A stretch of DNA of 64,000 nt from Thermoplasmatota archaeon (GCA_041601615.1 JBFIHX010000001.1:288001-352000), one strand, 5' to 3'; shown: positions 1 to 64,000, counted from the stretch's first letter. The notes: generated by a model from the sequence alone, not told the origin. Numbers and translations are program-made.

Positions 1-102
1 GCAGCCCAAGACCGCATTGGATTCACTGAGTTCGACAGCGGATGCTGCAGGCGTCAGGAGCAGGGCGAGCAACATCAAAGTCGCGATTTTGTATATTTTC
101 AT
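1..102 (-). CDS. 5' end of a secreted protein (signal peptide), runs off the left edge
   Basis: The reverse strand reads MKIYKIATLMLLALLLTPAASA-VELSESNAVLGC from ATG 102. It has a basic N-region, hydrophobic core and ASA cleavage site, with a GGTGA Shine-Dalgarno at 107-111. Not in the ORF track. Confidence 0.7.
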   Translation of the reverse strand, partial: MKIYKIATLMLLALLLTPAASAVELSESNAVLGC

Positions 103-310
103 ATATTCACCTTTTTTGATTGATATTGATTGCAACTATAGCACAATCATGAATCAATCTGCTCCTGAATTATGGACCTAGTTATTATATGAGCTGCCGA
201 TTTACGGACGACTGTTAGTTCACATGTTTCGCGGTTGCCTTTGGCCCCATGGTGCGGGTGAAGAATCCTTCATTCACAACGGCTTTTCACACAAGGCGAT
301 TGGGGAATCC

Positions 311-637
311 GTGCAGTCGGTTCCTTGGCTCAGCTACATCCCGGTTCCAGGGCTCCAGGCGGTCGCTGTCTACCTTGCCCCCGAAGACCCACTGACGCGC
401 TACCACGCGTGGCAGGGAGGCACCCTTGTGGCCCTGCTGTATGCGTTCTTGGTCCTCGTGGGACTCCTTGCCCGGGCCAGCGATGCCGCCGCGTTTCTTG
501 CGACCATGGGACTGTTTTCCGGCTTCGGGCTCCTAGCCGGTGTTGCGGGGCTCGTGTACGGCGCAGTTTCGGCCGCGCGCGGTCGCTACGGCAGGGTTCG
601 GCCCATCTGGGACCTAATAGCAGCCCTCAAAACCTAG
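311..637 (+). CDS. Small membrane protein, DUF4870/Tic20-like
   Basis: 'WLSYIP...RYHAWQG' followed by hydrophobic helices and 'A.RG.Y.R.P'. Start moved to GTG 311. Confidence 0.6.
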   Translation: MQSVPWLSYIPVPGLQAVAVYLAPEDPLTRYHAWQGGTLVALLYAFLVLVGLLARASDAAAFLATMGLFSGFGLLAGVAGLVYGAVSAARGRYGRVRPIWDLIAALKT

Positions 638-1863
638 GCCTTCGCCGCTTGGCTCTCAACCGAGACCGGATATCCTTCTTCTTGCAAGACACGCGCCAGT
701 TCCTCGATGTGATCGTGGCCTCGAGTTTCCACTTCTACTTCGACATGGGTGCGGTGCAATGGAACATTGGCGCGGAACCGCTCGTGGCGCACATCGAGGA
801 CGTTTGCCTTGTGCTCGGCCAGTAGGGTGAGAAGCTGCGCGATGGCGCCGGGGCGGTCCGGAACCTCCGTGCCGAACACCGCGATACGTCCCTCGGTGAC
901 AAGCCCGCGGTTGATGATGCGGCTCAGAAGCGTCATATCGATGTTGCCCCCGCTGACAATCGCGCACGCCTTCTTGCCCTTCACATCCACATGACCATGC
1001 AGTGCCGCCGCGAGGGCAACGGCGCCTGCCCCTTCGGCTCCGACCTTGGTGCGCTCCAGCAAGTGCAAGATGGTGGTGGCAATCTCCGCCTCGCTGACGG
1101 TGACGACTTCGTCCACGTGTTTTTGGATGGCCTCGAACGTTAGTGTGCCCAATTTGCGGCACGCAATACCGTCCGCCATCGTGTGCACTTCATCGATGGG
1201 CACAACACGGCCTTTCTGGAGGCTTTGCGCCACCGTGCTTGCGCCTTCCGCCTGCACACCCACAATGCGACACTCGGGACGCAACGCCTTGACCGCAGTG
1301 GCAACGCCGCCGATGAGCCCGCCGCCGCCAATCGGCACCAGGAGAATGTCCAGGTCTGGAATCTCTTCAAGAATCTCCAAGCCCATGGTGCCCTGGCCCG
1401 CCATGATGAACGGATCGTCAAACGCATGCACGAACACCTTGCCCTTGTCCTCCTGGTAGGCCCGGGCATATTCGTAGGCCTCCTGGTAATCCATGCCCCG
1501 CAAGTGGACCTTGGCCCCGTAGCCACGCGTAGCAACTACCTTCGACAGGGTGGCATCCGTGGGCATGAACACATCGCTCTGGACGCCCGCCGCTGTGGCC
1601 GCAAACGCGACTCCCTGGGCGTGGTTGCCTGCACTCGCCGCGACAACACCGGCCGCCTTCTCCTGGCGCGTCAAGCTGTGGATCTTGTTGAGTGCCCCTC
1701 GAACTTTGAAGGAGCCCGTGCGCTGAAAGGTCTCCAATTTCAGGTACATATCGCCGCCCGTGAGCGCCGAAAGCGTCGAAGAACGCTTCATGGGCGTGTT
1801 GCGCACTTCGCCCCGAATGACCTCTCGCGCACGCTGAATGTCCTCAAGGCCAATGCCGGGCAC
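634..1863 (-). CDS. ilvA: Threonine ammonia-lyase (threonine dehydratase) with C-terminal ACT domain
   Basis: PLP-lysine motif TGSFKVRGA, plus ASAGNHAQGVA, GGGGL, SGGNID and ACT 'PDRPGA'. Confidence 0.95.
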   Translation of the reverse strand: MPGIGLEDIQRAREVIRGEVRNTPMKRSSTLSALTGGDMYLKLETFQRTGSFKVRGALNKIHSLTRQEKAAGVVAASAGNHAQGVAFAATAAGVQSDVFMPTDATLSKVVATRGYGAKVHLRGMDYQEAYEYARAYQEDKGKVFVHAFDDPFIMAGQGTMGLEILEEIPDLDILLVPIGGGGLIGGVATAVKALRPECRIVGVQAEGASTVAQSLQKGRVVPIDEVHTMADGIACRKLGTLTFEAIQKHVDEVVTVSEAEIATTILHLLERTKVGAEGAGAVALAAALHGHVDVKGKKACAIVSGGNIDMTLLSRIINRGLVTEGRIAVFGTEVPDRPGAIAQLLTLLAEHKANVLDVRHERFRANVPLHRTHVEVEVETRGHDHIEELARVLQEEGYPVSVESQAAKA

Positions 1864-1886
1864 GGCGTTGGCGACCCAACATCAAT

Positions 1887-2828
1887 TCAAGGCTTTGCCG
1901 CAACCTGAACGGCCGCCGGGGCCGACGAAATGCGCGCACGATTGATCAAAAGCAGCCCCGCAAGCACCAAGGCGGCGCCAACGACGAAGAACACCGAAAC
2001 AGGCTCTCGAATCAGAATCGCGCCTGCAAGTGTTGCGACCACCGGGACCGCGTAGATGTACGAGGTAATCTCGCTGGCCGTGCGGAAGCGCAGGCTCAGG
2101 TTCCAAATGGTGTAGCCCGCCAGCGTCGCCGCGATGCTCACGTAAGCAAGCCAGAACCAACCCAAGCCGTCCAGCGCCGAGAGCGGAGCGACACCGTAGG
2201 ACAAGCCGAGCGGCAGAAGCATCAAGGTGCCCAGACTCATGGTCAAGCCACTGACGAACAGGCCACCGTACTTCGTGATGAGCGGCTTGGCGAGGATGCT
2301 GTAGCCACCCCACAGAATCGGCGCCAGCAACGCAATGAGGGTCTTCTTGGCCGCGACGAATTCCGCCTCGCCCGTGCCCAAAAACACCACGAAAGCGACC
2401 CCCGAGAAGGCGACGAGGCCGCCAACGAGCTTGCGGCCATCCAGCTGTTCCTGGCGCGACAAAATCGCCATCAGCATCGTCCACAACGGAGTCGTGGCCA
2501 CGAGAATCGCACCCGTGGCACCCGTGACGCTCGGGCCCGGTGTTAAATCCGACAAGGCCCAGTTCAGGGGAAAGTGGTAGCCGATGACGCCGAGGGAGCC
2601 CGCGATGGCCATGCGCACCCAATCGCCGCCCGAAACCAGCTTGAATCGGTGCCGGCGCTTGAGGAGAATCCAAGTGCCAAAACCCAGCAGGAACGGCACA
2701 TAGCGATACCAAGTAAGCTGGAACGGGTCCAGCGTGGAACCGAGCACTTTGATGGAAACAAACGCAGTGCCCCAAATCAGGACAAGGATCGCCATCCAGC
2801 CATCCACCGCATCGACGCGCCGCTCCAC
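1887..2828 (-). CDS. EamA/DMT family transporter
   Basis: About 10 TM helices in two EamA repeats (IWGTAF...K; LWGGYSILAK). Probable start GTG 2828. Confidence 0.9.
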   Translation of the reverse strand: MERRVDAVDGWMAILVLIWGTAFVSIKVLGSTLDPFQLTWYRYVPFLLGFGTWILLKRRHRFKLVSGGDWVRMAIAGSLGVIGYHFPLNWALSDLTPGPSVTGATGAILVATTPLWTMLMAILSRQEQLDGRKLVGGLVAFSGVAFVVFLGTGEAEFVAAKKTLIALLAPILWGGYSILAKPLITKYGGLFVSGLTMSLGTLMLLPLGLSYGVAPLSALDGLGWFWLAYVSIAATLAGYTIWNLSLRFRTASEITSYIYAVPVVATLAGAILIREPVSVFFVVGAALVLAGLLLINRARISSAPAAVQVAAKP

Positions 2829-2935
2829 GGGCCGAGCGACAAGGGCCTCATGAAAAAGACCGCCGCAGCGGGCCATCCAAGTCCCGACTCACACCCGACG
2901 GGCTTAAACCGGTCCCACCCTGGTCCGGATTCCCC

Positions 2936-4243
2936 ATGAGCGAGGCGTCCGAGTCCCAAGACCAAGGCCTACTCGACCGACTGCCCTGGTACACCGTGCC
3001 CGGCCTCCTGCTCGGCATTCCGTTGATGCTTTGGATCGGCACCAAAATCGCTCGCGACGCGGTCTACAGCAACTTCGTCTGCAAATACTACTGGGGCCCC
3101 ATCAAGGCCGACGCCATCACCGGCAGCAGTCAATACGACTGCGGCAACGGTGTCATCGCCCAAGCCGGCTACAACCTCGTCAACACCGCCTCCTGGGCCG
3201 TGCTGCTCGGTGTCTGTATCGTGGGCTTGGCTCAGATGCTCAAGCACTACAAGCAAGACATGGACAGCAAACTCATTCTCGGCGCCACCGCTTGGGTCGT
3301 CGCCGGCAGCATCTTCCACGTCCTGCAAGACACGGACCTGTTCCGTCAACCCCTGGAATTCCTGTTCATCACCCCGCCCATCTACCTGATGTTTGGCGCC
3401 GGCGGTGTCGGCAGCTTCCTCTTGGCCCAGTACGGCCGATTCATCCAAGACAAAACCAGCAGCCTCGAAGCAGCCATGCAAAAGATCTGGTTCATCCACA
3501 TCATTGGCATCCTGATGTACACCGCGCTCTGGCTCAAGGGCTGGGAGCAAATTGAATACTACGTCAACCCCGTCTTCTTCGCACTCTACATGATGGCCGG
3601 CTTCCTCTTGTGGCGCTACCGCACCAACAAGAAGGGCCACATCGACGCCGCCGAAACCACGATGATCTTCGCATTGCCGTGGTTCCTCCTGAGCCTCAAC
3701 TACGTCCTGCGGTTCCAACAGGAACCCTGGGTCCCCCAACGCATCAACGAAGGCCTCGAATTCGCGTTCTGGGCCGCTCCCCTCGCGGCCGCCGCCGTCG
3801 CTGGCATCGTTTACTTCGTTGCCAAGAAACTCGCCGCCAAGGGCAAAGAAGGCGCCCTCGCCTATCTCGTCCCGATCAACCTCGTGTTGATCTTCAGCCA
3901 AATGGTGGACGGCATCGCCACCGCCATCGGCATCGACCTCGGCCCCATCCTCAGCGACAGTGGCTACAGCGAGAAGCACGTGCTCAGCGAACTGGTGCGC
4001 CAAGGATTCGAAAATCTCGCCTCCTGGACCGGCTGGGACACCGGCGCCAAGTTCCCCACCTTCTTTGGATTCGCACCCATCAAGTTGGCCGTGAGTCTGC
4101 TGGTGATCTACGTCATCGACGTCCAGTCCAAAGAGGACGTCAAGAAGTACCCGACCCTCATCGGGCTCATCAAGTTCGCCATCATCATGGTCGGCATCGG
4201 ACCCGGCATCCGCAATATGGTTCGGATGAGTCTGGGTGTCTAA
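2936..4243 (+). CDS. DUF63 family archaeal membrane protein
   Basis: GYNLVNT, DGIAT, EKHVL and GIGPGIRNMVR motifs, multi-TM. TTAAAC box about 30 nt upstream. Confidence 0.8.
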   Translation: MSEASESQDQGLLDRLPWYTVPGLLLGIPLMLWIGTKIARDAVYSNFVCKYYWGPIKADAITGSSQYDCGNGVIAQAGYNLVNTASWAVLLGVCIVGLAQMLKHYKQDMDSKLILGATAWVVAGSIFHVLQDTDLFRQPLEFLFITPPIYLMFGAGGVGSFLLAQYGRFIQDKTSSLEAAMQKIWFIHIIGILMYTALWLKGWEQIEYYVNPVFFALYMMAGFLLWRYRTNKKGHIDAAETTMIFALPWFLLSLNYVLRFQQEPWVPQRINEGLEFAFWAAPLAAAAVAGIVYFVAKKLAAKGKEGALAYLVPINLVLIFSQMVDGIATAIGIDLGPILSDSGYSEKHVLSELVRQGFENLASWTGWDTGAKFPTFFGFAPIKLAVSLLVIYVIDVQSKEDVKKYPTLIGLIKFAIIMVGIGPGIRNMVRMSLGV

Positions 4244-4461
4244 ACCCGAACCGGGTGGCCGAGCGCAGCAAGCACCGCCGTTTGCGTCCTTCGCCCCACT
4301 GTATCATTCCGCCTCCGCCGCTTCGACCCTACGTTTCCGGCTGTTTTTGCGGATTTGCCAAGCGAATGCCCATAGGGACGGTGTAGGTTCGTTTGCCAGT
4401 CGCTTCCCTGGATCTGCATGCAGGTTCAAGCTGGATGCGGCGCACTCCAGGAGAACCTACA

Positions 4462-5310
4462 ATGGCAACCTACAACGTCGAAAACCAATGGGGCGGAAGC
4501 AAGGCACAGTGGAACAAAGGAGGTGTCTTCGTTCTTGGCGCCCGGGACGACAAGCCTCAGAATATGGTCGCCATAGACATCAAATCTGGAGACGGCGGCA
4601 AGACCTTCACCGGCACCATGACGTACGAAGGCGAAGGCCCCATCGGGTTCAAGGCGAGCCTGATTGGCAACAACAACTACACGGTCGAGAACCAATGGGG
4701 CGGCAACACGGCGCCCTGGCACCCCGGCGGAACCTTCGTGATTGGCTACCGGGAGAACCAACTCGTGGTGGCGGTGGACATCGAGTCCAGCGACGGCGGC
4801 AAGAGCTTCACCGGCACCATGACCTACGCGGGCGAGGGTCCGATTGGTTTCAAGGCCGAAGAAATCGCCAACGACAACGCATACCACACGCAAAACCAGT
4901 GGGGCGGCAACACGGCTCCATGGCATGAGGGCGGCGTGTTCGTCCTGGGCGGTCGCAGCAATCAGCCGATGGTTGCCATCGATGTGACTTCCCCGGACCA
5001 AGGAAAAACGCTCACTGGCACAATGACCTACGCGGGCGAAGGACCCATCGGATTCCGTGGCACCCTGAATGGAGCGGGCAACTACGCTGTCGAAAACCAA
5101 TGGGGCGGCGACAAGGCGCCCTGGCACGACGGCGGCAACTGGCTCATCGGCTTCCGCAGCGACAAGCAAAACGTGGTCGCACTCAAGGCGACTTCGCAAG
5201 ACATGGGCAAGACGCTCATCGGCACACTGACCTACGCCGGCGAGGGCCCGATTGGCCTCACGGCAAATTGCCTCGGCGTGCCTCGCATGCAAGAGCGCGC
5301 CATCGCCTAA
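4462..5310 (+). CDS. OAA-family (Oscillatoria agardhii agglutinin / myxobacterial hemagglutinin-like) high-mannose lectin, 4 repeats
   Basis: Four ~66-aa repeats 'Y.VENQWGG..APWH.GG...G.MTYAGEGPIGF' starting at 4471, 4678, 4882 and 5083. AGGAG RBS at 4449-4453. Confidence 0.92.
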   Translation: MATYNVENQWGGSKAQWNKGGVFVLGARDDKPQNMVAIDIKSGDGGKTFTGTMTYEGEGPIGFKASLIGNNNYTVENQWGGNTAPWHPGGTFVIGYRENQLVVAVDIESSDGGKSFTGTMTYAGEGPIGFKAEEIANDNAYHTQNQWGGNTAPWHEGGVFVLGGRSNQPMVAIDVTSPDQGKTLTGTMTYAGEGPIGFRGTLNGAGNYAVENQWGGDKAPWHDGGNWLIGFRSDKQNVVALKATSQDMGKTLIGTLTYAGEGPIGLTANCLGVPRMQERAIA

Positions 5311-5373
5311 TTGGGCGCCTTGGCCCAGCCTGCGCGCAACTCTGTGGCCGTGTCCTGGCGTTGCGCGTTCCGC

Positions 5374-5415
5374 CTCTTCCCTTCTTTCCTCGTTCTTTCC
5401 TTCTGTCCTTCCTTC
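5374..5415 (+). terminator. Pyrimidine-rich tract between convergent genes, probable archaeal terminator
   Basis: About 40 nt of almost pure C/T downstream of the lectin stop codon. Confidence 0.4.
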
Positions 5416-5449
5416 GTTCCGGCTCCGTGTCGATACCGGGCGTGGGCGG

Positions 5450-8089
5450 CTACGTCCAGCTTTGCAGCTGGGCTCCGGTTTTGCCTTCCGCCACGTCGCG
5501 CCCTGCGAGCTTCACGGAAACGCGATTTCCAAGGCGCGCCCGGACTTTGCGCATCTCTCCGAGTTCGTCGTCGTAGAATTCGCCAAACTCGGCCAGATCT
5601 TCAGTAGAGAATCGCTGCGGCGCCTCAATGTCGGACACGAACAGCATGGATTCCCATTCATCCACGGAGTAGGGGCCGCCGGGCAAGTCGCGGGCGGGGA
5701 TGCGGGCTTCGATGCCGTCGTCGAGGAGTACCCAGAGGCTCGATGCCATGACTCCAGTGATGCGGGCGGCTGCGGTGCTGAAGGCGGTTTCGCCGTGCAG
5801 GCTGGCAAGCACCAAGCAAGCACTTTTGATGCGTCGTTCGAGGGCGTCGGCTGCGCGTTCTTGGTCGGAGCAGTGGTCGCACATGCGTTGCAGCTCGTCG
5901 GCCGGGTGCAGCGGTTCCTCGCCGGCAATCATCGCTTTGAGATTGCGGTGGACCACGAGGTCTGGGTAGCGTCGAATGGGGCTTGTGAAGTGGCAGTAGT
6001 GGGTGCTTGCGAGGCCAAAGTGCCCTTCGTTGTCGGGGGTGTAGTATGCGCGACCCATGCAGCGAAGCAGGCACAGGGTTCCGACCTCTGCCTTATTGGG
6101 GCTTGCCGCTGCGAACGCTTCGACGGCGTTGCGGAAGGGAGCGAGCCAGGCGTCTTGTTCATCGGGGGTGAGCCCGGCAAATCCCTTGTCGGCTTCGGGC
6201 GCCTCCAATTCGACGGGACCATCGTCGTCCTCGTCGTCAGCCGGGGCGCCGCCGCCCGTGAAGTTCATGCCGCCGCCAAACAGATTCAGGCTGCCGCCGC
6301 CGGCTTTGAGTTGATCAAGGAGGCTCATGCCGCCGCTGGCGCTTGCTTCTTTCTGGGCTTTTTCGGGAAGCGCAAAGTCGATGTCGAATCCGAGGACCTG
6401 GGCCTGGTGGCCGAACCGTTCGGCCTTCTGCGCGTCGGGCAGCGGGTGGCAGCGGTACAACAGGGGCTGGTCGTGGTCGGCTAGGTGCCGGGCGACAGCC
6501 TCGTTGGCTGTTACCATGAAGGTCTCGATCATGCGCGTGGCGTCATCGGCGTGCTTTTCGAGGCTGCTGAAGCCGGATTCTTCCAGCAGCACCTTCAGTT
6601 CCCCCGTCTCCAAAGCGAGGCCTTTGCGGTGGCTGCGCATGCGAGCGGCGAGATCGAAGAGAGCTTGGAATTCCTTGTTTCCTGCGTCGCGTCGGGCCAG
6701 GGCATCGGCGTAGGCGAGGTTTTCGGTGACGCGAATGAGCGCCTTGTGGAACGTGGCGCTGCCGACGCTGCCGTCGGCTTCGATGGTGATGGCGGCCGAG
6801 AGAGCAAACCGGTCGCCGTCGTCGCGCAGGCTGCACAAGTGATCGGCGATGCGGTGTGGAAGCATGGGCAGGACGCGGCCGGGCAGGTAGACGCTGGTGG
6901 CGCGGTCTTTGGCGTGCTTGTCGAGGTAGGAGCCGGGGCGCACGTAGTGGCTCACGTCGGCGATGTGGACCCAGAGTTTGGTGCGTCCATCACCTAGGTC
7001 TTCAGTGCCCACGGCGTCGTCGAAGTCTTTGGCGTCCGGCGGGTCGATGGTATGGCAGCGCAAGTGGCGCAAGTCCTCGCGTCCTGGGTCGCCGGGGGCC
7101 GGTTCGGGCAATTCGTTGGCGTCGGCGTTGGCGCGTTCGTCGGGTTTGTGCTGGAAGAACGGTTCTTGGTTGACGTGGCGGCGCATGAGTCCTTGGACCG
7201 CGTCTTCGCTGTTCCAGAGGCCGGATTCGAGCAGGAAGTGGATGTAGTCGCTGCTGCGGCTGGTGTGGGCGCTGCGGATCCAATCTTGCGCCAGGAATCC
7301 AAGGATGCGGTGTAGGTCCATCCCAAACGCTTGCACGGCGCCGAATCCTCCAATGCCAAACAGTGGCTCCGTGGCTGCAAGTCGGTCAAATTGGCCGTCT
7401 TGTTCGATGCTTTGCACCATGGCGTCCTTGACCCAAGCGAGGGTTGCCTGATCGGCGTCGGTGAGAGCCGCGTCGGCGAGTTCCACGCGAACAAACGCTC
7501 GACCTTCTTCAGTTTCCTCCACCGCAACGAGGCGGGCGCGCAGGTCTTCGAGGGCACGAAACGCAACGCGCATTTGGTCACGTTCGGTGCGAGTCCAGGG
7601 GCGCCATGTGTCGCCGCGTCCGGCTACGGTCTCGAACCGTCCGACGCCCCGCCTGCGGCAGCGGTCGAGCGCGTCGCGGACTTGTTTTCGTTGCAAGCCA
7701 CTGGCGGCGTCGCCGTAGTGCAATGCGGCCAATTCGTCCTCGGTCCAGGCGCGGTCCTGGTCGCAGGCGGCCTCCCAGAGGTCTTCTTCGAGTGCTCCAA
7801 GGTCGTCTTCTGCTTCTTCGGCAAGCCGTCCGTCCGTGTGCAATTCCAAGAGTTGGCGCAGGCGCGATAGGGTTGCTTCTTCGTTGCGAAGGTCGCCGTC
7901 AAACCGTTGCTTGAAGACGCGCTTGGTGACGTGTTCGGCTTTGAGGTCGAGGCGGCCCTTGATGGTGGCGACCGTGACCCACGGAACGCCCTTGCGTCGC
8001 TGGCGCGTCACGAGGATGCCGAGGTTTTGTGGCGCGTCGATGCCATGCAGGCCGCTGCGGAACTCCATCACGTCGCCAGGCTTCGCCAT
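5450..8089 (-). CDS. rnr: RNase R / RNase II-family (RNB domain) exoribonuclease with atypical N-terminus
   Basis: TIDPPDAKDFDDA catalytic motif, VHIADVSHYV, HFTSPIRRYPDLVVHR and a C-terminal S1-like domain. Confidence 0.88.
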   Translation of the reverse strand: MAKPGDVMEFRSGLHGIDAPQNLGILVTRQRRKGVPWVTVATIKGRLDLKAEHVTKRVFKQRFDGDLRNEEATLSRLRQLLELHTDGRLAEEAEDDLGALEEDLWEAACDQDRAWTEDELAALHYGDAASGLQRKQVRDALDRCRRRGVGRFETVAGRGDTWRPWTRTERDQMRVAFRALEDLRARLVAVEETEEGRAFVRVELADAALTDADQATLAWVKDAMVQSIEQDGQFDRLAATEPLFGIGGFGAVQAFGMDLHRILGFLAQDWIRSAHTSRSSDYIHFLLESGLWNSEDAVQGLMRRHVNQEPFFQHKPDERANADANELPEPAPGDPGREDLRHLRCHTIDPPDAKDFDDAVGTEDLGDGRTKLWVHIADVSHYVRPGSYLDKHAKDRATSVYLPGRVLPMLPHRIADHLCSLRDDGDRFALSAAITIEADGSVGSATFHKALIRVTENLAYADALARRDAGNKEFQALFDLAARMRSHRKGLALETGELKVLLEESGFSSLEKHADDATRMIETFMVTANEAVARHLADHDQPLLYRCHPLPDAQKAERFGHQAQVLGFDIDFALPEKAQKEASASGGMSLLDQLKAGGGSLNLFGGGMNFTGGGAPADDEDDDGPVELEAPEADKGFAGLTPDEQDAWLAPFRNAVEAFAAASPNKAEVGTLCLLRCMGRAYYTPDNEGHFGLASTHYCHFTSPIRRYPDLVVHRNLKAMIAGEEPLHPADELQRMCDHCSDQERAADALERRIKSACLVLASLHGETAFSTAAARITGVMASSLWVLLDDGIEARIPARDLPGGPYSVDEWESMLFVSDIEAPQRFSTEDLAEFGEFYDDELGEMRKVRARLGNRVSVKLAGRDVAEGKTGAQLQSWT

Positions 8090-8160
8090 GATGTGCGCGA
8101 GCTTGCCTTGTCAGAAAAGGGGCACGCAAGGTGTTTCATCTTCGGCGTGCTGGCCCATGC

Positions 8161-9144
8161 ATGCGCTTGTTCGTAGTCGCCTTGCTCTTGCTGATGCCCC
8201 TTGCGGGTTGCTTGGATAGTCCCGCAGATCCGGCCACGGGTGCCGGGCTCAGTGCTATGGAGGCTCGAACGGTTGCCCAGAAGGAGGCAAAACTGTGGGA
8301 TTCCGGCGCCCAATTGGCTGGCGTGATGTACCTCGAGGGTGAAGCTGTGCCCCAAAACGGGACCCCCGCGGCGCCCGAGTTTGCAGACGGCCGTGCCGAC
8401 GCGTACGCATTCTTTTTCACGGCGCCTGAGCAAGAATCGGCTTGGAATGTCACGGTGGGAGGCAACGGCCGCGTCTTGTTTGCCGGCCCTGAGGACACCG
8501 AAGATCTTGTGCCCCTTCGCGACTGGCGCGTGGATTCGCCAGCACTCTTTGCCACGCTTCGCGCCGAAGCGGAAGGGTTTGCAGATCGTGTGGATTCCTC
8601 CGAGGACGGCAACATGTTCGGGTTCTTGGTGACGGACCTAGACGAAGACAATTTCGACTTCAACGGCACGTTGTGGATTGTCCTGGAGGGCTCGGACAAA
8701 TTCTACATGCACATCGTGGACGCCTCCAACGGAACCCTGTTGGGTTCCTTCGATTTTGCGATGATCATCGATGGAATGATTGCCGAATCCGGGTCTTTTT
8801 CGGGAACCTTGACCGCGCTTGCGTCCTCGGCGAGTCATGCGTTCGAGCTTGAGAACGACCACGAAGGCATCGGATTCCGGTTGGCCGCGGAGACATCCGT
8901 TCCCTTGGATTCGGTGCGGGTCAACGTGACCGGCCCCGGCGGCAGCCACGAGGAGTTCGTGTTGGCTTTGCTGCCGGGCGACTCGGCCTATTTCGAAATC
9001 GAGCCCGCCACCGCCGGTAACTGGGAGGCTCGCGTGGACCTACAGGGCTTTGCAACGCGCTACACGCTCGATTACTGCACTTCGGGCATCCCCGCCACGT
9101 TTGCCTCCCCATTCAGCTCCCCGTGCTTCCGGGTGCAGCAGTGA
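8161..9144 (+). CDS. Lipoprotein of unknown function (PepSY-like segments, C-terminal beta-sandwich)
   Basis: MRLFVVALLLLMPLAGC lipobox; acidic soluble body. Confidence 0.75.
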   Translation: MRLFVVALLLLMPLAGCLDSPADPATGAGLSAMEARTVAQKEAKLWDSGAQLAGVMYLEGEAVPQNGTPAAPEFADGRADAYAFFFTAPEQESAWNVTVGGNGRVLFAGPEDTEDLVPLRDWRVDSPALFATLRAEAEGFADRVDSSEDGNMFGFLVTDLDEDNFDFNGTLWIVLEGSDKFYMHIVDASNGTLLGSFDFAMIIDGMIAESGSFSGTLTALASSASHAFELENDHEGIGFRLAAETSVPLDSVRVNVTGPGGSHEEFVLALLPGDSAYFEIEPATAGNWEARVDLQGFATRYTLDYCTSGIPATFASPFSSPCFRVQQ

Positions 9145-9866
9145 ACCTTGGACCCTCCACTGCACTCCCGCACGGCATGGTGCGCCGAGACGTGTTGCTG
9201 TGCCTTGGCGAGGAGCCCCGCGAAGTGGAAATTGCGCTCGACAAGGCCGGCGCGCCGCCCCCGACGGCAAGCCACCAGCACCGGACTTTTCATGCGGTGC
9301 TTCGAGACGACGTATTGTGCCTGGATGGAGGCCTCGGAAGCCCGATGGTCGAAAAGGCGCTCTGGGAACTGCTCGGAACGGGCCGCGTGCAGCGACTCCT
9401 TTTGGTGGGCACCGCCGGGAGCCTGGATGGATTCAGTGGAGAATCAGGCCGCCCGTACCTGTGTGATCCGGCCCGAAGTCTGTACCAGAATTTCGACGCC
9501 CCGCCCCATGCCACTTGGAGTCCGACCATGAACGTGGACTTGCCTCGGGCCGCCATCATGAGCAGCGACCGTTTCTATGGGTTCAGCCATGTGGTGCAGG
9601 GCAAGTATCCCGCCGAACCGGGCTTGCAGGAAGCCTGGTCGCGCCACCGCAACGACGACGCACTCGTGGACATGGAGGTCGCGGCGTTCTATCATTACTG
9701 CGAATCATTCGACCGCTCCGGCAAAGTCGAGTACGCGGCCATCAAGGCGAGTGCCAACCGTGTAGCCGACTTGCCGAGTTTGCCGCTGCACTCGGCAAAG
9801 ACCTTGGATCGAGTCGTGGCAGCCGCGTGGCCGCTGCTTGGGACCTTGGGCCGAGCAAACGATTAG
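9141..9866 (+). CDS. Nucleoside phosphorylase / MTA-SAH nucleosidase-fold protein
   Basis: LVGTAGSL, SSDRFY and VDMEVAAF motifs. The GTG start overlaps the upstream TGA. Confidence 0.65.
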   Translation: MNLGPSTALPHGMVRRDVLLCLGEEPREVEIALDKAGAPPPTASHQHRTFHAVLRDDVLCLDGGLGSPMVEKALWELLGTGRVQRLLLVGTAGSLDGFSGESGRPYLCDPARSLYQNFDAPPHATWSPTMNVDLPRAAIMSSDRFYGFSHVVQGKYPAEPGLQEAWSRHRNDDALVDMEVAAFYHYCESFDRSGKVEYAAIKASANRVADLPSLPLHSAKTLDRVVAAAWPLLGTLGRAND

Positions 9867-10552
9867 AGCCCGGCGCAGAGGTCGCGCAGGGCCGCAAGCG
9901 GGTCGGTGTGTTTGACGACGCCACTGGCAAGCAGCACACCGTAGGCTCCTAGCTCGATGGCGGTGGAGACGTCGCGACCGGTTTTGACGCCAGCGCCGCA
10001 CAGCGTCAAGGTGGCAGGGGATAATTCCTGCACACGGGCGACGGTGTTGGACACGATGCCGGGGTCGGAAGAGGTGACGCTGATGTCGCCGCCAATCAGT
10101 TCCGGGGGCTCCACTGCGAGGTAGGTCGGCGCCATGGGGGCCAGGGCGTCGGTTTCGGATGGGCCGTCGGCGCACACGAGGCTTTCGAGGCCGAGGCTGT
10201 GCAGTCGCTCGATGGTGGTTGCGACTTGGGTGTGTGGAATTTTGTGTTCGGCGTGGTTCAGGAGGCTGCCGAGGGCGCTGGTGGCGTGGACCGCTTCGGG
10301 GGTGATCCAACCGGTGCCGCTGCCTGGGACGAGCGCGTCCGTGTGCTGGGCGAAGACGGGCACGCGGGTCAGATCTTCGTTGCGGCAGGCGCGGGTCAAA
10401 GCCGCCAGTTCGATTTGGGGAGGTGCCAGTCCGATGACGGCGCCCGATTCTTCGGCGGCGGTCTGGCAGGCGCGGGCCAAATCCAAGACGCGGTCCGTTC
10501 CCTGCACTTGCGAGTAGACCTTGGCGTTCACGACGATGCGGGGCCGTTCCAT
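9863..10552 (-). CDS. tpiA: Triosephosphate isomerase, archaeal type (229 aa)
   Basis: VVNAKVY, AQH, LLNHAE, AVEPPELIG, CGAGVK and GVLLASG motifs. Real start is ATG 10552 inside the 519-aa track ORF. Confidence 0.95.
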   Translation of the reverse strand: MERPRIVVNAKVYSQVQGTDRVLDLARACQTAAEESGAVIGLAPPQIELAALTRACRNEDLTRVPVFAQHTDALVPGSGTGWITPEAVHATSALGSLLNHAEHKIPHTQVATTIERLHSLGLESLVCADGPSETDALAPMAPTYLAVEPPELIGGDISVTSSDPGIVSNTVARVQELSPATLTLCGAGVKTGRDVSTAIELGAYGVLLASGVVKHTDPLAALRDLCAGL

Positions 10553-10621
10553 GTTGGGGCCAGTCCAAGGGCCGTTGATAAGCGGCGTGCGTTCATGTAG
10601 GGCCCCTGCGTCGCCGGACCC

Positions 10622-11440
10622 GTGGTCTCTCCGGTCCTGTTGGCGGCACCGTTCTCGATCCTCCCCGCAGTAGGTGCCATTTGGTACATGCTGAAGCGAT
10701 ACGAGGATTACTTCGAGGACGCGCGCGTCTTTTTGAGCCTCGTCTTCGGCTTTTTTACGGGCTTGGTGGCGATTACCATGGAATTGACCGTGTTTCCATT
10801 CCATGACCCCAGATTTGTAGCCAGCATGGGCCCAGGGACGGCGTTCATTTTTTTCGTTGGTGGCTACGCCTTGTTTGAGACGGGCGCCAAAGTCGCGGTG
10901 CTTGGCATGAAGCGGTTTCGCGGCAAGAAGGACGCACCGTTCTATGGAGCCCCCATGGGGCTTGGCATGGGCGCCATGATGGCCCTCGGATTCATCGCGG
11001 TGAACCTCAACCGAGCAGAAGCAGCGGGTATTCCCCATACCATATCCAGTTTCCTCGGCATGGCTTCCGTACCCCTTGGGGCCGTGTTCGTGCATGGTGC
11101 CGCGGGTGTCTACGTGGGTCGCGGCAGCGGTGATGGCAAACTTTGGAGCGGGTGGATTACCGGGACGCTGCTGCAAATGCCGGTGCTTGGAACGTACTGG
11201 TTGGTCTGGGACCTTGTGGGTCGCGGCGACGCGGGTGTGCAGTTCTACATTATTCCTGCCGTGATTGCACTGGGCTACGGCTTGTTTTTGTTGCACATCG
11301 CTCGCGTGCGGGTGCTTGACAACATCGTCCCCCAGGAAATCCGAGACCAAGTGCGGCGGGAGCGACGACGGGCGCTTCGCCAGGGAACAACCGGAGCTGC
11401 TGCCGGAGCCGCTTTGGTTCACGCAGACAGCGAAGAGTAG
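10622..11440 (+). CDS. PrsW-like intramembrane metalloprotease-family protein (divergent)
   Basis: Multi-TM; 'ETGAK', 'YGAPMGLGMG' and a 'VHG' His in PrsW-like positions. Confidence 0.5.
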   Translation: MVSPVLLAAPFSILPAVGAIWYMLKRYEDYFEDARVFLSLVFGFFTGLVAITMELTVFPFHDPRFVASMGPGTAFIFFVGGYALFETGAKVAVLGMKRFRGKKDAPFYGAPMGLGMGAMMALGFIAVNLNRAEAAGIPHTISSFLGMASVPLGAVFVHGAAGVYVGRGSGDGKLWSGWITGTLLQMPVLGTYWLVWDLVGRGDAGVQFYIIPAVIALGYGLFLLHIARVRVLDNIVPQEIRDQVRRERRRALRQGTTGAAAGAALVHADSEE

Positions 11441-11931
11441 GCACCCACGCGTGGTTCGAAGATGATGTCCGTGGCGAGCATTCGCACAACTTCTTTTTCG
11501 GCGCGTGCGGCGGGAATTCCGGCCTTGACCATGGCCAAAATGAAGTCGTCATGCGGGGTTGGGCCCAGGAGACGAGTGAGCCATGCGGCTACTTCGTCTG
11601 CGCGTGCACTGAGGTTGCGCACGGTGCGGCCTTTGGCGGCGGCAGCGTCGATAGGGCTGTCGTGGCGAGACACGGGGACTTCTCGTGCGTCTCGAAGCCG
11701 TTGGTTGGCGACCTCGACGGTAATTTTTTGGGCCAGTGCTGCGCGGATGCTGGCTGCGGCACTGCGAGCATCGGTGGCGTTGTCCCCTTGCCAGAGGCGG
11801 GTGCGATCGTCCAATGCCACGTTTTTGCGGCAGCCGGGGCATGTGACTCGTTGGTGTCGTTGCTCGACGCTCCAGGCTTCTTTGCATCCGCTGCATGCAA
11901 CGACCGCGTATCGCACCACATCCAGCAACAT
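11419..11931 (-). CDS. Zn-ribbon plus winged-helix archaeal protein (DUF5817/DUF1922-like)
   Basis: YAVVACSGC...CPGC zinc ribbon; C-terminal 'IIFEPRVGAY' wing. Confidence 0.65.
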   Translation of the reverse strand: MLLDVVRYAVVACSGCKEAWSVEQRHQRVTCPGCRKNVALDDRTRLWQGDNATDARSAAASIRAALAQKITVEVANQRLRDAREVPVSRHDSPIDAAAAKGRTVRNLSARADEVAAWLTRLLGPTPHDDFILAMVKAGIPAARAEKEVVRMLATDIIFEPRVGAYSSLSA

Positions 11932-11969
11932 GCCGGATTCTCTTGAACGTGCTGGAGGGGTCGCTGAAT

Positions 11970-12695
11970 CTACCCCATGCGTCGGTGCGCGGCGGTGCGT
12001 CTGCCCGGTTTGTCGGGCCACCGAACGCTCATGATGGTGCCCTCGCCCATTTGGCTGTCGCACTCCATTTCGCCTCCGTGTGCCGCCATGATGCGTTGGC
12101 ACAAGGCCAGCCCCACGCCACCATCCTTGCTACGAACGCCTTGCGCATCCCACAGGTGTTCCAGTTCGTCGTCGGGGATGCCTTCGCCGTCGTCCTTGAC
12201 GCGAATCCACCAACCGCTGCGGTCTCGGCTGGCGCTGATGGTTACGGTTACGGGCCCATGTGCGTGCTTGACGGCGTTGGCGATCAAGTGCTGCATCACG
12301 CGGCGCGCTCCGCCGGGATCGGCGTGGATGGTGGGTAGGCTTCGAACCTCTAACGTGATGTCTTCTTTGTCAAAGTAGGAAGCAAGGCTGCTTCGCACAT
12401 CGGCGACCACATCCTCTAGAATGACAGGTGCCGGGTCGATGTCGTCGGCGGTGGCACAGGCCAGCGTTTGGGCTAGGAGTTCTTGCGATTGGCGCACGGA
12501 TTGCAGCGCGGCGAGGACGTTTTTCTGCGCCACAAGGGGAAGGAGATCCAGGAAGCGGTCCTCGATGCCTTTCAGGTAGGTGTGGGCACTTTGTAGAGGA
12601 TCTTGCAGGTCGTGCACGGCGGCAGCCAGCCACACTTCGGCGCCAGGGACGGCCAGCACATCGGCCTCCGGGGACAGCGGTCGCGTTCGGGCCAC
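11970..12695 (-). CDS. Stand-alone histidine kinase (HisKA-HATPase, no sensor domain)
   Basis: H-box HDLQDPL, N-box NAVKH, G1 DDGEGIP and G2 GVGLALC. Confidence 0.85.
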   Translation of the reverse strand: MARTRPLSPEADVLAVPGAEVWLAAAVHDLQDPLQSAHTYLKGIEDRFLDLLPLVAQKNVLAALQSVRQSQELLAQTLACATADDIDPAPVILEDVVADVRSSLASYFDKEDITLEVRSLPTIHADPGGARRVMQHLIANAVKHAHGPVTVTISASRDRSGWWIRVKDDGEGIPDDELEHLWDAQGVRSKDGGVGLALCQRIMAAHGGEMECDSQMGEGTIMSVRWPDKPGRRTAAHRRMG

Positions 12696-12773
12696 CCTCT
12701 ACATTGGAGGCCGAGTGCTTATCATCGTGGTGGAAAGGGAGAAGGAGCGCCGTGGCCGGCGCGTACAGGAGCT

Positions 12774-12977
12774 TCAGTGGCCCGCGTAGCAGGTACGTCC
12801 GGTCCAGTCTTCGTGCCAGACGCGGCAGCCGTCCCCGTCGCGCCCGACACAAACTTCGGAGTAGTAATCGAGGTTGCCGCCATTCGTGGGGACACAGAGA
12901 GGATCGGGATTATCGGCACTGGCCGAGGGAACCGTCGCGATCAATGCCAACAGGGTGAGCAGGAACAGAATCCGCAT
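12774..12977 (-). CDS. Small secreted 4-Cys peptide (67 aa)
   Basis: MRILFLLTLLALIATVPSASA signal peptide followed by a 46-aa mature region with 4 Cys. Confidence 0.65.
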   Translation of the reverse strand: MRILFLLTLLALIATVPSASADNPDPLCVPTNGGNLDYYSEVCVGRDGDGCRVWHEDWTGRTCYAGH

Positions 12978-13058
12978 AGACACCCACCGCCCGGTGCCCA
13001 CTTCATGCTTGCGTGGCGGTTCCGCACCATCCAAGAACCCCGCCACCTCGCGGCAGCC

Positions 13059-13439
13059 GTGCCCATCCCTGCACCGGAGCACCCGCACGAGCCGATTCTG
13101 CTGGATGCAAGCAACATCGTCCACCGAGCAGGCGGCGGCGAACCGGGTTTTCGCGTCTTGTGCAGCTTGGAACAAGCGCTTGGCGCCGCGGGTTGGGAAG
13201 TGTACGTTGTGGCGGATGCGAGCCTGCGCCACAAGATCGGTGATGCCGCCGGGGCCCTCGAAGACCGCCTCGAAGCGGGCGGCTGGATGCAGGTGCCGAA
13301 GGGACACAGCGCAGACCGCGTGCTGCTGGCAGAGGCGGCGCGATTGGCTGCTTGGGTCGTGAGTGATGACCAGTTTCGCGACCACCAGGCGCCTCCGGCG
13401 CGGCGGCTCTCGCCTGGACTGCTGATGGGTGCCCTTTAG
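13059..13439 (+). CDS. Zc3h12a-like NYN/PIN ribonuclease domain protein
   Basis: LLDASNI, VADASL, ADR and VVSDDQFRD acidic motifs. Start is uncertain. Confidence 0.7.
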   Translation: MPIPAPEHPHEPILLDASNIVHRAGGGEPGFRVLCSLEQALGAAGWEVYVVADASLRHKIGDAAGALEDRLEAGGWMQVPKGHSADRVLLAEAARLAAWVVSDDQFRDHQAPPARRLSPGLLMGAL

Positions 13440-13462
13440 AGACGCGGGGTTCTCGCCGCCGC

Positions 13463-14842
13463 ATGACCTGGAACACCGTGCAAGCAATCCTCGACGGCAA
13501 ACACACCGGACAGTCCGTGCGTTTGCGCGGCTGGGTGCATCGCCAACGAAGCGGCGGCAAGATTGCATTCGTGACCCTGCGAGACGGCTCCGGCTCGGTC
13601 CAGTGCACCGTCAAGGGCGGCATCGCCGACGACGAAAGCCTGGAAGCGGCCAAGGGCGCCATCATCGAGACCAGTGTGTCGCTGCTCGAAGGCGACGTGG
13701 TGGCAGACGAGCGCGCTCCGGGCGGCTTCGAGGTCAAAGTCACCAAGTTCGTGGTGCACCAGCGGGCCGAGGATTTCCCCCTGCGCGGCGACCAGGGCAC
13801 CGAATTCGAGTTGGACAACCGCCACTTGTGGCTGCGCTCGACGCAACTGTCGGCCATCCTGCGCATCAAGAGCCGGCTGCTGCATGCGATTCGCGAGTTC
13901 TTTGCTGCCGAGACCTTCACGGAGGTGGATCCCAGCGTCATCACCACCAACGCCTGCGAAGGCGGCAGCACGCTGTTTACGTTCGATTACTTTGGCCAGG
14001 AAGCTTACCTGTCCCAGTCTGCGCAAATGTACCTGGAAGGCTGCATCTTCGGCTTGCCCAAGGTGTACAGCATCACCAACTCGTTCCGGGCCGAAAAGAG
14101 CCGCACCAACAAGCACCTCACCGAATTCCACCACCTCGAAGCCGAGTACGCTTGGTGGAACAACGAGGAATCCATGGCGTTCCAGGAGCGCATGGTGACC
14201 TACCTGGCCCACGACGTGGCCCGCAACTGCGAGGCCGACCTGCGCTTGCTGGATCAGGACCCCGCCCGCCTCCTTCGCATCGGCAGCTACATCGAGGGCG
14301 AATCCGAGCGCGACGAGGAAGGACACCGCTTTGGGCGCATGACCTACCACGCCGCCGCCGCTCGCCTGCGCGAACTCGGCTTCGAGTTTCCCGACGGCGA
14401 GGACTTTGGTGCCCCGCACGAAAAGGAACTCACGGACGGACTCACCAACCCGGTGTTCATCACGGATTGGCCCGCCGAAATCAAGGCGTTCTACATGCTC
14501 CAAGATCCGGAAAACCCCGGCGTCGTCAAGTGCGCGGACCTGATGGGCCCCGACGGCTTTGGCGAATTGATTGGTGGCAGTCAGCGCAGCGAAGACATTG
14601 AGTGGATGAAGCGTCGTTTGCAGGAACAGCACGACCACGACGTGGCGACGGGCGAACTTCCCGAGGACGCCAAGCTGGATCTTGCGCCCTACGAGTGGTA
14701 CTTCGACCTGCGCCGCTACGGCAGTGTCCCTCATTCCGGCTTCGGCCTCGGCATCGAACGCGTGCTGCGCTGGTTCACGGGCCAGGAGCACATCAGGGAT
14801 ATGCTGCCCTACCCCCGGACCCCGAGCCGAGCGTACCCGTAG
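13463..14842 (+). CDS. asnS: Asparagine--tRNA ligase
   Basis: OB anticodon domain, YLSQSAQMYLE, FRAEKSRT..HLTEF, ELIGGSQR and YGSVPHSGFGLGIER. Confidence 0.93.
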   Translation: MTWNTVQAILDGKHTGQSVRLRGWVHRQRSGGKIAFVTLRDGSGSVQCTVKGGIADDESLEAAKGAIIETSVSLLEGDVVADERAPGGFEVKVTKFVVHQRAEDFPLRGDQGTEFELDNRHLWLRSTQLSAILRIKSRLLHAIREFFAAETFTEVDPSVITTNACEGGSTLFTFDYFGQEAYLSQSAQMYLEGCIFGLPKVYSITNSFRAEKSRTNKHLTEFHHLEAEYAWWNNEESMAFQERMVTYLAHDVARNCEADLRLLDQDPARLLRIGSYIEGESERDEEGHRFGRMTYHAAAARLRELGFEFPDGEDFGAPHEKELTDGLTNPVFITDWPAEIKAFYMLQDPENPGVVKCADLMGPDGFGELIGGSQRSEDIEWMKRRLQEQHDHDVATGELPEDAKLDLAPYEWYFDLRRYGSVPHSGFGLGIERVLRWFTGQEHIRDMLPYPRTPSRAYP

Positions 14843-14959
14843 GCGTACCTTCACCAACCCCTCCCGTTCATTCAATCAATGCGGGTCAATCCCGGCGGCA
14901 AGCTTGCATTGCAGTTTGCACCGCGGCCGGAACGGCCTCGACCCACAAAAGACATAAAC

Positions 14960-14983
14960 GACGTAAACGTATACACTCTATAC
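14960..14983 (+). promoter_or_regulatory. Putative vapBC promoter/operator with repeated GTATAC-like half-sites
   Basis: GTAAAC-GTATAC-act-CTATAC lies immediately before the vapB ATG, resembling type II toxin-antitoxin autoregulatory operators. Confidence 0.4.
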
Positions 14984-15217
14984 ATGACACGGATGGTCCA
15001 GCTTGCCGACGACGCCTACGAATCCCTTTCCCGCGCCAAACGGGCCGGCGAGAGCTTCAGCCAGACCGTGCGCCGCCTCACCCGGCCCCGAGCGAGCCTC
15101 CTGGAGTTGGGCGAGCTTGGCATGACGGACGCCGAGCACGAGACCCGCACCCGCCTGCTTGCCGAACTCGACGCCCTCGACAAGGCAGACGAAACGCGCC
15201 CCCAGAACCGTGCTTGA
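14984..15217 (+). CDS. vapB: VapB-type antitoxin (archaeal DUF217-like)
   Basis: MTRMVQLADDAYESL..AKRAGESFS.TVRRL; sits directly upstream of a PIN gene. Confidence 0.85.
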   Translation: MTRMVQLADDAYESLSRAKRAGESFSQTVRRLTRPRASLLELGELGMTDAEHETRTRLLAELDALDKADETRPQNRA

Positions 15218-15218
15218 C

Positions 15219-15683
15219 ATGGCCGTCCTCGACACCTCGTTTTTGATCGCCCTCGACCGCCGCGAGCCGGGCGCACAGGCCCTGATGACGCAGATGCAAC
15301 AGGAGGGCGCTGCCGTCACCGTTCCCGCCGCCGTCTGGTTGGAGTACCTCGTGGGGGTCGCACCCCGCGTGCGCGAACTAGCGGCAAACATCCTGTCTCG
15401 CGCCGCCGAGATCGTTCCCTTCGACCAGGACCTCGCCGACCGTGCCGTGTTGTTGCAGGACGAACTGTTGCGCTCGGGGCGCCGACTCGGATGGCATGAT
15501 CTTCAGGTAGCCGCCACGGCCTTGCACCGACACGATGCACTCGTCACCCTCGATCAGGGATTTGACGAAGTTGCAGGGCTTGCATCCATCGACTTGCAGT
15601 TGCAAGCCCCTGGGCCCCGGACCCAAAAGAGGCAGAAATCGGACCCCCCGGAAATCCTTGTGGGCCGACGTTCGCCGCGCTAA
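15219..15683 (+). CDS. vapC: VapC PIN-domain toxin
   Basis: VLDTSFLI, E, DLQVAATA and LVTLDQGF motifs. Confidence 0.9.
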   Translation: MAVLDTSFLIALDRREPGAQALMTQMQQEGAAVTVPAAVWLEYLVGVAPRVRELAANILSRAAEIVPFDQDLADRAVLLQDELLRSGRRLGWHDLQVAATALHRHDALVTLDQGFDEVAGLASIDLQLQAPGPRTQKRQKSDPPEILVGRRSPR

Positions 15684-15745
15684 TGGTCCCAAAATCACCA
15701 GCCATGTTTATATTATGATCAGTCATTATCGTTCGAGGCCAATCA

Positions 15746-16282
15746 ATGGACCTAAAGAAAACCAAAACATTCTCTATCCTCGCAATCGCCCTGCTCATGG
15801 TTCCCTCCGGTACTGCGGCAGACACAAATCGACAAGTTGGCACCATGAGCTGCAATGCCACCACTGGCTCCGGTCTGACGGCATCCATCCTGTTCGACGT
15901 CGTAGGCGAGCCCTTCGGCCGTGCCACCCTCACTGCGCAAGGCACCGCATTGGGCGCTCCCTGCATCTTTGACATCGAAGTAACGGCAATCACATGGGAG
16001 AATCCATACTACACGGCATACCAGGGGTTCAGCCCAAGCGGATCCATCTCCGGCATCAGCGACCAACCATGTCTCGCCGTCCCCACGTCCCCCGCCGCGA
16101 CCGATCAGTGTACGGCATCATACGAATTCGACTGGACGATGGATTTCTTGGATCCACTGGGCCGGAAGCAAACGACCCACTTGCACGTGGATTTTGACCT
16201 CGTGGTCAATGGAAGCGTCGTGGCTTCCGGCAGGTACACCATCTACGAACCCTCGGTCCCTGATGTTTTGTCCTGGATCTAG
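15746..16282 (+). CDS. Secreted hypothetical protein (4 Cys, beta-rich)
   Basis: Signal peptide MDLKKTKTFSILAIALLMVPSGTAA; AT-rich promoter region upstream. Confidence 0.7.
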   Translation: MDLKKTKTFSILAIALLMVPSGTAADTNRQVGTMSCNATTGSGLTASILFDVVGEPFGRATLTAQGTALGAPCIFDIEVTAITWENPYYTAYQGFSPSGSISGISDQPCLAVPTSPAATDQCTASYEFDWTMDFLDPLGRKQTTHLHVDFDLVVNGSVVASGRYTIYEPSVPDVLSWI

Positions 16283-16372
16283 GCTCGATCATCATCGCCC
16301 CTTCACCCCCCCTCCTCCGCTTCCTCCTCTTCAGACAAAAGCCTCTTGTGGATTGGACCCACGCCCGGACTC

Positions 16373-16747
16373 GTGTCGGACATCCAGAAATCCCGTGCGG
16401 GCCAGGCGGTCTCCGACGAGACCATCGCCAAGTTTCGCGCCGCTAAGGGATTCCTGGTGTTGGAATGGATTGGGGCGTTGATGCTTGTGGGGAGCTTCAC
16501 GCAGCTGTACGTCTTTGGATTGCTGCCGAACGCCCGCGTGCTTCTGGTGGAAATCATCGGCGTCGTCATGGCCGTGCTTGGAACCGTGCTGTGGGCATCG
16601 GCGCGCAACGCCTACTACGCCATCGATTTTCCTTGGAAGCGGCGCTGGGAGTTCTTTGCCACGGTGGTCGCAGGCGCTGGATTTGTTTTCTGGCTGCTGT
16701 TTTTGGTGGCGGCGTTCCTGGCATGGCGCGGTGTGGATTTTCTCTAA
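16373..16747 (+). CDS. Hypothetical 3-TM membrane protein
   Basis: Three hydrophobic helices; start probably GTG 16373. Confidence 0.7.
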   Translation: MSDIQKSRAGQAVSDETIAKFRAAKGFLVLEWIGALMLVGSFTQLYVFGLLPNARVLLVEIIGVVMAVLGTVLWASARNAYYAIDFPWKRRWEFFATVVAGAGFVFWLLFLVAAFLAWRGVDFL

Positions 16748-17178
16748 GACGATAGGCTTGCTAGACGTACAAACCGACTCGTCGCCTTTGCCACCAGTCG
16801 TCCTTCCGCGTCGCGAACGGTTGCGTCCATGAGTGTCATGGTCCGTCCCGCCTGCACGATTGTGCCTTCGGCCACGAGCCGCCCTGCCGTCGTCGGCCGC
16901 AGAAATTCGATGTGGATACCGGTGTTCGTGCCGTTCTCCCCGGGCCCCAACGTTGCCATGAACGCCATGCCCATTGCAGAATCAGCCAAGATGGTCAGGA
17001 CGCCACCATGCAAGACGCCGGGCGGATTCGTGTGATCCGCGCTGAATTCGTACTCGATGCAGGCACGCCCAGGCTCGATGCTTGTGAGCCTTGCGCCGAT
17101 GAGGCCGTCGGCCGGGCAACCAGGCCCGCCGCTTGCGATTGCGGCTTGCAATCGTTCCAGCCAACTTGACTCGCTCAC
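16744..17178 (-). CDS. PaaI-family hotdog thioesterase
   Basis: NPPGVLHGG...D.AMG and IEFLRP motifs; overlaps the upstream regulator by GTGA coupling. Confidence 0.9.
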   Translation of the reverse strand: MSESSWLERLQAAIASGGPGCPADGLIGARLTSIEPGRACIEYEFSADHTNPPGVLHGGVLTILADSAMGMAFMATLGPGENGTNTGIHIEFLRPTTAGRLVAEGTIVQAGRTMTLMDATVRDAEGRLVAKATSRFVRLASLSS

Positions 17179-17861
17179 AGCAGACTCCGAAGTCGCATCT
17201 GAAGCTCGTCCAGCGGCAGTTCGGTGGTTATCAGGGGAATTTGTTCGTACTCGGCGAGGCGATACGCGAGTTTGTCCACATCCTCTGGTTGATGGTACAC
17301 CACCAGAGAGGGCTTCATGGGGTGGACGCGAATCGCAATCATCGGGCTGCGGCCATACTTGATTCCGCTGAACACAAGGGCGCGTTCGGTGCTCCAGCCA
17401 TAGACGCGCACGTAATCATTGGCATTGAGGCTGGCAATCGCCTTAACGGCGTCAATAAGCGTGTATCCCTGTACTTTCTTTTCTTCGATGTCCGCAAGCA
17501 CCAGAGCGCGGCCTTCGATGGCGTCCACAAATTCCATCGCGGGAATGTTGCGGCGGTACTCCACGATGTCCAGAATTCCCTCCGTGGGATTGATGAGGGA
17601 ATGGTAGCGGGCGATGATGTGTCCGCCCCTGTCCGCGTCCATGTCCACGAGCGCTTCCACGAGTCGCTTGACCGTCGCGATGCCGGGACTTTTGCGGCGG
17701 CCGGACTCGTAATCGCTGATGACGCTGGGGTTGATGCCGAGGCGGCCTGCGAGTTCCGACTGGCTGAACTCGAAGCTCTCACGCCATTTTCGCAGGGTCG
17801 CGCCGGCTTCGATGGAGAGGGTGATCTCGCCCGCCATCTTCTCCAGCAACGCTTCCTTCAT
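17175..17861 (-). CDS. Archaeal XRE-HTH transcriptional regulator with DRTGG-like domain (COG1709-type)
   Basis: MAGEITLS...LRKWRE...SVISDYESGRRKSPG, YGWSTERAL and GRSPMIAIRV. Real start is ATG 17861. Confidence 0.9.
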   Translation of the reverse strand: MKEALLEKMAGEITLSIEAGATLRKWRESFEFSQSELAGRLGINPSVISDYESGRRKSPGIATVKRLVEALVDMDADRGGHIIARYHSLINPTEGILDIVEYRRNIPAMEFVDAIEGRALVLADIEEKKVQGYTLIDAVKAIASLNANDYVRVYGWSTERALVFSGIKYGRSPMIAIRVHPMKPSLVVYHQPEDVDKLAYRLAEYEQIPLITTELPLDELQMRLRSLL

Positions 17862-17969
17862 CGGACGTCGATAAATGGTACGGCAAAAGACGGTTGCGTT
17901 TTTGCTTGATGCCCAAGGTCGCCCGCCCCACTGCGCCATGTTTTTTCCCGCGTGCTCCATGCACCCCCG

Positions 17970-18419
17970 ATGAGCCCGACCATGGTGACCACCCACGCGG
18001 AGGAGGCCGGACTCAAGGCCTTCCTCGATCCTTTGCCCGGTGACTGCGTGGCCGCCGTACGGACGCTTGCGCATGCTTGGGCCGCCGTCGGCGGGAAACT
18101 GGCGCCTGGGCGTCTTGCCGTTCGCTTGCTTGGACCTGAGACCTCCGAACGACCCGCATTCACCGCCGCAACGCTCTACGCACCCCGAGGCGACCATGCG
18201 AATCCCCGGCTGGAACTTGCACGCACCATCCTGGAGCACCACGGCGTGGGGCCAGACGCGTTCGAACATTGGTGCGACGAGATCGTGGACCTTGGCGGCC
18301 CAGGCTTTTCCGCACGCGCCAAATTCCCCGCCATCCCCCTGCCCCCATCCTTGAGCGCCGGCGACCTTGCCCGGCTTGTGGGAGCCCTTCGCGACCTTGC
18401 GCTCATGACCGGCGCCTAA
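17970..18419 (+). CDS. Hypothetical protein
   Basis: Plausible composition; ends 1 nt before glpD, suggesting an operon. Start is uncertain. Confidence 0.55.
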   Translation: MSPTMVTTHAEEAGLKAFLDPLPGDCVAAVRTLAHAWAAVGGKLAPGRLAVRLLGPETSERPAFTAATLYAPRGDHANPRLELARTILEHHGVGPDAFEHWCDEIVDLGGPGFSARAKFPAIPLPPSLSAGDLARLVGALRDLALMTGA

Positions 18420-18420
18420 C

Positions 18421-20034
18421 ATGGTGACGCCTGAAACCGATCCGTTCGATCTATTGGTCGTAGGAGGCGGAATCAACGGCGCCGGCATTGCACGCGACGC
18501 GGCGCTTCGAGGATTGTCGGTTCTGCTCGTGGACAAAAACGACTGGGGCTGGGGCACTTCATCCAAGTCGAGCATGCTGGCCCACGGCGGGCTTCGATAC
18601 CTAGAGCAATTCGAGTTGGGCTTGGTCCACGAAGCATTGCAAGACCGTGAATTGATGCTTCAACACGCCCCCCACTTGGTCCGGCCCTTGCGTTTCATCT
18701 ACCCAATCTATCCGGATGTGGCCAACCGCCGCACCGTGCGCGCGGGCCTATTTGTGTATGATTTGTTGAGCCATGGCAAGTCGGTGCCCCAGCGCGACTA
18801 CCTCGACCGAGAGGAGTGCCTGGAAGCCATACCGCAACTCAATCCGGTAGGTCTAGAGGGCGGGGCGACGTACTTTGACGCGCAAATTCGCAGCGTCGAG
18901 CGGCTCGTTGCAGAGCTTGTCTGGGACGCCCGTCGAGCCGGAGCAGACTGCCGCAACCACACAGAAATGGTACGCCTCATCCTCGAAGAAGGCGTGTGCA
19001 CGGGTGCAGTGGTGCGCGACGCCGACGGAAACGAGTCCACAGTCGAGGCTCGAGCCGTGGTCAATGCCGCCGGAACTTGGGTGGACGACGTCCTTGCCCG
19101 AGGCATCAAGGAGCAGCACGGCCCATTGATTCGCAAAACCAAGGGCGTCCATCTTGTGTTGCCACGCTTCCTAGATGACGCGTTGATTGTGCGCGCCGCA
19201 AGCGATGGCAGGACGTTCTTTTTCATCCCATGGAAAGAACACACGCTCGTTGGCACCACCGACACCGATTTCGAGGGAGACGCTGGCGACGCTGCTGCAA
19301 CGGGCGAGGATGCGCGGTACCTCTTGGATGCCGCTCGCTCGTACTTTCCGGATGTTCCGCTGGACATTCGCTACACCTATGCGGGTGTGCGGCCCCTGGT
19401 GCATGAGTCCGACCGACCCGAAGGGAACGTGACACGCAAGCATGTGTTGCATGATCACCGCCGCGACGGAGCTGATGGCTTGTGGAGTGTGCAAGGCGGC
19501 AAGATCACCACGTACCGACATCTAGCAGAGGAGGCGGTGACGGTGGTTTGCAAGCACCTTGGCCGCTCCTCAGAGGCTCGCTTACACCCCACGCGCGATG
19601 CAACGCTCCCCGGTGGGCCCCTCGTTCCGTGGACCGAATTTCGATCCGAATCCATCGAGTCTGCCCGGCTTGAATATGCCCTGCACACCGACACCGCCCA
19701 GCATCTCGTAGACACCTATGGCGCCCGCTGGCGGCAAGTGTTGGAGACCGACAGGAATCAAGACGGGGCCATGCGCAGGCGGGTAGAGAAGGGCAGGCCC
19801 CACTTGTGGTGCGAAGTTCACTATGCTGTTCACTCAGAACAAGCCAAAACGGTCGCGGACGTGATGATCAGGCGCACCGATCTGGGCCTCAAAGCCGATG
19901 GCAACCCACACACTGCCAGGGCCGTGGCCAAACGCATGGCAGACTGGCTTTCTTGGGACACCACCAGAACACGGGCGGAGTTGGAGTCCTACGAGCACGA
20001 AACTCGCGTGCTGCGCATTCCGGATGATTCCTGA
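18421..20034 (+). CDS. glpD: FAD-dependent glycerol-3-phosphate dehydrogenase
   Basis: GGGINGAGIARDAA, TSSKSS..HGGLRYLE, GTTD, GGKITTYR and RRTDLG motifs. Confidence 0.92.
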   Translation: MVTPETDPFDLLVVGGGINGAGIARDAALRGLSVLLVDKNDWGWGTSSKSSMLAHGGLRYLEQFELGLVHEALQDRELMLQHAPHLVRPLRFIYPIYPDVANRRTVRAGLFVYDLLSHGKSVPQRDYLDREECLEAIPQLNPVGLEGGATYFDAQIRSVERLVAELVWDARRAGADCRNHTEMVRLILEEGVCTGAVVRDADGNESTVEARAVVNAAGTWVDDVLARGIKEQHGPLIRKTKGVHLVLPRFLDDALIVRAASDGRTFFFIPWKEHTLVGTTDTDFEGDAGDAAATGEDARYLLDAARSYFPDVPLDIRYTYAGVRPLVHESDRPEGNVTRKHVLHDHRRDGADGLWSVQGGKITTYRHLAEEAVTVVCKHLGRSSEARLHPTRDATLPGGPLVPWTEFRSESIESARLEYALHTDTAQHLVDTYGARWRQVLETDRNQDGAMRRRVEKGRPHLWCEVHYAVHSEQAKTVADVMIRRTDLGLKADGNPHTARAVAKRMADWLSWDTTRTRAELESYEHETRVLRIPDDS

Positions 20035-20496
20035 AAGCGATTCGGAATGGACCAATGAAATTGAATGCGATGGGTTCGAGCCAATATCTGAATGGAGCCG
20101 ATTGATTTTCTGCCAACTTTGAACCTTCATATAATGCATCAATCCAAGGCTTTGTTGACTCAATAACACATCTTAAATAATTGAGCCTTGCAGGTTGAGG
20201 CGAGCGTTTATTTTAAATGCGATTGATTGTTTGTCTCTTTGGTTCTCTCATTCATGGCCAGGGTGGCCAACCCGACACACCGTGGAGCCCAGGGGCAACA
20301 ACCTCCGTCCCCCTCCCAATTTGTCACCCTGGACCGCAGCGGGCGGGTCACCGACCACCCACGCAACAGGCCGATCCGCCCGCTGTGCCCACGCCCCCCC
20401 CCGCCAAACACCCCGGCCCCAGATCAGCATCCCAAATTTCGACGATGCAGGCCCGCAAGCCACCATTGAAACAGACTGCCCGATTTGCACTGCTCC

Positions 20497-21465
20497 ATGC
20501 CCAAAGTCGCACCATGGATGGCAGAATCCCGACGAGAAGGAGCATTTCGACGCAAGACCTCCGAGTTTCGCAGCGCCATCACGCCCGGCGGCCCACACGC
20601 GCCCGAAACCAATCGCTACCATCTCTACGTCTCCTGGGCCTGCCCCTGGGCGCACCGCACCCTCCTAACCCGCACCCTGCTAGGGCTCGAAGCGGCAATC
20701 ACCGTAGACGTCGTCGACTGGCGCATGCAACCCGACGGCAGTTGGATCTTCAACCCTGATGAACCTGGTGCAACAGCCGACACCCTCCACGGCGCCACTT
20801 CCCTGCAAGACGTATACCACGCCGCCGACCCCGATTTTGCAGGCATCGGCACCGTCCCTGTGCTCTGGGACAAGAAATCCGAAACCATCGTCAACAACGA
20901 AAGCCGCGACATCGTCCGCATGCTCGACACCGCCCTCGCGCCCTCGCTTGCCACCGGCCGCACCTTGCTGCCCGACGGAATGGCAACAGAAGTGGACCGC
21001 ATGATCGATGCCAACTACGAATCCGTCAACAATGGTGTTTACAAATGCGGCTTCGCCCGCAGCCAAGAAGCCTACGACGAAGCCTGGCCTGTGCTGTTTT
21101 CGCGCCTCGACGAACTCGACGAACACCTTTCGGACCGCAACTGGCTCTGCGGCGACGGCAACGACGGCCGAGGCGAACTGACGGAAGCAGACATCTGCCT
21201 CTGGCCCACGCTTGTGCGCTTTGACCCGGTCTACCACACCCACTTCAAATGCGACCGCAAACTCATCGCCCAATACCCTAACTTGACCGCATACGTTCGC
21301 CGTGTCTACCAATTGCCCGGGGTCGCTGCCACCACCAACATGCACCACATCCGCAACCACTACTACTGGTCCCACACCAGCCTGAACCCCCACCGCATTG
21401 TCCCCGTCGGCCCCGACACAAACGCATGGCTCAACACAAATCCGCTTGAGAATTCGTCAACTTGA
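20497..21465 (+). CDS. Glutathionyl-hydroquinone reductase (GST Xi / YqjG-ECM4 family)
   Basis: CPWAHR active site, TVPVLWD, IVNNES, NNGVYKCGFA and RFDPVY. Confidence 0.92.
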   Translation: MPKVAPWMAESRREGAFRRKTSEFRSAITPGGPHAPETNRYHLYVSWACPWAHRTLLTRTLLGLEAAITVDVVDWRMQPDGSWIFNPDEPGATADTLHGATSLQDVYHAADPDFAGIGTVPVLWDKKSETIVNNESRDIVRMLDTALAPSLATGRTLLPDGMATEVDRMIDANYESVNNGVYKCGFARSQEAYDEAWPVLFSRLDELDEHLSDRNWLCGDGNDGRGELTEADICLWPTLVRFDPVYHTHFKCDRKLIAQYPNLTAYVRRVYQLPGVAATTNMHHIRNHYYWSHTSLNPHRIVPVGPDTNAWLNTNPLENSST

Positions 21466-21503
21466 CGCACCTGTTCAAATCCTCCGCCGATTCTGACTGC
21501 CCC

Positions 21504-22427
21504 ATGCGCGCCTTGCTGGCCCTCCTCATATTGATGCTCGCGGGCTGCTCCACGCCTGAAACAGAAATCGAGACCACCTGGGAACCCATGCCCGAGGACA
21601 CCCAGGAACCGATGCCCAACTTGATGATCGATAGCGTAGGTCCCTACGGCGGCGGCAGGGGCAACGTACAAGTGCGCTGGCCCGGCGGAGAATGGCAATC
21701 CTCCCTCGAAAAAGACCACCGCATGGTCGTCAACGCCACCACCGTCACCCAACTATCCGATATTGGCGAAGGCTTCCGCTTCGAAGCCCGATTCGTCACT
21801 CCCGACCAAAACGCCAACGACGACCCACAAACCGTCGGCAACGCCTCCTGGTACGTCTGGAATCGAGCCGGCGACAGCCAACAAAACATTGAAGCCCCCG
21901 CCGACGCCATCCAAACCTTCACTGCAATCGCAGGAGCCACCGACGTTTTCGTCGAGGTGTACAACGGCGATGGCTGGTACGCACGCGGCGGATCGGCACT
22001 CGTGCAAGTGTACCAAACATGGGAGGTCCACGGAACGGTCCAACCGCTCCCCGTGCAAGCCCCCGGCGCGCCCGATGTGCGCCAAGAAATACGAGTCCCC
22101 ACCCTCGGCCAGTGGGGAACCCTAGTCGCATCCACGGAAGCCCTCGGCGATGCTCCCAACACCGGCCGGGATCTGCGCCTCGGAATCCGGCTCGGCCCCG
22201 AAGAACACTGCATCGACCCGCCGACCCCCGGCGTACTGGACCACACGGCGCACCTTCTGCAAGCACCCCTATGGGAAGCCATGCCCTACGGCCAAGTGTA
22301 CGTCGGCAACCCCGTTGGCTGGTGCAAAAATACCTACACCGACCCGATGAACCTCGCGCCCATCGACTACGTCCTCACGCTCACCGTCGCAACGCCGCAA
22401 CAAGGGTCCCGAGGCTACTACTACTGA
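21504..22427 (+). CDS. Lipoprotein of unknown function
   Basis: MRALLALLILMLAGC lipobox. Confidence 0.72.
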   Translation: MRALLALLILMLAGCSTPETEIETTWEPMPEDTQEPMPNLMIDSVGPYGGGRGNVQVRWPGGEWQSSLEKDHRMVVNATTVTQLSDIGEGFRFEARFVTPDQNANDDPQTVGNASWYVWNRAGDSQQNIEAPADAIQTFTAIAGATDVFVEVYNGDGWYARGGSALVQVYQTWEVHGTVQPLPVQAPGAPDVRQEIRVPTLGQWGTLVASTEALGDAPNTGRDLRLGIRLGPEEHCIDPPTPGVLDHTAHLLQAPLWEAMPYGQVYVGNPVGWCKNTYTDPMNLAPIDYVLTLTVATPQQGSRGYYY

Positions 22428-22444
22428 AACAGCGCGGCCGGCCC

Positions 22445-22963
22445 CTACAGCGGCGCGATCGTGCCATAACTGCCACAAGTGACAACTCCCTCGGCGCCCG
22501 CCAGATTCTCGCGGTTCCCCTCGTGATCCACCACATGCCCCGACACAGCCGCAGCAAGGTTCAGATCCACGCCCGTGCAACTCCAGCGACCACCCCACAC
22601 CGGCTGGCCCGTTCCCCCATACGGAACCTCCACGGGAATCCCATCAGTGGCTCGAAACATCATCTGCACCTCGCGCACCGGCCCCTCCGAGGCCTGAAGC
22701 ACACCAGACACCACGCGACCCTCCGCAGCCTCCGATAGCCGCAACGACTCCGCCGGCACCCGAATCGCCCGACACTCAGGATAGCGCTCCGCCATGAACG
22801 CCTCGCCGTTGTCCGAACGCACATACACCGTTGCCGGCACCGACGTGCTCTCTGCCAGCACAATGAAGCAATCAAACACCCCATGTGTCGGACTGCGAAT
22901 ACGGCACCATTCGAAACGGCCAGGAACGTGCGCAAACGGAGCAAAGAACTCAGTGACAGCCAC
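22445..22963 (-). CDS. Hypothetical protein
   Basis: Fills the gap between genes; TTAAG box about 25 nt upstream of GTG 22963. Confidence 0.55.
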   Translation of the reverse strand: MAVTEFFAPFAHVPGRFEWCRIRSPTHGVFDCFIVLAESTSVPATVYVRSDNGEAFMAERYPECRAIRVPAESLRLSEAAEGRVVSGVLQASEGPVREVQMMFRATDGIPVEVPYGGTGQPVWGGRWSCTGVDLNLAAAVSGHVVDHEGNRENLAGAEGVVTCGSYGTIAPL

Positions 22964-23067
22964 GACCGCGCACCCGCGACACGACTTAAGGGGCAAGGGA
23001 CCCAAGGGCATGCGCCCCCCCACCCCACAGCGGTGGCCTCATCATCCACAAGCCCCGACAGCAAGCT

Positions 23068-24255
23068 ATGCCGGTCCGACCCGTGCGCAGCGGGACCCGC
23101 CGCACGTCCTCCGCTGCGGAGCTCGTTCCCGCTGCCGCCAGACACCTACTCCAAGCCATGCCCGTCCCCGCCGCATTGCTCAGCCGAGACGGATACCTCG
23201 CCGCCGTCAACCAAGCCTGGACGGCCGCCGCCACCCCCGCCGGCCTCATGAGCACCCGCGACGAGCCCGGCACCGACCACCTCACCGACCTCGACTCCGG
23301 CAAGGGCTTTGCCCACGACGCAGGACAAGCCGTAGCCGCCATCATCCGCACCGCACTCACCGACGGACCCCAATCCACCGCCTACGTCCTCAACGACGCC
23401 GACCGACCCGCCATGTGGATTGCACACGCCGAAAGCCTCGATCTTGACGGCCAACAATACGTTCTCCTGACCCACCAAGAACGCACCAGCGAAGAAAAAT
23501 CCCAATCCCTCGCCGAGCAACTCTCCACCACAAGCATGGACCTCAAGCGCGTCATGGCCGTCGCCCAAGACCGCAGCCACCTCCTGCACGGCGCCCTGCA
23601 AGAATTCCACGGCCCCATCACCCCCATCAACCTCCAACTCCACCTATTGAGCACCGGCGGCCTCGGAAAAATCACCAAACGCCAAGCCACCGCGCTCGAA
23701 CGCATCCAACGCAACGTTCGCCGCTGGTGGAACCTGCAAGAAAAACTCCTCGGCCAACTGCAAGGACTCGAACGCAACGACGAAATGCCCCGCCTCATCG
23801 ACCTCGGCTCCCTCCTTGACGAAGCGTTGCCGCCCTTCCGCGACCGTTGCCTCGCAAGCGGCATCCGTCTACGCATCGACCGCCCCAAGCGATCAGTCCC
23901 CGTGCAAGTGTCCCCCCGCGCCCTCGTCCAAGTGATGCTGATGCTCGTGGACCACGCCATCAAAGTCACCTCAAGTGGCGGCCAAGTCTGGGTACGCGCC
24001 CGCGCCGTAGGCGACCACGCCGAATTGAGCATCCAAGACCAAGACCCCGTCATGGACCCCAACATCGCCCAACACCTGCTCGACAAGGACCAACTCCTCA
24101 CCGAACACGACGACGGCGGACACGCGCTTCGATCCGGCCTCCTGTACGCCCACAGCGTAGTCGCCCGCATCGGCGGCACCCTGGAAGTACACTGCTCCGG
24201 ACCCGGCCAAGGCCTCGAAGTCGTCCTGAGCCTGCCCCAATCGCTTGGACTCTGA
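23068..24255 (+). CDS. PAS-domain histidine-kinase-like protein with degenerate catalytic boxes
   Basis: PAS ('AAVNQAW') plus a HisKA/HATPase layout, but the H-box reads QEFHGP, the N-box MLVDHAIK and G1 QDQDPV. Confidence 0.7.
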   Translation: MPVRPVRSGTRRTSSAAELVPAAARHLLQAMPVPAALLSRDGYLAAVNQAWTAAATPAGLMSTRDEPGTDHLTDLDSGKGFAHDAGQAVAAIIRTALTDGPQSTAYVLNDADRPAMWIAHAESLDLDGQQYVLLTHQERTSEEKSQSLAEQLSTTSMDLKRVMAVAQDRSHLLHGALQEFHGPITPINLQLHLLSTGGLGKITKRQATALERIQRNVRRWWNLQEKLLGQLQGLERNDEMPRLIDLGSLLDEALPPFRDRCLASGIRLRIDRPKRSVPVQVSPRALVQVMLMLVDHAIKVTSSGGQVWVRARAVGDHAELSIQDQDPVMDPNIAQHLLDKDQLLTEHDDGGHALRSGLLYAHSVVARIGGTLEVHCSGPGQGLEVVLSLPQSLGL

Positions 24256-24407
24256 ACCGACCACCACGGCGCCAACAGAAGGCACGACTCGACACACTTA
24301 AACGAGGTGCGGCACCTGGAGAGCCGGGATAGGGATGCACAGTTCGGGCGAAGCCTCCAGCACGGAGACCTGCCCGTTCCAGCGTAGCCTATCGAACCGG
24401 TGACGCG

Positions 24408-27400
24408 ATGCATTTGATGCAGGTCCACATGGAGAATTTCAAGAGCTTCGGGCAGAAGCTCACCGTCCCGTTCGAGCCCGGCTTCACCGCCATCACGGGC
24501 CCCAATGGATCCGGAAAATCGAACATTGGCGACGCCATCTTGTTCGTGCTCGGCCCCAACTCCCCCCGCGCCATCCGCGCAGGACGCCTCACCGACCTCA
24601 TCTTCAACGGTGCTGCCGCCGGCAAAGCCGCCAACTACTGCCTCGTCAGCCTCGTCTTCGACAACCGCGACCGAACCATGCCGTTCGACGCGGACCAAGT
24701 AACTCTCACGCGCAAAGTGCGCCGCACGCCGCGCAAAGACGACCCAGACGCCTACGCGAGCAACTTCTACGTCAACGACCGCGCCAGCAAAAAACGCGAA
24801 TTCGTGGACCTTCTCCAACACGCCCGCATCTCGGCCGACGGCTACAACATCACCCAACAAGGCGACGTATTGCACATCTGCCAAATGAGCAACGTAGAGC
24901 GCCGCAAAGTGCTCGACGACATGGCCGGCGTCACCGCCTTCGACAAGGACATCGACACCGCCGCCAAGCGCCGCGGCGAAGTGGAGGAGAACCTCGAACG
25001 CATCGGCATCGTCCTCGACGAAATCGAACGCAGCCTCAAACAACTGGAAAAAGAGAAGGAAGCGGCTCAGAAATACAAGGACCTGCACGAACAAGTGCAG
25101 GAAACCAAGGCACTGATGGCGTACCGCCGCAAGGAGGACCTGCAAGCGCAGATTGCGGACGTGCAACGCCAACTGGAGCGGTTCACGACCGAGCGCGCCG
25201 AACACGAAGAAAAACTGCGCGAGTTCGACGGCCGATTCCGCGACGAACAAGCCTCCTTTGCCGAATTGGAACAACAAATTCGCGCCGAGGGCGGCGAAGA
25301 AGTTGAGATCCTGCAAGTGCAAATCAAGGAAGCCCGCGACCGCATGGTCCGCCTTGAAGAAAAAATCGCATTTGCCAAGCAAGAACTCGTGGACGCTCGC
25401 GAAGAAGTGATCCCGATGCGCGAGGAACTGCGCCGCGTCGGCAAGGAGCTGGACAAGACCACGAAACTCGAATCCGACTGCGCCGCAGAGCACACCGAGA
25501 AATCCGGCTTGCTTGCCGCTGCCAAGGCCGAATTCGAGTCGGTGCAAGAAACCCTCTCACAATCCAACACGGGCGCCATGGAACTCAAGCAGGACCTTGG
25601 CCGCCTCAAACAAGAACACGACCAGAAGCAATCGGACCTGCACAAACTCCGCTTGCACCAGGAACTCCTCCTGGAAAAACAAGAAGCAACCGCCCGCCGC
25701 ATCCAGGAAGCCCAAACGGAACTGGACACCGCCGCCCAAGACGCCAAAGAAACCCTGTGGCAAGTCGAAGAACTGCGCAAAACCACCGACGGCTCCGGCA
25801 AGCAACGCAAGGAAGTAGAGCGCCGCCTCTTTGAGCTACGAAAGGCCCACGCCGAATTCTCGCAGCAAAACGAAGACATCGAAAACCGCATCCGGCGCCT
25901 ACAACGCGAACTGGCCGAACTGCAAGCCAAGCAAGACGCAGCAGCACGCTTTGGTGGCGGAGGCCGCGCCGTGGACGACATCCTTGCCGCCCGCGACTCT
26001 GGGCAAATCCGAGGCATTGTTGGCACCGTGGCAGAACTAGCCTCCGTGGCCGAAGACTACCAAATGGCCCTGGAGACGGCCGCCGGGGCGAGCCTGCAAG
26101 CCATCGTGGTGGAAGACGACAGTGTCGCTGCCCAGTGCATCGAACTCATCAAGCGCAACAAGAGCGGCCGCGCCAAGCTACTACCCCTCAACAAACTCGT
26201 GCCGGGCCGCCCCCGTGGCCAAGCCCTTATGAAGGTCAAGCTGCAAGGCTGCCTCGGCTTTGCCCTGGACCTCATCGAATACAATCCTCGGTTCCAGAAC
26301 GCTTTCTGGAACGTATTTGGCGACACCCTCGTCGTCCAAAACATGAACGCCGGCCGCAACCTCATGGGCGGTGTCCGCATGGTCAGCCTCAGCGGCGAAC
26401 TGTTCGAAGCCAGCGGTGCCATGGTCGGCGGCTCCATGAGTGCCCGCAAGAAAGGCAGCGGGTTCCAAAACACCGACCGCGCCAAAGTCGACGAAGCGAT
26501 GCAGGCACTCGCGGACGCAGAAGCAGCCCAACACCAAGCCGTAGAGGGCCTCACCCGTGTTCGCCGCGAAATGGACACCCTCCAAGAACAACTGGAAACG
26601 TTCCGCGCCGGCGCCGACGCCGAAGAACGCCTCAAAGACCTCGAACGACGCGGCACCAACCTAGCACTCGTTCAAGAACAACGAACCAAGGACCTCGAAC
26701 AACTTCGCCAGGACGCCCACAAAATCGGTGCCGAACTGGAAGAGACCGCCGGCCACTCCGCCACCATCGAAGAGCGCCTCGTGGAAATGGAACGCATCCG
26801 CGACGAGAAATCCAAACTCATGCTCAAAGGCGGCCGCAAGGACCTACGCGAACGCGCCGAAGCCCTCGACAAAGACATTCGCGCCCTGCTCGAAGCGTCG
26901 CTCGCCGCCGAAAGTCGCCGCGATGTTGCCAGCAAGCAAAAGGAACTGGTCGCAGAGCGCGTGCGCGAACTCGAACAAGGCATCGTCGCCCGCGAAGAAG
27001 GCCAAGTCAAATTCCAAGAAGACCTCGAAACACACGGCAAGGCGCTCGCCCAAGCGCGCACCGAAGTGGAAGCACTTCTTGCCATGGAGCGCAAGGCCAC
27101 CAACCACCTCAAGGGCCTACGCGACCGCAAGGACGCAAGCTACCAGCGCCTCGTGGACCTCAAGGCCAAAATGGACAAGCTCAGCGACCGCATGGAGACC
27201 CACTACGGCCTCATCAGCAACGCCAAAGCCAAGCTTCCAAGCCTCGAAGAATCCCTGGGCGAGGCGATGATCGAACTCGCCGAACACCCCATCGAAATCA
27301 CCGAAGATATGGTGGTCCCCAGCTTCGACGACCTGCGCCGCGTGCTTCGCAACGCCGAAGCCAGCATCGAGCGCCTGGGTGCTGTCAATATGCGCGCGCT

Positions 27401-28166
27401 GGAGGAATTCCAGGCACAATTCGAACGCCAAGAAAACCTCACCAACGAGACCCAGCGCCTGCAAGACCAACGCCGCGAACTCATCGAACTCGTCGAAGAA
27501 ATCACCCAGAAAAAGAAGGCTGCACTCATGGAAGTGTTCGTGGCCATCAACCAGAACTTCGCCGAAGTGTACGCCCGGCTCAGCATGGGCGGAGCCGCCT
27601 ACATGGAACTGGAAAACCCCGAGAACCCCTTCGAAGGCGGCCTCATTCTCAAAGCCCAACCCATGGGCAAGCGCGTCACTCGACTCGACGCCCTATCCGG
27701 CGGCGAAAAGAGCCTGACCAGCATGGCGTTCATCTTCGCCTTGCAAATGTACGAACCAAGCCCCTTCTACTACCTCGACGAAGTGGATCAAAACCTCGAC
27801 GCCGTCAACTCCGAGCTACTTGCCAAACTCGTCAAGGACAATGCCCGGTTTGCCCAGTTCATCGTCGTGAGTCTTCGCAAAATCACCCTCAAAGAAGCCA
27901 ACGACATCTTCGGCGTCACCCAGAGCCGCCCCGGCCTCTCCGAGATGATCGCCCACTTCGACATCGGCCGCATGCGCGACGACGAGACCGGCGAAATGGT
28001 GGACAACGGCGACGGCACCGTCGTGCGCCAACGCCTCCCCGCATCCGCCTCCACGCTCCCCGCGGACGACGACACCCACGACGAAGAAGACGACGTCGCC
28101 AAGAGCGCCGAAACTCTCTCGGACGTCATCAAAGACATGGTTGGCGACAACCGGACCGCGGAGTGA
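24408..28166 (+). CDS. smc: Chromosome segregation protein SMC
   Basis: Walker A GPNGSGKS, hinge domain, LSGGEKS signature, Walker B YLDEVD and long coiled coils. GGTGA RBS. Confidence 0.97.
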   Translation: MHLMQVHMENFKSFGQKLTVPFEPGFTAITGPNGSGKSNIGDAILFVLGPNSPRAIRAGRLTDLIFNGAAAGKAANYCLVSLVFDNRDRTMPFDADQVTLTRKVRRTPRKDDPDAYASNFYVNDRASKKREFVDLLQHARISADGYNITQQGDVLHICQMSNVERRKVLDDMAGVTAFDKDIDTAAKRRGEVEENLERIGIVLDEIERSLKQLEKEKEAAQKYKDLHEQVQETKALMAYRRKEDLQAQIADVQRQLERFTTERAEHEEKLREFDGRFRDEQASFAELEQQIRAEGGEEVEILQVQIKEARDRMVRLEEKIAFAKQELVDAREEVIPMREELRRVGKELDKTTKLESDCAAEHTEKSGLLAAAKAEFESVQETLSQSNTGAMELKQDLGRLKQEHDQKQSDLHKLRLHQELLLEKQEATARRIQEAQTELDTAAQDAKETLWQVEELRKTTDGSGKQRKEVERRLFELRKAHAEFSQQNEDIENRIRRLQRELAELQAKQDAAARFGGGGRAVDDILAARDSGQIRGIVGTVAELASVAEDYQMALETAAGASLQAIVVEDDSVAAQCIELIKRNKSGRAKLLPLNKLVPGRPRGQALMKVKLQGCLGFALDLIEYNPRFQNAFWNVFGDTLVVQNMNAGRNLMGGVRMVSLSGELFEASGAMVGGSMSARKKGSGFQNTDRAKVDEAMQALADAEAAQHQAVEGLTRVRREMDTLQEQLETFRAGADAEERLKDLERRGTNLALVQEQRTKDLEQLRQDAHKIGAELEETAGHSATIEERLVEMERIRDEKSKLMLKGGRKDLRERAEALDKDIRALLEASLAAESRRDVASKQKELVAERVRELEQGIVAREEGQVKFQEDLETHGKALAQARTEVEALLAMERKATNHLKGLRDRKDASYQRLVDLKAKMDKLSDRMETHYGLISNAKAKLPSLEESLGEAMIELAEHPIEITEDMVVPSFDDLRRVLRNAEASIERLGAVNMRALEEFQAQFERQENLTNETQRLQDQRRELIELVEEITQKKKAALMEVFVAINQNFAEVYARLSMGGAAYMELENPENPFEGGLILKAQPMGKRVTRLDALSGGEKSLTSMAFIFALQMYEPSPFYYLDEVDQNLDAVNSELLAKLVKDNARFAQFIVVSLRKITLKEANDIFGVTQSRPGLSEMIAHFDIGRMRDDETGEMVDNGDGTVVRQRLPASASTLPADDDTHDEEDDVAKSAETLSDVIKDMVGDNRTAE

Positions 28167-28168
28167 CC

Positions 28169-29116
28169 ATGGTGATCGAGCGCGTCCCCGGCCACACCGC
28201 CTTGACCCAGGCACCCATCCAAGTGGACCTCCAAACCGTCGGCGTTGTGCGCCACTTGCTCTGGCACAAAGCGATGGGCGACCACGACGACGACGGCGAG
28301 CGCATCAACGATTTCATCCGCATCGTCGAAGGCTCCGAAGAAGGCGAACACGTCTCCATGCGTGACCCGTTCCACCGCGACCTCGCAATTGCCTTCGAAT
28401 TGGTCATCCAAGAACACCTCGACCCATGGGACATGGACCTCTCGCGCTTTGCCGAATTGTACCTCAAAGAGGCCCGAGAACGCGGCGTGGACCTCGTCAC
28501 CGCCGGCCGCATCCTGCTCATGGCCTGGACGGTTCTCAAACTACAAAGCGACGAAATCGCCGAGCGCGCCCAGCACGTCGAAGAGCCGGAAGACGACGAA
28601 CTCAGTTGGGACGACCTACCCGACTGGAACATGGATGAAGACGAATGGGACTTCACCGAGCGCATCCAATCCATGCCCGTCGCCCCCATCGACGAAAAAA
28701 TCCGCCACAAGGGAGACCGCAAAGTCACCCTCATGGAACTGATCGGCGCATTCGAAGAAATCCACCAGGAAGCCGACGAACGCCAAAAGCTCCAGCAGAC
28801 CAAGCTCAACGCCCGCCTCAGCCTCAAGCGCAAGATGCGCGGCCGCGTCGGTGGCATGATGCACGCAGAGGACCTCGAAGCCGAGATCGCCGAGACCTGG
28901 CAACGCATCCTCGAATACCCCAACATTCCGATTGCGTTCAGCGACCTCGTAGAACCCAACCCCGTAGACATCGTCCAGACCTTCAACGCGCTCCTGTTCT
29001 TGATCAAACAAGGCAAGGTCGAAGCGACCCAGGAAAACTTCCCCTACGGCGAAATCTGGATCACCCCCATCCTCGCTGAAGTCGAATCCGTCATCATGGA
29101 AGCTGTGACCGAATGA
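28169..29116 (+). CDS. scpA: Kleisin ScpA
   Basis: LDPWDMDL, AGRILLMA..L..QS, RKVTLMELI and F.ALLFL..QG; follows smc. Confidence 0.9.
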   Translation: MVIERVPGHTALTQAPIQVDLQTVGVVRHLLWHKAMGDHDDDGERINDFIRIVEGSEEGEHVSMRDPFHRDLAIAFELVIQEHLDPWDMDLSRFAELYLKEARERGVDLVTAGRILLMAWTVLKLQSDEIAERAQHVEEPEDDELSWDDLPDWNMDEDEWDFTERIQSMPVAPIDEKIRHKGDRKVTLMELIGAFEEIHQEADERQKLQQTKLNARLSLKRKMRGRVGGMMHAEDLEAEIAETWQRILEYPNIPIAFSDLVEPNPVDIVQTFNALLFLIKQGKVEATQENFPYGEIWITPILAEVESVIMEAVTE

Positions 29117-29772
29117 ACGAACTGAACCTCCCACCGGGAATGAAGCCGATTCTCGTGGTCGAAGCCGCCCTGTTCTCCGCCGGCCGCAGCATCACCGTGG
29201 ACGAAATCATGGACGCCACCGGCCTCAAACGAGCCCAAGTGGAAAAGGCGGTCAAGGAACTCGCCGCCGTGTACGCCGAGCGCGACACCGTCCTCGAAGT
29301 GGGCAAAGCTGGCAAAGGATGGGGCATGCAAGTGCGCACCATCGCCGCCGAACCCGCCGCACGCTTTGCCCAAATGGAAATCCCGGCAAAGACCCTCAAA
29401 ACCCTCGCCCTCATCGCCTACCACCAGCCCATCAAACAATCCGAACTCTCGGACATGATTGGCTCCAAGGTCTACGACCACATCCCCGCCCTCAAGGAAC
29501 TGGGCCTCGTCAAGACCCGCCGCGACGGCCAGACCAAGATCCTCAGCGTCACGAGCCGCTTCCCCGAATACTTCGGACTCGACGCCGCAAGCCCCGACGA
29601 GATCCGGGCCCTCATGGCCAAGCTTGTGGGCATGGATGCGAAGGCTTCCAAGAAATCGAAGCCAAAGAAGGAGAAGGATCTTGGAAGCTTCCAGCAAGCG
29701 CCTGCCGTGGATGCGAATCCGGACAAACCAGAAGAATCAGCCACGCAAGCGCCGGCCCCGCACCAATCCTAG
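29113..29772 (+). CDS. scpB: SMC-ScpA accessory subunit ScpB
   Basis: VEAALF, LKTLALIAYHQPI and F.EYFGL; ATGA overlap with scpA. Confidence 0.93.
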   Translation: MNELNLPPGMKPILVVEAALFSAGRSITVDEIMDATGLKRAQVEKAVKELAAVYAERDTVLEVGKAGKGWGMQVRTIAAEPAARFAQMEIPAKTLKTLALIAYHQPIKQSELSDMIGSKVYDHIPALKELGLVKTRRDGQTKILSVTSRFPEYFGLDAASPDEIRALMAKLVGMDAKASKKSKPKKEKDLGSFQQAPAVDANPDKPEESATQAPAPHQS

Positions 29773-29921
29773 CTGGACACAACCCGCGCCAACCCACGCA
29801 GTCAGACCCGGCAGCCTCTGGGCTCTGCTAGCGCACGTTCTAGGCTGCCGGGCCAGTTCGAGCCCCACGGCGGCGACTTTTGCGGCCAGACGCCAAAAAA
29901 ACCGCCTTCCTGAGCCAATAG

Positions 29922-34638
<4,717 letters not shown>

Positions 34639-34682
34639 CTGCCCACCAAAATCCCTATCAGCAGCTACGCCCCCGTTCCGCC

Positions 34683-36785
34683 GTGCGCCACGCCCGGACC
34701 CTCGCCCTCCTCGCCCTCCTCCTTGTCGCACCCCTGCCCGGAATCCAAGCGGAACCGATCCAGATCCTCACGGACGACGCGGGAGACGTAGAGGCTGATA
34801 CTCTGGATGGCGCCTCGGCACCGCCAGGGAGCTTTGATCCAAGTGGCGCCGACCTGCTCAGCCTCACCATCGACGAATCCGACAAGAGCTTGCAATTCGT
34901 TCTGGCCGTCGGAAGCGTGGCCCCTGAGATCCAAGGCAGCGGCAACGCCCGATTCCAAGTCGAATTTTGGAACGCAGACCAAGCCTACCGAATCATCATC
35001 GAGCGCGACTCCCGAGTGGAAGGAAGCCACGCATACAACGCAGAATTGGAAGGGTTCGACGCAGGACGCGATCGGTTCGTGGGCTTGATGAGCACCGAGC
35101 TCGAAGTGGACCCAAGCGCCAACACCTACACTGTCCGTGTGCCCCGGGAGGCCCTCGTGGACGGCAACGGCACAGCACCCACGGCCGGGCGCGAATTGCG
35201 CCTGCTTCGAGTCCAATCCCAGGAATTTGTCAACGCCGGCCTCTTCGTAAGCATCGGCCTCATCCAAATGAGCGACGCCATGCCCGACAGTGGCACAAGC
35301 CTGCCCTACGCCGTCCAGCGAGGACTCGTCCAATCCGGCCACGCATTCCTCGCAAGCTCCGACCCCGTGCGCGCCAGCAACGGCGAAGAGGCGACCTTCC
35401 TCTACTACGTGGACGCATCCAATTTGGCCAGTGAAGACGACCGATTCGACTTGACCACCTCCAATGTTCCACAAGGCTGGAGCATCACCCTGCCCGCCTC
35501 CACCATCCGCATCGGCGGCAACCAAACCGTGCGCTTCCCCGTCCTCGTCACCACCCCCTTCAACCACCAACACGGAGCATTCGAGAACTTCATTCTCAGC
35601 ATGACCAGCCAACACGAAAAGTCCGCCGTGGGACGCCTCGAAATGGGCATCCGGTACCTCGCTGTGCCCCAACCCGCCGGTCACCACGACACGGTATGGA
35701 TCCATACCCGCCCCGCGGACCGAGCCAGCGACCTCACCTTTTGCCTGGGTTGCCCACCCACCACGATCGCCTACATGAACACCCTCGAAAACGACGACCG
35801 CGACGAGGGCATGCCGGCCTCCGGATCCAACAGCTTTCTGGGCACCGGACACTGGGCATGGAACATTTTCCTGGAACCGGGCCTCCAAATGGGACTCGAC
35901 TTCAACACCAACGACACCGGCGCAATCGAAGTAGGCTTCACAGCGCCCCTCTCCGTCAACAACGCCGTACTTTCCGGGCGGCTCACCCATTATGCCGCCA
36001 TCGAAGACCCGGACGGCCGCACCCGCCTGGAGCGCACCATTCTTGCAGAAATCCTAGAAACCACGCCCCGTGACCTCCAAGGCGACGTGCTCTTGGACAC
36101 CATCCTCATCCCGACCGCCGCCTCCGACTTCGTGCGCTACAATTCCCGCGCCGCATTGGCACTGGAGCTGGATCTGGACGGCGACATGCCCACCGTAGGC
36201 GGCACCGAAGAACAAACGCAGCCCCACCTCACCGGCGGCACCATGCAATTGCCCCTCCTCGAATACCGCGACCCCGTGGACGACGTTTTCTCGGAACTTG
36301 CCGGCCTGACATTGCGCCACGCCGACCGCGCCGAAAAATTCGTCAACCCCGGCGAAACAGTGCTCTTCAACCTCACGCTGCAAAACGAAGGCGCCATCGA
36401 CGACGTGTTCGAAATCCGCGTCAATGGCACCAACCAAGCATGGGCACGGGTGCTCGGCGACCAGCGCATCTTCGTGGGCACCGGCAACGAACGCCATGTT
36501 GTGGTCGCCATTTCGCCTCCAATGGACGCCCCCGACGGAGCCGTGGTGGACCTCGTCGTCACTGTCGCCAGTCTTGCCGAACCCACCGTGCAAGGCAACA
36601 TTCGCGTCGTTGCCACTGTGGACGATTTGGTGGATCGCACCGATGAAGGGTTCCTTGTTCAAGACGCCGAATCCCGGCTCCACGAAAACAAGAAAAGCCC
36701 CGGCACGGGTACCATCGTGATGATTGCCTTGCTTGGCGCCATTGCTTGCACAAGGCGACGCCAGAGGGAACCATCCTCTGGCTAA
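34683..36785 (+). CDS. Secreted/surface beta-sandwich protein, paralog 1, with PGF-CTERM-like anchor
   Basis: Signal peptide, Ig/NEW3-like repeats, PQPAGHHD motif and C-terminal KKSPG + TM + RRR. Confidence 0.8.
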   Translation: MRHARTLALLALLLVAPLPGIQAEPIQILTDDAGDVEADTLDGASAPPGSFDPSGADLLSLTIDESDKSLQFVLAVGSVAPEIQGSGNARFQVEFWNADQAYRIIIERDSRVEGSHAYNAELEGFDAGRDRFVGLMSTELEVDPSANTYTVRVPREALVDGNGTAPTAGRELRLLRVQSQEFVNAGLFVSIGLIQMSDAMPDSGTSLPYAVQRGLVQSGHAFLASSDPVRASNGEEATFLYYVDASNLASEDDRFDLTTSNVPQGWSITLPASTIRIGGNQTVRFPVLVTTPFNHQHGAFENFILSMTSQHEKSAVGRLEMGIRYLAVPQPAGHHDTVWIHTRPADRASDLTFCLGCPPTTIAYMNTLENDDRDEGMPASGSNSFLGTGHWAWNIFLEPGLQMGLDFNTNDTGAIEVGFTAPLSVNNAVLSGRLTHYAAIEDPDGRTRLERTILAEILETTPRDLQGDVLLDTILIPTAASDFVRYNSRAALALELDLDGDMPTVGGTEEQTQPHLTGGTMQLPLLEYRDPVDDVFSELAGLTLRHADRAEKFVNPGETVLFNLTLQNEGAIDDVFEIRVNGTNQAWARVLGDQRIFVGTGNERHVVVAISPPMDAPDGAVVDLVVTVASLAEPTVQGNIRVVATVDDLVDRTDEGFLVQDAESRLHENKKSPGTGTIVMIALLGAIACTRRRQREPSSG

Positions 36786-36838
36786 GTTCGACCAGGCCAC
36801 CAGGGTCCTTAAGTATCGGAATTGCAGGGTCATCCTTG

Positions 36839-38953
36839 ATGCGTACCCTCCCGGTGCTGTTGCTTGTTGCACTGATGATTCCCATACCTGTGATTGCCCA
36901 GGATGCGCCCGCTTTGCTCGAAGACCCAGAAGGCGACGTGCAGATCCACATTTTTGACAGCACCACCACCGCGGCCCCCTCCGGCCTCGGTGAACAGGCA
37001 GACCTGCGTTTCCTTCGCATCGAGGAAGACCGAACCGACCTCACGTTCACCGTCGGCCTCGCATCCGTGGACACCGCCGAGGAAATCAGCCTGGCAGTCA
37101 ACGTACTTTTCCAATTCAACGGCCGCGACATGGGGCTGCGCTTCAACCGCTTCGAGGCGGTCATGGACGGCGCCCGTGCGACCTTGTACCAAACCGATCC
37201 CGGTAGTGGATTTTCCTATGCAGTAGAACAATGGCCCGCGATTGTGGACGAAGCGGCCGCAACGCTCGCCGTGGAAGTGCCCCGCAACCTCATCGTGGAT
37301 ATGCAAGGCAACACTCCGGGGCCCGGAACAAGCCTCACCGGCATCCACGTCACCAGCGACCTGAACCAGTTTTTTTCCTTCGATGGCGAAGGCAGCACCG
37401 GCTCTCTCCAAGACAAAATGGGCACCGACGCCCCCGCCGAATTGCCCATCCTCATGGGCCTCGAACAGACCGGCCACGCCCGCCTCCACGCAGCCACCCC
37501 ATTCCGAGCCAGCAACGGTGAGGCGACCACGTTCGTTTTCGAAGTGGAAGCCAGCAACCTTGGCACCGAATCGGATATCTTCAGCCTCAAAGTACTCGGC
37601 GCTCCCAACAATTGGGAAGTCACCACGCCCACCCAAAACTTGCGCCTGGAGCCCAACGAAACCCAGACTGTACCCGTCGTGGTTCGCACCGCGTTCGTGC
37701 ACGCCCACGGCAAGGCCACGGCGTTCGTCCTAGCAATGCACAGCGAAACCGACCCGGGAAGCATCGGTCGCGTCGAACTTGGTGTACGCTACCCCGAGAT
37801 TCCACAGCCCGCCGGCCACCACGACACCCTGTGGTTGCATAGCTACCAGGCAGGTAACGGCGTAAGCAGCCTTTCCAGCTTGATTCTCCGCGAAGCACTG
37901 CTTGGCAGCGGCACCCAGGACCTTCTCACGATGAACGGCGTCGAAAACGACGATGCAGACGACGGCATTGCCGTCAAGGGAAACTGGTGCGGCAACCCCG
38001 ACAACAGCAGCATCCCCTTCGCCCCGCTGTTCTGCTGGCCCGTGTACCTCGCCCCCGGCCTCGAAATGGGACTCGACTTTGACCTCTCCCGCGAAGGCAG
38101 CATCTCCTTCCCGGTCCACAGCCTCATCCCCGCGCCGCACCGCATCCAAGGCCAGCTCCTCTGGCAGGGCCCACTCGAGAACCCCGACCCTGCCCGTCCC
38201 TTCCAAACTGTCCGGGAAACCATCGTCCTAGCCAACCTGGTAGGAGACTGGACCGACATCGGCCTCAATGGCCAGGCCATCCTGGAAGCGCGCATCGTTG
38301 CGACCCCCGAAGCCGACCTCATCGAGTACACGCCCGGCACCGCCTTCCTGCTCGACCTCCAGGTCGCCGCAGACCGCCCCGACAACTTCTTTTTGGGACC
38401 CAAAGCCGACAAACCCGACATCATGCCCGGCGGCTCCCTGCAACTGCCCCTCCTGGAGTACGAGGACCCCGTGGGCGACGTGTTCGACGCCGGCGGCCTC
38501 GTCTCCCTGCGCGCCGACGTGCAAGAAAAACTGGTCAACCCCGGCAAGACCGTCGTCTTCAACGTCACCGTCGAAAACCTCAGCCCCCGCTCCGAAACCT
38601 ACGTGGCCCGGCTCGTCGGCAGCAACGAAGCATGGGGCAGCATCCTCGGAAGCACACGCATCAGCATGGCTGGCAACGGCAGCGCACGGCTTTCCATTGC
38701 AGTCACCGCCCCCGAGGACGCCGCGGACGGCGACCGCGCAGACCTATTGCTCGAAGTGGCAAGCACACGCGACCTCGACGGCCGCGGCCTCATCCGACTC
38801 GTCACCACCGTCGACACCGACGCCGAACACCCAGACGAGGCAACCACCGCCAAAGATCTCAACCACGTGCCAAACAAAAAGAGCCCCGGCGCCCCCCTCG
38901 AGGCAGTCCTTGTTGCTTGTGCCGCCCTCGCCGTGCTGCGCCGCCGCTTCTAA
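36839..38953 (+). CDS. Secreted/surface beta-sandwich protein, paralog 2, with PGF-CTERM-like anchor
   Basis: Collinear with paralog 1 ([44 protein letters not shown]). CTTAAGTA box at 36808. Confidence 0.8.
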
Positions 38954-39024
38954 GCCCAACCAAGGGCCACCAAACCCGGCTTGGCGTCGTGGGGTTCATA
39001 TCAGGCCCACGGCTGGGCAACGCA

Positions 39025-39444
39025 ATGACGGACCGACCGATCCGCGTGCTTGTCGCCAAGCCTGGCCTCGATGGCCACGACCGAGGCGCCAAAGTGGTCG
39101 CCCGCGCCCTGCGGGACGCCGGCTTCGAGGTCATTTACACCGGCCTTCGCCAAACCCCCGCCCAGATTGCCAGTGCCGCGATCCAAGAAGACGTGGACCT
39201 CGTGGGCCTCAGTTGCCTCAGCGGTGCCCACAACACCCTGTTTCCCCGCATCAAGCAGCTCCTGGTGGACGAGGGCGCCGAGGATGTCATCGTGTTTGGT
39301 GGCGGCATCATCCCCGACGACGATGCCGTGACCCTCAAGGGCAAAGGCATCGAAGCGGTGTTCGGCCCCGGCACCGACACTCGGGACATCGTGAAGTTCA
39401 TCGAGCAACACCCCCGGTTTGCCGCCCGGTTCGCCGAGGCATAA
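39025..39444 (+). CDS. Methylmalonyl-CoA mutase, cobalamin-binding small subunit
   Basis: [12 protein letters not shown] (DxHxxG), GLS and GGIIP motifs. Confidence 0.93.
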
Positions 39445-39449
39445 CCCCC

Positions 39450-40403
39450 ATGGTCCTGGACCTTGTCGCAGGCGTTCGAGAAGGCAACCGGCGCGCCGTG
39501 GCCCGACTCCTCACTCTCGTCGAGAGCCACACCCCCGAGGCCGTGGACGCCTTGCGCGCCTTGCACGATTTGATCGGCCGCGCCCACGTCATCGGCGTCA
39601 CCGGCAGCCCAGGCACCGGCAAGTCCACCCTCACCGACCGCCTCATCGAACACTACCGCCGCGAAGGCAAACGCGTCGCGGTCATGGCCGTGGATCCTTC
39701 CAGCCCCTTCACCGGCGGCGCCATCCTTGGCGACCGCATCCGCATGCAGCACCGCAGCACCGATCCCGGCGTATTCATTCGCAGCATCGGCACCCGCGGA
39801 GCCCTCGGCGGCCTCTCCGCATCCACCGGCGACGCCGTGAAAGTGCTCGATGCCGCAGGCTACGACGTAATCATCGTCGAAACCGTCGGCGTCGGCCAAG
39901 CCGAAGTGGACGTAATCCGCCTTGCCGACACGGTCTGCGTGGTGCTGGTGCCGAACCTTGGCGACGACGTGCAAGCCGTCAAAGCGGGGGTCATGGAAAT
40001 TGCCGACGTATTCGTGGTCAACAAATCCGATCTTGACGGCAGCGACAAGGTCCACGCGGAAGTGGAGGCAAGCATGAACCTCGGCCACCCTGACGAGGAC
40101 GATTTCTGGTGGCCGCCCATTGTGCGCACCGTCGCCGAAAAAGGCACCGGAGTCTCCGAGCTTGCCGCCGCCGTGGGCGAGCACCGCGCCTGGGCCGAAC
40201 GAACCGGCCACTGGCACAAGCGCCGCTTGCAACGGATGCGCCGCCAAGTACGCGACCTGTTGCAAAGATCCGTCGTGGAGTTTGCATTCAAAGGGGAAGA
40301 ACCACGCCCGGCGTTCTTGCCGTGGTTTGAGCAGGCGCAAGCAGGGGACGCCGCACCTCAGGATGTCGCGGACCAAATTCTTGCTGCCTACAAGCAATCG
40401 TAG
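39450..40403 (+). CDS. meaB: MeaB/ArgK GTPase metallochaperone
   Basis: GSPGTGKST, AVDPSSPFTGGAILGDRIRM, ETVGVGQ and NKSD. Confidence 0.95.
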   Translation: MVLDLVAGVREGNRRAVARLLTLVESHTPEAVDALRALHDLIGRAHVIGVTGSPGTGKSTLTDRLIEHYRREGKRVAVMAVDPSSPFTGGAILGDRIRMQHRSTDPGVFIRSIGTRGALGGLSASTGDAVKVLDAAGYDVIIVETVGVGQAEVDVIRLADTVCVVLVPNLGDDVQAVKAGVMEIADVFVVNKSDLDGSDKVHAEVEASMNLGHPDEDDFWWPPIVRTVAEKGTGVSELAAAVGEHRAWAERTGHWHKRRLQRMRRQVRDLLQRSVVEFAFKGEEPRPAFLPWFEQAQAGDAAPQDVADQILAAYKQS

Positions 40404-40535
40404 GTACGGCCACGGGCCAAAAACCTGCACCGATCGCGGGAAGCTTCGCGAAGGCGAGGAACAAAGGCGGAAGGAGAGGGAAAGATCGGGGAAAGAGAAA
40501 GGGAAAAAACGGGCCAAGCCCGCTGCAAGCTTCGA

Positions 40536-41279
40536 TTAAGCCGTGCTCTTGGCAAAGCTGCGCCAGACGAGCAAGGCGACAAACGCCATGCCGCTAATTC
40601 CCAGCACCGGACCCCAGGGGAACACAGCCCCAGTAGGCGCGCCGGGCGTCTGGCCGTTGGGCTGCGCAAGGGACTGCAATTCGGCAATACCATCCGCATC
40701 CTCGTCGCCGTAGACAATGAGAATCTCGTAGCCATCCGGCACCTGCATCTTGTCCAACTTGGCAATGGAAATCTGCGTCCAGTTGCCCTGCCACGGCTTT
40801 TGCCAAGCCGTGAGCTTGTGGGTTTCGTTGACCGTGTGCGTGCCGCCCCAGCCTTGTTCGGCGTGGTAGGAGCCACTCAAGACGAGCTTGTCCGGACTCA
40901 TGTTCATGTCAACGCGTTCCAGTGCCGCGCTGTACTTGATGCACTCCTTGCTCGTCGGCTCAAAGTGCCATAGAGATTCACTGCCACGGTGCATGTGGGT
41001 CTTCACAGGCATGGTGCCGCCTTCAAGCGTGTACTGGGGGTTGCCGGTGAACGTCACGCGCTCGCCGTTCACATACAGCGTCATGGTGCTGTGCCAGTGG
41101 CCGGGGCAATCCGCAACATTGTCGGCTGCTGTGACATTGTACGCCACGATGCCACCCCACAGGAGGATGATCACCAGGGGAACTCGGTATTTCTTGAAGG
41201 AGAAGCCAGACTTGGCGCCTTCTTTGTGCTGTTCTGCGCGCTGGCGGCGCCGTTCTCGTACATCCGTTTCGTCTGACAT
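40536..41279 (-). CDS. Membrane-anchored His-rich extracellular protein (CPGHWH family), paralog 1
   Basis: N- and C-terminal TM helices flanking CPGHWH...HMH...WHFE...C. Confidence 0.75.
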   Translation of the reverse strand: MSDETDVRERRRQRAEQHKEGAKSGFSFKKYRVPLVIILLWGGIVAYNVTAADNVADCPGHWHSTMTLYVNGERVTFTGNPQYTLEGGTMPVKTHMHRGSESLWHFEPTSKECIKYSAALERVDMNMSPDKLVLSGSYHAEQGWGGTHTVNETHKLTAWQKPWQGNWTQISIAKLDKMQVPDGYEILIVYGDEDADGIAELQSLAQPNGQTPGAPTGAVFPWGPVLGISGMAFVALLVWRSFAKSTA

Positions 41280-41283
41280 GGGT

Positions 41284-42426
41284 TCACTCCTTGAGTAGGT
41301 GATTGGAGATCACAAGGCGCTGAATTTCACTCGTGCCTTCGTAGATCTCCGTGATCTTTGCATCGCGGAAGTGTCGTTCCACGGGATAATCCTTGGTGTA
41401 GCCGTTGCCGCCATGGATCTGAATCGCATCGGTTGCAGCCCACATGGCGGTCTCGCTGGCGTAGACCTTGGCCATGCTGGCTTCTTTGCTGTAGCGCGCA
41501 CCCGCATCCTTCAGACCGGCGGCGCGGTGGATCAGCAAGCGGCTGGCGTCGATGCGCGTCGCCATGTCCGCGAGTTTCCATTGGATTGCCTGGTTGGCTC
41601 CGATGGGTTTGCCAAACTGGTGCCGTTCCTTGGCGTAGGATAGGCTTGCCTCGAAAGCGGCACGGGCGATGCCCAACGCCTGGGACGCGATGCCGAGGCG
41701 GCCGCCGTCCAGGGTCTTCATGGCAATCTTGAAGCCCTCGCCTTCGGGGCCCAAGCGGTTTTCGACTGGCACATGGACGTTTTCAAAGAAGAGGGGGCAG
41801 CAGGGGGCACCTCGAATGCCGAGTTTGTCCTCGGTCTTGCCGATTTCAAAGCCATCCATGCCTTTCTCCACGATGAAGGCGCTCTGGCCCTTGTGCTTGG
41901 CGGCCTTGTCGGTCTGCGCAAACACAATGTAGGTCTCGGCGGGCCCGGCGTTGGTGATGAACAGCTTTTGGCCGTTCAGGACGTAGTGGTCGCCCTCTCG
42001 GACGGCCGTGGTGCCCATGCTGACCACGTCGCTGCCGGCGTTGGGCTCGGTTAAGCCATAGGCGCCGATGCGCTTGCCTTGCAGCATGTCCGTAAGGTAG
42101 CGTTCATGCTGGTCCTCGTTGCCGTAGGTAAACAAGGGCCAGCCGGAAAGGGAGTTGTTGACACTTGCGATGACGCCCGTGGAAGCACAGCCTCGGCTGA
42201 GTTCCTCAATGGCGATGCAGTAGCTGACCATGTCGGTGCCGGCGCCGCCTTTCTCCGCTGGGAAGTTCATGCCCATCAGGCCGAGCGCCGACATTTCGGC
42301 GATGAGGTCGGCAGGAAACAGGTGCTCCTCGTCGATTTTTGCTGCCATGGGTGCCACTCGGCGATCCGAGAACTCGGCGACCATGTTGCGAATCATGTCG
42401 TGCTCTGGGCTTTCGCGCAGGTCCAC
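41284..42426 (-). CDS. Acyl-CoA dehydrogenase (butyryl-CoA dehydrogenase-like)
   Basis: LTEPNAGSD, LNGQKLFITN, KLGIRG, RHQFGKPI and IYEGTSEIQ. Start GTG 42426 with a TTTATC box upstream. Confidence 0.95.
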   Translation of the reverse strand: MDLRESPEHDMIRNMVAEFSDRRVAPMAAKIDEEHLFPADLIAEMSALGLMGMNFPAEKGGAGTDMVSYCIAIEELSRGCASTGVIASVNNSLSGWPLFTYGNEDQHERYLTDMLQGKRIGAYGLTEPNAGSDVVSMGTTAVREGDHYVLNGQKLFITNAGPAETYIVFAQTDKAAKHKGQSAFIVEKGMDGFEIGKTEDKLGIRGAPCCPLFFENVHVPVENRLGPEGEGFKIAMKTLDGGRLGIASQALGIARAAFEASLSYAKERHQFGKPIGANQAIQWKLADMATRIDASRLLIHRAAGLKDAGARYSKEASMAKVYASETAMWAATDAIQIHGGNGYTKDYPVERHFRDAKITEIYEGTSEIQRLVISNHLLKE

Positions 42427-42545
42427 GACGGCGCCACCGGGAGGCGGTTGATAAAGGGGTTGACCAATCCTCGCTATGGCCCAACTCGGCCTTTTCGCAT
42501 CACTTGGAGCCCCCTCGGCCCCATTGCTTGCTGCGAGATCCAAGG

Positions 42546-43106
42546 TTAGCGAGGCTGCATTTTGTTGGGTTGTGCCTGCTGTTGGAATTCAACCACGTCG
42601 TTGGCATCGTACTTTCCAAACAACACAAGGACTTCCGAGCCATCCGAGACTTGGGACGCGACCAATTCTTTGATGGAAATCGGCGTCCATTCTCCTTGCC
42701 AGGAGCGAATCCACGCTTGCAATTGCATACCGTTGCCCTCCGAGTACGTTGCATTCAGCTCGTTTTCAAGGTAGTAGGTGCTTGCAAATTCGAGTCGGCC
42801 AGGCTCTAGCTGAATGTCAATGACCGCCAATGCATCGGCCATCGGAATGCACTCCGTCCCGGTGTTTGGTTCGAAGTGCCAAAGCGACTCGGCTCCTCGA
42901 TGCATGTGGGTTCGTACAGGCATCGTGCCGCCCTCCAGCGTGTATGCCGGATTAGGAGTGAACAAAACCCGCTCGCCGTGCACAAAGAGCGTGAAGGTGC
43001 TGTGCCAATGGCCTGGACAGTCCACTTCCTCGGCCGGTGCAGACAGAGACTCAATACAACCGGGCAACAAAAGCGACAGGGCGGCCCCAAGTAGCAGAAT
43101 TCGCAT
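42546..43106 (-). CDS. Lipoprotein of the CPGHWH family, paralog 2
   Basis: MRILLLGAALSLLLPGC lipobox; domain highly similar to 40536-41279. Confidence 0.75.
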   Translation of the reverse strand: MRILLLGAALSLLLPGCIESLSAPAEEVDCPGHWHSTFTLFVHGERVLFTPNPAYTLEGGTMPVRTHMHRGAESLWHFEPNTGTECIPMADALAVIDIQLEPGRLEFASTYYLENELNATYSEGNGMQLQAWIRSWQGEWTPISIKELVASQVSDGSEVLVLFGKYDANDVVEFQQQAQPNKMQPR

Positions 43107-43231
43107 GTCCTTGAGAGCAAGCGACATGATTTCTAGCTGCCGACAAATCAAATCCGTCGCCCAATCCGGAGCTTGAGTCGTTTCACCGACCCTTGCAAGG
43201 CCCTGAAACTCCGGAGCACCATGCAGAATTT

Positions 43232-43606
43232 GTGGTTGCATGGCCCCTTCCGATCTTGGCATTGATTGTCGTGTCCGGAGCATGGCTCCTGACCCTGCTC
43301 CTTCTATCGGCCTGGATCCGACGCCTCCGCCGATCCCTTTGCGCATTGGACAGCGCCAAGCGCAGCCAGAGCGCTCGCTACGGCCAAATCGCGGAGCAAT
43401 TCATTCCCTTCTCCACTGCTTGGCCGTGGGACCCCAAACGATTTCGGTTTCTCGGTGACCCCATCGACGGCGTGCAATTCACCGACGAAGGTATCGTACT
43501 CGTGGAAATCAAAAGCGCCAGAAGCCGCCTCAGCACCGTGCAGCGGCAGGTACGAGATCATGTCCGAGCAGGGCGTGTCTCGTGGCAGGAAATCCGGATT
43601 GAATGA
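43232..43606 (+). CDS. Holliday junction resolvase-like endonuclease (Endonuc_Holl) with N-terminal TM
   Basis: GQIAEQFIPF, RFLGDPIDG and VEIKS PD-(D/E)xK motifs. Confidence 0.85.
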   Translation: MVAWPLPILALIVVSGAWLLTLLLLSAWIRRLRRSLCALDSAKRSQSARYGQIAEQFIPFSTAWPWDPKRFRFLGDPIDGVQFTDEGIVLVEIKSARSRLSTVQRQVRDHVRAGRVSWQEIRIE

Positions 43607-43618
43607 AGGAGGCAGCGC

Positions 43619-44056
43619 TCAGGCTTCGATTGCCACGGGCCCCCAGCGAGCCAGCAAAGCCCGCAGTTGAGCGACCAAATCTTCGAACCGATCAGGTTTC
43701 TCAAAAACGTCTCTAGCCCCTGCAAGCAAGACTCGATGGCGCTCTGCTGCTGCCACCGCGCCCGAATAGACCACCACCGGGCACGTCGGTAGCCCAGCAA
43801 TCGATTGGACCGCCGCCAGCACCGCCACCGCCCCGATTCCCGCGGGCCTCATGTCGAGAAGCACAAAGCACGGCATACAGCCTCTCTCCCAGGAGGCCAA
43901 GAGCCGTCCAGCCACAACATCTCCCGATCGTTCGTGCAAGCAAACAAGCTCCGAGGAAACAATTTTCAATCCACGCTGCACCAGATCCGCCATCAAGGGA
44001 TCGTCCTCCACCATCAACACCCACGGCCCCGAGGGCAGCTCAAGCGAAGCGTCCAT
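43619..44056 (-). CDS. Single-domain response regulator
   Basis: VEDD, LLD phospho-acceptor and KP motifs. Confidence 0.82.
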   Translation of the reverse strand: MDASLELPSGPWVLMVEDDPLMADLVQRGLKIVSSELVCLHERSGDVVAGRLLASWERGCMPCFVLLDMRPAGIGAVAVLAAVQSIAGLPTCPVVVYSGAVAAAERHRVLLAGARDVFEKPDRFEDLVAQLRALLARWGPVAIEA

Positions 44057-44161
44057 CGAGAGGCAGAACAAAGTCTCCGGGTAACCCTTGCCCCACCCGG
44101 CGCACGCAACGCGCAAACGTCTTTCCCTCCGGAACATTCGCCGAATACGGAAGCCTAGGCC

Positions 44162-47100
44162 ATGCCAAAGGGAAATGCAGCAAAAAAGGCCGTCGCTCCG
44201 TCAGCCAACAAAAACGTAACCGTGGTTGGAATTGGCGCCTCCGCAGGTGGCTTGGAGGCACTCAAACGTATGCTCGAGCAATTGCCGCCTGCCCCCGGCG
44301 TGGCAATCGTCATCCAGCAGCACCTGGAACCGAAGCATCCGAGCCACATGGCGGAGCTTCTGGACCGCATCTGTGCACTCCCAGTGCAAGAAGCGAGCGA
44401 CAACGTGCTGGTGGAAGTGGACCACGTCTATGTGGCTCCCTCCGAGCAGGACATGGAACTTCGGGATGGCTACCTGCGTATGATTCCACGCTCGCCAAAA
44501 GACGGCCTCGTCTCCACCATCGACCGCTTTTTTTCATCGCTCGCGGGCGACGCGGGGCCACGATCCATGGGCGTCATCCTGTCTGGAACCGGCTCCGACG
44601 GTACCTTGGGGCTCGGCAAAATCAAAGCAGCCGGCGGCATCACATTCGCCCAAGATCCCGCAACGGCAGGTTTTGCTTCCATGCCGGAATCGGCTCAGCG
44701 AGCCGGAACCGTGGACATGGTCCTGGCCCCGAGCCAAATCGCCGATGAAATTGTCAAACTCGCCGCGCACCCTTACACGCGTATGTCGCTAGACTTGGAA
44801 GGCACCACAGAACCGTCGGACGAGGGCATGCCCGGCGTCTTCAAGGCGCTGCTCAAGGTAACCGGCGTCGATTTTGCCAACCACAAACAAGCAACGTTTC
44901 GCCGCCGCGTCCAGCGCCGCATGGCACTTCTGGGACTCGCGTCCCTACCTGAATACGTCAGCCGACTCAACGCGGACCCGCATGAGGTCCATGCGCTCTT
45001 TTCGGACGCCCTCATCAATGTCACGGCGTTCTTTCGTGATCCGGAATCCTACGATGCGCTGCGAAAGCACGTACTACCCAAGATTCTGGAACACCAATCT
45101 CCCGAACGCACCATTCGAATCTGGGTCGCCGGCTGTGCCACGGGCGAAGAAGTCTACTCCATCGCCATCACACTACTCGAGTTCCTAGGAGACATAGCTC
45201 CGGGACAAATGCAAATTTTTGGCACGGATCTCAACGAATCCAACATTCAAGCCGCCAGGTCCGGCCTCTTCAAGGGCGGCATCGAGGACCAAGTGCCGGA
45301 GGATTTGCTTGCTCGCTACTTCGTCAGAAATGCAGACGGCGGCTACCGCATCAGCAAACGAGTCCGCGACTTGTGCATCTTCTCCGTCCACAACCTGTAC
45401 CGCGACCCCCCCTTCTCCGGCATCGACCTCATCAGCTGCCGCAACGTCCTCATCTACCTCAATGCAGCCGCGCAACACAGCGTCCTGGCGTCATTCCACT
45501 ACGCCCTCAAGCCCCATGGCTTCCTTACCCTGGGCCCGAGTGAAACACCCGGCGTGCTCGAAAGAAGCTTCCGGGCCGTGGACAGAAAAAACCGCATCTA
45601 CATGCGAAAAAACGTCGCGACCCCGCTGGCCCGGCCACTTTTTCAAGCGCCCAACTACACGCCAACAACCCCACGCAAACACACCCTAGAAATCAACGAC
45701 GCAACCGACACATACCTGGTCGAACGCGTCCTCGTCGATCACTTCGTGCCCGCGGGTGTTGTGGTGGACCGCGAAGGCGAAGTCCTGCGATTCCTGGGCC
45801 GCACCGGCGAATTCCTCGAACACACGCCGGGCCGCGCCAACATGAACCTGTTTCGAATGGCGCACCACGGCCTCGAAGTAGACCTACGCTCTGCATTGCG
45901 CCACGCCCAAACCCACCGCACACCCACATTCCAGCACGACATCCGCTGGATTACAGACTCTGGAGTACGCATCGTAGACCTAGACGTGCTGCCAGTCACC
46001 GGCACCCAGGACGAACAATACGTCATCACGTTCCGATCGCGCCCCGAATCAAACAACCTCGTGCAGGCGCCTGCCAGCATGGACGACGCCACCAGAGACG
46101 CTGCCGGCCTCCTAGAAGCGGAATTGGACCGAACGCGCAAGCAGTTGCAGGAAATCTCCGAGCAATACGAAGCCACCACAGAGGAACTGCGCACGTCCAA
46201 CGAAGAAACGCTCTCCATGAACGAGGAGCTGCAGAGTACCAACGAGGAGATGCAGACCACGGCAGAAGAACTGCAATCGGCCAATGAGGAATTGACCACA
46301 CTCAACGAGGAACTGCAAAACCGCAACGAGCAACTCAACCGCGTCAACGACGACGTCATCAACCTGCTTGCCTCCGTGCGCCTGCCCATCATATTCCTCG
46401 GCCCAGACCTACGCATCCGCCGCTTCACCCCTACCGCCCGCCGCGCCTTGAACTTCATCGACTCCGACGTGGGCCGTTCCATCACCGACTTGCGCCCCAA
46501 GATCCCCCTTGGCGGCCTCATGGAGAAGGTCCGCGACGTCATGGAGCACCTAACGGTCCAAGAATCGGAGGTCCAAGACGAAGACGGCCACTGGTACCGA
46601 TTGCACATCCAGCCCTACCGCACCGCCGAAAACCGCATCGACGGCGCCGTCCTTGTGCTCATGGACATCGACGACATCAAACGTGCATCCGAGGAACTGC
46701 GTTGCTCGAACCGCGACCTGGAGAACTTCGCCTCCTTTGCATCCCACGAACTCCAGGAACCACTGCGCAACATGCGCCAATTCATGCAACTGGCTACAGC
46801 GCCCGACGCGAGCATCGCATCGCGGGACTCCGACATTGAAAGTGTATTCGAAAGCCTCGACCGCGCAACACGACTCGTCAAGACGCTCCTGCGCTTTGCC
46901 CGCCTAGGAAGCCAGACCGCAGAACTCCGTCGCGTATCGCTTTCCCAAATCGTCGAAGGCGCCCGCCAAAACCTGTCCAAATTCGTCCAGGAAAACGAAG
47001 CCCTCGTGGAAATCAAAGGCGCTCTTCCGGAAGCCATGGCGGACGAATCGCTGCTCGGTGATTTATTTTCCAACCTGTTTCTCAACGCCATCCAAAACCA

Positions 47101-47443
47101 AGCCGAAGCAACACCACACATCCAGGTGGAAGTCGTAGGCGGCGGCGACGAATTGATGGAAATCGTGGTACGCGACAACGGCATCGGTGTCCCCCCTGAC
47201 CAATACGAGCAAATCTTTGAATTGTTCCGGCGGGGAACCACCAGCCGCGGCGATGGCCTCGGCATGGGGTTGGCGCTGTGCAGGCGCATCGTCGACATGC
47301 ACGGCGGCAACATATGGGCAGAATCCCACCTTGAGCAAGGAATGGAATTCCACTTCACCCTCCCCAAAGTCACCGGGGCCTCCCTGGCAAAAGGCCTCGT
47401 GCCGCAGAGTCGCCAAAAACGTGATGGAGGACGAACACCATAG
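44162..47443 (+). CDS. CheB methylesterase-CheR methyltransferase-PAS-histidine kinase fusion
   Basis: GASAGG/QH/SGTGSDG (CheB), AGCATGEE/CRNVLIY (CheR), NEELQS coiled coil, PAS, SHELQEPL, DNGIG and GMGLALC. Confidence 0.93.
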   Translation: MPKGNAAKKAVAPSANKNVTVVGIGASAGGLEALKRMLEQLPPAPGVAIVIQQHLEPKHPSHMAELLDRICALPVQEASDNVLVEVDHVYVAPSEQDMELRDGYLRMIPRSPKDGLVSTIDRFFSSLAGDAGPRSMGVILSGTGSDGTLGLGKIKAAGGITFAQDPATAGFASMPESAQRAGTVDMVLAPSQIADEIVKLAAHPYTRMSLDLEGTTEPSDEGMPGVFKALLKVTGVDFANHKQATFRRRVQRRMALLGLASLPEYVSRLNADPHEVHALFSDALINVTAFFRDPESYDALRKHVLPKILEHQSPERTIRIWVAGCATGEEVYSIAITLLEFLGDIAPGQMQIFGTDLNESNIQAARSGLFKGGIEDQVPEDLLARYFVRNADGGYRISKRVRDLCIFSVHNLYRDPPFSGIDLISCRNVLIYLNAAAQHSVLASFHYALKPHGFLTLGPSETPGVLERSFRAVDRKNRIYMRKNVATPLARPLFQAPNYTPTTPRKHTLEINDATDTYLVERVLVDHFVPAGVVVDREGEVLRFLGRTGEFLEHTPGRANMNLFRMAHHGLEVDLRSALRHAQTHRTPTFQHDIRWITDSGVRIVDLDVLPVTGTQDEQYVITFRSRPESNNLVQAPASMDDATRDAAGLLEAELDRTRKQLQEISEQYEATTEELRTSNEETLSMNEELQSTNEEMQTTAEELQSANEELTTLNEELQNRNEQLNRVNDDVINLLASVRLPIIFLGPDLRIRRFTPTARRALNFIDSDVGRSITDLRPKIPLGGLMEKVRDVMEHLTVQESEVQDEDGHWYRLHIQPYRTAENRIDGAVLVLMDIDDIKRASEELRCSNRDLENFASFASHELQEPLRNMRQFMQLATAPDASIASRDSDIESVFESLDRATRLVKTLLRFARLGSQTAELRRVSLSQIVEGARQNLSKFVQENEALVEIKGALPEAMADESLLGDLFSNLFLNAIQNQAEATPHIQVEVVGGGDELMEIVVRDNGIGVPPDQYEQIFELFRRGTTSRGDGLGMGLALCRRIVDMHGGNIWAESHLEQGMEFHFTLPKVTGASLAKGLVPQSRQKRDGGRTP

Positions 47444-47452
47444 TGTACAAGG

Positions 47453-47902
47453 ATGAACGAGGGAATCAGGACCCATTGGCGCGGCACCCTCGATGTCCTG
47501 TGGCTGGAGGACGACCCCCTGTACGCCGACATCGCCCAGCGGCTTCTCGACCAAGGTGCCCGGGATTCCCACGCCAACGATTTGCGCCTCGACCCCGTCA
47601 TGCGCTTGGCAACAACCCTCGCCGACGCGCTGGCAGAGCTAGCCTCATCCGTCCCAGACATCATCATCGCCGACCTGAACCTCCCGGACAGCCAAGGCAG
47701 CAAGACCCTGCTCGCCTTGCGCCAAGCCGCCCCAGTCGTCCCCCTTCTGGTCCTCTCCGGCAACGAAACCCTCGAACCAGCCCTACTTGCGGCACTAGAG
47801 GAAGCCGAATTCATGGACAAGGACGAACTCACGCCCCGTCGACTCTGGCGCTCCGTCTGCATGGCCATCACCCGCACCAGTGCCCACATATCCTCCCATT
47901 GA
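47453..47902 (+). CDS. Single-domain response regulator
   Basis: LEDD, DLNLPDSQG, VLSG and conserved K. Confidence 0.85.
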   Translation: MNEGIRTHWRGTLDVLWLEDDPLYADIAQRLLDQGARDSHANDLRLDPVMRLATTLADALAELASSVPDIIIADLNLPDSQGSKTLLALRQAAPVVPLLVLSGNETLEPALLAALEEAEFMDKDELTPRRLWRSVCMAITRTSAHISSH

Positions 47903-47914
47903 CCGGGTGGTTCC

Positions 47915-49096
47915 ATGCCTGAATCGCCCTCGGCCCCCCGCAACGCCAGGGCCACCTTGGACGCGCAAGAAGCATTCATGCACGCCATCGCCGCCGTAGA
48001 CCCAACCAAGCGCGTCAAGGCCCACGTCCGCACCGGCGCCATCGACGACTGGCTCAAGAACCGCGACCACCCCGAGACCCTACACGTCTTGGCACTCGGA
48101 AAAGCGGCCGCCCGCATGACTTGGGGCCTCGTAGAAGCAAACGTACCCTTCCGAGGCCTCGGCGTCCACCCCGGCGGAGTCCCTGTACCCAACTGGGAAG
48201 GATTCCAGTGGATCAAAGGCAACCACCCCACCCCCGGCCCGGAATCCTTTGCCGCCGGCACCAGCGTGTGGGACTGGTTCGACAACCTCCCCCCCGGTGC
48301 CCCCGTGCTCGTGCTCCTATCCGGCGGCGCCAGCAGCCTCCTCGAACGACCAAAGCCCAATGAGACCACGGACGAACTGGTGGCCCATTGGACAACCGAC
48401 CTTCAGGCCGGACTGCCCATCGACCAACTCAACAACCGCCGCGCCACCCGCAGCAGCCTCAAAGCCGGCGGACTTGCCCACCACGCAAAAGACCACCCGC
48501 TGCGCGTCTGGCTCATCTGCGACGTCCCTCCAAACCAACCCGAAGTAGTCGCCAGCGGCCCCTTCTGGAACGACGCGGCCCCCCAAACAATTCCCCACAC
48601 TGTACTTGCCCACAACGACGACGCGGTCCAAGCCGCAGGCGCAGCCCTCCAAGCCAAAGGATACAACGTCTACCTGCACCCCACACGCATCCAAGGCGAC
48701 GCCAGTGAGGAAGCCAAACGATTCGTCGACCTGTTTGCAAGCCTCGAAGGCGAACGCGTCGCCCTCGTCGGGGGCGGCGAACCCACGATTCGACTCCCCA
48801 CCAACGCCCCTCCCGGCGGCCGCGGGCAACACGCCTCGCTGGCCGCAGCACGAGCCCTCCACGATCAAAACATCCCAGCAACATTCATCGCCGGGGCCAC
48901 CGACGGACGCGATGGCGTAGACGTAGCCGCCGCCTGGAGCGACCAGGACCTCTGGAACGACGACGCAGCACAGGCCCTCCAGTCGTTCAACGCCCACCGA
49001 TTCTTGACCCAACACCAACGCACCATCAAAACCGGCGCCACCGGCACCAACGTCGCAGACGTCTGGATGCTGCTTGACCACGACGCACCCGAATAA
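47915..49096 (+). CDS. Glycerate 2-kinase (DUF4147/MOFRL family)
   Basis: GKAA, HP.P, LSGGASSL, GGEPT, GGRGQ, TDG.DG and TGTNV.D. Confidence 0.85.
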   Translation: MPESPSAPRNARATLDAQEAFMHAIAAVDPTKRVKAHVRTGAIDDWLKNRDHPETLHVLALGKAAARMTWGLVEANVPFRGLGVHPGGVPVPNWEGFQWIKGNHPTPGPESFAAGTSVWDWFDNLPPGAPVLVLLSGGASSLLERPKPNETTDELVAHWTTDLQAGLPIDQLNNRRATRSSLKAGGLAHHAKDHPLRVWLICDVPPNQPEVVASGPFWNDAAPQTIPHTVLAHNDDAVQAAGAALQAKGYNVYLHPTRIQGDASEEAKRFVDLFASLEGERVALVGGGEPTIRLPTNAPPGGRGQHASLAAARALHDQNIPATFIAGATDGRDGVDVAAAWSDQDLWNDDAAQALQSFNAHRFLTQHQRTIKTGATGTNVADVWMLLDHDAPE

Positions 49097-49164
49097 GGCC
49101 AACAACCGTTCGAATTCGCTCCCCCCGCCAGCACCCCTAAGACAAGCGCCGGAGTCGCCGCATC

Positions 49165-51453
49165 GTGGCCCTGACCGACCTCGGCATCGACCCCCGGGTA
49201 GCCGAGCACCTGGAGGCCCAAGGCATCACTTCGCTCTACCCGCCCCAAGAGGACGCCTGGAGCATCATCGACAAAGGCCACAACACCGTCGTCGCCATCC
49301 CAACCGCCAGCGGCAAGAGCCTCATCGCCTACCTCGCCATCCTGCACCGCTGGCTGCGCACGGGCAAAAAAGCCCTCTACATCGTACCCCTGCGCGCCCT
49401 CGCCTCCGAAAAAGTGGACGAATTACGTGCCTTCCGGGACCTCGGCATCAAAATCGGAGTCGCCACCGGAGACCTCGACGAACAAGACCCACGCCTCGGC
49501 AGCAACGACGTCATCGTCTGCACCAGCGAAAAAGCCGACAGCCTCCTGCGCCACCGCACCCCATGGGTCGACGAAGTAGGCTGCGTCGTTGCCGACGAAT
49601 TCCACCTCGTCCACGACCCCAACCGAGGACCCACCCTCGAAGTCATCCTCAGCCGCTTCCGGGCCCTCCTTCCCGCCGCCCAAATCGTCGGCCTTTCCGC
49701 CACCGTCCAAAACGCTCCGGAACTCGCGCGCTGGCTCGGCGCCGAATTGGTCACCAGCGAATGGCGCCCCGTCGACTTGCGCATGGGCACCTACTACGGC
49801 AACGCCCTGCAATTTTTGGGCCAAGCCGCCACCAAACTGGAAGCCGGCCGCGACCCCATCGCCGCCCTCGTCGAACAAACCATCCAAGAAGGCGCCCAAT
49901 GCCTCGTCTTCGTCAGCACCCGTCGCTCAGCGGAAGCGCAGGCGGTCAAACTCGGAGGCGTCGTGCGCGACCTTCTGGACAGCAATGACCTCGCCGCCCT
50001 CGAAGAAGCCGTCAAGGAACTCGGCGACGACGAAGACGCAGCCGGCGGACCCACGCAGCAAAAACTCAGCAAACTCATCAAAGCCGGTGTCGCCTACCAC
50101 ACCGCCGGCCTCGACGCCAAGCAACGGCGCTTCGTGGAGGCGAACTTCCGCGCCGGCCGCATCAAGGTCCTCTGCGCAACACCCACCCTCGCCGCCGGCG
50201 TCAACACCCCCGCCCGCCGCGTCATCATCCGCGACATGACCCGGTTCGAAGCAGGCCAAGGCAACCGACCCCTGCCCGTCATGGAAGTCAAGCAAATGAT
50301 GGGACGCGCCGGACGCCCCCGCTACGACCCCCACGGCGAAGCGATTCTGCTGGCCAAGACCTGGGAAATGAAGGAAACCCTCGAACACGAATACCTACAC
50401 GGCGAACCAGAGCCGATCAGCAGCAAACTCGCCGCCGACGCCGCCCTGCGCATCCATACGCTTGCCAGTGTCGCCGGCAACTACGCCGAGAGCTTCGAGG
50501 ACCTCGTCCAATTCTACGGCCACACGTTCTGGGGCCAACAAAGCCAAGACTGGATCATCCGCGACCGCGTCGAAGACACCGTGTTTTTCTTGGAGGAAAA
50601 CGGCTTCCTGGAGCGCGACGGCGGGCGCCTCAAAACCACGCTCTTTGGCAAGCGCACGAGCGACTTGTACATCGATCCGCTTACGGCACTGCGCATGAAG
50701 GAAGCCTTGGATTCCAAGTCCGAGGAGCCCACCGTCTTCGGCGCGCTGCATGTGCTTGCCGGCTGCCCCAACATGTACCCATTGTACCTGCGCCAAAGCG
50801 ACGACTGGGTCCAAGGTGCCTACTACGAACGGTTCCCCAGCCTCCTCATCCACGAGAAGGACCTGGAGGACGAATTCAGCTACACCAAAACCGCGACGCT
50901 GCTCTGGGACTGGATCGAGGAACTGCCACCCAGCGAAGTGGAGGTCAAGTACCAAGTCGGCCCCGGCGACGTGCGCATGCGCGTCGACACCGGCAAATGG
51001 ATGCTGCATGCCTTCCGCGAACTTGCCCGCGCATTGCGCCCCGAATGGCAAGCGCCACTCAGCGACCTCGTCCTCCGCCTCGAACACGGCATCAAAGCCG
51101 ACGCCTTGCCCATGATTCGCCTCAAGGGCATTGGTCGCGTGCGCGCCCGCAACTTGATCCGCGCCGGATTCAAGCGCCCTGCGGACTTGGCAGGCGTCCC
51201 CGTCAGCCGCATCGCCAAGCTCCCCGGCTTCGGCGACAAACTTGCCCGGGAACTTCTGCGCCAAGTGGGCGACGACCCCGGCGAAGCGCCCAAAACCAAA
51301 GCGAAACCGAGCAAGAAAGCCGCAGCGACCGCGGCCCCCGAGCCCGAACCCGAACCCACTCCTGGACCAACAAACGAAGCAGCCGAGGACGAAGCCCCCG
51401 ACCCGGACGCACCCGGACAAACAGGACTCTCCGCATGGGGCATGAAACCATGA
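49165..51453 (+). CDS. hel308: Hel308 (Ski2-like) ATP-dependent DNA helicase
   Basis: PTASGKS, PLRALASE, DEFH, LSAT, TPTLAAGVN, QMMGRAGRP and a C-terminal HhH (GIGRVRAR). Confidence 0.93.
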   Translation: MALTDLGIDPRVAEHLEAQGITSLYPPQEDAWSIIDKGHNTVVAIPTASGKSLIAYLAILHRWLRTGKKALYIVPLRALASEKVDELRAFRDLGIKIGVATGDLDEQDPRLGSNDVIVCTSEKADSLLRHRTPWVDEVGCVVADEFHLVHDPNRGPTLEVILSRFRALLPAAQIVGLSATVQNAPELARWLGAELVTSEWRPVDLRMGTYYGNALQFLGQAATKLEAGRDPIAALVEQTIQEGAQCLVFVSTRRSAEAQAVKLGGVVRDLLDSNDLAALEEAVKELGDDEDAAGGPTQQKLSKLIKAGVAYHTAGLDAKQRRFVEANFRAGRIKVLCATPTLAAGVNTPARRVIIRDMTRFEAGQGNRPLPVMEVKQMMGRAGRPRYDPHGEAILLAKTWEMKETLEHEYLHGEPEPISSKLAADAALRIHTLASVAGNYAESFEDLVQFYGHTFWGQQSQDWIIRDRVEDTVFFLEENGFLERDGGRLKTTLFGKRTSDLYIDPLTALRMKEALDSKSEEPTVFGALHVLAGCPNMYPLYLRQSDDWVQGAYYERFPSLLIHEKDLEDEFSYTKTATLLWDWIEELPPSEVEVKYQVGPGDVRMRVDTGKWMLHAFRELARALRPEWQAPLSDLVLRLEHGIKADALPMIRLKGIGRVRARNLIRAGFKRPADLAGVPVSRIAKLPGFGDKLARELLRQVGDDPGEAPKTKAKPSKKAAATAAPEPEPEPTPGPTNEAAEDEAPDPDAPGQTGLSAWGMKP

Positions 51454-51965
51454 TCGACGACCCAGAATTCCAACTCGCAGCCGCCGGGGTACGCGGACCG
51501 CTCACCCTCGAAAACGTCCTCTACCAAGCCCGCAAAGCCTCCCGCCTTGCGCCCCTTCAAGTGGTACGCGCCGATCGTGTGCTTGGCATCGATCACCTAC
51601 GCGCTGCCGCCCTCCACGCCAACCGCGCCTTCGACGAGGGCCGCAACAAAGCCGACGACCTCGCGGTCGAATTTGCCCGGTACCTCAGCGGCAAACGCAC
51701 TATTCGTGAAGCGATCCAACACGTGGGCGTCCCCGCCACCATGGGCACCGCAGTCGTCGTCAGCCTCGGCAAACGCCGCACGGACGCAGTAGCCTACTTT
51801 GCCGACATGCTTGGACTCGACCAAGACGACGCACTCATCGAGCCCAGTACGGAAAAACTGGCACAATTTGGCCTGCCAAACGGACTCCTAGAATCCACGC
51901 CAGAACACCTGCAATTCGACCGCGTTCTGGAGGCCGTAGCGGCCGTCGACTTGATGCGCAACTGA
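51450..51965 (+). CDS. cgi121: KEOPS complex subunit Cgi121
   Basis: Q...AD...G..HL..A...A.RA, E..RYLSG.R.I.EA..VG and VLE.VA. Coupled to hel308 by an ATGA overlap. Confidence 0.8.
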   Translation: MIDDPEFQLAAAGVRGPLTLENVLYQARKASRLAPLQVVRADRVLGIDHLRAAALHANRAFDEGRNKADDLAVEFARYLSGKRTIREAIQHVGVPATMGTAVVVSLGKRRTDAVAYFADMLGLDQDDALIEPSTEKLAQFGLPNGLLESTPEHLQFDRVLEAVAAVDLMRN

Positions 51966-52025
51966 AGGCTCATATACAGGACCTGTGTCGGCCGGCTTGT
52001 CCCCCCGGGGACGCACCAACCCACT

Positions 52026-52099
52026 GGTCCTGTGGGGTAGCTTGGATATCCTGGTGGCTTGCGGAGCCACTGACACGTGTTCGAATCGCGTCAGGACCG
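52026..52099 (+). tRNA. tRNA-Arg (anticodon GCG), no encoded CCA
   Basis: Acceptor stem GGTCCTG/CAGGACC, D-arm with AG..GG, anticodon stem GTGGC/GCCAC with loop TT-GCG-GA, T-arm ACGTG-TTCGAAT-CGCGT and discriminator G. Confidence 0.95.
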
Positions 52100-52100
52100 C

Positions 52101-52122
52101 TCTTTTCCCTTTGTTTTCATTG
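52101..52122 (+). terminator. T-rich archaeal terminator after the tRNA
   Basis: TCTTTTCCCTTTGTTTTCATT directly after the tRNA. Confidence 0.55.
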
Positions 52123-52352
52123 TCTGCGGGCAATGGGTTCGTCGCGCCTTGGAGCGTGGCTGCTGTCAAGTGCTCAGCGCGCACTTTTTCTTGGCGTTCG
52201 GGGCCGGACTTGCCTTTTGCCTCGACGGGCTCGCGGGGGCGGTGCGTGGTTGGGTGCTTTGCCTGGAACGGTGGGTTGAGGCTGTGCGTTGTCGCTGCCG
52301 CTGGACTCTTTGACCCGTGTTTCGGGGCGCTCTTGTGCCGGCGCCCTCGGGG

Positions 52353-55300
52353 TTATTGAGCAAGCCGCGCGGCTTCTTCATCCGTCATGCCTTCCAGTTT
52401 CTCCATCAGAAGCGCTTCGACGGCTTGGCTTAGCTCATAGATGGTGCGCACTTCAAAGAGCCGGGGCAGCGCGACTTCTACGTCGAAGGTTTCGCGGATG
52501 TGGGCGACCATTTTGGTGGCTATGAGGCTGTGTCCGCCGAGGTCGAAGAAGTCGTCGTGGATGCCGATGCCTTGGAAGCCGAGGATGTTTTCCCAGATTT
52601 CGACGAGTGCTTCTTCGAGCGGCTCTGTGGCGGCGGCGTAGGGCACGGGCAGATCGGGCCTGGTGTGGCCGTTGGTTGCCGGGAAGGGGCCGGTTCCGGT
52701 CTCCGGGGTTGGCGCGTCGGTTTCGTGGGTGTCTTCGCCTTTGCCGATGCCGGCTTCTTGCGCGGGGAGCCAGTAGCGCCGCTTTTCCCAGGGGTAGGTG
52801 GGTAATTGCACGCGGCGGGGGCGGGGGCCTTGGTGCACTTGTGGCCAGTTGGGTGTGGCGCCTGCGTTCCAGAGTCTTGCGAGGGCTTCGCGCAGGACGA
52901 TGGCGTCGTCGGCGTTGTCCTTGGGGTGGCCGAGGCTGGTGAGAATGGGTGCGCGTTTGGTCGCGGGGTCGAGTTGCCGTTGGGCGAGGCTGCTGAGGGT
53001 GCGGCCGGGTCCGACTTCGAGCAAGGCGAGACCGGGTTGTTCGAGCAAATGCGCGACGCCTTTGGCAAAGTCCACGGGTTGGCGCACGTGTTGGACCCAG
53101 TACATGGGGTCCTTGGCTTGCGCGTCTGTCAGCGGTGCTCCGGTTTGGTTGCTGATGATGGGAATCGTGGGTGCTTGAAGTGGGGCGCTGCGCACGATGG
53201 CTTCGAAGTCTTCGAGGGCGCCGTCCACGAGGGGCGAGTGGAAGGCGCGGGTGACGTGCAAGAGCCGGGCTTCGATGCCTTGGTTTTCGAGGCGCGCGTG
53301 CAGTTGTTCGATGCCTGCGGGGCTGCCACTGGCGACACAGGTGCCGGGGGCGTTGATAGCGGCAATGCTTGCGTCGGCTTCGAGCAGGGCTTGCACGGTT
53401 TCGGCTTCGGCGCTGATGGCGAGCATGCGGCCTTCGGGGGTGTTTTGCATGAGCCTTGCGCGGGCGGCGACGATGCGGGTGGCGTCGGCCAGTTCGAAGA
53501 CGCCTGCGAGGGTGGCTGCGACGAGTTCGCCGAGGCTGTGGCCCAGGAGGGCTCTGGGTTCGATGCCCCAGTGCATCCAAAGACGCGCCAGTGCGTATTC
53601 GACGGCAAACAGGGCGGGTTGGGTTTGTTGGGTTTCGTTGAGGCGGGCGGTGGCGGCGGCGAGGTCCGTTCCGGCCGCGGGGTAGAGCAGGGCGCTGAGG
53701 TCTTCCACGCCGTGTAGGGCAAAGTGCCCGGCGCATTCGTCGAAGTGTTCGCGGAAGGTTGGCTCGTTTTGGTAGAGCGCTTGCGCCATGTGGATGTGTT
53801 GTGCGCCTTGGCCGGGCAGCAAGAACGCCACGTCCAGTTCCTTTGCGTCGGTGCTGTGCGCGAAGGTGCGGCGGGCTGGCCCGGCGCCGCGTAGGATTTC
53901 GATGGCTTCGGTTCGGTCCTTGGCGAGGATACTGCGTCGGTGGCCGTGTCGTTTGCGACCGGTTTGGAGGGTCCAGGCGGCGTCTTCGAGTGCGGGGGCT
54001 TCTGTCTCGAGGTGGGTGGCGAGTGCTGCGACGCTAGCTTCGAGGGCACTGGCGCTGCGGGCGGAGAGTGTGATCAATTGCGGCGCGGCGCTTGGTTCGG
54101 GCCGAGGCGCAGCGGGGGGCGCTTGTTCGAGGATGACGTGGGCGTTGGTGCCGCCGATGCCGAAGCTGCTGACACCTGCGCGGCGGGGCGTGCCGGGAGC
54201 GGATGGGAACGGTACGGGCGCAGTGGGAACGTGGAAGCGCGTTTCGGTAAGGCGGAGCGCCGGGTTTGGTGTCTGGAAGTGCAAGGTGGGTGGAATCGTG
54301 CCGTGCTCCACGGCCAGGGCTGCTTTGATGAGTCCTGCGACTCCGGCGGCTGCGTCGAGGTGTCCGATGTTGGTTTTTACGGCGCCGAGTGCGATGCTGT
54401 TGGGTGGGCCGGCTCCGAGGGCGCGGTGGAGCGCGGTCACTTCGATGGGGTCGCCGACGGGGGTGCCGGTGCCGTGGGTTTCGATGTATCCAATGGTGTC
54501 GGGTTCGATGCCGGCGACAGCCAGTGCTTCGCTGACCACAGTGGATTGGCCTTCGATGCTGGGGGCAGTGTAGCCGGTTTTGGCAGCACCATCGTTGTTG
54601 GTTGCGGCTCCTTTGATGACGGCATGGATGGGGTCGCCGTCGGCCAGGGCGTCGCTGAGCCGTTTGAGGGCGACGACGCCGGTTCCGCTGCCTGCGACGG
54701 TGCCGTTTGCGCCTGCGTCAAAGGCGCGGCAGATGCTGTCTTTGCTGCCGATGTTGCCTTCTTCCAGGAAGTATCCGAAAGCCGGGTCGGGCTTGATGCT
54801 GCTTGCACCCGCAAGTGCTACGTCACATTGGTAGGACAGGAGTGATTCGATGGCTTGCACGACGGCAACAAGGCTGGTGCTGCATGCGGTGTGGATGCTG
54901 AGGCTGGGGCCGCGAAGGTCGAGCCGGTAGCTGGTTTGGGTGGCGACGAAGTCTTTTTCGTTGCTGGCGATGGCTTGGAAGGCGTTGGCGCCTTGCATGA
55001 CGCGCGGATTGGGCAGGACGTGACGCAGGTAGTAGGTGTTGATGCCGACGCCGGCGTAGACGCCCACCCGGGTCTCAGGGTCGTTGCCGTCGTGGCCGGC
55101 TCGTTGGAGTGCTTCGGCGGCGCATTCCAAAAAGAGGCGAATTTGGGGATCCATCACTTCGGCTTCGCGGGGTGTGAGTCCGAAGTAGCCGGCGTCGAGG
55201 TGTCCGATGTCGGGAATCATGCCGACGGCGGTCTCGCCGGCGCGGTCGGCTGCGGGCACGGGCCGGGGCGCGTCCTCGTACCAGTGGCGGCGAGGGGTCA

Positions 55301-55412
55301 GGGATTCGATGCCGTTGAGGAGGTTGTCAAAGAATTGTTCGGGGGATTGGGCTCCGGGGAAGCGGCAGGACATGCCGACGATGGCAATGGCTTCGGGGTC
55401 TTGGTCGGTCAT
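52353..55412 (-). CDS. Type I PKS module KS-AT-carrier protein (1019 aa, no KR/DH/TE)
   Basis: IAIVGMSCRFPGA, DPQ.R, TACSTSL (Cys), HGTGT and NIGHL (KS); GQGAQ, GHSLG and RAFHS (AT); FFDLGGHSL (carrier). GGAGG RBS at 55420-55424. Start ATG 55412 overlaps the upstream TGA. Confidence 0.95.
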   Translation of the reverse strand: MTDQDPEAIAIVGMSCRFPGAQSPEQFFDNLLNGIESLTPRRHWYEDAPRPVPAADRAGETAVGMIPDIGHLDAGYFGLTPREAEVMDPQIRLFLECAAEALQRAGHDGNDPETRVGVYAGVGINTYYLRHVLPNPRVMQGANAFQAIASNEKDFVATQTSYRLDLRGPSLSIHTACSTSLVAVVQAIESLLSYQCDVALAGASSIKPDPAFGYFLEEGNIGSKDSICRAFDAGANGTVAGSGTGVVALKRLSDALADGDPIHAVIKGAATNNDGAAKTGYTAPSIEGQSTVVSEALAVAGIEPDTIGYIETHGTGTPVGDPIEVTALHRALGAGPPNSIALGAVKTNIGHLDAAAGVAGLIKAALAVEHGTIPPTLHFQTPNPALRLTETRFHVPTAPVPFPSAPGTPRRAGVSSFGIGGTNAHVILEQAPPAAPRPEPSAAPQLITLSARSASALEASVAALATHLETEAPALEDAAWTLQTGRKRHGHRRSILAKDRTEAIEILRGAGPARRTFAHSTDAKELDVAFLLPGQGAQHIHMAQALYQNEPTFREHFDECAGHFALHGVEDLSALLYPAAGTDLAAATARLNETQQTQPALFAVEYALARLWMHWGIEPRALLGHSLGELVAATLAGVFELADATRIVAARARLMQNTPEGRMLAISAEAETVQALLEADASIAAINAPGTCVASGSPAGIEQLHARLENQGIEARLLHVTRAFHSPLVDGALEDFEAIVRSAPLQAPTIPIISNQTGAPLTDAQAKDPMYWVQHVRQPVDFAKGVAHLLEQPGLALLEVGPGRTLSSLAQRQLDPATKRAPILTSLGHPKDNADDAIVLREALARLWNAGATPNWPQVHQGPRPRRVQLPTYPWEKRRYWLPAQEAGIGKGEDTHETDAPTPETGTGPFPATNGHTRPDLPVPYAAATEPLEEALVEIWENILGFQGIGIHDDFFDLGGHSLIATKMVAHIRETFDVEVALPRLFEVRTIYELSQAVEALLMEKLEGMTDEEAARLAQ

Positions 55413-57280
55413 GGGGTGTCCTCCGGGGTTCGTGTGGGTCGGCGGCGTTGCGTGTGCGCGGCGCGGCGGGCGGCTCCGCGATCGGTGCCGGCTTGGCGGG
55501 ACGGGGTGGCTGCATGGGCGGTTGGTTGTGCGCCTTGTTGCAGTTCTTGGAGTTGCTTGGAGAGCCCGGCGATGGTGGGGTGTTCGAAGAGCAGGAGGAT
55601 GTCGAGGGGGCGTCCGAGTTCCTGTTCGAGGGCTTCCTGGACGCGGGCGGCAAGCAGGGAGTGGGCCCCGAGTTCGAACACGTTGTCGTGGATGCCGGGG
55701 GTTTTGGCGAGTTCTTGTGTCCACAATTGCACGAGGAGCCGTTCGGTGGGGTTGCGGGGGCCTTCGACGAGGACCGGTTCGACTTGGACGAGGCTGCGGG
55801 GGTCGGGGAGTGCTTTGCGGTCGAGTTTGCCGTTGGGTGTCCGGGGCAGGGGGGCGAGTTCGATGAAGTGGCTGGGCACGAGAGCGGGCGGAAGTTCGGT
55901 GTGGAGTGCTTCGCGCAAGCTGCGGGCCTGTTCGGGCGCCATGGTGCTTGCGGGCCCTTCGGTGGTTTCGTCAAGGTGGACGTAGGCGATGAGTTGTTTG
56001 CTGTCTCGGGTGTCCTCGTGGGTGGCTACGGCGCAGGCGCGGACGCGGGGCACGTTTCCGAGCGCCGCTTCGATGTCGCCAAGTTCCACGCGCATGCCTC
56101 GGATTTTGACTTGTCCGTCGATGCGGCCGTGCATTTCGACGCATCCGTCGGGGCGAATGAGGCCGCGGTCGCCGGTTCGGTATAGTCGGGTTCCTGGCAA
56201 TTCGGGGTGGTCTTGGAACCGGGCGGCGGTGGCTTCGGGCATGCCGAGGTAGCCGCGTGCGAGTCCGATGCCGCTGATGCACAACTCGCCGGCCTGTCCG
56301 GGGGGCAGGACTCGGCCTTCGTCATCGATGCTGATCATCTGTACGCCGTCGATGGGTCGTCCGAGGCAGGCGGGTGTGCCGGGTTGGCAGTCGTCGGTGC
56401 TGGTCCAGATGGTGGTTTCGGTGGGGCCGTAGAGGTTGACGAAGCGGCGGCCGTTGCCCCATCGGGCGACGAGGGATTCGGGGAAGGCGTCGCCGCCGAC
56501 CATCATGGCTCGAAGGGCCGGGAGCGGCGTTTCGGGGAGGGTGGCAAGCACGCTTGGTGGAAAGAAGGCGATGTTGGCTTGGGTGTTGGCAAGATATCGG
56601 GCAAGGCCGGTGCCGCTGCGGCGCAGGTCGTCGGGGATCAGGATGAGGGTGGCGCCGGCGCTCCAGGGCAGGAAGATTTCGAAGAGGGATGCGTCCCAGG
56701 CGAGGTTGCTGTATTGGGTGCAGCGTTCGTTGGGTTGGACGGCAAATTGATTGCGTTGGATCTGGGCGCGGTGGGCGAGGCCTTCGTGTTCGACGAGGAC
56801 GCCTTTGGGTGTGCCTGTGCTGCCGCTGGTGTAGAGGACGTAGGCGAGGTTGCTTGCGCGGACGGTGGGCAGTTTGCTTGCGTCGTGGTCCGTGGGTGCG
56901 GGTTGCAGGCGGGGCGGCGCGAGGGTCTGGCCGCTGCCTTTGCCATCGATTCGCGTTGTGATGGTGCAGTGGGGTTGTGCGTCTGCGAGGATTGCGTCGC
57001 GTCGGGCGGGGGGAAGCGCTGGATCAAGGGGCAGGTAGGCGCCGCCGGCTTTCCAGATTCCGAGCATGGCGACGAGGGTTTCGGGAGTCCGGTGGGCGTC
57101 TACGGCGACGATGGCTTCCGGTTGGAGGCCTGTGGCGAGCAATTGCTGGGCGAAGATGGTGGCAGCGAGGTCCAATTGTGCGTAGGTGAGGCGCGTGGTT
57201 CCCGCTTCGAGTGCGATGGCGTCGGGCGTTCTTTGGGCGTGCTGCCTGATGAGTTCGTGGGCAAGGGGGTGCGGGTTCAT
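55409..57280 (-). CDS. Stand-alone NRPS A-T didomain (623 aa)
   Basis: YTSGSTGTPKG, YGPTE, YRTGD, GRIDGQVKIRG and NGKLD (A); FELGAHSL (T). AGGAGG RBS at 57285-57290. Confidence 0.95.
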   Translation of the reverse strand: MNPHPLAHELIRQHAQRTPDAIALEAGTTRLTYAQLDLAATIFAQQLLATGLQPEAIVAVDAHRTPETLVAMLGIWKAGGAYLPLDPALPPARRDAILADAQPHCTITTRIDGKGSGQTLAPPRLQPAPTDHDASKLPTVRASNLAYVLYTSGSTGTPKGVLVEHEGLAHRAQIQRNQFAVQPNERCTQYSNLAWDASLFEIFLPWSAGATLILIPDDLRRSGTGLARYLANTQANIAFFPPSVLATLPETPLPALRAMMVGGDAFPESLVARWGNGRRFVNLYGPTETTIWTSTDDCQPGTPACLGRPIDGVQMISIDDEGRVLPPGQAGELCISGIGLARGYLGMPEATAARFQDHPELPGTRLYRTGDRGLIRPDGCVEMHGRIDGQVKIRGMRVELGDIEAALGNVPRVRACAVATHEDTRDSKQLIAYVHLDETTEGPASTMAPEQARSLREALHTELPPALVPSHFIELAPLPRTPNGKLDRKALPDPRSLVQVEPVLVEGPRNPTERLLVQLWTQELAKTPGIHDNVFELGAHSLLAARVQEALEQELGRPLDILLLFEHPTIAGLSKQLQELQQGAQPTAHAATPSRQAGTDRGAARRAAHTQRRRPTRTPEDTP

Positions 57281-60200
57281 GCGACCTCCTTGGGTGTGAG
57301 GTGTGCGTTCAGGGTCTCTGCTAGGTCTTCCACGAATCCGGGTTCTAGGATGTGGTCGTGGGTGCCGGGAATGGTGGCTTCGCGGGGGGCCTTGGAGAGG
57401 TGTTTGTACCAACTGGAGACGAGGGTGGGTAGCTGGGCGCGGGTGTCGTCGGTGACGAGCAGGATTGCCGGGGCTTGGACGGTTCCTGGTTCGTGTTCGA
57501 GCATGGCTTGGATGTGGGCTTGGCGCACGGCGAGGCGGCGGGCCACGTCGGCTCGGTCTGGTTCTTGGTCGGGGGTGAGGCCTACGAGTTGCAGGATTTC
57601 GGGACCGATGGGGCCGTCTTCGAGTTCGACCTTGGTTTTGAGGTGGCTTGCGAGGTTGAATGTGGGGGTTGGTTCCAGGAGCACCAATTGGTCCACGGTG
57701 TGTCCGTCGGCTTCCAGGATGCGGGTCATTTCGTGGGCGATGAGGGCGCCGAAGGACCAGCCGCCGAGGGTGTAGGGGGCTTGGGGTTGGATGGTGCGCA
57801 TGTCGTGGAGGTATTGCTTGGCGAGTTCGGTGATGGAGGAGTTTGGTGTGGTGCCTTCTTGGATGCCGGGGGCTTGGAATGCGTGGAGGGCGTGGTGGGG
57901 GAGCATCCGGGCGAGGGGTGCGAAGGGGCCGGCGCCTCCTGCTGCGGCGTGGACGAGGAAGAGGGGGTTGTTGGAGCGTTGTCCGAAGGAGACGATGCTG
58001 CCGTTGCTGGCGGCGGTGCCGGTTTCGATGGCGTTGGCGAGTTCTTCGATGTTTTGGAATTCGAACAGTTGTTTGGGTTCGAGGTGGATGCCTTGTTGTT
58101 CGGCAAGGGCGATGACGCGGATGGTGAGGATGCTGTCGCCGCCGATGTCGAAGAAGTTGTCGTGGATGCCGACGTGGTCGCGTTTGAGGACCTTGGACCA
58201 GATGTTGAAGAGGGTTCGTTCTAGTTCTGTGCGGGGTGCTTGGTGGTGGTCGGCGGTTTGGGGGCTGGCGCCGGGCGCGGGGAGGGCTGTTTTGTCGACT
58301 CTGCCGTGGAGGGTCAGGGGCATGGCGTCGAGGGGGACGATGGCGCTGGGGATCATAGAGTCGGGCAGGGTTCGTGCCAGTGCTGCGCGTAGGGCCTCGG
58401 GTGTGCGTTGTTTGCCGTCGCCATGGACGATGTAAGCGATGAGTCGTGGGTTGCCGGGTTCGTCTTCGCGGATGGTTGCGACGGCGGTTGCGATCTCTGC
58501 TTGTTCGTGTAGGGCGGCTTCGATTTCGCCAGGGTCGATGCGGTGGCCTCGAATGTTGATTTGGTCATCCATGCGGCCAAGGTACTCGAGTTGGCCGTCG
58601 GGGCGCCAGCGGGCGATGTCGCCGGTCCGGTGCATGCGTTCGCCGGTTGCAAAGGGTGCTTCGACGAATCGCTCGTTGGCGAGGCCTGGGCGGTTGATGT
58701 AGTCCGTGGCGAGGCCGGTGCCGGCGATGCAGAGTTCTCCGGCGATGCCTACGGGGACGGGTTGGAGGTGGGCGCCGAGCACATAGGCGCGGTTGTTGGC
58801 GATGGGTCGGCCGATGGGGGTGGTGCCTTGGTGGTCTGCGGAGATTTCGGCGAGGGTTGCGATGACCGTCGCCTCCGTGAGGCCATAGGCGTTCGCGAGT
58901 GAAACCTTGCGGGCCCAGGTGCGGGCGAGTGCGGGGGGCAGTGGGTCGCCGCGGGTGAGCAGTCGTTCGAGGTGGGGTAGCTGCACGTCTGGTGGCAGGG
59001 TTGCCAGGACGGCGGGGGGCAACAGCACCGAGGTGATTTCTTGCTCGGCGAGGATGCGGTGCAGGTTGGCGCCGAGGGGGGTGGTGCTGGGGGTTGGGAT
59101 GATGAGGCTGGCGCCGTTGGCGAGTGTTCCGATCATTTCGAGGATGGATCCGTCGTCGCCGGCACTGGCGTATTGCAGCACGCGGCTCTTGGGGTGGATG
59201 CCGAGTGCGGTTTTGCTTGCTTCGGCGAGATTGCTGATTGCTTGGTGGTGGAGGACGACGCCCTTGGGTCGCCCATCGCTGCCACTGGTGTAGGTGATGA
59301 TCGCGGGCGCTTGTGGTCCGGGGAGGTTGCCTTGTGTTTCGACGCGAGGAGCTTCGTGCGGGATGCTGTCGAGGGTGATGCGGGTGCCGGGCCAGGTGCC
59401 AAGCAGCGCTTCTTGTTTGGCGTGGTGGAGGACTGTTTTGATATGGGCGTCGTTGAGGATGTAGGCGATGCGATCGCGGGGGGCGCTTGGTGCGATGGGC
59501 ACGTAGACGGCGCCGGCTTTGAGGACGCCGAGCAGGGCGGCGGGCGTGTCGGTGCTGCGTTCGAGCAGGACGGCGACATGGTCTCCGGGTTGGGTTCCGG
59601 ATGCCTTGATGTGGGCTGCGATGGCTTCGGCGCGGTCGTCTAGTTGCGCGTAGGTCCATGTGGAGTCGCCGTGGAGGACGGCGGGTGCGTCGGGCGTGCG
59701 GTGTCGTTGTTCTTGGACGAGGTCGTGGATGCAGTGGGCGTCGGGGTAGGGCGCGGAGGTTTGGTTCCAGGTGTGCAAGACGAGTTCGCGTTCGGCGGCT
59801 GGTAGGAGGCTGAGTCCGGACAGGGGTGTGTCAGGGTCGTTGAGGACGGCTTCGATGAGGGCTTGGAATTGGTTGCAGAGGCGATCCATGGTGGTGGCAT
59901 CGAAGAGGTCGCTGCGGTATTCGACGAGGCCTTCGAGGCGCTCTTCGGCGTCGGCGACGAACATGGTGATGTCAAATTTGGAGGCGTTGCTGCTGACGGG
60001 GATGCCGCCTACGCGCACGCCGCCCCATTTGTTGCCTTCCATGGCGTCGTCTTGCAGGGCGAACATGGCTTGGAAGAGGGGCGATCGGCTGGTGTCTCGT
60101 TGGGGGTGCAGTTCGCTGACGAGGCGTTCGAAGGGTACGTCTTGGTTGGCGTAGGCGTCGAGGCAACTGTCGCGTACGCGGCTTAGAAGTTCGCGGAAGC

Positions 60201-63200
60201 TGGGGTCGCCTTGGACGTCGGCGCCGAGTACGAGGGTGTTGACGAAGAAGCCAAGGAGGCCTTCGGTTTCGGCTCGGGTGCGGCCGGCGACGGGGGTACC
60301 GATGGCAAAGTCTTCTTGTCCGCTCCAGCGGTGGAGGATGGTTTCGAAGGCGGCAAGCAAGGGCATGAAGAGGGTGACGCCTTCTTCGCGGGCGAATGTT
60401 TTGAGGCGTTCGGAGAGGTGGCTTGGGAGTGCGAACCAGCGGTGGCTGCCGCGGAAGGATTGTACTTTGGGTCGGGGGCGGTCCGTGGGGAGGTCTAGGG
60501 ATTGGACGTGGGCAAGTTCCTTGTGCCAGTGTTTCATTTGCTTGGCGAGTGCTGTTTCGTCGAGGTGTTGGCGTTGCCAGCGGGCGAAGTCTCCGTATTG
60601 GACTTCGGGGTCGGGGAGGCTGTGGGGTGTGCCTGCGTGGTAGGCTTCGTAGAGGACGCCGATTTCGTGCAGCAGGACACTCATGGACCAGCCATCGAAG
60701 GCGATGTGGTGGAAGCCTAGCAGCATCCAGTGGTCGTCGCGGGCGAGGCGTAGGAGTTTGACGCGGTAGACGGGGCCGTGGGCTAGGTCGAAGGGTTTGC
60801 GGGATTCTTCGTTTGCGATAGCTTGGGCGGCTTGTTCGCGGTCGGCCACGGGTATGTGGGTCAAGTCGATGATTTCGAGGGGTTGTCGGTCGTGGGGGCC
60901 GACGAGTTGGGTGGGTTGTCCTTCGTCGTCGGTGGTGTAGGTGGTGCGCAGGACGTGGTGTCGGCGTATGGTTTCGCTGAGGGCACTTTCGAGGGCGCGC
61001 ACGTCGAGGATGCCGGAGAGGCGGTAGAAGGCGGGGATGTTGTAGACGGCGCTCCCGGGTTCCCATTGGTCGAGGAACCAGAGTCGTTGTTGGCTGAAGG
61101 AGAGTGGCGCGGATTCTGTTTCGTCGTTGCCGTCGAATCGAGTAACGGGGGGCACCAGCAGCCCTGAGCCGTCGTCGCGCAGGCGGCGGACTTCGTGGGC
61201 GAGTGCTTCGAGGGTGCGGGCTGAAAATAGGGTCTTCAAAGGCACTTCCATGTCGAGTGCGTTGCGGATGCGGCTGACGACTTGGGTGGCGGTGAGGCTG
61301 TGGCCGCCGAGTTCGAAGAAGTCGTCGTGGACACCGACGCGGGTGGCGCCAAGCACGCGGGTCCAGATGCTGGCGAGGATTTGTTCGACGGGGTCGCGGG
61401 GGGCGATGTGGTTGCTGCCGAGGCGGGCGATGTCTTCGGGGGCGGGGAGTGCTTTGCGGTCGACTTTGCCATTGGGGGTGAGCGGTAGGGCTTCGAGGGC
61501 GACGAAGGCCGAGGGGATCATGGCGTCGGGGAGGGTCTGGGCTAGGAAGCTGCGCAGGTCGGGGGCGGCGGGGACGTTGTCTCCAAGGAGGTAGGCGACG
61601 AGTCGTTGGCCGCCGGCGGGGTCGGGCAGGGCCATGGCGAATGCGTCGGCAACTAGGGGGTGGGCGCGCAGGGCGTTTTCCACTTCGCCGCATTCGATGC
61701 GGTGGCCGCGGATCTTGACTTGGTGGTCGATGCGTCCCAAAAATTCCAGTTCGCCGTCGGGGTTCCAGCGGGCGAGATCCCCGGTGCGGTAGAGGCGGGC
61801 GGTGGCGTCGTCGGGCTGGGTGGGGTCGTTTATGAAGCGGTCGGCGGTGAGTTCGGGGCGGTCGTGGTAGCCGCGTGCGAGGCAGTCGCCGCCGATGCAG
61901 AGTTCTCCTGCGACGCCTGCGGGGACGGGGCGTTTTTTGGTGTCGAGTAGCACGATGCGGGCGCCTGCAAACGGTTTGCCGATCGTGGGGGTGCCGTCGC
62001 CGACTTGGCATTGTTTGATGCTGGCGCAGACGGTGCTTTCGGTGGGGCCGTAGGCGTTGAACATGCTGCGTCCGTGGGCCCAAGCGTTGCAGAGGTCGGC
62101 GGCGAGTTCTTCTCCGGCGGAGACGACGACGCGGAGGTTGGGCAGGGATTCAGGTTCGAGGCTTCGAAGGACCGTGGGAGGCAGGGTTGCCGCGTGGATG
62201 GTTTCCTGGACGAGGAAGGATTGGAGTGCTTCTCCGGCGACGCGCTGGGGCATCAGGCAGAGGGTTGCGCCGTTTGCGAGGGCCATGAGCATTTCCCAGA
62301 CGCTGGCGTCGAAGCTCCAGGAGGCAAATTGCAGCACACGGGTGCCGGGTTGGATGTCAAAGGCGGCTTGTTGGGCGGCGGCGAGGGCGGCGGCGCCCTG
62401 GTGTTCGACGAGGACGCCTTTGGGTTTGCCGGTGCTGCCGCTGGTGTAGATGATGTAGGCAAGGTCGCGGGGCTTCGTCTCGACCGGGGCGAAGGCTGCC
62501 GGCGCCTTCCAGGTGGATTCGTCGTCGAGCAAGATCAAGTCGGCTCCGGTGTCGGTGAATCGATCGGCGAGGTCGCTGGTGGTGATGATGCATTGGGCTT
62601 GACTGTCTTGCAACATGTGCGCAATGCGGTCGGCGGGGTATTCGGGGTCGACGGGGACGTAGGCGGCGCCGGCTTGGAAGGTGCCGAGGGCGGCTGCGAC
62701 GGCGTCGGGGCTGGGTTTGAGGGCCAGGGCGAGGACGGTGCCGTGCTCGATGCCGATAGCGCGAAGGCATGCGGCGAATGCGTTGCTGCGCGCTTGCAGT
62801 TCTTGGTAGGTGTACTTGATTCCGGCTTGTTCGACGGCGATGGCCTTGGGGTCCGCCGTGGCGCGGGCGTGGACGAGGTCGTGGATGCAGGCGGGTGCCA
62901 CATGGGTGGTCGTTTGGCCCCAGTGGGCGAGGCGGGCGGATTCGTTGGCTCCGAGGATGCCGAGGTCTCCGACTGTGGCTGTGGGTGGCGCGTGGGCGAG
63001 GCCTTCGAGCACATGGGTGAGGTGTTCCATGAGCCGTTGGATGCCGGCGTCGTCGAAGCGGCTGGTGTCAAAGAACAGGCGCAGGCCGAGCCCGTCACCA
63101 GGTGCGGCCACGAGGGAGAGAGGGAAGTTGGTGCGGCTGAGTCCCTGGACGCTTTGGATGGGGAGGGCTTGTTTGCTGCCTTCGCTCCAAGGGTAGTTTT

Positions 63201-64000
63201 CGAACACGAGCAGGGACTCGAACAGGCTCTGGCCGCGAGCCAGTGGACTCCAGGATTGGATTTCGGGCAGCGGGACGTGTTCGTGGTCGCGCATTTCGAT
63301 CTGTTGTCGTTGCAGGCCCATGAGCCAGTTGGGCACGGTCTCGTTGTCGGGGAGGCGGACGCGCACGGGGAGGGTGTTGATGAACAATCCAACCATGGAT
63401 TCGACGCCGTCGAGTTCTGCGGGGCGGCCGCTGACGGTGGCGCCAAACAGCACGTCGTCGCGGTCGTTGTGGCGGCCGAGGACCACGGCCCAGGCGGCTT
63501 GGAGGACGGTGCTGAGGGTGACGCGGGTCCGGCGGGCGAGGTCTTGCAGGGCCTGGAGGGTGCCCGTGTCGAGGTGGGTGGAGACTTCGCCGGGTAGCAG
63601 GGATTTGGTGCCGGTGGCAAGGTTTGCGGATCCACCTTCGAAGGGCAGGGGCGTTGGAGATTCGAGGCCAGCGAGCGCGTTTTGCCAGTAGGTTTTGGCT
63701 GCGGCGGGGTCTTTGTTTTGCAGGTGGGCTACGAACGCAGAAAACGGCCGGGGCTCGGGGAGTTCTAGCGCTTGGTCTTTGCAGTGGGCGCTGTAGGCTT
63801 GGCCGAGTTCGTCGAGCAAGACGGGGAGGCTCCAGCCGTCGAGGAGGGTGTGGTGGTTGGTCCAGACCATGTGGTGTTGTTCGGGGGCGTGCTGGATGAG
63901 GGCGACGCGCATCAGGGGGGGTGCTGCGAGGTCGAAGCCTCGGATGCGGTCTTCGTCGAGGAACGCTTCCAATCGTGCCTCAAGGGCGGCGGCGGAGTCG
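57277..64000 (-). CDS. Multimodular NRPS, 5'-truncated by the window edge: C-A-T-C-A-T-TE
   Basis: HHTLLDGWS (C), YTSGSTGKPKG/NGKVD (A1), GGHSL (T1), HHIAFDGWS (C), TSGSDGRPKG/HGRVD (A2), GGDSI (T2) and GWSFG...H (TE). The frame stays open to base 64000. Confidence 0.96.
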   Translation of the reverse strand, partial: DSAAALEARLEAFLDEDRIRGFDLAAPPLMRVALIQHAPEQHHMVWTNHHTLLDGWSLPVLLDELGQAYSAHCKDQALELPEPRPFSAFVAHLQNKDPAAAKTYWQNALAGLESPTPLPFEGGSANLATGTKSLLPGEVSTHLDTGTLQALQDLARRTRVTLSTVLQAAWAVVLGRHNDRDDVLFGATVSGRPAELDGVESMVGLFINTLPVRVRLPDNETVPNWLMGLQRQQIEMRDHEHVPLPEIQSWSPLARGQSLFESLLVFENYPWSEGSKQALPIQSVQGLSRTNFPLSLVAAPGDGLGLRLFFDTSRFDDAGIQRLMEHLTHVLEGLAHAPPTATVGDLGILGANESARLAHWGQTTTHVAPACIHDLVHARATADPKAIAVEQAGIKYTYQELQARSNAFAACLRAIGIEHGTVLALALKPSPDAVAAALGTFQAGAAYVPVDPEYPADRIAHMLQDSQAQCIITTSDLADRFTDTGADLILLDDESTWKAPAAFAPVETKPRDLAYIIYTSGSTGKPKGVLVEHQGAAALAAAQQAAFDIQPGTRVLQFASWSFDASVWEMLMALANGATLCLMPQRVAGEALQSFLVQETIHAATLPPTVLRSLEPESLPNLRVVVSAGEELAADLCNAWAHGRSMFNAYGPTESTVCASIKQCQVGDGTPTIGKPFAGARIVLLDTKKRPVPAGVAGELCIGGDCLARGYHDRPELTADRFINDPTQPDDATARLYRTGDLARWNPDGELEFLGRIDHQVKIRGHRIECGEVENALRAHPLVADAFAMALPDPAGGQRLVAYLLGDNVPAAPDLRSFLAQTLPDAMIPSAFVALEALPLTPNGKVDRKALPAPEDIARLGSNHIAPRDPVEQILASIWTRVLGATRVGVHDDFFELGGHSLTATQVVSRIRNALDMEVPLKTLFSARTLEALAHEVRRLRDDGSGLLVPPVTRFDGNDETESAPLSFSQQRLWFLDQWEPGSAVYNIPAFYRLSGILDVRALESALSETIRRHHVLRTTYTTDDEGQPTQLVGPHDRQPLEIIDLTHIPVADREQAAQAIANEESRKPFDLAHGPVYRVKLLRLARDDHWMLLGFHHIAFDGWSMSVLLHEIGVLYEAYHAGTPHSLPDPEVQYGDFARWQRQHLDETALAKQMKHWHKELAHVQSLDLPTDRPRPKVQSFRGSHRWFALPSHLSERLKTFAREEGVTLFMPLLAAFETILHRWSGQEDFAIGTPVAGRTRAETEGLLGFFVNTLVLGADVQGDPSFRELLSRVRDSCLDAYANQDVPFERLVSELHPQRDTSRSPLFQAMFALQDDAMEGNKWGGVRVGGIPVSSNASKFDITMFVADAEERLEGLVEYRSDLFDATTMDRLCNQFQALIEAVLNDPDTPLSGLSLLPAAERELVLHTWNQTSAPYPDAHCIHDLVQEQRHRTPDAPAVLHGDSTWTYAQLDDRAEAIAAHIKASGTQPGDHVAVLLERSTDTPAALLGVLKAGAVYVPIAPSAPRDRIAYILNDAHIKTVLHHAKQEALLGTWPGTRITLDSIPHEAPRVETQGNLPGPQAPAIITYTSGSDGRPKGVVLHHQAISNLAEASKTALGIHPKSRVLQYASAGDDGSILEMIGTLANGASLIIPTPSTTPLGANLHRILAEQEITSVLLPPAVLATLPPDVQLPHLERLLTRGDPLPPALARTWARKVSLANAYGLTEATVIATLAEISADHQGTTPIGRPIANNRAYVLGAHLQPVPVGIAGELCIAGTGLATDYINRPGLANERFVEAPFATGERMHRTGDIARWRPDGQLEYLGRMDDQINIRGHRIDPGEIEAALHEQAEIATAVATIREDEPGNPRLIAYIVHGDGKQRTPEALRAALARTLPDSMIPSAIVPLDAMPLTLHGRVDKTALPAPGASPQTADHHQAPRTELERTLFNIWSKVLKRDHVGIHDNFFDIGGDSILTIRVIALAEQQGIHLEPKQLFEFQNIEELANAIETGTAASNGSIVSFGQRSNNPLFLVHAAAGGAGPFAPLARMLPHHALHAFQAPGIQEGTTPNSSITELAKQYLHDMRTIQPQAPYTLGGWSFGALIAHEMTRILEADGHTVDQLVLLEPTPTFNLASHLKTKVELEDGPIGPEILQLVGLTPDQEPDRADVARRLAVRQAHIQAMLEHEPGTVQAPAILLVTDDTRAQLPTLVSSWYKHLSKAPREATIPGTHDHILEPGFVEDLAETLNAHLTPKEVA

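What the first reader, a model, noticed from the sequence alone, without database searches (positions are those of the whole stretch)
52353..64000. Hybrid NRPS / type I PKS assembly line in an archaeal chromosome
Seen: three coupled genes (ATGA overlaps at 57277-57280 and 55409-55412) encode a multimodular NRPS of more than 2200 aa, an A-T didomain and a KS-AT-ACP module. They are contiguous with clearly archaeal genes (hel308, cgi121, tRNA-Arg-GCG, archaeal TIM, DUF63). By eye, the coding strand has the same C/A-rich codon style (CAA, GAA, CTC, GCC) as smc and hel308, which argues against a simple chimera. Established: NRPS genes in Archaea are rare and known mainly from a few methanogens, and to my knowledge modular type I PKS or NRPS-PKS hybrids are essentially uncharacterised there. 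Inference: this is a candidate first-of-kind archaeal peptide-polyketide pathway.
Basis: partly seen in the sequence, partly recalled or inferred. Interest (0 to 1): 0.95.

Follow-up and report, generated by a model that had tools for sequence, protein, structure and literature searches.

The report
Peptide-polyketide gene cluster in marine archaeon
A complete bacterial-style assembly line for a small peptide-polyketide compound sits in the chromosome of an uncultured marine archaeon and its close relatives; this is unusual for archaea, but such clusters have already been counted in genome surveys.

Summary
Three translationally coupled minus-strand genes encode KS-AT-ACP (1019 aa), A-T (623 aa) and an NRPS. 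The NRPS is 6008 aa in the full contig: C-A-T-C-A-T-C-A-T-E-C-A-T-C-A-T-TE. Beyond the window lie a DrrAB-type ABC exporter, an Sfp/HetI-like PPTase, a type II thioesterase and an FAD oxidoreductase (about 27.7 kb in all).

The cluster is genuinely archaeal. It lies mid-way in a 436-kb contig between Hel308/Cgi121/tRNA-Arg and GcvT/TrkAH/Elp3/LonB. An independent 33-kb assembly spans the junction. Two other species of the genus have the PKS beside the same tRNA-Arg. Sister-genus genomes have the flanks 4-5 kb apart with no cluster. Its third-codon-position skew matches host genes, not 22 bacterial homologues. The nearest bacterial proteins are 43-51% identical, and the best database hit is 61%.

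The likely order is A-T, then KS-AT-ACP, then NRPS-TE, giving a roughly six-residue peptide with one malonate unit and a D-Phe.

"First of kind" is overstated. Surveys already list archaeal NRPS and T1PKS clusters, this genome has a second, order-wide PfaA-type PKS, and a related cluster occurs in another Thermoplasmatota MAG. Expression and product are unknown. The last A domain is degenerate here.

The parts
49165..51453 (+). Left flank: Hel308-type archaeal helicase
   Evidence: Pfam finds DEAD, Helicase_C, Helicase_dom4_arc and HHH_5. Orthologues are 85-88% identical in G002 and 63-65% in four genus-g5 genomes.
50997..51965 (+). Left flank: Cgi121 (KEOPS subunit). The ORF as listed overlaps Hel308, so the true start is probably later.
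   Evidence: Pfam CGI-121, E 5.6e-06. The gene is syntenic in G002, G023 and G024.
52026..52100 (+). tRNA-Arg (anticodon GCG), the left border of the inserted cluster
   Evidence: ARAGORN. The same tRNA lies next to the PKS 3' end in G002 (L015) and G001 (L119), and between Cgi121 and GcvT in the cluster-free genomes G023 and G024.
52353..55412 (-). Type I PKS module KS-AT-ACP (1019 aa), with no KR, DH or ER
   Evidence: Pfam. The motifs TACS (C175), HGTGT (H313), NIGH (H351), GHSLG, RAFHS and GGHSL are present.
54123..55394 (-). KS domain (aa 7-430)
   Evidence: Pfam ketoacyl-synt 7-255 and Ketoacyl-synt_C 263-379. The Cys-His-His motifs are present.
52881..53825 (-). AT domain (aa 530-844), probably malonyl-CoA specific
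   Evidence: Pfam Acyl_transf_1. NCBIfam FabD, 161.7 bits. GHSLG and RAFHS motifs. The rule linking these motifs to malonyl specificity is recalled, not tested.
52419..52613 (-). ACP domain (aa 934-998)
   Evidence: Pfam PP-binding. GGHSL serine motif.
55409..57280 (-). Stand-alone A-T didomain (623 aa), the proposed loading module
   Evidence: Pfam. NCBIfam TIGR01733 scores 389 bits against a cut-off of 317.4. A metagenomic homologue, P0005, has this didomain fused to KS-AT-ACP.
57277..64000 (-). C-terminal 2240 aa of the 6008-aa NRPS (part of C4, then A4-T4-C5-A5-T5-TE). The gene continues beyond the window to G000:C1:363303.
   Evidence: Pfam and ORF coordinates in the full contig.
61465..62868 (-). 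A4 adenylation domain, with a Phe-like specificity code
   Evidence: Pfam and the A4-A5 segment alignment. The code is read by a recalled positional rule.
59782..61116 (-). C5 condensation domain
   Evidence: Pfam Condensation at aa 962-1406 of P0003. HHIAFD motif.
58300..59721 (-). A5 adenylation domain with non-consensus core motifs (approximate limits)
   Evidence: The motifs read TSGSDGRPKG, YGLTE, HRTGD, INIRG and HGRVD. The G002 orthologue is canonical at all of them.
57304..57966 (-). TE release domain
   Evidence: Pfam Thioesterase at aa 2012-2232 of P0003. GWSFG motif.

Best explanation
This is a genuine, chromosomally encoded hybrid NRPS / type I PKS biosynthetic gene cluster of about 27.7 kb (G000:C1:340353-368053) in a marine Thermoplasmatota archaeon. 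It was acquired from bacteria by the ancestor of this genus, or earlier. It sits between tRNA-Arg(GCG) and the GcvT-TrkAH block, and it has since been inherited vertically and recoded to the host's codon style. Proposed mechanism (inferred): the in-cluster Sfp/HetI-like PPTase converts the seven carrier domains to their holo form. The stand-alone A-T loads an amino acid. The KS-AT-ACP module extends it by one malonyl unit and leaves the beta-keto group, because there is no KR, DH or ER. The NRPS, which begins with a C domain, takes this chain and adds five residues. The recalled specificity-code rule suggests Gly-like, Gly, Phe (epimerised to D-Phe by the E domain), Phe/aromatic, and one unknown residue. 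The C-terminal TE releases the product by hydrolysis or cyclisation. The type II thioesterase proofreads, the FAD oxidoreductase tailors, and the DrrAB-type ABC pump exports. Malonyl-CoA can come from the acetyl-CoA carboxylase genes that flank the genome's second, PfaA-type PKS.
For: Domains and motifs. Accessory genes: ABC ATPase, ABC-2 permease, PPTase (ACPS + AASDHPPT_N, best NCBIfam match HetI), TEII and FAD oxidoreductase. Archaeal location: the cluster lies at 340-368 kb of a 436-kb contig. Hel308, Cgi121 and SMC are on one side; Elp3, archaeal ATPase_2 and LonB are on the other. An independently built 33,247-nt contig at depth 26.4 covers window 49500-56500 with 0 differences, though that run may be the source sample. 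Three further runs of the same study show depth 3-7 on both sides of the junction. The genus-mate G002 carries the whole cluster collinearly on six short contigs. One contig joins Hel308 (85%), Cgi121 and tRNA-Arg to the PKS (68%), and another joins the FAD oxidoreductase (82%) to HAD, LOG, GcvT and TrkA. G001 has the PKS end next to tRNA-Arg(GCG). In G023 and G024 (sister genus g5) Hel308 and GcvT are about 4-5 kb apart with the tRNA between them and no cluster. Codon style: third-position GC skew is -0.63 to -0.71 and AT skew +0.54 to +0.68, like Hel308, MOFRL and SMC. The 22 bacterial homologues I picked (of 79 loci) range from -0.22 to +0.09 and from -0.30 to +0.06. No close bacterial donor appeared: the best bacterial loci are 43-51% identical, and the best non-self hit among the 8000 best word-sharing candidates drawn from a 5.8-billion-protein database is 61%. 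Bacterial origin: in a 34-row tree the three Thermoplasmatota sequences form one clade (SH-aLRT 99) nested among bacterial sequences. Assembly order: the NRPS starts with C and ends with TE. C1 is 39-45% identical to C2, C3 and C5 and only 27% to the post-E C4, so C1 looks like an ordinary chain-accepting C domain. P0005 is a natural A-T-KS-AT-ACP fusion, 54% identical to the A-T and 61% to the PKS. All 10 bacterial homologue loci I examined place the KS between NRPS modules. Malonyl-CoA supply: biotin carboxylase and carboxyltransferase lie beside the PfaA-type PKS.
Against: There is no evidence of expression or of a product. The module-5 A domain in this genome departs from consensus in five core motifs, including Arg in place of the A10 lysine, while G002 is canonical. 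The last module may therefore be impaired here. The cluster is compositionally somewhat atypical. Only 5 of 205 genome windows deviate more in tetranucleotide use (r = 0.966 to the genome mean), and its GC is about 65% against about 62% for the genome. The PPTase, ABC ATPase and FAD oxidoreductase do not share the host's third-position skew, which I cannot explain. The megasynthases are only 62-68% identical between G000 and G002, while several flank genes are 85-94% identical, so the cluster evolves fast. No tRNA-derived direct repeat and no integrase mark the borders in G000, so the mode of insertion is unknown. The substrate codes rest on a recalled positional rule, not on a predictor. The tree has only 34 rows, taken from a pattern-based sample, and used the quick method. 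The third archaeal sequence (G138) comes from 4-kb contigs of a bin with about 4% contamination.
Confidence: 0.78

Rival explanations
1. The cluster is bacterial DNA wrongly joined or binned into an archaeal MAG (assembly chimera).
For: Megasynthase clusters are typical of bacteria, and all close non-archaeal homologues are bacterial. The cluster's tetranucleotide profile is the 6th most deviant of 205 windows.
Against: The cluster is internal to a 436-kb contig with archaeal genes on both sides. A second assembler's 33-kb contig spans the junction without a difference, though that run may be the source sample. The same junctions appear in separately assembled genomes of two other species of the genus. 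The codon third-position skew matches the host and none of 22 bacterial homologues. No homologue exceeds 61% identity outside the genus.
Confidence: 0.02
2. The cluster is real and archaeal but is a decaying or silent relic in this species. The last adenylation domain has lost activity, so no full-length product is made.
For: A5 has non-consensus residues in five core motifs, including the A10 lysine, while the G002 orthologue is canonical. The megasynthases diverge much faster than several flank genes.
Against: The 6008-aa, 623-aa and 1019-aa frames are all open with no stop. The stop/start overlaps are preserved. All other catalytic motifs are intact. Codon usage is strongly host-like, which suggests long-term translation. 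T5 could be loaded in trans.
Confidence: 0.2
3. The assembly order differs from the one proposed. The NRPS would work alone, with C1 as a starter domain taking an acyl-CoA, and the A-T plus KS-AT-ACP would make a separate small molecule or load a carrier domain in trans.
For: Gene order (NRPS, A-T, PKS) is not collinear with the proposed order. The TE sits on the first gene.
Against: C1 groups with the internal C domains at 39-45% identity. A homologue fuses A-T to KS-AT-ACP. In all 10 bacterial homologue loci examined the KS lies between NRPS modules. The PKS has no release domain of its own.
Confidence: 0.12

Closest known systems
Bacterial hybrid NRPS-PKS assembly lines in which a KS-AT-(KR)-ACP module sits between NRPS modules (uncharacterised clusters of Acidobacteriota, Myxococcota, Microcoleus and other cyanobacteria)
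   Same: The KS-AT-ACP architecture and linker domains (KAsynt_C_assoc, CurL-like, RhiE-like) are the same. Identity is 43-51% over the whole module. The KS is flanked by NRPS modules in all 10 loci examined.
   Different: The host here is an archaeon, and the genes are recoded to an archaeal genome's codon skew. Loading module, PKS and NRPS are three separate genes in a non-collinear order. Many of the listed bacterial relatives carry a KR, which is absent here.
Metagenomic protein P0005 (1609 aa, A-T-KS-AT-ACP in one chain; organism unknown)
   Same: It is the best database hit, 61% identical to the PKS and 54% to the A-T, with the same residues at the A-domain pocket motifs.
   Different: It is fused into one polypeptide.
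NRPS Mru_0351 / Mru_0514 of Methanobrevibacter ruminantium (archaeal NRPS; PMC8024701, passages read)
   Same: These are also NRPSs encoded in an archaeal genome with unknown products.
   Different: They belong to a methanogen, have no PKS module, and release the product through a reductase domain rather than a TE. No sequence comparison was made here.
Gramicidin S / tyrocidine starter modules (A(Phe)-T-E)
   Same: Module 3 is A-T-E. Its pocket residues, read by the recalled rule, are DAWTIAAVCK, close to the classic Phe code. PheA (1amu) and tyrocidine synthetases are strong structural-database matches to the stand-alone A-T protein, the only A domain I searched.
   Different: Here the module is internal, not a starter, and specificity is untested.
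PfaA-type PUFA-synthase-like type I PKS of the same genome (G000:C2, 3183 aa)
   Same: It is also a type I PKS in the same archaeon and has its own PPTase domain.
   Different: It has an iterative PfaA architecture (KS-AT-ACPx4-KR-DH...PPTase). It passes the TIGR02813 cut-off and is conserved in 29 of 30 genomes sampled from the order. It is only 30-46% identical to the cluster's KS-AT.

Membership tests
Modular nonribosomal peptide synthetase | Repeated C-A-T modules with a terminal release domain | tested here: met
   Pfam finds six Condensation-type stretches (five C and one E), five AMP-binding domains, five PP-binding domains and one Thioesterase across the 6008 aa. A further A-T is encoded separately.
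Modular nonribosomal peptide synthetase | Catalytic motifs: HHxxxD in C/E domains, carrier serine in T domains, A-domain core motifs including the A10 lysine | tested here: inconclusive
   HHxxxD is present in all six C/E domains. The carrier serine motif is present in all six T domains. A0-A4 have the core motifs as read, with a few non-consensus residues. A5 deviates in five motifs and has Arg at the A10 lysine position. The G002 A5 is canonical.
Type I (modular) polyketide synthase | KS with Cys-His-His, AT with GHSxG serine, and ACP with the carrier serine, all on one polypeptide | tested here: met
   Pfam finds KS, AT and PP-binding. The motifs TACS, HGTGT, NIGH, GHSLG and GGHSL are present.
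Hybrid NRPS-PKS assembly line | NRPS and PKS modules that hand one chain to each other | tested here: inconclusive
   The evidence is indirect: translational coupling, a fused A-T-KS-AT-ACP homologue, an NRPS that begins with an internal-type C domain, and hybrid context in 10 of 10 bacterial homologue loci. Chain transfer itself cannot be tested with these tools.
Hybrid NRPS-PKS assembly line | Sfp-type phosphopantetheinyl transferase available to activate the carrier domains | tested here: met
   ACPS + AASDHPPT_N protein at G000:C1:365312-366127(-). Its best NCBIfam match is HetI at 101.9 bits, below the equivalog cut-off. The whole genome has two ACPS matches, this one and the C-terminus of the PfaA-type PKS.
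Hybrid NRPS-PKS assembly line | MbtH-like helper protein (needed by some A domains only) | tested here: not met
   PF03621 has no match in the 93%-complete genome. This feature is not a requirement of the family.
Native archaeal chromosomal gene cluster (as opposed to contaminant) | Contiguity with archaeal genes, reproducible junctions, and host-like composition | tested here: met
   
Functional biosynthetic pathway | Transcription and a detectable product | not testable with these tools
   No RNA run is listed for this stretch, and no chemistry is available.

The most novel reading that the evidence does not exclude
The cluster is an actively used, vertically inherited archaeal pathway. It would make a previously unknown exported peptide-polyketide: about six residues, one beta-keto C2 unit and a D-Phe. 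It would belong to a small family of such clusters that has spread within Thermoplasmatota (genus g1 and the distant G138 lineage). Its product would be the first nonribosomal peptide-polyketide characterised from any archaeon. The host may be predisposed to run it because its whole order already keeps a PfaA-type PKS, a PPTase and acetyl-CoA carboxylase.
Probability: 0.45. Interest if true: 0.72.

Novelty: new member of a known kind. Interest (0 to 1): 0.5.

Why it matters
No archaeal nonribosomal peptide or polyketide appeared as chemically characterised in what I read. Most archaeal 'BGC' counts come from automated calls on fragmentary MAGs, where contamination is hard to exclude. Here the archaeal ownership of a complete hybrid assembly line is documented unusually well. 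It has a PPTase, an editing thioesterase and an exporter. It has both chromosomal junctions, three species, an empty site in the sister genus, and host-type codon usage. That makes it a well-founded candidate for heterologous expression. It is also a clear case of bacterial-to-archaeal transfer of a megasynthase followed by long residence. It does not open a new category of biology.

Tried and rejected
Integration signature: I searched the cluster and its right border for repeats of the tRNA-Arg and the spacer. Only one 13-nt chance match turned up and none of 14 nt or more, and G000 has no integrase at the borders. The mode of insertion is left open.

Expression: no RNA holder was listed for window 49500-56500, so nothing can be said about transcription.

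Promoter: I read the 100-nt divergent spacer between the NRPS and the ABC ATPase gene and saw no obvious TATA-like box. No claim is made from this.

MbtH: not found with PF03621 in the 93%-complete genome.

Other ORFs: the 4717-aa ORF on contig C5 has the same codon skew, but it is a beta-helix/NosD-type protein, not a megasynthase.

G019 and G006: Hel308 and GcvT lie 20 kb and 56 kb apart on one contig. I fetched the G019 interval (L111) and only GcvT matched my queries. I did not analyse it further.

GTDB-level taxonomy of the genome could not be named. Handles are anonymous, and the NCBI titles of G002 and G138 say only 'Thermoplasmatota archaeon'. A retracted paper (PMC10434046, passages read) attributes T1PKS and HglE-KS clusters to Poseidoniaceae. 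I treat that only as a hint.

C-domain subtypes and A-domain specificities were not run through NaPDoS, antiSMASH or NRPSpredictor, because none is available here.

Literature: searches found no paper describing this cluster or a characterised archaeal NRPS/PKS product. I read only passages returned by 'find' from PMC10105419, PMC12144867, PMC10304266, PMC11051675, PMC13642348, PMC8024701, PMC10434046 and PMC13638183. PMC10308959 had 0 occurrences of 'archaea'. Wang et al. 2014 (PMC4078802) is not held and is cited only as quoted in PMC8024701. Supplements were not requested. Their tables, such as per-phylum BGC lists, may already contain this cluster or its relatives.

Full report
WHAT IS THERE.

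The window is G000:C1:288001-352000 of a 2.79-Mb, 30-contig genome, estimated 93% complete with 0.28% contamination. On the minus strand lie three genes.
- Window 52353-55412 encodes a 1019-aa KS-AT-ACP module.
- Window 55409-57280 encodes a 623-aa A-T didomain.
- Window 57277-63999 encodes the last 2240 aa of an NRPS.

Both ATGA stop/start overlaps are present.

In the full contig the NRPS is one open frame of 6008 aa (C1:345277-363303). Pfam and motif positions give C-A-T-C-A-T-C-A-T-E-C-A-T-C-A-T-TE.

Just past the window end lie five more cluster genes:
- a DrrA-type ABC ATPase (C1:363323-364267, +);
- a DrrB/ABC-2 permease (364264-365337, +);
- an Sfp-type PPTase (365312-366127, -), whose best NCBIfam match is HetI, below the cut-off;
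- a type II thioesterase (366148-366900, +);
- an FAD oxidoreductase of the geranylgeranyl-reductase superfamily (366902-368053, -).

The FAD oxidoreductase belongs to the cluster. It is retained in G002 at 82% identity. In the distant genome G138 it lies directly beside the PKS at 55% identity.

IS IT ARCHAEAL?

The cluster lies at 340-368 kb of a 436-kb contig. To its left are SMC, ScpB, gyrase B/A, a Hel308 helicase with the archaeal domain 4, Cgi121 and tRNA-Arg(GCG). To its right are HAD, LOG, GcvT, TrkA/TrkH, Elp3, an archaeal-type ATPase, methylmalonyl-CoA mutase and archaeal LonB.

Four lines of evidence exclude a chimera.

(i) Independent assembly. Four marine metagenome runs of one study hold the stretch. 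In one, which may be the source sample, a contig of 33,247 nt built by a different assembler covers window 49500-56500 with no difference at depth 26.4. In the other three, pieces tile the junction at depth 3-7 on both sides.

(ii) Genus-mate G002. Its record is titled 'Thermoplasmatota archaeon'. It carries the whole cluster collinearly on six short contigs. One contig holds Hel308 (85%), Cgi121, tRNA-Arg and PKS residues 345-1019 (68%). Another holds the FAD oxidoreductase (82%), HAD, LOG, GcvT and TrkA (94%). The others hold FADox-TEII-PPTase-ABC-NRPS(1-1113), NRPS 1068-3017, NRPS 3034-4357, and NRPS 4689-6007 with A-T and PKS 1-305. The third species of the genus, G001, has the PKS 3' end next to tRNA-Arg(GCG) at a contig end.

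(iii) Empty site in the sister genus. In G023 and G024 (genus g5) Hel308 and GcvT are only about 4-5 kb apart, with Cgi121 and the same tRNA between them and no cluster. The cluster together with HAD and LOG is therefore an insertion of about 30 kb specific to genus g1.

(iv) Codon style. Genes of this genome prefer C over G and A over T at third codon positions. Hel308 has -0.53/+0.60, SMC -0.45/+0.58 and TrkA -0.54/+0.50. The three megasynthase genes share this at -0.63 to -0.71 and +0.54 to +0.68. The 22 bacterial homologues I picked from 79 loci lie between -0.22 and +0.09 and between -0.30 and +0.06.

Three observations point the other way, though weakly.
- The cluster is the 6th most deviant of 205 windows in tetranucleotide use (r = 0.966 to the genome mean).
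- It is about 3 points richer in GC than the genome.
- The PPTase, ABC ATPase and FAD oxidoreductase do not show the host skew. I cannot explain this.

ORIGIN AND SPREAD.

In one genome per species of GTDB, the best bacterial matches to the PKS are 43-51% identical. They include Acidobacteriota, Gemmatimonadota, Myxococcota, Microcoleus and other cyanobacteria.

Among the 8000 best word-sharing candidates from a 5.8-billion-protein collection, the best non-self hit is 61%, followed by 58, 57, 57 and 56%. There is no near-identical donor.

A quick maximum-likelihood tree of 34 rows places G000, G002 and a third Thermoplasmatota sequence (G138, contig L064, 53-55% identical, 73% GC) in one clade. 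That clade has SH-aLRT 99 and is nested among bacterial sequences. G138 belongs to another family of the phylum. It also has NRPS modules 46-48% identical to those here and a PfaA-like KS-AT, all on contigs of about 70-73% GC. These contigs are short, and the bin has about 4% contamination.

Condensation domains are rare in the phylum. They occur in 9 of 401 sampled genomes, 5 of 262 high-quality ones, and 7 of 162 genera. Within the own family, only G002 among 18 others has one.

No tRNA-derived repeat or integrase marks the borders in G000. In G001 a tyrosine integrase lies on the other side of the same tRNA, so this tRNA is a site where foreign DNA enters.

HOW IT PROBABLY WORKS (inference).

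The KS has the Cys-His-His motifs. The AT has GHSLG and RAFHS, which by a recalled rule is malonyl-like. The ACP has its serine. There is no KR, DH or ER.

The NRPS begins with a C domain that is 39-45% identical to C2, C3 and C5. It is only 27% identical to C4, which follows the E domain. C1 therefore looks like a normal chain-accepting C domain, and it needs an upstream carrier protein. The TE is at the NRPS C-terminus.

The best database relative, P0005, fuses A-T to KS-AT-ACP in one chain. In all 10 bacterial homologue loci I examined, the KS lies between NRPS modules.

The most economical order is therefore A-T (loading), then KS-AT-ACP (one malonyl extension with the beta-keto group kept), then C1...TE.

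I read the pocket residues from an alignment of the six A4-A5 segments, using a recalled positional rule:
- A0: DAFFMGLIWK (unknown; the tail resembles the Gly code);
- A1: DIMQLGGIYK (Gly-like?);
- A2: DILQLGVIWK (close to the recalled Gly code);
- A3: DAWTIAAVCK (Phe), followed by E and hence D-Phe;
- A4: DAWTVAAVCK (Phe or another aromatic residue);
- A5: DGLLLRAVIR (unknown).

These are leads, not predictions from a trained tool.

Two PPTase domains exist in the genome, one in the cluster and one at the C-terminus of the PfaA-type PKS. No MbtH was found. Acetyl-CoA carboxylase parts (biotin carboxylase, carboxyltransferase) and BioY flank that second PKS.

A CAUTION ON FUNCTION.

In G000 the module-5 A domain reads TSGSDGRPKG, YGLTE, HRTGD, INIRG and HGRVD. 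That is five non-consensus core motifs, including Arg for the A10 lysine. The G002 orthologue is canonical at all of them. Either T5 is loaded in trans or the last module is impaired in this species. All frames are nevertheless intact.

COMPARISON WITH WHAT IS KNOWN.

The kind of system, a hybrid NRPS/type I PKS line with PPTase, TEII and exporter, is textbook bacterial biochemistry. What is unusual is the host.

- PMC12144867 reports 7731 BGCs in 3451 archaeal genomes, 581 of them NRP-type and 1359 from Thermoplasmatota.
- PMC10304266 reports T1PKS as the second largest BGC class in marine archaea.
- PMC10105419 and PMC11051675 also list NRPS and PKS clusters in archaeal phyla.
- PMC8024701 states that archaeal NRPSs are rare. 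It cites three clusters in 128 genomes in an earlier atlas that I could not read, and says the Methanobrevibacter products are unknown.

Four literature searches found no description of this cluster or of any characterised archaeal NRP/PK product.

VERDICT.

Archaeal ownership is firmly supported. The interpretation as unprecedented is not supported. I file this as a new member of a known kind, with moderate interest. It is a well-documented, complete and apparently long-resident archaeal hybrid cluster. It is suitable for expression work, but its expression and product are unknown and it may have a defective last module in this genome.

Noticed in passing
G000:C2:224430-233981 (L095:4430-13981, minus strand), outside the window: This is a second type I PKS of 3183 aa. 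Its domains are KS, AT, a second KS-like stretch, four ACPs, KR, DH and a C-terminal PPTase domain. It passes the NCBIfam PfaA (PUFA-synthase) cut-off at 1051.9 against 1010.1 bits. Biotin carboxylase, BioY and a carboxyltransferase flank it. Long ORFs with matching KS-AT occur in 23 of 24 genomes of the family and 6 of 6 from two other families of the order. They occur in 0 of 10 genomes from other families of the class. A conserved fatty-acid/polyene-type PKS in an archaeal order deserves its own study.
   Followed up: partly
L119:5380-6525 (G001:C101), next to tRNA-Arg(GCG) at L119:6593-6667: In the third species of the genus, a tyrosine (phage-type) integrase lies on the side of the tRNA-Arg where G000 and G002 have Cgi121/Hel308. 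The neighbouring ORFs have no Pfam match. This tRNA seems to be an integration hot spot.
   Followed up: partly
whole genome; measured on window genes and L094: Coding strands show a strong preference for C over G and A over T at third codon positions (for example Hel308 -0.53/+0.60). None of the 22 bacterial homologues examined shows it. A few genes lack it, namely the PPTase, ABC ATPase, FAD oxidoreductase and window ORFs 17175-18575 and 18421-20034. The cause is unknown.
   Followed up: partly
window 44162-47443 (+): A 1093-aa fusion protein combines CheB methylesterase, CheR methyltransferase, PAS domains and a histidine kinase.
   Followed up: no
L096:3680-17833 (G000:C5, minus strand): A giant 4717-aa ORF has only beta-helix/NosD matches and the same extreme codon skew as the NRPS. 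It is probably a surface protein.
   Followed up: no
window 38268-40403 (+) and L094:14938-16590 (-): A 711-aa protein carries a MeaB GTPase domain in its C-terminal half. A methylmalonyl-CoA mutase large subunit lies 36 kb away, and an acyl-CoA dehydrogenase lies at window 41284-42543. The methylmalonyl-CoA pathway is therefore present near the cluster.
   Followed up: no
G019:C13 and G006:C6: In two other genus-g5 genomes Hel308 and GcvT are 20 kb and 56 kb apart on one contig, instead of 4-5 kb. These genomes have no condensation domain, so other insertions or rearrangements have occurred at the same site.
   Followed up: no
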